From Candidatus Nanoarchaeia archaeon (GTDB lineage: Archaea > Nanobdellota > Nanobdellia > CSSed11-243R1), in assembly GCA_028713895.1 (NCBI GenBank), contig JAQTNH010000001.1, positions 157,050 to 189,049 of the forward strand: DNA of 32,000 nucleotides, written 5' to 3'. Within the stretch, counting starts at the first letter, position 1. Each line of letters starts with the position of its first letter. The translations under genes were made by a program, and so were the position numbers. Shown here in pieces: positions 1 through 32,000 of this stretch. The notes below the pieces were generated by a model. That model saw nothing but the letters and a program-made list of their open reading frames with translations, did no database searches and was not told the origin of the DNA.

Positions 1-7264: not shown

Positions 7265-9097
7265 ATGACAAACCTTGGCAGCTTAATCAAAAAGCCCATT
7301 AGATACCTTAAAAAAAGAAGCAAGGTAAAGAGGGAAATGCGCAAGTTCGGCAAAAAGCATAATCTTGACTTTTCTTACATGAAATCGGGTTCTAAAGAGT
7401 TTGGATACAGCATTGGGAAGCTGTGTGACATGCCAAAAGAAGAAAGAACCGAGGTTTACAATGAAGTAAACTCTGTTTACCTCAGGAACGTTGAAATCGG
7501 GCCTGTATCCAGAAATCCGCTGAATCGTAAAAACCCCAGGGAAGCCTATGCAGAAGCTTTTGAGAACCATAGCAATCACATGATAGCCTGCGACGAGGAA
7601 GATGCAAAAGGCACAACACGAATAGAGAGAATATCCAAGCAAATAGCCAAAGCGTTTAAGGGTTTCAAAAAGAGGCATCCGCGGATTGTAGAAGTTGCGC
7701 GCTACACAGCAGCGATAGCTCTTGGCGTATTGATGCCCCTGAGCGGCATAAACATGTACAACGACTATCATTCTTATCTCTGTGACGACAAAACAATAAA
7801 CGTAAGCACAAGAGAAGCCGCAAAAAATATGCATTTTGATGAGCTCAACCTGGTTGAGGTGAAAAATAACAGCTCTGAAGCGCCTTATTTTGATTTTGAT
7901 ACAGGAAGCGGGGTGCTGACAGAAAGGATAGACCTCACAGGGGTAGAAAATCTAAACGGCACATCTTATACTATCGCAGACATAACAAGGAACCATCTTA
8001 GGGTAGCAGTCAACCACCCGACAGATATGGATAATCTTACTGAAGAGAACGTCAACAAAATGTTCAAAGACATGGGCTATAACATACAACTTAAGTTTGA
8101 CGCTACAAAAAACGAAACAGACGATTGTAATCCCCATTTTTCAGGGACTGATGGAAGCATTGATGCAGACGCGCATCTGTCCAAAAGTTCTGATAACGCA
8201 GAAAAGACAATTGTCCTGCACATAAAATATGATATACACAATGAAACACAAATCAGGGAAGTGCTTGATGATTTGCACAGCAAGAAGCTGGTGACAGAAA
8301 ATGCAGACGACCTCGTAAAGCTGATTGGCGAATATCCTGTGGTTTCCAATGAAGAAATAAACAAAACACTGGGCGCTGCCAAATTTGTCAAATACTGGGA
8401 GCTGCCGAACGGGGAACCCAGCTCCAATGCAACAGAGTATATCATAAAAAATGGGGTAAATGCCAAAACTAATCTGATATATGACGGCGAGTTTGAAAAG
8501 TGGAGCAAATCAAACAAGGATGTCCTGGAGAACGGCTCGCTGGTTGAGGTTCTTGAGTCCATTGATGATTATGTCTCGATGACAAGCGAATACAAGACAT
8601 CCGAACCAAGATTTATGTGCGTGGATTATACTGATAAATACATATTTGCGTTTAATGAAGCAAAAAAAACAAACAAAAATATGCAGGGGGCAGCAGCCTT
8701 TAAAGTTTATTCCACAAAAGCAGTATACGACACAGCTTCTGAGGGCCATGTATACGTGGGCGTAATGAGCGCATCCGGAGATAATCTGTATGTGTCTTTT
8801 GTTGACCCGACATTTTCAGACACCAAACATGCGCTAACCGAAATTTTTATAGACCCTTACAACACATTAACCAATGGAATCTCGGAAAAAGAAAATTTTG
8901 ATGCGCTTGACGGGACTCATCATATTGCGGTTAACAGTTCTCCTAAACTAGAAGCGCGTGCAGAAGCTGCAAAAGAACGCGCGATTATAACTGGCGGTTT
9001 GCAGATTTCTGCAGAAATTGCGGGCATTGCTGCAGCGACATGCGCATTCAGAGACAAAAAGTCAGAAAAAGCTAAACCAAAAAATGCTGGCGGCTAA
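7265..9097 (+). CDS. membrane protein with a transglutaminase-like (papain-fold Cys-His-Asp) domain, paralog 1
   Basis: FMCVDYT...(43 aa)...EGHVYVGV...(19 aa)...YVSFVDPTFSD matches the C / H / D-P-T order and spacing of the transglutaminase-core superfamily. Hydrophobic segments VARYTAAIALGVLMPLSGI and IITGGLQISAEIAGIAAATCAF. Basic tail ..KAKPKNAGG. Confidence 0.85.
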   Translation: MTNLGSLIKKPIRYLKKRSKVKREMRKFGKKHNLDFSYMKSGSKEFGYSIGKLCDMPKEERTEVYNEVNSVYLRNVEIGPVSRNPLNRKNPREAYAEAFENHSNHMIACDEEDAKGTTRIERISKQIAKAFKGFKKRHPRIVEVARYTAAIALGVLMPLSGINMYNDYHSYLCDDKTINVSTREAAKNMHFDELNLVEVKNNSSEAPYFDFDTGSGVLTERIDLTGVENLNGTSYTIADITRNHLRVAVNHPTDMDNLTEENVNKMFKDMGYNIQLKFDATKNETDDCNPHFSGTDGSIDADAHLSKSSDNAEKTIVLHIKYDIHNETQIREVLDDLHSKKLVTENADDLVKLIGEYPVVSNEEINKTLGAAKFVKYWELPNGEPSSNATEYIIKNGVNAKTNLIYDGEFEKWSKSNKDVLENGSLVEVLESIDDYVSMTSEYKTSEPRFMCVDYTDKYIFAFNEAKKTNKNMQGAAAFKVYSTKAVYDTASEGHVYVGVMSASGDNLYVSFVDPTFSDTKHALTEIFIDPYNTLTNGISEKENFDALDGTHHIAVNSSPKLEARAEAAKERAIITGGLQISAEIAGIAAATCAFRDKKSEKAKPKNAGG

Positions 9098-9099
9098 AA

Positions 9100-9726
9100 A
9101 TGGCATTCAAAAAACCAGCAGGGAAAAGAGAAGTTTTCGAGGAACTGTTCAGGCCTGTCAATGAGTTTTCTGAAATTGAGGAAGAAGTTAAACGCGTGTA
9201 CGCCTCAAATTTTAACCGCAGATTTCCTGAGAACTACAGTATCTCAATTATAGATGAGCGGCAATTCGCAAAATTAGATGCAGAGTGCTCTAAGATAAAG
9301 ATTGGACTTGGCGATTTTGATATGATAGTCCCTAGGGGCACCCCTGAGTTAGTCCAAACAATATCGGACAGGGGCCAAATTTATGAAAACGGGTATTTGC
9401 TCAAAGGAATTTCAAAGCTGTTTGCAATATCTCTTGCTTTTCATGCAATAGGGCACATGGAAACGGGTTTGGCAACTTTTGGGGCAAAAGATCGATTAAA
9501 ATCAGAGATTTTTGCATATGTCTGCCAGGATGAAATAACTGGAGAATATCTGATAATGAATGGACTCTGTGGATTTAATGCAGGCTTTATGGAAAATGCT
9601 TGGTATTCAACTGATGAATACCACAAAAAAGCATGGGAGTTTGCAAAGAAATTCCAGACAGTGCCATGGAGCCTAGAGAAGATAAAGGAGCATATCCTGC
9701 TTGAGGACAGTTTTAGGGAGCAATAG
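9100..9726 (+). CDS. hypothetical protein (208 aa), partner of paralog 1
   Basis: ATG is 2 nt after the upstream stop. No family recognised (contains AFHAIGHMETG). Confidence 0.8.
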   Translation: MAFKKPAGKREVFEELFRPVNEFSEIEEEVKRVYASNFNRRFPENYSISIIDERQFAKLDAECSKIKIGLGDFDMIVPRGTPELVQTISDRGQIYENGYLLKGISKLFAISLAFHAIGHMETGLATFGAKDRLKSEIFAYVCQDEITGEYLIMNGLCGFNAGFMENAWYSTDEYHKKAWEFAKKFQTVPWSLEKIKEHILLEDSFREQ

Positions 9727-9755
9727 GATTATACCCGTTTAAAAAGCAGCCCGGG

Positions 9756-9793
9756 CGCTTTCGAAAGGCTTATAAGTTACTACTGCTTAGTAG
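9756..9793 (+). promoter_or_regulatory. BRE/TATA promoter + CTACT-n4-AGTAG palindrome (second transglutaminase-like gene)
   Basis: gcgctttcgaaaggcttataag (9756-9776), then ctact gctt agtag (9780-9793), with ATG at 9800. The gene looks leaderless. Confidence 0.65.
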
Positions 9794-9799
9794 CCATTT

Positions 9800-11446
9800 A
9801 TGGAAGGCAAACGAATAAAACCATGGGAGTATAACCAGGTTATACCCGCAGATCCTGATACCCATGATAAACTTCTTGAAGAACATCTTAAGCACATGGA
9901 TGAATGCGACAAAGAAGAAAAGAATGAGCCTGTTTTTTTCAAAAAGATTAAAAAAAAGATAAACAAAATAAACAAAAAGATTGACGATTTCAGTGAAAAA
10001 CACCGCCGCATTTCTGCAGCCCTTGAATGCGCGGCTGTTGCTGGAACAGGAGCCTTGATTGTTTTTAGCTCTGCACACGGGCTTTTCCATGACAATAATA
10101 CAAATGAGACATACTTTCCGGATTACATAGGAACAGACCATTCTGTGGACATATCCACAGAGCATGCCTCGCATTCCGGATTGAGTCTGGAAGAGCTGGA
10201 CTTGGTGAACATAACAACACATAAAGGGATTTGTTTAAACTCAACAACAGAAACTGATTTGGGAGACACCATAGACAAAACGATTATGCCTGATGCACAG
10301 AGTGTGCGTGGTGATTTGATATGTTCAAAGAGGAGTGTTAGTTACTGCATCAACATGAATGGAATCCCCAATTTTGAGTTAAATGAAACAATCGCAAAGT
10401 CATTACTCGAAAAAATAGGTTACAGTGAGCTGGAAAGAGTCAACAGCACACAGGCAGGCAGCATGAAATTCACTAGCAAGGATGGGTGCATTGGGTTCTT
10501 AATGAATGAATATCCGTCCAGCGATTCAAAAAAGGACCTGATTGTCCATATAGAGCTAAGCAGGCTTAACATGCAGGAGCTCAAGGACAATCTGAAAATG
10601 ATGTATAACAACAGCATGGTCCCAAAAGTCTTAATTGATCCGGGCATGGCTATCTTATCGCATGTGTTAAGAGAAACAACACCTGAAGAAGAAAAGATGA
10701 TTCCTGGAGTGAAAGAACTGTTGGACAATGCAACATTCATGAGATACTGGGAGCTGCCGACAGGAAAAGCCACAGCAGATGCGGCGAAAAACCTGACAAA
10801 AGCAACAGACATCAATGAGCCCAGACTGACTTATGAAAGAAATCAAAAGGACTTTGGGGAGTGGCTGAACAAAACAGGCAATTCTGACACAATCAAAAAC
10901 GGCTCTCTTACAGAGGTTTTAGAAACAATAGAGAAATTCACAAGTGAGTCTTATTCCTACAAGAAGGAAGGGAAACCAACTGATTTTGTATGCACGGACT
11001 ATACTGTAGCATATATATCCGCGTTTAATGATGCAAAAAGGATGAACCCTGACCTTGAAAATGTCTATGCAACAGCAGCAAGGAGTTCAAGAGGCTTAAA
11101 TGAAATAGAGGGGCACGCTTATGTAAAATTGGTCTCGGTAGTAGGAAACAAGATGTACGTTTCCTTTGTTGACCCGACATATTCAGACGATGATGGAAGG
11201 GCTAAACTGGACAAAAATGAATTTGATGCGTGGGACAAAGAACATTACATAACAATGCTTAGTGACGCGGTTCCAAAGGATGCAAAAGTAGACTACAATG
11301 AACATATTGACACCCATGAAAATGATTACACCAACCTGATTCGAAAAAGCATCGCTTATACAGCAGGCATGCTGGGGTATATCACAACAAAGTTCATGGA
11401 TTTCATGAAAGCAAAAAAAGTCAAAAAAGCGAGCCTGGCAGGATAG
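9800..11446 (+). CDS. membrane protein with a transglutaminase-like Cys-His-Asp domain, paralog 2
   Basis: FVCTDYT...EGHAYVKL...YVSFVDPTYSDDD. Shares RYWELPTG / KYWELPNG and NGSLTEVLE / NGSLVEVLE blocks with 7265-9097. Has an N-terminal TM segment (ISAALECAAVAGTGALIVFSSA) and ends ..KVKKASLAG. Confidence 0.85.
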   Translation: MEGKRIKPWEYNQVIPADPDTHDKLLEEHLKHMDECDKEEKNEPVFFKKIKKKINKINKKIDDFSEKHRRISAALECAAVAGTGALIVFSSAHGLFHDNNTNETYFPDYIGTDHSVDISTEHASHSGLSLEELDLVNITTHKGICLNSTTETDLGDTIDKTIMPDAQSVRGDLICSKRSVSYCINMNGIPNFELNETIAKSLLEKIGYSELERVNSTQAGSMKFTSKDGCIGFLMNEYPSSDSKKDLIVHIELSRLNMQELKDNLKMMYNNSMVPKVLIDPGMAILSHVLRETTPEEEKMIPGVKELLDNATFMRYWELPTGKATADAAKNLTKATDINEPRLTYERNQKDFGEWLNKTGNSDTIKNGSLTEVLETIEKFTSESYSYKKEGKPTDFVCTDYTVAYISAFNDAKRMNPDLENVYATAARSSRGLNEIEGHAYVKLVSVVGNKMYVSFVDPTYSDDDGRAKLDKNEFDAWDKEHYITMLSDAVPKDAKVDYNEHIDTHENDYTNLIRKSIAYTAGMLGYITTKFMDFMKAKKVKKASLAG

Positions 11447-11449
11447 ATT

Positions 11450-11953
11450 ATGAAATTTGACGAAATAAAAAAATTTGCAAAGGAATATTACAGTAAGAAC
11501 AAGCTAGATGGAAAATTCGAAACAGACAAGTTTAATGAGGGTGCGGGGATATACTGCGGGGACAACCTCACAGACGGATTCTTCATGGAATACAGCGGCA
11601 AAGAACCAGATGTTGTCTTTGTATACAGCGCATTTTTCCTGCACAGGGAAATGAATTCTGCCGCTGCAAAAAGAATTGCAGAAAAGGCCCATGAAGAATT
11701 TGGGATTGAAGTAAACGTGCAACATGAAGGGCTCAAGCCTCAGGGCGCAAAATTTCTGAAACACAGATATAGGGGACAGCTGGATGTTTTAAGTTATACG
11801 ACTATCGCATACAAAATGGATGAGCTGGAACAAGCAGCTAATGCCGTGCTGACATGCAGAAACAAGCACCCGAAAAAGATACATGTGCTGGATATAATGA
11901 AAAAAATGCCTGCATGGCAGGATTTCCTTAAACAGGAATACGGGAGCGATTAG
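11450..11953 (+). CDS. hypothetical protein (167 aa), partner of paralog 2
   Basis: ATG is 3 nt after the upstream stop. No family recognised and no obvious similarity to 9100-9726. Confidence 0.8.
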   Translation: MKFDEIKKFAKEYYSKNKLDGKFETDKFNEGAGIYCGDNLTDGFFMEYSGKEPDVVFVYSAFFLHREMNSAAAKRIAEKAHEEFGIEVNVQHEGLKPQGAKFLKHRYRGQLDVLSYTTIAYKMDELEQAANAVLTCRNKHPKKIHVLDIMKKMPAWQDFLKQEYGSD

Positions 11954-12055
11954 GGCGGATTAAAGATTTTACAAAGAATAATTTTCAAGAACCCAAAATA
12001 AGAACTAAAGATTAATAAAGCAAAAAAAACCTTCTTTTATTTACCGTGTTTAAGT

Positions 12056-12127
12056 GGGCTAGTGGCGCAACGGTAGCGCGTCCGCCTTGCACGCGGGAGG
12101 CTGAGGGTTCGAATCCCTCCTGGTCCA
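12056..12127 (+). tRNA. tRNA-Ala (anticodon UGC), no intron, CCA not encoded
   Basis: Hand-folded cloverleaf: acceptor gggctag/ctggtcc with the G3:U70 alanine identity pair; D stem gcgc/gcgc; anticodon stem tccgc/gcggg with loop ctTGCac; T arm gaggg-ttcgaat-ccctc; discriminator A. Confidence 0.92.
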
Positions 12128-12130
12128 CTA

Positions 12131-12170
12131 ATCTTTTCTCTTGTAAGAGAAAACATTAATGAAAAGAGAA
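12131..12170 (+). terminator. T-rich hairpin + ACATTA element (copy after tRNA-Ala)
   Basis: ttttctcttgtaagagaaaa followed by cattaatgaaaagagaa. A further hairpin ctttcttttcgcaaaagaaag lies at 12195-12215. Confidence 0.5.
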
Positions 12171-12221
12171 CGTTAGGTTTTCTTTCAGTACAGGCTTTCT
12201 TTTCGCAAAAGAAAGGGTGTT

Positions 12222-12244
12222 TGCGAATTCATCCTGGTCCACTA
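12222..12244 (+). repeat. partial duplicate of the tRNA-Ala 3' end
   Basis: tgcgaattcatcctggtccacta versus ttcgaatccctcctggtccacta (12108-12130): 20/23 identical, last 13 nt identical. It is again followed by a T-rich hairpin (12245-12268). Confidence 0.6.
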
Positions 12245-12270
12245 TTTTTCTTTTTCACTAAAAGAAATAC

Positions 12271-12284
12271 AAAAGATTATAAAG
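12271..12284 (+). promoter_or_regulatory. TATA box for 12331 gene
   Basis: aaaagattataaag. An SD-like gggtgat sits 6 nt upstream of ATG 12331. Confidence 0.45.
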
Positions 12285-12330
12285 AGTTCATTAATTAAAC
12301 TATTAGGCGAGGTCTTCAGGGTGATTAGTA

Positions 12331-12876
12331 ATGTACATAACTTATAAAACTGATAAAATTGTCCAAAAAGAAAAATTAGAGAATGTTCTGCAGGATTTAA
12401 CCAAATTTGCTAAACAAGAGCATGATGTAGATTTAGATTTAAACTGCAGAGTAATCCCCTCTGATGTTGTCAACGAATTGGCAGGCGAATGCCAGTCTTA
12501 CACGTCATATTATAACCCTCCCAGCACTAATAAAGAGAAGATAAAAGATATTTTGCTATTGCCTCTTTCGGTAATAAATGATATATTAATATTGGGAAGT
12601 TCACATTCAGAATTTCATCCTGTCTTCGGTTCAACCAGGCTTCTGTATAATATACTGCAATCATACGACTCATTTTGGGTAGCTGATGATTGTGCTAAAA
12701 AACCGAAATCGTTTGCTTCAGCTGTGGCATACGAAGTAGGGTGTATTATCGCAAAACGCAGTTTAGACATGGATTATGACAGGGATATACGGGATTTTGC
12801 TGAGGGTTTTGAAAAAAAATTTATTAAAAATGCCGGAGTCCTTAAAAAGCAACGGGTAGTCTCAGCAAGTACTTAG
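12331..12876 (+). CDS. hypothetical protein (181 aa)
   Basis: ORF with an SD-like site and a TATA box. No family recognised. Confidence 0.75.
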   Translation: MYITYKTDKIVQKEKLENVLQDLTKFAKQEHDVDLDLNCRVIPSDVVNELAGECQSYTSYYNPPSTNKEKIKDILLLPLSVINDILILGSSHSEFHPVFGSTRLLYNILQSYDSFWVADDCAKKPKSFASAVAYEVGCIIAKRSLDMDYDRDIRDFAEGFEKKFIKNAGVLKKQRVVSAST

Positions 12877-12900
12877 AAAAACATTAACTAAAAAGAAACA
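12876..12900 (+). terminator. ACATTA element copy after the 12331 gene
   Basis: gaaaaacattaactaaaaagaaaca lies immediately after the stop codon. Confidence 0.35.
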
Positions 12901-12988
12901 TGTTATGTTTTCTAAAAAGGAAACTCTTTTAAACACTTTATCTGTTGAGTTGTTCGGTGGGGTTCTGTGAGGCTGAAAGAGCTAGACA

Positions 12989-13032
12989 GAAAGCTTTATA
13001 AGGAATAATTAACTACTCTATAGTAGTTAATT
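12989..13032 (+). promoter_or_regulatory. TATA box plus perfect 11-bp inverted repeat (candidate operator)
   Basis: gaaagctttataagg (12989-13003), then aattaactact-ctat-agtagttaatt (13007-13032), then SD ggggtga and ATG 13044. Confidence 0.6.
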
Positions 13033-13043
13033 GGGGTGAATTA

Positions 13044-14399
13044 ATGGCTAAAGGAAGCAATAAAAGTTATACAGAAGAGTACATACGGAGAACGCTAGGC
13101 AAAAATATCGACGGCACACCCATACAAAAGCCAAAAGTCGTTCCTGCTGTAGCCCCAAAAATAGAACTTGAGAGCATTAATATTTCTATGATTCCAGAAA
13201 CTCCTAAAACAATAATGGTCCAGCCAGAGCCTCCAAAGGCTGCTTATGAACCTGTGGAAGCTCCAAAGGCAGATTATGCGCCTGCAGAAACTCCTGAGCC
13301 TGAAGCAGAAGAACCAGAAGAAGAGGAAAAGCCAGGACTGTTCCAAAGAGTTTTGAATGTGTTTGGACTGCAAAAGAAAGAACCTATTGATGATTATGAA
13401 ATGCCTGAAGACAGGAAGATGAAAATTCTTGAAGAAAACAGCAATGAAACGAAATTAAAAAAATTGCTTGCTGAAAAGGAAATAAAGCTGCCTGAAGAGG
13501 GAATGCAGATTTCTGACTTCGAAGAAATTGTAATTGAAAAAGAAATTTTGCCTGAACTTAAGCTTTATGAGGAACCTAAGATAGAGTGGGACCAACCCAA
13601 GGTAGAACCTCCAAAAATGTCTGTTACAAAAAAAGCAGTTACTAAGACACCAACACTACGAAAGGATTCTTTGGAGGTTTATGCCAAGACTATCCAGAAC
13701 GAGCTTGGACTTACTCTTGAGGACATAACAGGAAAGCCTTACACAGTTAAAGAGATTGATTCAAATTATCAGGCTTACAGTTTAAGGAAACAGAAGGCAA
13801 GCATAGGCGACAAGATTATAGACAGCGACAAGAGGGATGTAACACGAGTTATAGATTATTTTGACAAAAGGGCAGACAAATTAAGAGCGGATTTCCCGGA
13901 TGTAGATGACGAATACGGGTTTTATACAAAAGTATTGGATGATGTAATAAACACAGATTTTGAAAAAGAAGACCAAAATGGATGGTACACAATTGATGAA
14001 CTTGCAATGTCTGCGATGAACAAAAAGATAAACAAGATTAGAACAATTTATGCTGCAATGGACAAAGCGGACAAAAAGATAGAGGATTACGAACAAAAAT
14101 TAAGTGCTGATGCAATCAAGAAAAAGAAAGACGAATTATCCAATCTAAGCGAGCCTGAACAGGCTGAACGAATTATAAATTACAGAGAAACCAACCTTAT
14201 AAGCTTGGCTGGGTACAAAGAGATAAGAAAAAAGATGGACAATGTTATTGAATTGTATGGCTACCCAGATGTTAACAGAGCGTATAAAACTCTTAAGAAC
14301 AAGCAGTTCACATTTGAAAGCGAATATTTCAAGGATTTCGAAGACCAGAAATCAAGCCTGCTTGTTTTGGTAAGCGATTTGGACGAATTAGAAGATTAA
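13044..14399 (+). CDS. acidic Lys/Glu-rich protein with a Pro/Glu/Ala low-complexity N-terminal region (451 aa)
   Basis: Long ORF with a good SD. PKAAYEPVEAPKADYAPAETPEPEAEEPEEEEKP, then coiled-coil-like K/E-rich sequence. No family recognised. Confidence 0.85.
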   Translation: MAKGSNKSYTEEYIRRTLGKNIDGTPIQKPKVVPAVAPKIELESINISMIPETPKTIMVQPEPPKAAYEPVEAPKADYAPAETPEPEAEEPEEEEKPGLFQRVLNVFGLQKKEPIDDYEMPEDRKMKILEENSNETKLKKLLAEKEIKLPEEGMQISDFEEIVIEKEILPELKLYEEPKIEWDQPKVEPPKMSVTKKAVTKTPTLRKDSLEVYAKTIQNELGLTLEDITGKPYTVKEIDSNYQAYSLRKQKASIGDKIIDSDKRDVTRVIDYFDKRADKLRADFPDVDDEYGFYTKVLDDVINTDFEKEDQNGWYTIDELAMSAMNKKINKIRTIYAAMDKADKKIEDYEQKLSADAIKKKKDELSNLSEPEQAERIINYRETNLISLAGYKEIRKKMDNVIELYGYPDVNRAYKTLKNKQFTFESEYFKDFEDQKSSLLVLVSDLDELED

Positions 14400-14428
14400 A
14401 AAGAAAAATAGTTATCAGGGCGCGTTGC

Positions 14429-14444
14429 AAAAGCTTTATAAATG
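14429..14444 (+). promoter_or_regulatory. candidate BRE/TATA promoter for 23S rRNA
   Basis: aaaagctttataaatg shares the AAAGCTTTATAA core with 12989-13003. It lies about 120 nt upstream of the 23S processing stem. Confidence 0.5.
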
Positions 14445-14565
14445 AAAAATTCTACAAAAACTATACGCCTGATACATTGATATCAAGCATTGTGGGCTTC
14501 CACTATTCTGTTGAATTTGGGAGTGACTGGCATCCAATTAGGATGAATCTTTCATGCTAATGGTG

Positions 14566-14587
14566 CTGTGCATAGGAATGAATTGTA
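14566..14587 (+). other. 5' arm of the 23S processing stem (pairs with 17554-17575)
   Basis: ctgtgcataggaatgaattgta is the exact reverse complement of tacaattcattcctatgcacag (22/22). Confidence 0.8.
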
Positions 14588-14590
14588 CCA

Positions 14591-17550
14591 GAAAAATATG
14601 CGCTACGCTATTAGGTGAATGGCTAGGCTCCAGAACTGAAGAAGGACGTGGCAAGCTGCGATAAGCTTCGGGTATCCGCACGCAGGATAAGATCCGAAGA
14701 TTTCCTAATGAGACTTCTTGGTTCTTAGTAATAAGAATCACTCGCATTGCGAGAGGGAACTCCGTGAATTGAAACATCTTAGTAACGGAAGGAAAAGAAA
14801 TCTATGAGATACCGTTAGTAACGGCGAGCGAAAGCGGTATAGGGCAAACTGAATCTGCCAGAGTAATTTGGTAGACATGTGGTGTTTGGAACTGCGTATA
14901 TTATCCTTGATTACAAGTCGAAGTCGGCTGGAACGCCGTACCTTAGAGGGTGATAGTCCCGTAAACAAAAGAAAAGAGGATAATGCAGTTTCCAGAGTAT
15001 ACGGCGTTGATATTCGTCGTAGAAAGTGGGTGGCAACGACATCTAACCCTAAATATTCCTGGAGACCGATAGCAAATTAGTACTGTTAAGGAATGCTGAA
15101 AAGGATCCAGAAATGGATGTTAAAAGAACCTGAAACCTAGTAGTTACGGTAATATGCGGCCAAAAAGGTAAATTCTACAGCTACGGCTCTAGAATTTTTT
15201 CCATGGTTGCATTATTCCTGTCGGAAAAAGAAGCAGGGAGTTTGTCTATGTGGCAAGGCTAAATGTAGTTATACATGGAGCCGAAGCGAAAGCAACAAGC
15301 ACGCAGGTGACAAGGTGCGGGGTATGAAAATGCCTGTAGTCACATGGACCAGACCCGAAGCGCGGTGATCTATGCCAAGTTAGGATGAAGTGGGAGTTAA
15401 TTCTCCCATGGAGGTCCGAAGAGGTTCTGCCTTACAAAGCGTTCTCATGAACTTGGTATAGGGGTGAAAGGCCAATCATACCGCGAGATAGCTGGCTCCC
15501 TCCGAGATGTACCTAAGTACAGCCTCGACTGAGTATGATAAGAAGGTAGAGCGACTGATAGGCCATTTAGGAACCGAAAGGTTTCGGTGGCCAGTCAAAC
15601 TCCGAATTTCTTATCTACGTAGAAGTCGGGAGTGGGATTGTCGGGGTAAGCTTGACAAACAAAAGGGAGAGAACTCTAACTGTGGTTAAGGTCCCTAAGT
15701 TCTAATTAAGTGAATCAAACTTTGTTATAAACCAAAAACAGCCGGGAGGTAGGCTCAGAAGCAGCCATCCTTCAAAAAGTGTGTAACAACTTACCGGTCT
15801 AGGTTTATAGCGGGAAAAATGGACGGGTCTAAATTAGACACCGATACCACAGAGAACACCTTATAGGTGTTATTTGGTAGGGGGGCGTTCGGCATGGGTA
15901 GAAGCTGGGTCGTAAGAACCAGTGGACCGTGTTGTATTGAGAATCCTGCGGGTAGTAGCAGCATAGATAGGTGAGAATCCTATCCGTCTTAAGAGCCAGG
16001 GTTCCTCGGCAATGCTTCGTCAGCCGAGGGTTAGTCGATCCTAACTGCAACGGTAAACACAGTTGCGGGAAAGGGAAACAGGTTAATAATCCTGTACCAT
16101 TTGGATACGTTAGGTAACTAAAGTCAGACAATGACGCTTTCGGTTAGGTGGAGTACAACCATCGTTGTATTTAACCAGTATAGTTCCAGGGAGTTCTGTA
16201 ACAGAGAGATCTGGAATAAACTGGGAACAGCTTGCGTATGTGAGTTCCATTGAAACCAAGAGCCCGTGAAAAATTGTTCTGAAAGGACTCCAAGTGTTCG
16301 TACCAAGATCCGGGACAGGTGTCTCGAGCTTAGAAGGCTAAGACGTGTGGGGACAATTTAGTCAAGGGAACTCGGCAAAATAGCCCTTTAACTTAGGGAT
16401 ATAGGGTGCCTGCGGCAGTGATTTTCGAATTGTTGTTGCAGGCCTCAGAAACCAGGGGAATCGGACTGTTTAACAAAAACATAGCTGATTGCTAATCGGA
16501 AACGACTTGTACAATCGGCGACGCCTGCCCAGTGCAGGTATCCGAACATGAGTTTCAACTCGTATAAGGACCTGTAAACGGCGGAGGTAACTGTAACCTT
16601 CTTAAGCAAGCGCAATGCCTTGCCATTTAATTGATGGCTTTGCGAACGGCGTAACTAGATTCCCACTGTCCCTGACTAAAGCCCCGTGAACACACTATTC
16701 TGGTGCAAAGGCCAGAGAGCCCCATTGGGACGACAAGACCCCAGGAGCTTTACTACAGCCTGTACTTGTGATTCAAATTTTTCTTTATAGAGTAAGCAGG
16801 AGAGGTTATGCGTGCATCGCAAGATGTACGTTACTCGAAAGTGTAACACTGCTATTAAGAGTTTGGGTTGCTCATCTCATATTTAGTATGGGAAACACGT
16901 ACTGGTGGGTAGTTTGGCTGGGGTGGCACGCCATCGATAAGAAATCAATGGCGCCCTAAGGTCAACTCAATCGGGTCAGAACTCCGATATAGAGTGTAAA
17001 GGCAAAAGTTGGCTTGACTGTTTTTGAAAAAGATTCAAAAGCAGGTACGAAAGTAGGGCTTAGCGAACCGCAATATCTCTTTCGTTGAGTGTTTGTGATG
17101 ACAGAAAAGTTACCCTGGGGATAACAGAGTTGTCGCCTACGATAGCTCATATAGACTAGGCGGCTTGCTACATCGACGTCGGCTCCTCCCATCCTGGTTG
17201 TGCAGCAGCAACCAAGGGTACGGGTGTCCACCGGTTAAAGGGGGTCGTGAGCTGGGTTCAATACGCTGCGAGGCAGTATGGTTTTTATCTAGTGGGGCTG
17301 TTTGGTGACTGAGTGGAAGATGGTATTAGTACGAGAGGAACATACTATCGGCGCCTCTAGTAAACCAGTTGTCTGATAAGGCAGAAGCTGGGTAGCCACG
17401 CGTCAGCGGATAAATGCTGAAAGCATCTAAGCATGAAGCTGCTCGCAAAAAAAGTCACTTACAGGGCTGCGGTAGAAGACCGCGTTGATAGGATCGGGAT
17501 GTAATTTCGTAAGAAGCAGTCCACGATTACTAATCGCTCTTTGCATATTT
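14591..17550 (+). rRNA. rrl: 23S (LSU) rRNA, archaeal
   Basis: ggtgaatggctaggctc..gaagaaggacgtggcaagctgcgataagc near the 5' end; gggataacag..catcgacgtcggctc (peptidyl-transferase region); agtacgagaggaac (sarcin-ricin loop). Ends pair as aaatatgc / gcatattt. No large intron or ORF noted. Confidence 0.95.
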
Positions 17551-17553
17551 AGT

Positions 17554-17575
17554 TACAATTCATTCCTATGCACAG
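17554..17575 (+). other. 3' arm of the 23S processing stem
   Basis: Exact complement of 14566-14587. Confidence 0.8.
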
Positions 17576-17591
17576 TATCGTTATATTTTAA

Positions 17592-17629
17592 TTTTTCTTT
17601 TTCTAAAAGAAACATTAATTAAAGAAAAC
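17592..17629 (+). terminator. T-rich hairpin + ACATTA element (copy after 23S)
   Basis: tttttctttttctaaaagaaacattaattaaagaaaac. A second ACATTA box, aaacattaatgaaaaagaaac, lies at 17667-17687. Confidence 0.5.
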
Positions 17630-17816
17630 TTTCCGTGAACGCTTTTAGCGAAGCGCGAAAGGGTTCAAACATTAATGAAAAAGAAACTTTACTGTGTGTA
17701 GCGTGAGCTTTCTTTTCACAAGGGTTTTCTTTCAGCCCTTTAGAAAAGCGCTGGCGGAAAATTCTTCCATGAATGCTTCTTTCTAAGAAGGATTCAAAGA
17801 AAAGGCTTTGCAAGAA

Positions 17817-17831
17817 TAAACTTTATATATG
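17817..17831 (+). promoter_or_regulatory. TATA box for 17908 gene
   Basis: aaactttatatatgc. It is followed by a gaggtg...cacctc hairpin in the leader. Confidence 0.45.
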
Positions 17832-17907
17832 CTAAAAGACGCAGATTTTTTGTGAGGTGCGATTTATGAGACACCTCTGTAATCCTGAGGCGCTTTGATG
17901 TGAAATT

Positions 17908-18498
17908 ATGGCATACAACTTAAAAGAACTCACAAAAAAAATAAATGGCTGCACCCGCAGCGAAAAACATCTCAAACCGGATGAATCTGAAGACATGCAG
18001 AGGGCTATCAAGGATTATTTTGCGGAAAACATAACAAGGCTCAGCAAACAAGAATTTGAAAAGATTACAGAAGTGGGGAGCTATCATATAGACTTAAAAA
18101 AACTTTTTATCTCAGAGTACACCGAAAATGTTGTAAAGCCCTATATCATCAGCCAAGCAGAAAAACGTCCTGGCAAAAATTTCCACCCTGCTGAATTCAT
18201 CAAGTATCTCAAAATAAAGGAACTTCCTTTTGTGGCTGTAGCAAGGGCAACAAGCCAGCTCTGCAATGAGCGGGACACGGACTTGGTCAGTGTTATAGAA
18301 CTCAACAGCAAGAAATACTATCGTTACGACCCTGAATGCGCAGAACTGATGAGGGGGCCCATAGTCCGCCAAAAAACCAGCTGCCGCGGAGCCTATTGCA
18401 ATACGAACAGATGCCCAAAAAACAAGCCAGTCCCATCCCAAGAGAGCGCCAAAGTCCTGCCTGAAAGCCAGAGCTGCGAAACACTTATAAATTCTTAA
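17908..18498 (+). CDS. winged-helix + C-terminal four-Cys tail protein, paralog A (196 aa)
   Basis: ..FHPAEFIKYL...FVAVARATSQLCNER..LVSVIELNSKKYYRYDPECAEL..(x)..CRGAYCNTNRCPK. Shares this architecture with 19492, 20637 and 21251. Confidence 0.85.
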   Translation: MAYNLKELTKKINGCTRSEKHLKPDESEDMQRAIKDYFAENITRLSKQEFEKITEVGSYHIDLKKLFISEYTENVVKPYIISQAEKRPGKNFHPAEFIKYLKIKELPFVAVARATSQLCNERDTDLVSVIELNSKKYYRYDPECAELMRGPIVRQKTSCRGAYCNTNRCPKNKPVPSQESAKVLPESQSCETLINS

Positions 18499-18516
18499 CT
18501 AATAGGTAGTTACAAT
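18484..18516 (+). promoter_or_regulatory. 33-bp perfect repeat copy 1: TATA + TAACTA-n5-TAGTTA palindrome
   Basis: cttataaattcttaactaataggtagttacaat is identical to 21629-21661. It overlaps the stop codon of the upstream gene. ATG 18531 follows 15 nt later, after an SD-like gggtg. Confidence 0.7.
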
Positions 18517-18530
18517 TTAAGGGTGCAATA

Positions 18531-19463
18531 ATGAACTATGGCGAACGCGAAAAATTAGAGTCTATCTTAAGGAGTTTCACAGACGAACTCAGATGCCCGA
18601 GGACTGATAAAAAACCCAGGGCACCGGAAGAGTTCAAAACTGTTGAGGACAAAACTGCTGTGTTTGGTAGGAATGACATGCTGCGTTATTATAGAAAAGG
18701 CGAACTGGAAAAAAGATACCAGCTTGCTTTTCCCGACTTACAAAAGGGTGATTATGTTGCCATTGGCGTGCGCCTTGGCATGGGCAGGGAAATCATATTC
18801 AGCCTAGAAACCTTAGATGTGGTTGACTACATAATGAGCCTGGAAAGTGCTGTTCTAAAAGCGCTTGCCAAGCTCAAGCAGAACTATTATTCTGCAGGAC
18901 TATGTGAACCAGAGATGGCTAAAGAAAGGGCATTCCTTGAGGATTCTGTCAAATTCCTGAAAGACAATGTTTACATGCCAAAGAGTAAAGACGAGATAAA
19001 GACTGGCGCCAGACTTGATGTTTCAAATAGCTACCTTGAATATCTGCTGCGAAACCATGCACAAATAGGCTTCTGGGGGGTAGACCGAAACATTGTGATG
19101 CTGGACAACATAGGCCCTTCCTTTGTTTACAATCCAGGGCTTGTGCAGGAGCTTGAAAAAAAGAAGTGGACTTACGATGAAGAGTTCCCAAAAATCAGGG
19201 ATGTGTTTGACAAAAAAGAGAACCAGGACGAGCTGCTACGGCTGCTGGAAGAAAACAATAACGGGATTGGAGACAAAAGATTCAAGGGGATGCCTGCCCA
19301 AACATTGTTTGAAATTGTACTGGCATATCTGAAGAATGGATGCGGCTGCTATGAATACAGCAAGAAAAAATATCTTGAACGGTTTGAAACAGCGCTATTG
19401 TGCCCTATAAAAACAACAGAACCTGCAAATGAACAAAAAAAGCACTTTTTTATGGATATTTAA
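18531..19463 (+). CDS. hypothetical protein (310 aa), long paralog of 21662-22213
   Basis: GFWGVDRNIVMLDNIGPSFVYNPGLVQELEKKK aligns with GILTFDRSGMLKVWDNNLSLYCWNPGYVKRLEARQ of the 21662 protein. Confidence 0.85.
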   Translation: MNYGEREKLESILRSFTDELRCPRTDKKPRAPEEFKTVEDKTAVFGRNDMLRYYRKGELEKRYQLAFPDLQKGDYVAIGVRLGMGREIIFSLETLDVVDYIMSLESAVLKALAKLKQNYYSAGLCEPEMAKERAFLEDSVKFLKDNVYMPKSKDEIKTGARLDVSNSYLEYLLRNHAQIGFWGVDRNIVMLDNIGPSFVYNPGLVQELEKKKWTYDEEFPKIRDVFDKKENQDELLRLLEENNNGIGDKRFKGMPAQTLFEIVLAYLKNGCGCYEYSKKKYLERFETALLCPIKTTEPANEQKKHFFMDI

Positions 19464-19491
19464 GAGGATATGAAACAGGAGACGCAACAAA

Positions 19492-20598
19492 ATGGATGAT
19501 TCGCTTTTAAAAAAGCTGGCAATGGCATCAAAAAAAGTTGAAGCCAGCAGGAAGACTCCAAAAGCCAAATTGAGCGAGATGCGCCATAGTGCAAGAGAAA
19601 TTTTAGCCGAGTACTTCGGGAGTCCTGTGCGCCTGACTCCAACCCAGTATAATGCTGTAACAAAAATTCTTTCAGACTATCCCGGCCTTTTGAATGACGA
19701 GTTCAGGCCAAACTATCTGAAATTTTTTATGTACCCGAGCGTAACCAGCTTTCTTGAAAAAAATCAGGACAACCTTTTTTGCACAAAAGAGCTTATCAAA
19801 AATATAAAGCTAAACGAATTTAGTGATTACATTGTTACAAATGCAATGACAGGGCTAAGCGAATCAATTGACAGCGACATTATCGCAAAGTACAATGGCA
19901 GCCATATAAAATCATACAAACTCAGCCCGGAATGTGCAGAAGCGCTGAGGTTTGACTGGATATCCCACAAGCCAGTGTGCAGAACAGAGTGTGAAAGCGA
20001 CGAATGCCCAAAGAAAAAAGCAGAGAGAATAATAAACACGCGGCTGATTACCAAAAAAAGGCTTGCCTGTGAATGCGAAGCCCTGCAAGAGTCCAGCCAG
20101 GATGAAATCTGGGAGTATATCACAGGCGACAAAAGGGGCGAAACAAACATGTTCACCCTCTTTGGAGTCGCACAAAGGTTTTTGGCTGCAAAGGATTATG
20201 AGAACGCAATAAAATTTTATGAGAAAGCCCTTAAAAGCATTGAAGAAGTCAGGAAAACAAAACCTTCTGATGAAGGGCTCAAGCATGTTGAATACGAAGT
20301 CCTTTGCAAACTCGGGCAGTCCTATCCAGACATGAGGGACAATAAACATTCAAAAAAGATAATTGAAAACGCAATGCATCTTGAGCCAGGGAACGCATAT
20401 GCCCACCTGATTAACCTAAAACGCATTCTTGAAAGCGGGGAACAAAAAAAGATGCCCGACTCAAAACTTTTGTATTTTCTTGAAGGCGACGATGCAATCC
20501 TTACGCATGAAGTGTTTAAGCAGGCAAAGATTGACACAGCCATAAAGGTGTTCAAACTGCCTGGAAAAGAAGGGGCGGCTAGAAAAATTTATATTTAA
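19492..20598 (+). CDS. winged-helix + four-Cys tail protein with a C-terminal TPR-like extension, paralog B (368 aa)
   Basis: ..SYKLSPECAEAL..(x)..CRTECESDECPKK, then AAKDYENAIKFYEKALKSIEE and LEPGNAYAHLINL, which look like TPR helices. Confidence 0.85.
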   Translation: MDDSLLKKLAMASKKVEASRKTPKAKLSEMRHSAREILAEYFGSPVRLTPTQYNAVTKILSDYPGLLNDEFRPNYLKFFMYPSVTSFLEKNQDNLFCTKELIKNIKLNEFSDYIVTNAMTGLSESIDSDIIAKYNGSHIKSYKLSPECAEALRFDWISHKPVCRTECESDECPKKKAERIINTRLITKKRLACECEALQESSQDEIWEYITGDKRGETNMFTLFGVAQRFLAAKDYENAIKFYEKALKSIEEVRKTKPSDEGLKHVEYEVLCKLGQSYPDMRDNKHSKKIIENAMHLEPGNAYAHLINLKRILESGEQKKMPDSKLLYFLEGDDAILTHEVFKQAKIDTAIKVFKLPGKEGAARKIYI

Positions 20599-20636
20599 TT
20601 TAGCGATATTGTTTGATGAGGTTTTGGAGGAAGTCT

Positions 20637-21173
20637 ATGCAGGGGAGCTCTCTTGAAAAAATGCTGGACAAGGGCGCATTATGGCAAAGGAAGAGAAGAA
20701 AAGAGACAGAGGAGAAGATGCGGAAATATATCCTTGACAACAACATACAAAGATTAAACAAAAAAGAGTATAACCGCACCATAAACAGCCTGAGCAACGG
20801 CTTGAAATCACGAGTGATAAGCAAGGCGTTTGGGAAAATGTACGCTGATATTGTGCTTAAGCCTGTGTTTCTTGGGTTCCTGGAAAAAAATTCTGGGAAC
20901 ACCTATTCTGTCAGAGAACTGATTGAGGATATAGGAATTTATGAGGTATCTGTTGGACGAATCAGCTGTGCGCTTAGTGATTTGTACAGAAGAATTGACA
21001 ATGACGTAGTACAAGTAAAGCGAACCACAACCGGGCGGATGAATTACTACAAACATGACCCTGGCTGCGCAGATGCACGCAGAATCGGGCACAAAAAATG
21101 GTGCTGTTATGAAGAGGACTGCAACACAAAGTTCTGCCCAAAAACAAAGCCGGGAATGCAAGCAAAAAACTGA
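20637..21173 (+). CDS. winged-helix + four-Cys tail protein, paralog C (178 aa)
   Basis: ATG 20637 is preceded by GGAGG (20626-20630); the TTG at 20613 in the ORF track is less likely. ..NYYKHDPGCADARRIGHKKWCCYEEDCNTKFCPKTKP. Confidence 0.85.
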   Translation: MQGSSLEKMLDKGALWQRKRRKETEEKMRKYILDNNIQRLNKKEYNRTINSLSNGLKSRVISKAFGKMYADIVLKPVFLGFLEKNSGNTYSVRELIEDIGIYEVSVGRISCALSDLYRRIDNDVVQVKRTTTGRMNYYKHDPGCADARRIGHKKWCCYEEDCNTKFCPKTKPGMQAKN

Positions 21174-21217
21174 TGCGATATCTGCAGAATCATCATACTT
21201 TTTTAGTTCAATCAACA

Positions 21218-21229
21218 AAATTTAAATAG
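21218..21229 (+). promoter_or_regulatory. TATA box for 21251 gene
   Basis: aatttaaatagg lies about 26 nt upstream of ATG 21251, so the gene looks leaderless. Confidence 0.45.
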
Positions 21230-21250
21230 GGTAATTTTTCTAATGGTTTC

Positions 21251-21619
21251 ATGGCTGAGATGGGTTTAGAGCGAAGAGTGAATGCCGCTGAAATGCCTGC
21301 TGCGGACGAAGCTGAACTGCTGAAATTCTTTAGCAAGCATCCGGGCGAAGTTTACACTGCAGAAAGTGTTGCTGAACTGCTGAAGAAAAAAGATGCGGGC
21401 GCGGTAGATAAAGCGCTTGCCATGCTGAGCGAACGAACCGACAATTACATAGTCATACTGCGCAGTAAGGATGACAAAAAAGCGAGCAGCTACAGGTATG
21501 ACAAGGACTGCGCAGAAGCACAGACGCGCGAAGACAGGAAAATCAGCTGCTGCATGCTTGGCGAATGCGGAACAACCAGCTGCCTGCGGGAATACCAAAA
21601 CTGCCATTCAAAAGAATGA
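21251..21619 (+). CDS. short winged-helix + four-Cys tail protein, paralog D (122 aa)
   Basis: LLKFFSKHPGEVYTAESVAELL...VDKALAMLSE..YIVIL (winged helix), then SSYRYDKDCAEAQTREDRKISCCMLGECGTTSCL. Confidence 0.85.
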   Translation: MAEMGLERRVNAAEMPAADEAELLKFFSKHPGEVYTAESVAELLKKKDAGAVDKALAMLSERTDNYIVILRSKDDKKASSYRYDKDCAEAQTREDRKISCCMLGECGTTSCLREYQNCHSKE

Positions 21620-21628
21620 TTCGAAATC

Positions 21629-21661
21629 CTTATAAATTCTTAACTAATAGGTAGTTACAAT
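21629..21661 (+). promoter_or_regulatory. 33-bp perfect repeat copy 2: TATA + palindrome
   Basis: Identical to 18484-18516. ATG 21662 follows immediately, so the gene looks leaderless. Confidence 0.7.
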
Positions 21662-22213
21662 ATGAATAAAGACTTAGAAGAATCGGTAACCTTTTTCGGA
21701 ACAATAATTCCGCAACTGGAAGAGATGGATGTCACAGACAGGGACGGCATGTGGCTTGAGGGAATAATCAGCCTCCTGAAAAGAAACCCGCTGCAGACGT
21801 GGACAGCCACCAATATAGCCAGCCGGATAACCAAGGATGGCAAGGCGTACAGGCAGAAAATAGGCGAGCTTGCAACAGACCATTGCAAATACGGAATCCT
21901 GACATTTGACAGGAGCGGGATGCTTAAGGTATGGGACAACAATTTATCATTGTACTGCTGGAACCCTGGTTATGTAAAGAGGCTTGAAGCCAGGCAAAGA
22001 AAGCTCCTGGATTTTGACAGGCATGCTGAAGCGTTCATGGAAAATGAGCAGGCCACCCTGAATGCACTTGTTGAGCTGCTTCCGGCTCACAGAATAGACC
22101 CAAAATGCGCACAAATGGTTTATGATTATGTTACAGTCTATATTGAGTCAAATGGGGTGGCGCCGCACGTGACCAATTTGCAGGAATACAGGCAGAACAA
22201 GCTGCCGCATTGA
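21662..22213 (+). CDS. hypothetical winged-helix-like protein (183 aa), short paralog of 18531-19463
   Basis: IISLLKRNPLQTWTATNIASRI...KYGILTFDRSGMLKVW, plus the shared NPG[YL]V motif. Confidence 0.85.
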   Translation: MNKDLEESVTFFGTIIPQLEEMDVTDRDGMWLEGIISLLKRNPLQTWTATNIASRITKDGKAYRQKIGELATDHCKYGILTFDRSGMLKVWDNNLSLYCWNPGYVKRLEARQRKLLDFDRHAEAFMENEQATLNALVELLPAHRIDPKCAQMVYDYVTVYIESNGVAPHVTNLQEYRQNKLPH

Positions 22214-22227
22214 GTTCTGAATGGCAA

Positions 22228-22238
22228 ACTTTAAATAC
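22228..22238 (+). promoter_or_regulatory. TATA box for RNase P RNA
   Basis: actttaaatac is centred about 25 nt upstream of the paired 5' end at 22258. Confidence 0.45.
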
Positions 22239-22257
22239 TTCATTTTGTATAGCTACC

Positions 22258-22601
22258 ATGTGGGTGAGTGGTTGACTACAGATGCTGATTAGGTAATCAG
22301 TATTTAGGAAGCTTCGTCCATCAGCCCTTTTCGCTTCGCGCAAGCGCTGGCGGAAACGGGTGTATGTTCACCATGGCAACATGTCTCCGGAAACGGAGGG
22401 CTCTGACGCAGAAAAAAACTGCTCTTTGCGCAGAATGAGGCCGAAAGGCTGACATTGCAAAGAAACAGGTGAAATCGTCAGCCTGAACGATGCAAGGGCT
22501 TTGACCTGCTTAGTCGAATGTCAACGCGCCTGTCTAAGACGGCAAATGAGGTGAATATTTGCCTGAGGGGCGACAGAAGACGAGCTATAGCTCACCCACA
22601 T
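22258..22601 (+). ncRNA. rnpB: RNase P RNA
   Basis: Termini pair (atgtgggtgag 22258-22268 / ctcacccacat 22591-22601, P1). CR-I-like AGGAAGCUUCGUCC (22306-22319) and CR-V-like ACAGAAGACGAGCUAU (22573-22588) form P4 (agct-U-cgtc / gacgagct) with the conserved bulged U. P3-like hairpin ctgatt-aggt-aatcag. uuagucgaaug resembles CUAGAUGAAUG of bacterial RNase P. Confidence 0.8.
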
Positions 22602-22604
22602 AAT

Positions 22605-22670
22605 CTTTCTTTTCCCGAAAAGAAACATTAGTGAAAGAAAAGGGATTTGAAAGCATTAATGGAAGAAAAC
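22605..22670 (+). terminator. T-rich hairpin + ACATTA element (copy after RNase P RNA)
   Basis: ctttcttttcccgaaaagaaacattagtgaaagaaaagggatttgaaagcattaatggaagaaaac. Confidence 0.5.
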
Positions 22671-22692
22671 ATATTGGGACAGCGAGATAAAA

Positions 22693-23070
22693 ATGATTGC
22701 AGATAGAATTGGAAACACAGCTGTATCTGAAGACCGAACTGAAATTTTTACTCCTGTAACTTATGGTGTGTACCAGCTCGTTGTTAAAACAAAGAAAACT
22801 GGGGACAAAAGTTACAGACACACAGTCAGACTGGCTTTTATTGCACAGGACAATAACGAGCGGTCAGGCGATTCATCCATAAATGCGCTGGAAGTAGTTA
22901 TGACAAACCCTGAAGTATTTTTGTATGAAGACATAAAAACATGTGATTTGGCAAAAGCAGTACGAAGGCATGTCGCACTTGTCGCAGATGTAAGCGAGAA
23001 CGCAGACGATTATTCAAGCAGGATAAGAAAAGTTTTTCGAACATACTACGGAGAACCGTGGAACCTATAA
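22693..23070 (+). CDS. hypothetical protein (125 aa)
   Basis: Clean ORF with no overlapping alternative. No family recognised. Confidence 0.65.
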   Translation: MIADRIGNTAVSEDRTEIFTPVTYGVYQLVVKTKKTGDKSYRHTVRLAFIAQDNNERSGDSSINALEVVMTNPEVFLYEDIKTCDLAKAVRRHVALVADVSENADDYSSRIRKVFRTYYGEPWNL

Positions 23071-23108
23071 AAGAAACGTTTAAAAACAAACTAATTTTGT
23101 GATAGTAT

Positions 23109-23282
23109 ATGGCAACAGACAAGAGCAAGGTAAGACTGCCTTCAAGCAGCGGCGGAATAATGCAGTATTACGACGAATACTCAAGCAAACTGCACATATC
23201 GCCGTGGCACGTTATAATATTGGTGGCAATTGTGATGGTTATTGTAATACTGCTCAATGCGTTGAATCCTTTCGGGCTGTAA
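23109..23282 (+). CDS. secG: preprotein translocase subunit Sec61beta/SecG (57 aa; not in the ORF track)
   Basis: MATDKSKVRLPSSSGGIMQYYDEYSSKLHISPWHVIILVAIVMVIVILLNALNPFGL has the conserved P-S-S-x-G-(L/I)-x-x-Y-(Y/F)-D-E motif plus a C-terminal TM segment. The 67-aa ORF 23099-23302 in another frame is rejected. Confidence 0.8.
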   Translation: MATDKSKVRLPSSSGGIMQYYDEYSSKLHISPWHVIILVAIVMVIVILLNALNPFGL

Positions 23283-23317
23283 TAAGGTTTTTAACTGGCT
23301 AATCTTTATTATTTTAG

Positions 23318-23764
23318 ATGGATATACGAAAAATAATCTTCGGCGTTATGGTTCTGCTGTTTTTGGTTACTCTTTTTGTTCCAGTAAAAGGCGTGCCTGA
23401 AGAAAAAAGGTGTTCAGGCGACAGTGAATGCGAGTTTGTGCGGACTGTTTGCTGCCAAGGATGTTCAGGCGGATTTGACTCTGTAAATGTCGAGTTCTCA
23501 ACAAAGATGAACAATGACATGCTTTTGAAATGTAATGACACTGACTGCCCGCCGAATTACTGCGAGGGTCCGTATGGGGAAGCGTATAAGGCGGTTCCAA
23601 AATGCATAAACGGCGAGTGTTCAGTCGGGGATTCGCTCAAATGCACTGCTGTCTGTTCTTATTATGCGAAAAATAACACGGCGCCGTACAAAGTATACTT
23701 CAGCAACATCGCAATCGCAGAAGGATTAAGCCAGGAAGCGCTGATTGATAAGTGCGAGTGCTAA
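23318..23764 (+). CDS. secreted/membrane-anchored cysteine-rich protein (148 aa)
   Basis: N-terminal signal/anchor IIFGVMVLLFLVTLFVPV, then about 15 Cys in a ~120-aa domain that ends ..DKCEC. Confidence 0.75.
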   Translation: MDIRKIIFGVMVLLFLVTLFVPVKGVPEEKRCSGDSECEFVRTVCCQGCSGGFDSVNVEFSTKMNNDMLLKCNDTDCPPNYCEGPYGEAYKAVPKCINGECSVGDSLKCTAVCSYYAKNNTAPYKVYFSNIAIAEGLSQEALIDKCEC

Positions 23765-23791
23765 AGCTTTTCTCTTTTAAAGAGAAAAGCT
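23765..23791. terminator. near-perfect 27-nt palindromic hairpin between convergent genes
   Basis: agcttttctcttt-t-aaagagaaaagct gives T-tracts on both strands. It lies between the 23764 stop (+) and the 23823 stop (-). Confidence 0.55.
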
Positions 23792-23822
23792 TGGAAGAAA
23801 GAATCTTGTTGGAACAAACTTT

Positions 23823-24485
23823 TTAGAACGCATGTTTCTGTTTTAATTTCCCGATTATTTCCCTGTGAATCTCTTCAACTGTGCGGATTTCATCCGCGTT
23901 TTTCTGCTTGCAGTCGATTATTATCCAGCCCTCGCGCTTTGCGGTCTCGAGATAGCACTCGCGCGTGTCCTTAAGATGCTGGATGCTTGCTTCGTGGATA
24001 TCCTTTGCGCCTGCGCCTTTTGTCCCCTCGCGGCCCTGCTTGAGTCTCTGTGAAATCTCCACAGGCAAATCAAGGTATACTACAGTGTCTGGCTGGGGCA
24101 TGCGGGATTCAACCTGATTTATCCATTTTATCAAATCCAAACGCGCTTTGCCTTTAAGTTTTCCTGCCTGGTGCCCTATATTGGACTGCGTGTAGCGGTT
24201 TGCAACAAGAATCTTCCCTTCTTTCAGGGCCTGATAGTTCTCCTTTGCAAACTGGTAGCGGTCAAGGGCATAGCAGAGGCATGCAACTTCAGGAGGGACA
24301 TTTTCAAGCGTGCCGAACTTTCCCTCGAGATACCATTTGACTGTCTGTCCGCCAAGGGTTTTTTCATAAGTCGGGAAATCAAGAACCTTAATCTGCTTTC
24401 CTGAGGCTTTCAAAAGCTCAACAAGAAGATTTGCCTGGGTTGTCTTTCCTGTGCAATCCGCGCCCTCAATAACGATGAATGTCAT
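23823..24485 (-). CDS. tmk: thymidylate kinase
   Basis: MTFIVIEGADCTGKTTQ (P-loop), ALDRYQF (DRY/H motif), lid-like KGREG.KG. Start set at ATG 24485, where homology begins; the ORF-track start at 24596 adds 37 unlikely residues. Confidence 0.88.
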   Translation of the reverse strand: MTFIVIEGADCTGKTTQANLLVELLKASGKQIKVLDFPTYEKTLGGQTVKWYLEGKFGTLENVPPEVACLCYALDRYQFAKENYQALKEGKILVANRYTQSNIGHQAGKLKGKARLDLIKWINQVESRMPQPDTVVYLDLPVEISQRLKQGREGTKGAGAKDIHEASIQHLKDTRECYLETAKREGWIIIDCKQKNADEIRTVEEIHREIIGKLKQKHAF

Positions 24486-24500
24486 GGATAGATTAACAGA

Positions 24501-24522
24501 TAAGATATTAATAAATATATTG
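24501..24522. promoter_or_regulatory. shared AT-rich TATA region for divergent leaderless genes
   Basis: taagatattaataaatatattg is centred at about 24512, roughly 26-27 nt from both ATG 24485 (-) and ATG 24540 (+). Confidence 0.5.
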
Positions 24523-24539
24523 ACATGGTTAAGAATTGC

Positions 24540-25862
24540 ATGGAACTTGAGAATTTTTTCAACCCGCGGACGATTGCAGTAATCGGCGCGAGCCATTCAA
24601 AAGAAAAAGTGGGGCATGATATTTTTTACAATCTCCTCAAGGAAAAGAAAAGGGTCTATGCAGTAAACCCGAATGCGACAAGCATCCTTGGAGAGCCCTC
24701 ATTTGCTTCGGTGCTGGACATAAAGGCAGAGATTGACCTGGCTATAATTGCCATACCTGCGAAGCTGGTTCCAAAAGTAATTGAAGAGTGCGGGCAGAAA
24801 GCCGTCAAGGCCGTGATAATAATTTCATCAGGGTTCTCTGAAGCAGGTAACAAGGCTCTGGAAAAGGAAGTCATTGAAACTGCGCAGAAACACAACATTA
24901 GAATTCTAGGGCCGAACTGCCTCGGAGTAATTGTCCCGCGCATAAACATGAACGCGAGCTTTTTCAGCAAGACTCCTGAAAAGGGCGGGATAACATTCAT
25001 ATCGCAGAGCGGAGCATTGGGGGTTGCAATGCTTGACTGGGCAATAAAGCACCAGCTCGGCCTGAGCGCATTCGTGTCAATGGGAAATGCAGGCGATGTT
25101 GATTTCGCAGACATGATTAAATACTTTGAGAAAGACGCAGACACAAAAGCAATCTGCCTGTACATGGAAAGCCTGAAAGACGGCAGAAAGTTTTTGGAAG
25201 CGACGAAAGACTGCAAAAAGCCGATAATTGTGCTGAAAGCTGGCAGGACTGAAGGCGGGCAAAAAGCAGCAGCAACGCACACAGCAGCCCTGGCAACAGA
25301 GGACAGGGTTTATGACGGCGCGTTCAGGCAGTACAGGCTGATTCGCGTGAACACCCTTTACCAGCTGTTTGAGATTGCGCAGTATTTTGTTTACGGGCAC
25401 GCGCCAAAAGGAAAGCGCGGGCTGATAGTAACAAACGCGGGCGGGCCTGGAGTGCTGGCAAGCGACGGATTTGAGCGCGAAGGGATTGAAATCGTAAAAA
25501 TAGACGAGGCAAAAGAAGAGCTTAACAAAGTCCTGCCGCAGCAGTGGAGCAAAAGCAATCCTGTTGACATTGTCGGAGATGCAACACCTGACAGGTACAA
25601 GGCTGTGTTTGACGTCTTGAAAAACAAGAAGTTCTTTGACTTTGTGCTGTGCATACTCACCCCGCAGGCGATGACAGAGCCAAAGGATGTTGCTGAACTT
25701 TTCGTGAAATTTTACAGGGAGACTGGCGTCCCCTGCTTTGGGTGCTTCATGGGCGGGGACTCAATCAGCACAGCGAAAAGGATATTAAGGGATAATCACA
25801 TTACCAATTTTGTTGAGCCAGATTATGCGGCCAAAGTCATATCAAAGATGGTGAAAAAATGA
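24540..25862 (+). CDS. ADP-forming acetyl/acyl-CoA synthetase alpha-subunit-like CoA-binding protein
   Basis: FFNPRTIAVIGAS (CoA-binding Rossmann), ISQSGALG, KAAATHTAALA (phospho-His loop region). Start could be 24525 or 24540; 24540 fits the TATA spacing. Confidence 0.85.
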   Translation: MELENFFNPRTIAVIGASHSKEKVGHDIFYNLLKEKKRVYAVNPNATSILGEPSFASVLDIKAEIDLAIIAIPAKLVPKVIEECGQKAVKAVIIISSGFSEAGNKALEKEVIETAQKHNIRILGPNCLGVIVPRINMNASFFSKTPEKGGITFISQSGALGVAMLDWAIKHQLGLSAFVSMGNAGDVDFADMIKYFEKDADTKAICLYMESLKDGRKFLEATKDCKKPIIVLKAGRTEGGQKAAATHTAALATEDRVYDGAFRQYRLIRVNTLYQLFEIAQYFVYGHAPKGKRGLIVTNAGGPGVLASDGFEREGIEIVKIDEAKEELNKVLPQQWSKSNPVDIVGDATPDRYKAVFDVLKNKKFFDFVLCILTPQAMTEPKDVAELFVKFYRETGVPCFGCFMGGDSISTAKRILRDNHITNFVEPDYAAKVISKMVKK

Positions 25863-26497
25863 ATATAAACCTTATCGAATTTTCAACTGCAGTCAAGGAA
25901 ATAGTCCGCGGGAAAGTCTCGGACAAAACAACAGAGTTCTTGAAGTCGCTGCCAGACGGCGTAATAATAAAGAAATTTGGATTTATTCTGAATGGCAATA
26001 CAATACAGGTGGTTTCGCCGTTCAGGAGCCTGCCTGCAATCACCAAAATGGTGCTGCGCGCAAGCGAGCATGACGATTACAACTACACAATCCGTGTGCA
26101 GGGAGACGGGCAGATGACAAACCTGACAAAGAGGTTCGTGTCTGCAGTTGATGTTGACTCTGCAAAAAAAGAGCTTCTGCTCGGGAAAAATACAGACAGG
26201 GAATTCTACGAGATTGTCGCGACTCCGGACTTTGAAGTAAAATACACAGAGTACGAAGGCACAACAATCAAGGCAAATGACCCTGAGATGGCGCGGAAAT
26301 ACTTCCAGAGCCTGATGGGGCTGTTCCCGTATGTCGAGCTGGAAAAAACCCACAGGAAAGTAAAGATGGAGTTCGAGTTCCAGAAAGAGGCATACAAGGA
26401 GTTCCGCAAGGAACCTGCGCATAAAGGGCATCTTTCGTGCGCAATTGAGCTGGACGGAATACCTGCAGGCACAAAAGGCGGAAGCTTCATTTACTGA
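25859..26497 (+). CDS. hypothetical protein (212 aa), translationally coupled to the upstream gene
   Basis: ATGA start/stop overlap at 25859-25862. It occupies the usual position and size of an ACD beta subunit, but I see no ATP-grasp motifs. Confidence 0.75.
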   Translation: MNINLIEFSTAVKEIVRGKVSDKTTEFLKSLPDGVIIKKFGFILNGNTIQVVSPFRSLPAITKMVLRASEHDDYNYTIRVQGDGQMTNLTKRFVSAVDVDSAKKELLLGKNTDREFYEIVATPDFEVKYTEYEGTTIKANDPEMARKYFQSLMGLFPYVELEKTHRKVKMEFEFQKEAYKEFRKEPAHKGHLSCAIELDGIPAGTKGGSFIY

Positions 26498-26502
26498 TTT
26501 TT

Positions 26503-26712
26503 ATGGCAGAATCTCTTGAAACAATAATCGGAACTGGGATGATACTAACCGCAGGAGCATTAACATACAGCGCAGGATACACTCTGGAAAAATTTTCAGA
26601 AAACGGATACAAACTTGGAATCGCACTCAGTGCTATAGGATTTTTGCTTGCAGCTCCGCTTATGTTTATAGGGCCCTATCTTGTAAATCAGGGGATTCCA
26701 GAAGAGAAATAA
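26503..26712 (+). CDS. small membrane protein (69 aa)
   Basis: Two hydrophobic segments: IIGTGMILTAGALTYSAGY and LGIALSAIGFLLAAPLMFIGPYL. Confidence 0.6.
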   Translation: MAESLETIIGTGMILTAGALTYSAGYTLEKFSENGYKLGIALSAIGFLLAAPLMFIGPYLVNQGIPEEK

Positions 26713-26994
26713 TCATTTCTTCTTTTTCAATTCGGGCTTTTTGCCAGTGATATCAAAGCCTGACTTCACCAATTGCTCGCTTGTCATGATTTTTACGTTC
26801 TTCTCGCTGGACTTCTCGCCAAACATCTGGAGAATCTGCTCAACTGACTTGTTTCCCTGCTCGTTCAGGCAGACATCGCAGACTTTTGCGCACTTGCTGT
26901 CTTCGTTATCATAGACAATGCGGATTTCCTTGATAAATTTGCATATAGAACATTTGTCTTTTTCATAGCCGAGTGATATGCCGTAGCGCGCCAT
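26713..26994 (-). CDS. zinc-ribbon protein (93 aa)
   Basis: MARYGISLGYEKDKCSICKF...CAKVCDVCLNE has CxxC...CxxC. The start overlaps the upstream stop (TAATG at 26994). Lys-rich tail. Confidence 0.7.
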   Translation of the reverse strand: MARYGISLGYEKDKCSICKFIKEIRIVYDNEDSKCAKVCDVCLNEQGNKSVEQILQMFGEKSSEKNVKIMTSEQLVKSGFDITGKKPELKKKK

Positions 26995-28055
26995 TATGCC
27001 TTGCCTTCGTGGATTTTTCCTGCACCAACAACCTTGATGCTTTTCCAATGCGCTTCAGGATTATAAATTATGCAGTGCTGCCCTTTTTCAAATGCGAACG
27101 CGACTTTTGTCTCGACTGTGACATGTGCTTTTTGCCCGGTTGTAATGCTCTGGACTTCTGCGCCGTCTTTTACTATTTTTGTGACTGTGACCGGGAGTGT
27201 CTGCATTCCTATGTTAAACAGGACTTCGCTGTCCTGCCTGAGCTCGTCCTTGAAGAACTTGCTCACTTCAAAATCAGCAATAATAGTTTTGCCTTTCTCG
27301 AGCGAACCTTCTGCTGCAACAACATCGCCCTGCTGGACATCCCATTTGTTCAGCCCTTTGTAAAGAATATCAACACGCTGGCCTGCAGCCGCCTTCTCGA
27401 CAACAAGCCCCTCGACTTTGATTTCCTGGACAATGAATTCCTTTGTCCACGGCATCATGAAAGTTTTATCGTACTTTTTGACGGTGCCGCGGTCAATCAC
27501 TCCGACAATTGATGTGAACCCGCTCTTTGCCTCGACAGGAGCCTCGATTCCCATTTTGAATTTCCCGTTTGCATCGCGCAATTTTGGGCTAAGCTGGGTG
27601 AGGGCTGTTTTCAATTCATTGAATCCCTCCTCAGTCAGGGAGGATGTGCCGATGATTTCAACATTCTTCAAGGAAGTTTCTGCGAGAATCTTCGGGAGCA
27701 CTGCCTTGAGCCTGTCAACATTTTCAGGGGCTGAGTCTGTTTTTGTGATTGCAATGACTCCGCTCTCAAGCTTCATGTAATTTATGAGGAGGATTAGCTC
27801 TCCGAGCTTTGGCAAATCAATTGTTGCAGGCACGCAGAACAAACAGGCGTCTGCTTCAGCCATCAAAGCAAGGGTCGGCTTTATTTTCATTGAGTCGTAG
27901 GGCGCGTCTGCAAGATAAACAAGCGCGTCCCCTATCTTGAAAGAATGACAGGTATAATCTTCAGTCTCTATTTCCAGCTTCTGCTGCAGCATTTTTACGA
28001 TAGTTGTTTTTCCGGACTCCTTGGGCCCGATTACGCAAACTTGCAAGCTTTTCAT
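26994..28055 (-). CDS. EF-Tu/SelB-family GTPase-like protein (353 aa)
   Basis: P-loop GPKESGKTT, TKTD (NKxD-like), beta-barrel domain II-like AAAGQRVDILYKGL..QQGDVV. Start at ATG 28055, with ttttataaaa about 27 nt upstream on the minus strand, so the gene looks leaderless. The ORF-track start at 28196 is unlikely. Confidence 0.8.
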   Translation of the reverse strand: MKSLQVCVIGPKESGKTTIVKMLQQKLEIETEDYTCHSFKIGDALVYLADAPYDSMKIKPTLALMAEADACLFCVPATIDLPKLGELILLINYMKLESGVIAITKTDSAPENVDRLKAVLPKILAETSLKNVEIIGTSSLTEEGFNELKTALTQLSPKLRDANGKFKMGIEAPVEAKSGFTSIVGVIDRGTVKKYDKTFMMPWTKEFIVQEIKVEGLVVEKAAAGQRVDILYKGLNKWDVQQGDVVAAEGSLEKGKTIIADFEVSKFFKDELRQDSEVLFNIGMQTLPVTVTKIVKDGAEVQSITTGQKAHVTVETKVAFAFEKGQHCIIYNPEAHWKSIKVVGAGKIHEGKA

Positions 28056-28149
28056 AGAAAGGGCAAAATGATTTGATTTTATAAAAGTTATGTTTAGCTT
28101 CAGCATACATTTAGAAACTGTTAAATAGAATAAATTGTTTGGTGTGATT

Positions 28150-28473
28150 ATGATTGTTAAAAAATATGAGTTCTTGGAACCTGATGGAATACTCAATGAA
28201 TTAAAGAGTTTATTGGAAGATGAAGCAGATATAGGACATGGCGGATGGTTTGGAGATGCGGATGTTTATCATTTGGGAGACTCAACTCTGGTTATGGAAT
28301 ATGAATTAAATGAGCACCAGCCAGGTGCCAAATTTAGCTATCTTAGATGTTATCTGGCGTCATCAAATGAGGAAATCAACAAAAAAGATTTTGACCTGCT
28401 TGTGGGGTATATACGCAGGATAAAACCAGACTGTGATTTAACCAAAGTTTTGAATGAAACCAAACCAGCTTAG
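28150..28473 (+). CDS. hypothetical protein (107 aa)
   Basis: ATG 28150 follows an SD-like ggtgtga. No family recognised. Confidence 0.6.
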   Translation: MIVKKYEFLEPDGILNELKSLLEDEADIGHGGWFGDADVYHLGDSTLVMEYELNEHQPGAKFSYLRCYLASSNEEINKKDFDLLVGYIRRIKPDCDLTKVLNETKPA

Positions 28474-29012
28474 CTGCGTATATCGGTTTCAAACTTCTCA
28501 ATAAAGGACCGGATTTGGGTGAACCTGTCGAAGATTGACCTGCTCTTGTGGTATCTGCCCTGCTTCTTCTCGACGAGCCCGATGGCTTTGAGCTTGTTGA
28601 GGATTGAATAATAGCTTGAGACGCAGGAATTCCACTTCAAAGCCTTTTCAAGCACCTGCTTTTCAGCTTCACTAAGACTCAGCCTGCCTTTGCTGTGCAT
28701 GCCGAGCAGGTTTTCATACGGCTTGCTTCCGCGCTTTGTGTCAGTGATGTTGTGCTTGAGGATTATCCCGTCGAGAAGCGCGCTGTCTTCTGCTGAAACC
28801 TGCTTTGTATTGAAGATTGTCTCGATGTAGCTCTTCCAGTTCGCAGCTGAAAGCCCGAGTTCTTTCCTGTCATAAATCAAACGCATGAGTTCGTATGCAG
28901 GCGCTGAAAGATTTTCATCCTTATAGAACACGTCTTTCAAAAAATCATTCAGGATTTCATAATTGCTTGACCTGAACTTGATTAATGTCTTGTTTTTGTC
29001 TTTGATAGGCAT
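28470..29012 (-). CDS. winged-helix transcription regulator-like protein (180 aa)
   Basis: SSYYSILNKLKAIGLVEKKQGRY is a recognition helix plus wing. cattataaatcc on the minus strand lies about 26 nt upstream of ATG 29012, so the gene looks leaderless. Confidence 0.75.
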   Translation of the reverse strand: MPIKDKNKTLIKFRSSNYEILNDFLKDVFYKDENLSAPAYELMRLIYDRKELGLSAANWKSYIETIFNTKQVSAEDSALLDGIILKHNITDTKRGSKPYENLLGMHSKGRLSLSEAEKQVLEKALKWNSCVSSYYSILNKLKAIGLVEKKQGRYHKSRSIFDRFTQIRSFIEKFETDIRS

Positions 29013-29081
29013 GAAATTGACTTGATTTTTTGGATTTATAATGATATCGCACCTGAAAAAAGATTATAAAGACAATAATTT

Positions 29082-29351
29082 TTGTTTAGCTGGTATGGTA
29101 ATAGTCCGGGAAGGTTATGCAATCATCGCTGCGAGCGAGAGCAAGGCATTGCAGAGAGATATGGACTTGTTATAGCTCCTGATGAAGACATTAACTGCCT
29201 GAGCGTAGAGTATTTGAAAGAACTCCATGCACAAAACCCAAAGGCGGCAGCCGTACTGATTAATACAATTCCTCCGGGCTTGGACGCCTGTAGCGGGCTT
29301 GAAAAAGCAGTGCACGCAAGTTTACGCATCAAAAAGCATATAAAGATGTAA
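29082..29351 (+). CDS. doubtful ORF (89 aa, TTG start)
   Basis: The only start is a TTG, there is no internal Met, and antisense ORFs of similar size overlap it. The TATA at 29061-29071 would place the TSS downstream of this TTG. Confidence 0.25.
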   Translation: MFSWYGNSPGRLCNHRCEREQGIAERYGLVIAPDEDINCLSVEYLKELHAQNPKAAAVLINTIPPGLDACSGLEKAVHASLRIKKHIKM

Positions 29352-29366
29352 ATTGATGTATATTGC

Positions 29367-29582
29367 ATGAGATTCCAGATGAGCGTGTCAAAAGAAATGG
29401 CTTCTGCGCTTAATTGCGAGCAGAAAGAGCGAATGCTTGGAAGCCTGCAGGAAACAATGCGCTCGATTATTGCGGATTACTTTATGATTAAAAGGATGCA
29501 GAGCCAGGAGTCTGCGCCGAAAAAAATAAAAAAACAAAAAGAAGAAAAACTTGAAATAATCCACAACCCCCTGGTTGTGTGA
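29367..29582 (+). CDS. hypothetical small protein (71 aa)
   Basis: gcatataaag lies about 26 nt upstream of ATG 29367, so the gene looks leaderless. Basic C-terminal tail. No family recognised. Confidence 0.45.
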   Translation: MRFQMSVSKEMASALNCEQKERMLGSLQETMRSIIADYFMIKRMQSQESAPKKIKKQKEEKLEIIHNPLVV

Positions 29583-29789
29583 TTACTTCTTATAGTCTTT
29601 TACAACATAGTATACCATCCATAAGCCCGCTATTCCCACAAGCATGTAGACTAATGTTGCAATTATGTTGATTTTTATCAGCTGCACAAACAAGAAGTTG
29701 ACTAAATCGAACCCGAAGAGTCCGTAAAGCCCCCAGTTTAATGCACCGATAATCACCAGAACTAATGCAATAAGGTCCATTTTCTCCAT
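29583..29789 (-). CDS. DUF378-family small membrane protein
   Basis: LVLVIIGALNWGLYGLFGFDLV is the characteristic DUF378 motif. Strong SD ggaggtga lies 8 nt upstream. Confidence 0.85.
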   Translation of the reverse strand: MEKMDLIALVLVIIGALNWGLYGLFGFDLVNFLFVQLIKINIIATLVYMLVGIAGLWMVYYVVKDYKK

Positions 29790-29851
29790 TGCACTGTCAC
29801 CTCCACCATTGATATAAAACAGAAGAAGTTTTTAAGTTATTAACTTTGCTT

Positions 29852-29989
29852 TCAGTCAGCGAATTCGTCGCGGCCAAACAGCACTTCGCCTGTGTAGCCG
29901 CAGTCCTCGCAGAAATGTTTACCTGCATCTGCGCCGCTTTCAATAAAAGTTATATTGACCGAAGCGCAGTGCGGGCATTTCTTCACCAT
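29852..29989 (-). CDS. 45-aa zinc-ribbon protein (not in the ORF track)
   Basis: MVKKCPHCASVNITFIESGADAGKHFCEDCGYTGEVLFGRDEFAD has CxxC..CxxC. The start overlaps the upstream stop (TAATG). Confidence 0.6.
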   Translation of the reverse strand: MVKKCPHCASVNITFIESGADAGKHFCEDCGYTGEVLFGRDEFAD

Positions 29990-30132
29990 TATTTCTTTGC
30001 CAATTTGTGTTTTTTGATGTACTGCCAGATTTTCTTTGTCATCTCAGACGGAGTCACTGCTTTGTTTCCTACAATTGCTGCAAATTTTTCGTCTGGTTTA
30101 ATCTGATAGCCGCCAAATGGTTTTTTTGCCAT
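29989..30132 (-). CDS. 47-aa protein resembling the N-terminal half of a SWIB/MDM2 domain (not in the ORF track)
   Basis: MAKKPFGGYQIKPDEKFAAIVGNKAVTPSEMTKKIWQYIKKHKLAKK, compared with the SWIB consensus ..S.eLa.ivG....sRtevvKklW.YIK.n.LQd. SD gaggtg lies 5 nt upstream. Confidence 0.6.
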   Translation of the reverse strand: MAKKPFGGYQIKPDEKFAAIVGNKAVTPSEMTKKIWQYIKKHKLAKK

Positions 30133-30201
30133 GATTGCACCTCACTTTTGATAAAATAGATAAACCCTAAGGACTTATAAAATATTATGTGAGGTGAGTT
30201 T

Positions 30202-30465
30202 ATGGCGAAACCAGAACATAATCCAATGGCTGTGGCAAAAACAGCAGCAGTGATGTTCGGAGCATGGACAGCTTTGCTGTGGATTATTGGAAGCATAGGG
30301 ATTTACAGCGGAAACGGAATTTATGGCGGAATGTTTACAATGCTTAAAAGCTGCCATCTTTTCTTCGACGTAGGAGCGCTTGGCTTAATACTGGGCACTG
30401 CTGAATCGCTGGTATACGGCTTTGTTGCAGGATACGCATTTGCGTGGCTGTACAACAAGATGTAA
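30202..30465 (+). CDS. small membrane protein (87 aa)
   Basis: TATA cttataaaa and SD gaggtga precede the ATG. Two to three hydrophobic segments. Confidence 0.75.
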   Translation: MAKPEHNPMAVAKTAAVMFGAWTALLWIIGSIGIYSGNGIYGGMFTMLKSCHLFFDVGALGLILGTAESLVYGFVAGYAFAWLYNKM

Positions 30466-30551
30466 AGTTTTTTAAAGAGTTCATTATTTGAATTTTTATG
30501 GAACTTCCTTTTTAAGTAGTTCTAATAAGAAAAAGAGATGTAACAGCAGTT

Positions 30552-31601
30552 ATGGCAAAAAATGATTTGAAAAAATATGTGGGAAAGAAAGTCGCAGTTG
30601 CAATGAGCGGAGGCGTTGACTCAAGCGTCGCAGCCTATCTGCTAAAAAAAGCCGGCGCAGACGTGTTCGGAGTCACGATGCAGATTGTTCCGTGGTCGCG
30701 CTGCTGCCTGCCTAAAGACATTGTCATGGCAAAAGTGATTGCGCACCAGCTCGGGATAAAGCATTATGTCATCAACCTGATAAAGCCGTTCAAAAAGGCG
30801 GCAATAGATTATTTTGTTCGGGAAAGCCGCAGGGGAAGAAATCCCAATCCGTGCGTTCCATGCAACCTGGAAATAAAGTTCGGGGCGCTCATGAAAGCGG
30901 CAGCAGCGAAAGGCGCAGAATTCTTTGCAACAGGGCATTATGCGCGGCTGGAAAACGGGAAGCTCAAACGCCCGAAGGATGTGAAAAAGGACCAGTCGTA
31001 TGTTCTCGGCATGCTGCCAAAAGAAATTTTCAAAAAGCTGATTTTCCCGATAGGAGACTATACAAAAGAGAATGTCCGCAAGATTGCGGCAAAAGCAAAG
31101 ATACCTGCAGCAGAGAAACCCGGCAACCAGGACTTGTGCTTCCTTAACATGGAAAAGGGAAACTTCATAGAGGACTGGAGCAAAAAAAAGAACAAACCAG
31201 GAAACATTGTGGACAATAAAGGGAAAAGTCTCGGAAAGCACGAGGGAATTGTGCATTACACAGTAGGACAACGGAGAGGGTTGGGTTTGAACACGCAGGA
31301 AAAGCTTTATGTGACAGAAGTTGATGCTGGAAAAAACAGGATTGTTGTGGGCGCTGCAGGGGAACTGTTCAGGAAAGACTTTTATGTTGATGATGTGAAC
31401 TGGCTCACTGATGCGCCGAAGAAATTGATGAATGTTGACGTGCTTGTGCGCAACAAGGCTGAACCGCAGAAAGCAAAGATTTTAATTGCAGGGAATCAAG
31501 TTAAAGTGACGCCTGCAAAGCCAATCTGGGCAGTGAGCCCTGGGCAGATTGCAGTGTTCTTGAAAGGAGATGTTGTACTTGGCGGCGGATGGATACTGTA
31601 G
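30552..31601 (+). CDS. mnmA: tRNA-specific 2-thiouridylase MnmA
   Basis: PP-loop AVAMSGGVDSSVAA, CVPCN, ATGHYAR, KDQSYVL and QDLCF (second catalytic Cys). Confidence 0.9.
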   Translation: MAKNDLKKYVGKKVAVAMSGGVDSSVAAYLLKKAGADVFGVTMQIVPWSRCCLPKDIVMAKVIAHQLGIKHYVINLIKPFKKAAIDYFVRESRRGRNPNPCVPCNLEIKFGALMKAAAAKGAEFFATGHYARLENGKLKRPKDVKKDQSYVLGMLPKEIFKKLIFPIGDYTKENVRKIAAKAKIPAAEKPGNQDLCFLNMEKGNFIEDWSKKKNKPGNIVDNKGKSLGKHEGIVHYTVGQRRGLGLNTQEKLYVTEVDAGKNRIVVGAAGELFRKDFYVDDVNWLTDAPKKLMNVDVLVRNKAEPQKAKILIAGNQVKVTPAKPIWAVSPGQIAVFLKGDVVLGGGWIL

Positions 31602-31614
31602 CGACCTCATTGAG

Positions 31615-32000
31615 ATGAAGAAATACATAAATCACAGAGTTAACTCGCTTACAGAATTGCATATAATTGATTACTTAAGCCGATATTCTGACATGCTTCT
31701 TGAAGAGATTGTAAAAAAACCAAATTATAGATATGTAGTGATTGACAACAAGCTGGCATACTCCTGCTGCAAAAAAAAGTTATCGCAAATGCTGACAAAC
31801 ATACACGGGGAATACGAAATGGCGTTCAGCATGAGAATTGATGACATGAACACGTTGGCTGAACTGGTTGCAAAGCAGGGACTGCATGACCTTGAGACTA
31901 TGGCGCGGCTGGGCGAAAGCTGCTACAGTGTAAGCCATATTGCATCTGATAACCAGGATGATGACGTGTCTGCGGTGGGAAAGATAATGGCGTATTCTGT
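31615..32000 (+). CDS. hypothetical protein, 3' end cut by the window edge
   Basis: ATG 31615 with the frame open to the end of the window (MKKYINHRVNSLTELHIIDYLSRYSD...). No family recognised. Confidence 0.55.
   Translation, partial: MKKYINHRVNSLTELHIIDYLSRYSDMLLEEIVKKPNYRYVVIDNKLAYSCCKKKLSQMLTNIHGEYEMAFSMRIDDMNTLAELVAKQGLHDLETMARLGESCYSVSHIASDNQDDDVSAVGKIMAYS

What the first reader, a model, noticed from the sequence alone, without database searches (positions are those of the whole stretch)
7265..11953. Duplicated two-gene module: membrane-anchored transglutaminase-like protein plus tightly coupled small partner
Proteins 7265-9097 (610 aa) and 9800-11446 (548 aa) are clear paralogs, sharing the blocks [KR]YWELP.G, NGSL.EVLE.I and YVSFVDPT[FY]SD. 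Both carry Cys...His...Asp in the transglutaminase-core order and spacing: FMCVDYT / FVCTDYT, about 43 aa, EGH[VA]YV, about 19 aa, FVDPT. Each has an N-terminal basic region, one TM segment, a large presumably extracellular body and a C-terminal hydrophobic/amphipathic segment with a basic tail. Each has its own copy of the shared promoter. Each is followed within 2-3 nt by a small soluble ORF (208 aa and 167 aa), and the two partners are not obviously related to each other. The enzyme-plus-variable-partner layout resembles effector/immunity or protease/inhibitor pairs. In an episymbiotic DPANN-type archaeon, surface Cys-protease/transglutaminase-fold proteins are plausible host-interaction or cell-envelope remodelling factors. 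The function is inference; the paralogy, catalytic triad pattern and coupling are visible.
Basis: partly seen in the sequence, partly recalled or inferred. Interest (0 to 1): 0.65.

Follow-up and report, generated by a model that had tools for sequence, protein, structure and literature searches.

The report
Tandem archaeal transglutaminase-like membrane proteins
Two neighbouring genes in a small archaeal genome encode distant copies of a rare, undescribed membrane-anchored surface protein that probably has a transglutaminase/papain-type Cys-His-Asp active site, but the small genes attached to each copy are unrelated orphans that do not travel with the enzyme in other genomes, so this is not a conserved enzyme-partner system.

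Summary
ORFs 7265-9097 (610 aa) and 9800-11446 (548 aa) are paralogs (BLASTP E=1e-35, 26% identity). Each has its own BRE/TATA block 25 nt before the ATG and is followed after 2-3 nt by a small, unrelated ORF.

The fold call is moderately supported. No Pfam, NCBIfam or PDB sequence hit reaches threshold, and Foldseek finds nothing significant. However, an exhaustive HMM search finds a tiny family (19 clusters among 1.84 billion). In 18 aligned members His is invariant and Cys and Asp are present in 17. An AlphaFold model (pLDDT 83) puts the Cys at the N-terminus of a helix and His and Asp on consecutive strands. Profile-profile alignment to genuine Transglut_core domains gives 73% probability (E=3e-5; reversed controls E~0.6) with the triad in register.

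The partner idea is not supported. In nine homolog contexts the downstream gene is different every time: HisRS, Lhr helicase, unrelated small ORFs, or nothing. The partners have no detectable relatives and no export signal, while the enzyme domain is predicted to be extracellular.

Verdict: a new, divergent family within a known superfamily, duplicated in tandem, carrying lineage-specific operon passengers. Modest interest.

The parts
7220..7267 (+). Promoter block of paralog 1. It holds a BRE/TATA (CGCTTTCGAAAGGTTTATA, 7221-7239) and a conserved TATAGTAGTAA block. The TATA box ends 25 nt before the ATG, so the mRNA is probably leaderless or has a very short leader.
   Evidence: family D3. The same block is at 3110 and 9755.
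7265..9097 (+). Paralog 1 (610 aa). Layout: basic cytoplasmic N-terminus (aa 1-140); TM anchor (aa about 141-163); alpha/beta middle domain (about 235-340); C-terminal transglutaminase-like domain (about 355-560); C-terminal hydrophobic helix (573-596); basic tail.
8327..8944 (+). Predicted catalytic domain of paralog 1 (aa 355-560). Key codons: Cys452 8618-8620, His495 8747-8749, Asp514 8804-8806. A second conserved motif, FDALDxxH, holds Asp549 and His552.
9100..9726 (+). Small ORF 1 (208 aa). It starts 2 nt after the stop of paralog 1. It has no signal peptide or TM segment, no family hit and no detected relatives. An SD-like GGCGG lies inside the last Gly codons of the upstream gene.
9755..9802 (+). 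Promoter block of paralog 2 (CGCTTTCGAAAGGCTTATA, 9756-9774). The TATA box ends 25 nt before the ATG.
9800..11446 (+). Paralog 2 (548 aa). Same architecture as paralog 1 with a shorter cytoplasmic N-terminus. TM is at aa about 69-92. Key codons: Cys398 10991-10993, His439 11114-11116, Asp458 11171-11173.
11450..11953 (+). Small ORF 2 (167 aa). It starts 3 nt after the stop of paralog 2. It is soluble, has no family hit and no detected relatives. It is absent downstream of the closest ortholog fragment (L021).

Best explanation
The two large genes are old tandem paralogs of a rare, so far undescribed archaeal protein family.

Each protein is held in the membrane by an N-terminal anchor helix, with a basic cytoplasmic N-terminus, and usually by a second, C-terminal helix with a basic tail. 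The body between them faces the outside of the cell. It consists of an alpha/beta middle domain and a C-terminal domain that is a very divergent member of the transglutaminase-like (papain-fold) superfamily, with a Cys-His-Asp triad.

The most likely activity is thiol-dependent cleavage or formation of peptide or isopeptide bonds on proteins of the organism's own envelope, such as the S-layer, pili or other surface proteins. This would take place at the outer face of the membrane.

Each paralog is transcribed from its own strong consensus promoter as a short operon together with whatever small gene lies downstream. These small genes are lineage-specific cytoplasmic orphans. They are translationally coupled through an SD-like sequence buried in the last codons of the enzyme gene, and they are not conserved functional partners.

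- **Shown:** paralogy, family membership, triad conservation, operon layout and non-conservation of the partners.
- **Inferred from models and profiles:** fold and topology.
- **Inferred only:** substrate and reaction type.
For: - **Paralogy:** BLASTP E=1e-35.
- **Family size:** an exhaustive HMM search finds only 19 clusters at E<=1e-3 among 1.84 billion representatives. Those with a source name are mostly archaeal MAG proteins, one of them labelled Thermoplasmata, and the gene contexts are archaeal.
- **Triad conservation:** in the 18-sequence domain alignment both His residues are invariant, and Cys, Asp514, Ala547 and Asp549 are at least 90% conserved.
- **Structure model:** the AlphaFold2 domain model has pLDDT 83 and pTM 0.83. 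Cys is the first residue of helix 98-115. His immediately precedes strand 142-151, and Asp immediately follows strand 153-159. This is the canonical papain/transglutaminase placement described in PMC10318531.
- **Weak direct hits, all pointing the same way:**
  - Transglut_core is the only Pfam family hit by more than one family member, covering the Cys region.
  - The top PDB sequence hit of the bacterial-type subgroup is 9crn_A, a transglutaminase-like domain protein. Cys and His are aligned, and the family's DP of DPT falls on the chain's GDP (E=0.61).
- **Profile-profile comparison:** hhalign of the family against 10 domains fetched from plasmids. Five of the ten were scanned, and all five are PF01841 members (E 2e-8 to 4e-16).
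  - All 18 family sequences: Prob 72.6%, E=3.2e-5, with Cys/Cys, His/His and VDPTW/VD.TW in register.
  - Archaeal-only subset: Prob 46.6%, E=2e-4.
  - Reversed-sequence controls: Prob 0.1%, E 0.6-0.8.
- **Best compact fold matches,** although not significant, are other Cys-His-Asp papain-type domains: PeiP/PeiW and an agglutinin C-terminal domain protein.
- **Outside location of the body:** K/R-rich segments flank the TM on the N-terminal side and form the C-terminal tail. N-x-S/T sequons are about twofold enriched in the body (11 vs 5.3, 11 vs 4.8, 12 vs 5.3).
- **Operon layout and SD-like junctions:**
Against: - No direct profile or fold search reaches significance for the window proteins:
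  - Pfam and NCBIfam give nothing.
  - PDB sequence search gives nothing.
  - Foldseek against PDB has no hit at E<=0.001, with best TM-score about 0.24.
  - hhalign against PeiP is negative.
- The profile-profile probability is 73%, not above 90%. It falls to 47% without the bacterial-type subgroup and to 3% with only the three closest sequences.
- One member (P0007) lacks the Cys and one (P0010) has Glu in place of Asp.
- A second motif, DALDxxH, is as conserved as the triad and the model does not explain it.
- The hydrophobic segments are marginal by Kyte-Doolittle (1.4-1.9). No dedicated topology predictor was available.
Confidence: 0.6

Rival explanations
1. Each enzyme and its small downstream ORF form a functional pair, either effector/immunity or protease/inhibitor, and the partners diversify rapidly.
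For: The 2-3 nt coupling appears twice in a row, with unrelated partners. The closest ortholog, P0002, is also followed after 2 nt by yet another unrelated small ORF. This pattern fits fast-evolving immunity genes.
Against: - Neither partner has any relative beside any family member in nine contexts. The downstream genes are:
  - L001: a different small ORF
  - L004 and L007: HisRS
  - L005: a 131-aa ORF, then PCNA
  - L006: a 479-aa protein with an HELHH motif
  - L009: Lhr helicase
  - L021: no gene, then tRNA-Ala
  - L022: an unrelated 135-aa ORF

- There are no relatives in JGI metagenomes or IMG/VR.
- There are no significant PADLOC hits (best E=0.028).
- The partners lack a signal peptide or TM segment, while the enzyme domain is predicted to be extracellular. 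The compartments therefore do not match for an inhibitor.
- The same junction (CTGGGCGGATAAAAATGG) couples the unrelated 843-aa gene to its small downstream ORF. Tight coupling is therefore the local genome style.
- The enzyme carries two membrane anchors and no recognisable delivery domain.
Confidence: 0.07
2. The small ORFs are genuine but lineage-specific cytoplasmic adaptors or regulators. They would bind the cytoplasmic N-terminal helical tail of their cognate enzyme. This is functional coupling without deep conservation, loosely like vasohibin with its small partner SVBP.
For: - Co-transcription and translational coupling are present.
- The long cytoplasmic N-terminal region is predicted helical.
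- That region carries a conserved HxxHMxxCDxE motif in the three closest members.
- Codon usage says the small ORFs are real genes.
- Vasohibin/SVBP is a precedent for a transglutaminase-like protease with a small obligate partner (PMC4866520 and PMC7543661, listed).
Against: There is no direct evidence of interaction. No conservation exists even at 49-52% enzyme identity (L001, L021). The partners are unrelated to each other, although the N-terminal tails they would have to bind are homologous.
Confidence: 0.15
3. The conserved domain is not a thiol enzyme. It could be a metal- or ligand-binding or structural surface module whose key residues are the invariant His495 and His552 with Asp514 and Asp549. 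In that case the Cys would be incidental.
For: Both His residues are invariant, while Cys is missing in P0007. The DALDxxH motif has no counterpart in the profile-profile alignment to Transglut_core domains. No significant fold or profile match exists to any enzyme.
Against: Cys is kept in 17 of 18 members and sits at the helix N-terminus, exactly as in papain-fold enzymes. The triad aligns in register with bona fide Transglut_core domains. Inactive members are common in enzyme families.
Confidence: 0.15

Closest known systems
Prokaryotic transglutaminase-like superfamily (Pfam Transglut_core PF01841, clan Peptidase_CA; Makarova, Aravind & Koonin 1999, as cited in PMC10318531)
   Same: - The order and spacing of Cys...His...Asp match.
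- The local motifs match: xCxxY[AT] at a helix start, GHxY/W-V on a strand, and [FY]VDPT[WYF]xD after the next strand. Genuine members have vCxGYA, HAWN and vD.TWdD.
- A preceding helix aligns to the family's xxAIhDYvxxxxxY helix.
- The profile-profile match has the triad in register.
- Many members are extracytoplasmic, as this one is predicted to be.
   Different: - The window proteins score below the Pfam threshold: no hit at all for them, and 14.7 bits against a cut-off of 23 for the best family member.
- They carry an extra DALDxxH motif, with His invariant and Asp at least 90% conserved.
- They have an upstream YWELP/W-containing helical subdomain.
- The ectodomain is bracketed by two transmembrane helices.
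- The family is tiny and mostly archaeal.
Pseudomurein endoisopeptidases PeiP/PeiW (Peptidase_C71; PDB 8z4f, 8jx4)
   Same: These are archaea-associated Cys-His-Asp enzymes of transglutaminase-like fold that act on cell-envelope isopeptide bonds. They are the best compact Foldseek matches in the PDB.
   Different: The match is not significant (E about 1-3, TM 0.24). hhalign against PeiP is negative. There are no pseudomurein-binding repeats. Pei enzymes are soluble phage lysins, not membrane-anchored host proteins.
9crn_A-type bacterial 'transglutaminase domain-containing' surface proteins (Firmicutes and cyanobacteria, often fused to Ig-like, SLH or LRR modules)
   Same: This is the top PDB sequence hit of the family's bacterial-type subgroup. 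hhalign places Cys, His and Asp in register. It is the source of the reference profile. These are surface-exposed, multi-domain proteins.
   Different: E=0.61 by HMM search. The accessory domains differ. The window proteins are anchored by TM helices rather than by SLH or Ig modules.
Vasohibin-SVBP (a transglutaminase-like Cys protease with a small obligate partner)
   Same: It is a transglutaminase-like fold enzyme that works with a small partner protein.
   Different: SVBP is conserved with vasohibin and shares its compartment. Here the small ORFs are not conserved and are predicted to lie on the other side of the membrane from the catalytic domain.

Membership tests
Transglutaminase-like superfamily (Pfam PF01841 Transglut_core / clan Peptidase_CA) | Scores above the curated gathering threshold of the family HMM | tested here: not met
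   There is no PF01841 hit for either window protein at E<=1. Among the 18 family domains only 2 give weak hits, at E=0.037 (14.7 bits) and E=0.18 (12.5 bits) against a cut-off of 23 bits.
Transglutaminase-like superfamily (Pfam PF01841 Transglut_core / clan Peptidase_CA) | Cys, His and Asp in that order, conserved across homologs | tested here: met
   In the 18-sequence alignment His is 18/18, Cys 17/18 and Asp 17/18, with one Glu. Spacing is 41-43 aa and 19 aa in the window proteins.
Transglutaminase-like superfamily (Pfam PF01841 Transglut_core / clan Peptidase_CA) | [quoted passage not shown] | tested here: met
   AlphaFold2 model with pLDDT 83. Helix 98-115 starts at the Cys. His141 immediately precedes strand 142-151, and Asp160 immediately follows strand 153-159. 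This rests on the secondary structure of a model only. Three-dimensional proximity could not be measured because no coordinates were available.
Transglutaminase-like superfamily (Pfam PF01841 Transglut_core / clan Peptidase_CA) | Profile-profile similarity to bona fide members with the catalytic residues in register | tested here: met
   hhalign of A2 against 10 plasmid-borne domains, five of which were scanned and are PF01841 members, gives Prob 72.6%, E=3.2e-5 and 83 columns, with Cys, His and Asp aligned. The archaeal-only subset gives 46.6% and E=2e-4. Reversed controls give 0.1% and E 0.6-0.8. This is moderate, not decisive, strength.
Transglutaminase-like superfamily (Pfam PF01841 Transglut_core / clan Peptidase_CA) | Three-dimensional similarity to a solved member | tested here: inconclusive
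   Foldseek against PDB finds no hit at E<=0.001. The best compact matches are PeiP 8z4f (E=1.1, TM 0.24, 114 columns) and PeiW 8jx4. In BFVD the best compact match is an agglutinin C-terminal (papain-like) domain protein, prob 0.47.
Transglutaminase-like superfamily (Pfam PF01841 Transglut_core / clan Peptidase_CA) | Thiol-dependent peptidase, isopeptidase or transamidase activity | not testable with these tools
   This needs biochemistry on the purified ectodomain and a C452A/C398A control.
BTLCP (bacterial transglutaminase-like cysteine proteinase, PF06035) | Match to the family HMM | tested here: not met
   Pfam scans list no hit at E<=1 (window proteins) or E<=10 (family domains).
Peptidase_C71 (Pei pseudomurein endoisopeptidase) | Sequence or profile similarity to the Pei catalytic domain | tested here: not met
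   hhalign of A2 against PeiP gives Prob 0.9% and aligns to the wrong region. PeiP itself scores 318 bits on PF12386, whereas family members give no such hit.
Effector-immunity / toxin-antitoxin / protease-inhibitor gene pair | The partner gene co-occurs with the enzyme gene across genomes | tested here: not met
   In nine homolog contexts, none has a relative of 9100-9726 or 11450-11953. The L021 ortholog of paralog 2 is followed by non-coding DNA and tRNA-Ala.
Effector-immunity / toxin-antitoxin / protease-inhibitor gene pair | The partner resides in the compartment where the enzyme domain acts | tested here: not met
   The partners have no TM-grade hydrophobic segment (best 1.38 in the 208-aa ORF, none in the 167-aa ORF). 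The enzyme body is predicted to lie outside, from the positive-inside pattern and sequon enrichment. This is a prediction, not an experiment.
Effector-immunity / toxin-antitoxin / protease-inhibitor gene pair | Similarity to known defence, toxin or immunity families | tested here: not met
   PADLOC, PHROGs, Pfam and NCBIfam show nothing significant for any of the four proteins.

The most novel reading that the evidence does not exclude
The three consecutive 'large protein + tightly coupled small orphan ORF' units are 3949-6480/6483-7019, 7265-9097/9100-9726 and 9800-11446/11450-11953. The first two share the junction CTGG(G)CGGNTAAAAATGG.

Under the novel reading these form a cassette system. 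Rapidly exchanged cytoplasmic proteins would be plugged in behind surface or envelope enzymes and would control them across the membrane through the enzymes' cytoplasmic tails. In a host-dependent, small-genome archaeon this would be a previously unknown way of tuning surface remodelling or host contact.
Probability: 0.08. Interest if true: 0.6.

Novelty: new variant of a known kind. Interest (0 to 1): 0.33.

Why it matters
If the fold assignment is right, this adds a small, mostly archaeal family to the transglutaminase/papain superfamily that no current profile library recognises. Its distinctive features are an ectodomain bracketed by two transmembrane helices and an extra DALDxxH motif that is as conserved as the triad.

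Such enzymes are candidates for maturation or cross-linking of archaeal surface proteins, an area with few known players. The family would also give annotators a handle on a set of 'hypothetical proteins' in Thermoplasmata and small-genome archaea.

It does not open a long-standing question. The more exciting part of the original idea, a duplicated enzyme-partner module, does not survive comparison with other genomes.

Tried and rejected
- **Direct family assignment.** Pfam, NCBIfam, PHROGs and PADLOC scans of all four proteins and their neighbours gave nothing usable.
- **PDB sequence searches** with profiles A1 and A2 gave nothing.
- **Word-indexed protein searches** (3 of 3 used) returned only the window proteins, P0002 and P0021. 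The exhaustive HMM search was the productive one.
- **Foldseek** of the domain model against PDB and BFVD, and of the full-length model against PDB, gave no significant hit. The full-length model only gave weak Mog1/DcrB/START-like matches for the middle domain (E>=0.014, high rmsd), which I do not rely on.
- **hhalign against the single PeiP sequence** was negative.
- **Harvesting transglutaminase-like sequences from the PDB** with the 9crn fragment found only itself. I replaced this with tblastn against plasmids.
- **GTDB representative genomes:**
  - A1 patterns gave no relatives.
  - The degenerate DNA pattern for [YF]VSF[VI]DPT[WYF]xD gave no match.
  - This lineage is therefore not represented there.
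- **Partner relatives** were sought in JGI metagenomes and IMG/VR and none were found.
- **Pairwise BLASTP and hhalign** among all small ORFs of the window and of homolog loci showed no relationships.
- **Strain variation for dN/dS** could not be used, because the two Logan contigs are identical to the window.
- **A paralog-specific regulatory element** was rejected. The promoter block is shared with other genes.
- **An integrated mobile element** was considered because of the duplicated tRNA-Ala 3' end. No integrase was seen and the repeats are only 114 nt apart, so I did not pursue it.


Full report
**1. Setting**

The window is archaeal chromosome. It holds a 16S rRNA (1385-2932), a 23S rRNA (14591-17553), an archaeal RNase P RNA (22260-22599) and one tRNA-Ala(UGC) at 12056-12128. 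The window's own proteins are on record on a contig of 956 kb, so the genome is small. I could not test its phylum. The finding lies in the 11.6 kb of protein-coding DNA that separates the 16S from the 23S gene.

**2. Check of the observation**

- **Paralogy.** The 610-aa and 548-aa proteins align over about 510 residues at 26% identity, BLASTP E=1e-35. Every quoted motif is present. Even at the DNA level the motif regions are 73-82% identical over 45-55 nt.
- **Triad spacing.** Cys452/His495/Asp514 in the first protein and Cys398/His439/Asp458 in the second give spacings of 43/19 and 41/19 residues.
- **Small ORFs.** They start 2 and 3 nt after the stop codons. They are unrelated to each other. 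Both carry the in-frame codon-usage signal of real genes.
- **Promoter.** The 19-mer CGCTTTCGAAAGGYTTATA occurs at 7221 and 9756, with none expected by chance. In both cases the TATA box ends 25 nt before the ATG, which suggests leaderless transcripts. It is a general promoter type of this region, not a paralog-specific element. The same 48-nt block, including a downstream TATAGTAGTAA box, precedes the GNAT gene at 3110, and a weaker copy precedes gene 13044.
- **Topology.** Hydrophobicity gives one N-terminal anchor in each protein. The C-terminal segment is marginal in the 610-aa protein (1.44) and below the cut-off in the 548-aa protein. It is strongly hydrophobic in several homologs.

**3. 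What the large proteins are**

Neither protein hits any Pfam, NCBIfam, PHROGs or PADLOC model or any PDB sequence. Word-indexed searches of 5.8 billion proteins found a single outside relative, P0002 (52% identity).

An exhaustive HMM search of 1.84 billion cluster representatives found 19 proteins at E<=1e-3. This is a very small family. Members with a source are mostly archaeal MAG proteins annotated 'hypothetical', one of them from a Thermoplasmata MAG. Their loci carry archaeal housekeeping genes such as HisRS, S8e, SRP19, tRNA-intron endonuclease, PCNA, TFS, PolB and a tubulin-family (Pfam Tubulin) gene. A more distant subgroup (P0014, P0019, P0020, P0021) and a HEAT/TPR fusion protein (P0016) share only the C-terminal domain.

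In an alignment of 18 C-terminal domains, His495 and His552 are invariant. Cys452, Asp514, Ala547 and Asp549 are conserved in at least 90%. One member lacks the Cys and one has Glu for the Asp.

**4. Fold**

With the 18-sequence alignment, AlphaFold2 gives a confident domain model (pLDDT 83, pTM 0.83). The Cys is the first residue of a long helix (98-115). The His immediately precedes one strand (142-151) and the Asp immediately follows the next (153-159). [quoted passage not shown]

Foldseek found no significant match in the PDB or BFVD. The only compact alignments were to other Cys-His-Asp papain-type domains: PeiP/PeiW in the PDB and an agglutinin C-terminal domain protein in BFVD.

Weak sequence signals all point the same way:
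- Transglut_core is the only Pfam family hit by more than one member (E=0.037 and 0.18, over the Cys region).
- The top PDB hit of the bacterial-type subgroup is 9crn_A, a 'transglutaminase-like domain-containing protein'. Cys and His are aligned and the DPT motif falls on the chain's GDP (E=0.61).

For a quantitative test I used the 9crn fragment to collect ten genuine domains from plasmid records. Five of them were scanned and score 35-60 bits on PF01841. I then compared profiles with hhalign:

| Comparison with the Transglut_core profile | Probability | E-value |
|---|---|---|
| All 18 family domains (83 columns; Cys/Cys, His/His, VDPTW/VD.TW in register) | 72.6% | 3.2e-5 |
| Archaeal members only | 46.6% | 2e-4 |
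| Three closest sequences only | 2.7% | 0.017 |
| Reversed-sequence controls | 0.1% | 0.6-0.8 |

I conclude, with moderate confidence, that the domain is a very divergent transglutaminase-like domain. It fails the formal Pfam threshold, so I describe it as a new family of that superfamily rather than a Transglut_core member.

**5. Architecture and location**

The family shares the following layout:
- a short-to-long basic cytoplasmic N-terminus;
- one TM helix;
- a conserved Y..D....(N)VST.E motif just outside the membrane;
- an alpha/beta middle domain;
- the catalytic-type domain;
- in many members, a C-terminal TM helix with a basic tail.

K/R residues are enriched before the first helix and in the C-terminal tail. 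N-x-S/T sequons are about twice as frequent in the body as composition predicts (11 vs 5.3, 11 vs 4.8, 12 vs 5.3). Both points fit an outward-facing, probably glycosylated body.

The full-length model is mediocre (pLDDT 69). Its middle domain gave only weak, unreliable fold matches.

**6. The small 'partners'**

I looked at the gene after the enzyme gene in nine other places:

| Locus | Homolog | Downstream of the enzyme gene |
|---|---|---|
| L001 | P0002, ortholog of paralog 1 (52% identity) | A different small ORF after 2 nt. The enzyme gene also overlaps an upstream nucleotidyltransferase gene by ATGA, so it lacks its own promoter there. |
| L021 | Ortholog fragment of paralog 2 (49% identity) | No gene at all; conserved non-coding DNA, then tRNA-Ala |
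| L004 | P0004 (Thermoplasmata MAG) | HisRS |
| L007, L008 | P0008 (same gene order as L004) | HisRS |
| L005 | P0005 | An unrelated 131-aa ORF, then PCNA |
| L006 | P0007 | A 479-aa protein with an HELHH motif |
| L009 | P0010 | Lhr helicase |
| L022 | P0006 | An unrelated 135-aa ORF |

Further points against a conserved partner:
- tblastn of the window's small proteins against all these loci found nothing.
- Scans of JGI metagenomes and IMG/VR found no relatives of either partner.
- The partners have no export signal or TM segment, so they are predicted to be cytoplasmic while the enzyme domain is outside.
- Tight coupling is the local style. The unrelated 843-aa gene upstream is followed after 2 nt by a 178-aa ORF, through almost the same junction as paralog 1 (CTGGGCGGATAAAAATGG against CTGGCGGCTAAAAATGG). 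The third junction is CTGGCAGGATAGATTATG.
- These junctions place an SD-like GGCGG/AGGA, complementary to the 16S 3' end GGATCACCTCCT, inside the last Gly codons of the upstream gene. This also explains why all three large proteins end in -GG or -AG.

**7. Mechanism proposed**

- **Shown:** two old tandem paralogs of a rare archaeal family; each with its own consensus promoter; each co-transcribed with a non-conserved small gene; a conserved Cys-His-Asp signature.
- **Inferred from models and profiles:** the transglutaminase-like fold and the outward orientation.
- **Inferred only:** the enzymes cut or form peptide or isopeptide bonds on the cell's own surface proteins at the outer membrane face.

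The presence of family members next to housekeeping genes in Thermoplasmata MAGs argues for a cell-autonomous envelope function rather than a DPANN-specific host-attack role.

The DALDxxH motif, which is as conserved as the triad, remains unexplained. It keeps open a rival in which the domain is a metal- or ligand-binding module.

**8. Novelty and score**

The fold class and the idea of extracytoplasmic transglutaminase-like proteins in prokaryotes are known. What is new is a family invisible to current profile libraries, with its own motifs and an ectodomain bracketed by two TM helices. I rate it 'new variant of a known kind', interest about 0.33.

The most novel reading still open is a cassette system of exchangeable cytoplasmic regulators behind surface enzymes. 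I give it a probability of about 0.08.

Noticed in passing
window 7022-7225 (+), just upstream of the finding; L021 325-520: A non-coding stretch of about 190 nt is roughly 88% identical (by eye from alignment A6; 82% mean column identity over the whole alignment) to a stretch in an unrelated metagenome contig. Neighbouring proteins there are only about 50% identical. On that contig it lies between the ortholog of paralog 2 and tRNA-Ala. There is no Rfam hit and no shared ORF. The folding z-score is only about -0.2 to -0.3, and two sequences give no covariation. It is a candidate new ncRNA or regulatory element.
   Followed up: partly
window 1385-17553: The 16S and 23S rRNA genes are separated by 11.6 kb that holds nine + strand ORFs (seven between 16S and tRNA-Ala, two after it). 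tRNA-Ala(UGC), the classical archaeal spacer tRNA, still sits between them at 12056-12128. No 5S rRNA was detected in the window. This looks like a former rRNA operon split by insertions of genes.
   Followed up: no
window 3034-3083, 12130-12175, 17586-17635 (with 17667-17691), 22599-22648: A conserved hairpin-containing motif (about 50 nt, CTTTTC...GAAAAG...AACATTA...AAAGAAAAGGG) follows the 16S, 23S and RNase P RNA genes. A related 25-nt motif follows tRNA-Ala. It is probably a shared terminator or processing signal for stable RNAs (families D2 and D17).
   Followed up: no
window 12110-12135 and 12224-12249: The 3' end of tRNA-Ala (CGAATCCCTCCTGGTCCACTA) is repeated 114 nt downstream at 85% identity. 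This resembles an att-site remnant of an element that integrated into the tRNA. No integrase was seen nearby.
   Followed up: partly
window 6465-6486, 9084-9103, 11432-11452: Three consecutive 'large gene / small gene' junctions place an SD-like GGCGG or AGGA inside the final Gly codons of the upstream gene. The first two are nearly identical (CTGGGCGGATAAAAATGG and CTGGCGGCTAAAAATGG). All three large proteins therefore end in -GG or -AG.
   Followed up: partly
window 3949-6480 (+), repeats at 4249-4923: An 843-aa protein contains at least nine tandem 57-nt (19-aa) repeats with weak bactofilin-like similarity (Pfam E=1.2e-5, below threshold). It is followed after 2 nt by a 178-aa orphan ORF (6483-7019).
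   Followed up: no
window 18477-18516 and 21622-21661: A second promoter-like 40-mer (CTTATAAATTCTTAACTAATAGGTAG core), 95% identical between its two copies, precedes genes 18531 and 21662. It differs from the promoter block used in the inter-rRNA region.
   Followed up: no
window 7565-7603 (aa 101-113 of the 610-aa protein) and the equivalent in 9800-11446: The three closest family members share ExHxxHMxxCDxE in a predicted cytoplasmic helix. His, His and Cys fall on one helical face, so this may be a small metal site.
   Followed up: no
L001 2-613 and 2442-2774: In the only contig carrying the ortholog of paralog 1, the gene is flanked on both sides by nucleotidyltransferase-like genes. Upstream there are weak Pfam NTP_transf_2 and MTPAP-like hits. 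The downstream gene has a G..(x)n..DIDLL-type motif, seen by eye only.
   Followed up: partly
P0016 (987 aa) and P0017 (2102 aa), homologs: The domain also occurs fused to long HEAT/Arm and TPR repeat arrays (P0016). A 67-residue piece of the middle region matches seven times in a 2102-aa protein (P0017). The modules are therefore reused in very different architectures.
   Followed up: no

Follow-up and report, generated by a model that had tools for sequence, protein, structure and literature searches.

Four co-oriented genes in the 32,000 nt stretch of DNA analysed here (the window), which comes from the MAG of an uncultivated Candidatus Nanoarchaeia archaeon, termed paralogs A, B, C and D, encode members of a winged-helix family that is restricted to a clade of Nanoarchaeia. 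The family was previously undescribed, its similarity to known proteins being that of a generic winged helix alone. With moderate confidence the four proteins are predicted to be DNA-binding regulators with a metal site made of cysteines in a 1+3 arrangement.

The genes lie at the positions, and have the lengths, given in a preliminary description of the DNA. All features are on the plus strand. The array is bounded upstream by the 23S rRNA gene (14591..17553; Rfam LSU_rRNA_archaea, 2555 bits) and downstream by the RNase P RNA gene (22260..22599; Rfam RNaseP_arch, 100.1 bits), so that Rfam bore out both flanking RNA genes. Paralog A (17908..18498; 196 aa) consists of N-terminal helices, a winged helix and a Cys4 tail, and is annotated by NCBI as hypothetical protein PHC66_02905. 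Its Cys module covers residues 137-169 (nt 18316-18414), with C144, C159, C164 and C169 as candidate ligands. Paralog B (19492..20598; 368 aa) has a winged helix, a Cys4 module (aa 141-172, nt 19912-20007; C148, C163, C167, C172) and a TPR-like helical C-terminal region. This region scored below the Pfam cut-offs for TPR_8 (24.1 bits against 25.7, E = 3.5e-5) and TPR_2 (20.2 against 27). Paralog C (20637..21173) is 178 aa long when counted from ATG and 185 aa in the NCBI annotation, where it starts at 20616. Its Cys module covers residues 137-167 (nt 21045-21137; C144, C157, C162, C167). Paralog D (21251..21619; 122 aa) is the minimal form, a winged helix plus Cys4 tail, with the module at residues 80-111 (nt 21488-21583; C87, C101, C106, C111). 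An additional C-H is present at the C-terminus of D. The array also contains gene X (18531..19463; 310 aa, wing motif SFVYNPG) and gene Y (21662..22213; 183 aa, wing motif LYCWNPG). X and Y were missed in the preliminary description and appear to be related to the paralogs through the winged-helix core while lacking the cysteines. Each gene of the array is preceded by a TATA-like promoter of its own. The GC content of the array resembles that of its surroundings.

Paralogs A to D are true tandem paralogs, as had been proposed, with similarity far beyond chance. Pairwise BLASTP E-values were 7e-17 (A-C), 9e-15 (B-C), 4e-13 (A-B), 1e-7 (C-D) and 5e-4 (A-D). The Cys motifs quoted earlier are present in all four proteins, with two small miscounts of spacers: 8 residues follow CADA in C (not 9) and 9 follow CAEA in D (not 10). 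All four cysteines are invariant in the four-way alignment. They were the sole invariant columns in 15 aligned members of 18-27% identity and again in 16 sequences (18-30% identity). In the 15 members the signature reads C-[AS]-x, a stretch of 11-15 residues and C-x(3,4)-C-x(2-4)-C, with P-K next in most cases. The conserved core, a winged helix, spans about 100 residues. The motif Y-x-Y-[DS]-P-x-C-A-E closes its wing strand, and the short C-terminal tail after the wing has the consensus K-x-x-C-[YF]-x3-C-x-[TS]-x2-C-P-K. The first cysteine is at the start of the post-wing helix and the other three are closely spaced in the tail. No conserved CxxC pair was present in the module of the 15 members. 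The cysteines are strictly conserved across divergent homologs, a generic mark of a metal-binding Cys4 site. Non-conservation among homologs had been named as grounds for rejecting the metal-site proposal, and this objection fails because every homolog found has all four cysteines. The members are mostly basic, with a pI of 8.5-9.6; those of the D subfamily are acidic, with a pI of 5.4-5.5. Basic residues do not stand out in the putative recognition helix, as illustrated by VAVARATSQLCNE in A. Orthologs had dN/dS values of 0.25-0.35 at dS 0.8-1.6, indicating purifying selection.

The proposed winged-helix core was supported by structure prediction. The AF2 model of paralog C had a pLDDT of 90.8 and a pTM of 0.83. 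Its winged helix comprises H92-99, H106-118, E124-129 and E135-140. The model runs from N-terminal helices through the winged helix to helix 142-149, which carries the first cysteine, and then to a confidently placed Cys tail (blocks with pLDDT 83-88). The winged-helix part of the paralog A model agrees with it. The order H-E-H-H-E-E in the AF2 models (pLDDT 72.9 and 90.8) corresponds to the winged-helix topology H1-(S1)-H2-H3-S2-wing-S3. Nearly all best Foldseek matches were winged-helix domains, with probabilities up to 0.96-0.99 yet E > 0.05. They included Fur/Zur, MarR/ZitR/AdcR, ArsR/SmtB, PadR, the OmpR DNA-binding domain, TFE-alpha and Pol III C82. None was significant and the matches reflect the generic fold alone.

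The Cys signature had not been recognised as that of a named family, and it was not placed in one by Pfam, NCBIfam, PHROGs, PADLOC, PDB sequences or Foldseek. The sole weak zinc-motif match of the family profile to PDB sequences was NUDT12 (E = 0.23, not significant). A zinc ribbon or classical Cys4 zinc finger was rejected, as the two CxxC (or CxxH) knuckles are absent from the 15 members. Fur/Zur proteins were among the best Foldseek matches to the winged-helix part, with probabilities of 0.96-0.98 and an rmsd of 2.0-2.6 A, although the match is limited to 67 winged-helix residues and its E-values of 0.25-1.3 are not significant. On the C-terminal side of the winged helix, Fur and Zur also have a structural zinc site of four cysteines. 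The Fur site consists of two CxxC pairs within an alpha/beta dimerisation domain some 60 residues long, and the Cys4 family lacks both features. Membership of Fur was rejected because Pfam FUR gave no match and the CxxC...CxxC dimerisation domain is absent. A faint likeness to OmpR/PhoB-type regulators was seen in helices 1-2 of the winged helix (LLxFLxKxPGExYSxxEL). Trans_reg_C matched 2 of the 15 members (D and one other) at E = 0.01 and the CadC DNA-binding domain gave E = 0.9, all under the Pfam threshold (16.3 bits against 26.2). Some SARP-class regulators combine a winged helix with TPR repeats, as paralog B may do with its TPR-like region. Unlike the OmpR and SARP regulators, the Cys4 family has no receiver or BTAD domain, and we know of no Cys4 tail in the OmpR/PhoB-type family.

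In Fe-S regulators of the winged-helix or HTH type, a few close cysteines and one remote ligand hold the cluster beside the DNA-binding domain. The Cys4 family resembles Rrf2 (IscR/NsrR), WhiB-like, FNR and SufR proteins in being small, with a putative DNA-binding domain and this logic of three contiguous ligands and one remote, which is also described in a preprint on SufR. The ligand spacing differs, being C-x5-C-x5-C(-x2-H) in Rrf2 and C-xn-C-x2-C-x5-C in WhiB compared to C-x11-15-C-x(3,4)-C-x(2-4)-C here. The tail of about 30 residues is also C-terminal to the wing and is followed by no dimerisation helix in the AF2 model, unlike the Rrf2 type. Pfam Rrf2 (PF02082; searched to E <= 5), Wbl and Crp did not match any of the 15 members. 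The family profile did not match IscR, NsrR or RsrR structures among PDB sequences at E <= 10. Membership of Rrf2 was thus rejected on profile, PDB sequence, ligand motif and the absent post-tail helix.

The four cysteines may form a single four-thiolate metal site which would staple the tail onto the winged helix, assuming that they converge in space. The pLDDT of 83-88 in the paralog C tail is compatible with an ordered site and is no proof of one. By analogy, an Fe-S cluster is slightly favoured over structural Zn, on account of the 1+3 cysteines, the lack of CxxC knuckles and the C-P at which the tail often ends, which resemble WhiB, FNR and TFEbeta more closely than zinc ribbons. For the Cys4 proteins themselves, sequence-specific DNA-binding regulation would be the most likely role. 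Winged helices can also mediate protein-protein or RNA contacts.

Archaeal TFEbeta and eukaryotic RPC39 (RPC6, C34) likewise combine a winged helix with a short domain at the C-terminus in which four cysteines are conserved. In TFEbeta the spacing is C92-x2-C95-x5-C101-x10-C112 and a [4Fe-4S] cluster is bound; TFEbeta needs its FeS domain to dimerise with TFEalpha, itself a winged-helix protein, and the gene is essential in S. acidocaldarius (PMC4495717). The Cys4 proteins could likewise be initiation-factor-like or protein-protein modules, A and D pairing with the adjacent X and Y and tuning basal transcription, which we regard as unlikely. The metal domain would then be a dimerisation interface, as the TFEbeta [4Fe-4S] domain is with TFEalpha, and the paralogs would be alternative subunits. 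The C-terminal four-Cys domain of about 35 residues behind a winged helix parallels TFEbeta (PMC4495717). The recurrence of the gene pairs A-X and D-Y, the weakly basic recognition helix, the Pol III C82 and TFE-alpha winged helices among the Foldseek matches and a faint Pfam TFIIE_beta match in one member (E = 0.46) also fit. Against these stand the different spacing of TFEbeta (C-x2-C-x5-C-x10-C) and the absence of RPC6, C34 and TFEbeta among PDB sequences at E <= 10 and of any match of weight to Pfam RNA_pol_Rpc34/TFIIE. A copy number of 1 to 4 in close relatives and the dN/dS of 0.25-0.35 would be unusual for basal factors, and TFEbeta is single-copy with a wide archaeal distribution whereas genes of the Cys4 family form an array of several copies, variable in number, within a single clade. 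Pairing is also not obligatory, as no partner is adjacent to B or C and one related locus (L003) has neither X nor Y. Membership of TFEbeta/RPC39 was rejected on spacing, the lack of a PDB match and the TFIIE_beta E-value. For the Cys4 proteins themselves, sequence-specific DNA-binding regulation would be the most likely role. Winged helices can also mediate protein-protein or RNA contacts.

An exhaustive HMMER search over 1.84 billion (1.84e9) representative proteins gave 15 matches at E <= 1e-3. One was a spurious repeat protein, leaving 14 real relatives. To date its members are known only from a narrow clade of Nanoarchaeia (DPANN). The ortholog of paralog B (P0005) is 60% identical with unchanged architecture, including the TPR-like region. 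The ortholog of D (P0003) is 58% identical and lies directly after 23S in L001/L002. L003 (E = 8e-8) and L009 (E = 6e-6) contributed additional tandem members. Family genes lie directly 3' of 23S in L001/L002, L003 and L005, and the RNase P RNA boundary is likewise present in L003, L006 and L011. The interval from 23S to RNase P RNA holds members or Cys-less relatives in L001/L002, L003, L005, L006 and L011, which are all the related loci long enough to show a boundary. Copy number ranges from 1 to 4 among close relatives; in L003 two Cys4 genes are present, and both X and Y are missing. The array is not unique to this genome and is one state of a variable array found at this interval in relatives. 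The family may diversify by tandem duplication and loss at this one hotspot.

The array proteins are small, fast-evolving orphans with a winged helix and vary in number, as is typical of archaeal viruses and plasmids, and 36-nt direct repeats flank the block (17593-17628 and 22606-22641). An origin of the array as cargo of a virus, plasmid or other mobile element that integrated beside the rRNA gene is largely refuted and very improbable. The flanking repeat is also found after the 16S gene, which marks it as a stable-RNA 3' element instead of an att site. The ORFs of the interval included no integrase or other gene of a mobile element, and the family core had no PHROG or PADLOC match. Relatives were absent from IMG/VR, INPHARED phages and PLSDB plasmids, and the BFVD matches were to the generic winged helix alone. 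The GC content does not stand out, and at least five related genomes have this chromosomal site occupied.

The conserved position between 23S and RNase P RNA in all informative loci would suit RNA-binding or RNP-biogenesis factors for these RNAs, built from a winged helix and a zinc knuckle module. One L003 member ends with a stop codon 2 nt ahead of the RNase P RNA gene. Archaeal ribosomes and RNase P (Rpp21) commonly contain small zinc proteins of the Cys4 kind. This role is nevertheless improbable. The entire neighbourhood is syntenic and not the Cys4 genes alone (Sec61beta, a Cys-rich secreted protein and Tmk are also shared as neighbours between the window and L003), so the site beside stable-RNA genes may reflect general conservation of gene order. 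Each gene has a separate TATA-like promoter. Variable copies with 18-30% paralog identity in one small clade are unlike a core RNP component, and no similarity to ribosomal or RNase P proteins was found in Pfam, NCBIfam or PDB.

X and Y are probably Cys-less winged-helix relatives of the Cys4 family, judging from sequence comparison. Over the winged-helix region, hhalign gave E = 0.0015 for X and a weak E = 0.008-0.013 for Y against the family, with low probabilities (3-17%) that make the link weak. X orthologs are 37-40% identical and none has a Pfam domain. X is related to a 213-aa protein of L011 (E = 2e-6), and the Y ortholog in L011 is 61% identical. The Cys4 genes may alternate with Cys-less winged-helix relatives within the hotspot.

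A 40-nt repeat (18477-18516 and 21622-21661) is 95% identical between its two copies. Each is a BRE/TATA promoter with the inverted repeat TAACTA-N5-TAGTTA. The first is upstream of X and the second abuts the ATG of Y, so that the Y transcript is probably leaderless. A 33-nt promoter core is identical in both copies, and none of 100 shuffles gave such a match. The nearly invariant 36-nt TATA promoter has 28 invariant columns over six junctions from five genomes, with the consensus AAA-N3-TTATAAATT-N-TTAACT-N5-GGT-N-GTTACA. It is found directly downstream of A-type and D-type genes and ahead of X/Y-type genes. The inverted repeat TAACT-N-AGTTA is confined, in the window, to these two sites. The inverted repeat lies between TATA box and start site, which is the usual place of an archaeal repressor operator. 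The array had been proposed to supply regulators of shared palindromic operator boxes. This was not supported, as the palindrome occurs three times in the window, each time just 3' of a stable RNA gene (16S, 15 kb away, 23S and RNase P), and so resembles a stable-RNA 3' element rather than an array operator. The promoter inverted repeat is the better operator candidate. The promoter could also be conserved merely as a strong core promoter unrelated to the Cys4 proteins.

The nearly invariant promoter driving X/Y-type genes is a candidate target of the Cys4 proteins. We tentatively suggest that the family may be a new class of archaeal Fe-S transcription factor, in which the cluster would control binding to the inverted repeat or heterodimerisation with X/Y. 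If so, a duplication hotspot would have supplied these reduced-genome, host-dependent archaea with a rapidly diversifying switch responsive to redox state or iron.

The array lies on a 956-kb contig of a metagenome-assembled Candidatus Nanoarchaeia (DPANN) genome. By Rfam, the stable RNA genes are 16S rRNA (1385-2932), 23S rRNA (14591-17553), RNase P RNA (22260-22599) and a tRNA (12056-12127), the last typed by ARAGORN as tRNA-Ala(TGC) at 12056-12128. The 16S and 23S rRNA genes are unlinked (1385-17553). They are approximately 11.6 kb apart, with about 10 protein-coding ORFs and tRNA-Ala(TGC) between them. Six of the eight larger ORFs in this gap had no Pfam match, one encoded a GNAT acetyltransferase and one (843 aa) gave a weak bactofilin match. 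All six array genes are annotated as hypothetical (PHC66_02905 to PHC66_02930), and at 90% identity each of their products clusters alone or nearly alone.

The four paralogs were present as described in the preliminary description: A (17908-18498, 196 aa), B (19492-20598, 368 aa), C (20637-21173, 178 aa) and D (21251-21619, 122 aa). Pairwise BLASTP E-values ranged from 7e-17 (A-C) to 5e-4 (A-D), a similarity beyond chance. The common core proposed for them aligned, and the four cysteines of the C-terminal module (Cys1 to Cys4) were invariant. The quoted Cys motifs were correct apart from two miscounted spacers, which have 8 and not 9 residues in C, and 9 and not 10 in D. Pfam matches to the TPR-like repeats suggested for B were sub-threshold, although the region is kept in P0005, a B ortholog of 60% identity. 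Ortholog pairs had dS values of 0.8-1.6 and dN/dS values of 0.25-0.35, the latter indicating real genes under moderate purifying selection. Beyond the four core Cys, the D subfamily, comprising D (21251-21619) and its ortholog P0003, conserves two further features, a doubled Cys (CC) at ligand position 2 and N/T-C-H-S at the C-terminus, and may have a second or alternative metal site. It is acidic (pI 5.4-5.5) while A, B and C are basic.

An exhaustive HMMER search of all 1.84 billion representative proteins using a 5-sequence profile (E<=1e-3) recovered 15 proteins. One of these was spurious: P0011 (638 aa, 8 matched stretches) was rejected as a repeat protein. Conservation of the cysteines in homologs had been named beforehand as one of the points on which the proposal could fail. 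The four Cys were the only invariant columns in the 15-member alignment, where members were 18-27% identical to A, and again in an alignment of 16 sequences. The consensus is Y-K-Y-x-P-x-C-A-E-A-x-R, 6 residues, then K-x-x-C-x4-C-x-T-x-x-C-P-K. Gaps between the aligned cysteines were 11-15 residues for the first, 4 for the second (3 in B) and 2-4 for the third. Divergent extra members were found in tandem with known ones in two related loci, L003 (197 aa, E=8e-8, with a third gap of 5) and L009 (E=6e-6). The Cys4 family is a defined set of approximately 20 sequences.

A word-indexed protein search returned, besides self matches, just P0003 and the database proteins P0015 and P0016. Contig searches gave no relatives in GTDB representative genomes, from which the source species and its kin appear to be absent, and among metagenome contigs gave locus L002 alone, which was already known. 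That the genes are mobile-element cargo is very improbable. No relatives were found in IMG/VR viral contigs, and tblastn against INPHARED phages and PLSDB plasmids was without match. GC content was 38-50% over the window and 42-46% in the 17-23 kb region, which is thus not conspicuous.

Pfam, PHROGs, NCBIfam and PADLOC gave nothing meaningful for the six array proteins, nor PADLOC for the downstream 125-aa ORF. In a per-member Pfam scan of the 15 members (E<=5) no family recurred beyond a faint Trans_reg_C match in 2/15, and there was one TFIIE_beta match (E=0.46). No PDB chain scored below E=0.2 against the 5- and 15-sequence profiles. Alignments to the NUDT12 zinc motif and Dpy-30 in the PDB sequence profile search were judged to be due to chance. 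A literature search on the CX4CX4C signature found solely unrelated toxin and peptide-library papers, and one on DPANN winged-helix/cysteine proteins found nothing relevant. The preliminary description had not recognised the Cys signature as a named family, and none was found across Pfam, NCBIfam, PHROGs, PADLOC, PDB sequences and the literature. Rrf2 regulators have C-x5-C-x5-C, while Fur proteins and zinc ribbons have paired CxxC; neither pattern is present in the Cys4 family alignment. As no family matched and the Cys spacings are unlike those of known regulators, the family was treated as undescribed. It is real, previously undescribed and restricted to one clade. Cys-metal modules on winged-helix proteins are well known, and the Cys4 family is a further variant of this combination of winged-helix regulator and metal module.

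Paralog C was modelled with AlphaFold2 using the 16-sequence alignment as input (mean pLDDT 90.8, pTM 0.83). The N-terminal part of the model consists of three helices (5-34, 42-52 and 58-84). The winged helix follows, with a short strand, helices 92-99 and 106-118, and wing strands 124-129 and 135-140. Helix 142-149 opens with D-P-G-C, bearing Cys1, and the tail with Cys2-4 is irregular but ordered (block pLDDT 83-88). For A, a shallower model agreed in the winged helix and had a disordered tail. D and its ortholog are without the N-terminal helices, making the winged helix and Cys tail the minimal unit. The paralogy, the fold and the conserved metal-type site are together held with high confidence. 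A to D would be small winged-helix regulators, probably DNA-binding, in which one four-thiolate metal site would fix the C-terminal tail to the helix after the wing. A DNA-binding regulatory role is judged to have an even chance of being correct.

The ligand pattern comprises one remote Cys and three closely spaced, without a CxxC knuckle and frequently ending in C-P. This is the pattern of the [4Fe-4S] regulators WhiB, FNR and TFEbeta and not that of zinc ribbons, and on this basis Fe-S was put above structural Zn. By this analysis the site could about equally well be Fe-S or not, structural Zn would be a strong possibility short of even, and any other nature would be improbable. TFEbeta is the best architectural analogue, as it also has a winged helix and a C-terminal four-Cys domain. 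The TFEbeta domain holds a [4Fe-4S] cluster, serves dimerisation with TFEalpha and has the ligands C92, C95, C101 and C112, spaced C-x2-C-x5-C-x10-C (PMC4495717). This arrangement differs from that of the Cys4 family. A less likely alternative to DNA binding is that the Cys4 proteins are TFE-like protein-protein modules pairing with the products of the intervening genes X and Y.

For X (18531-19463, 310 aa) there are three orthologs, 37-40% identical and all without a Pfam domain. Y (21662-22213, 183 aa) has an ortholog in locus L011 that is 61% identical. Both align in register with the Cys4 family across the winged-helix region, where RNIVML...SFVYNPG (X) and ...LYCWNPG (Y) align with DNDIVxI...SYKYDPECAE. 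In hhalign comparisons with the family the E-values were 0.0015 for X and 0.008-0.013 for Y, at probabilities of just 3-17%. Judged from their sequences, X and Y are probably Cys-less relatives of the family. L011 also encodes a 213-aa protein (1772-2413), upstream of the RNase P RNA gene, that is a homolog of X over the latter's C-terminal two-thirds (hhalign E=2e-6). Its wing motif, YVYDPCFAKY, is between the Y-x-Y-D-P-x-C-A-E of the Cys4 family and the F-V-Y-N-P-G of X.

Array genes occupied the same 23S/RNase P interval in all related loci long enough to show a boundary. In L001/L002 the order is 23S, D ortholog and a 236-aa gene, and in L005 it is 23S and the A-like P0006. L006 has an A fragment, X ortholog, B ortholog and RNase P RNA, and L011 has X ortholog, Y ortholog, the 213-aa X-like protein and RNase P RNA. 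L003 has 23S, the 197-aa member, P0015, RNase P RNA, two genes, Sec61beta, a Cys-rich secreted protein and Tmk. These loci share 89-96% identity with the window over the 3' part of the 23S gene, which places them all in one fairly narrow clade. Between 1 and 4 Cys4 genes were seen per locus, which marks the interval as a duplication/loss hotspot. A role of the array proteins as RNA or RNP factors for the adjacent stable RNAs is improbable. Sec61beta, the Cys-rich protein and Tmk are likewise syntenic between the window and L003, so position beside stable-RNA genes alone is no evidence of a functional link. The Sec61beta homolog (57 aa, 23109-23282) precedes the Cys-rich 148-aa signal-peptide-like protein (23318-23764). 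The order and sequence of this pair are kept in the distant relative L003 (3021-3191 and 3178-3627), extending the synteny to the whole neighbourhood. A conserved TATA box, CTTTAAATA, precedes the RNase P RNA gene, with approximately 22-24 nt between it and the mature 5' end GTGGGTGAG (22213-22260). L006 is arranged in the same way behind the B ortholog (2262-2330). In L003 the RNase P RNA gene begins 2 nt past the stop codon of a Cys4 family member.

Past their stop codons, A and D share a 40-nt stretch at 95% identity, although the proteins are only about 28-30% identical. A 33-nt core is identical in the two copies (18477-18516 and 21622-21661); a match occurred in 0/100 shuffles. The same element is present at the equivalent junctions of L001 (1633-1674), L005, L006 and L011. 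Six junctions from five genomes share 28 invariant columns, AAA-N3-TTATAAATT-N-TTAACT-N5-GGT-N-GTTACA, and the element can be read as a BRE/TATA promoter. The D-Y copy has its ATG approximately 23 nt downstream of the TATA box, and the Y transcript, with a predicted start at 21662, is thus probably leaderless. X-type copies have a further 14 nt of leader, in which a Shine-Dalgarno-like GGGTG occurs. An inverted repeat, TAACT-N5-7-AGTTA, with no other site in the window, lies between the TATA box and the start. The repeat has conserved arms and a spacer that differs from genome to genome. Conservation of the element far exceeds that of the coding sequence next to it, for which dS is 0.8-1.6, and implies selection. 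An archaeal repressor operator is usually positioned between the TATA box and the start. That the Cys4 protein encoded upstream binds this X/Y promoter element is a proposal held with low confidence. A sigma-70/intrinsic-terminator scan gave nothing above shuffled controls, these models being uninformative for an archaeon.

A palindrome, TTAAT-N-TTTCTTTTC-NN-GAAAAGAAA-N-ATTA, occurs in exactly three copies in the window, at 3036-3065, 17589-17617 and 22601-22630. It is AT-rich with arms of approximately 14 nt (TTAATnTTTCTTTTC..GAAAAGAAAnATTA). The copies start 2-104 nt past the 3' ends of the 16S, 23S and RNase P RNA genes, respectively, and beyond the 23S and RNase P copies lie AAACATTAATGAAAGAAAAC-like direct repeats (17610, 17667, 22623 and 22651). 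The preliminary description had suggested that the array may supply the regulators of palindromic operator boxes. Their placement is not array-specific and points to a stable-RNA 3' terminator or processing element, and the palindrome is probably a terminator or processing hairpin of stable RNAs. The exact palindrome was absent from the related loci, indicating an element that is species-specific in sequence. The 36-nt direct repeats flanking the block were rejected as insertion marks since the same palindrome follows the 16S gene. The preliminary reading of A to D as possible metal-site DNA-binding regulators is partly supported: it retains the paralogy, the winged helix and the invariant Cys, and loses the palindromes as operators.

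DPANN archaea have very small genomes with few recognisable transcription regulators, and their lineage-specific genes are mostly unannotated. The Cys4 family gains a precise signature, a four-Cys site that is invariant and sits on a winged helix modelled with confidence. Alongside it is a concrete candidate target, a 36-nt promoter with an inverted repeat, conserved far above the surrounding genes. If the site holds Fe-S, the family would be a new, archaeal addition to the few architectures of Fe-S regulators. If it holds Zn, the winged helix would gain a new structural variant. Either way, the variable array between two stable-RNA genes clearly exemplifies the local turnover of a gene family within a reduced genome.
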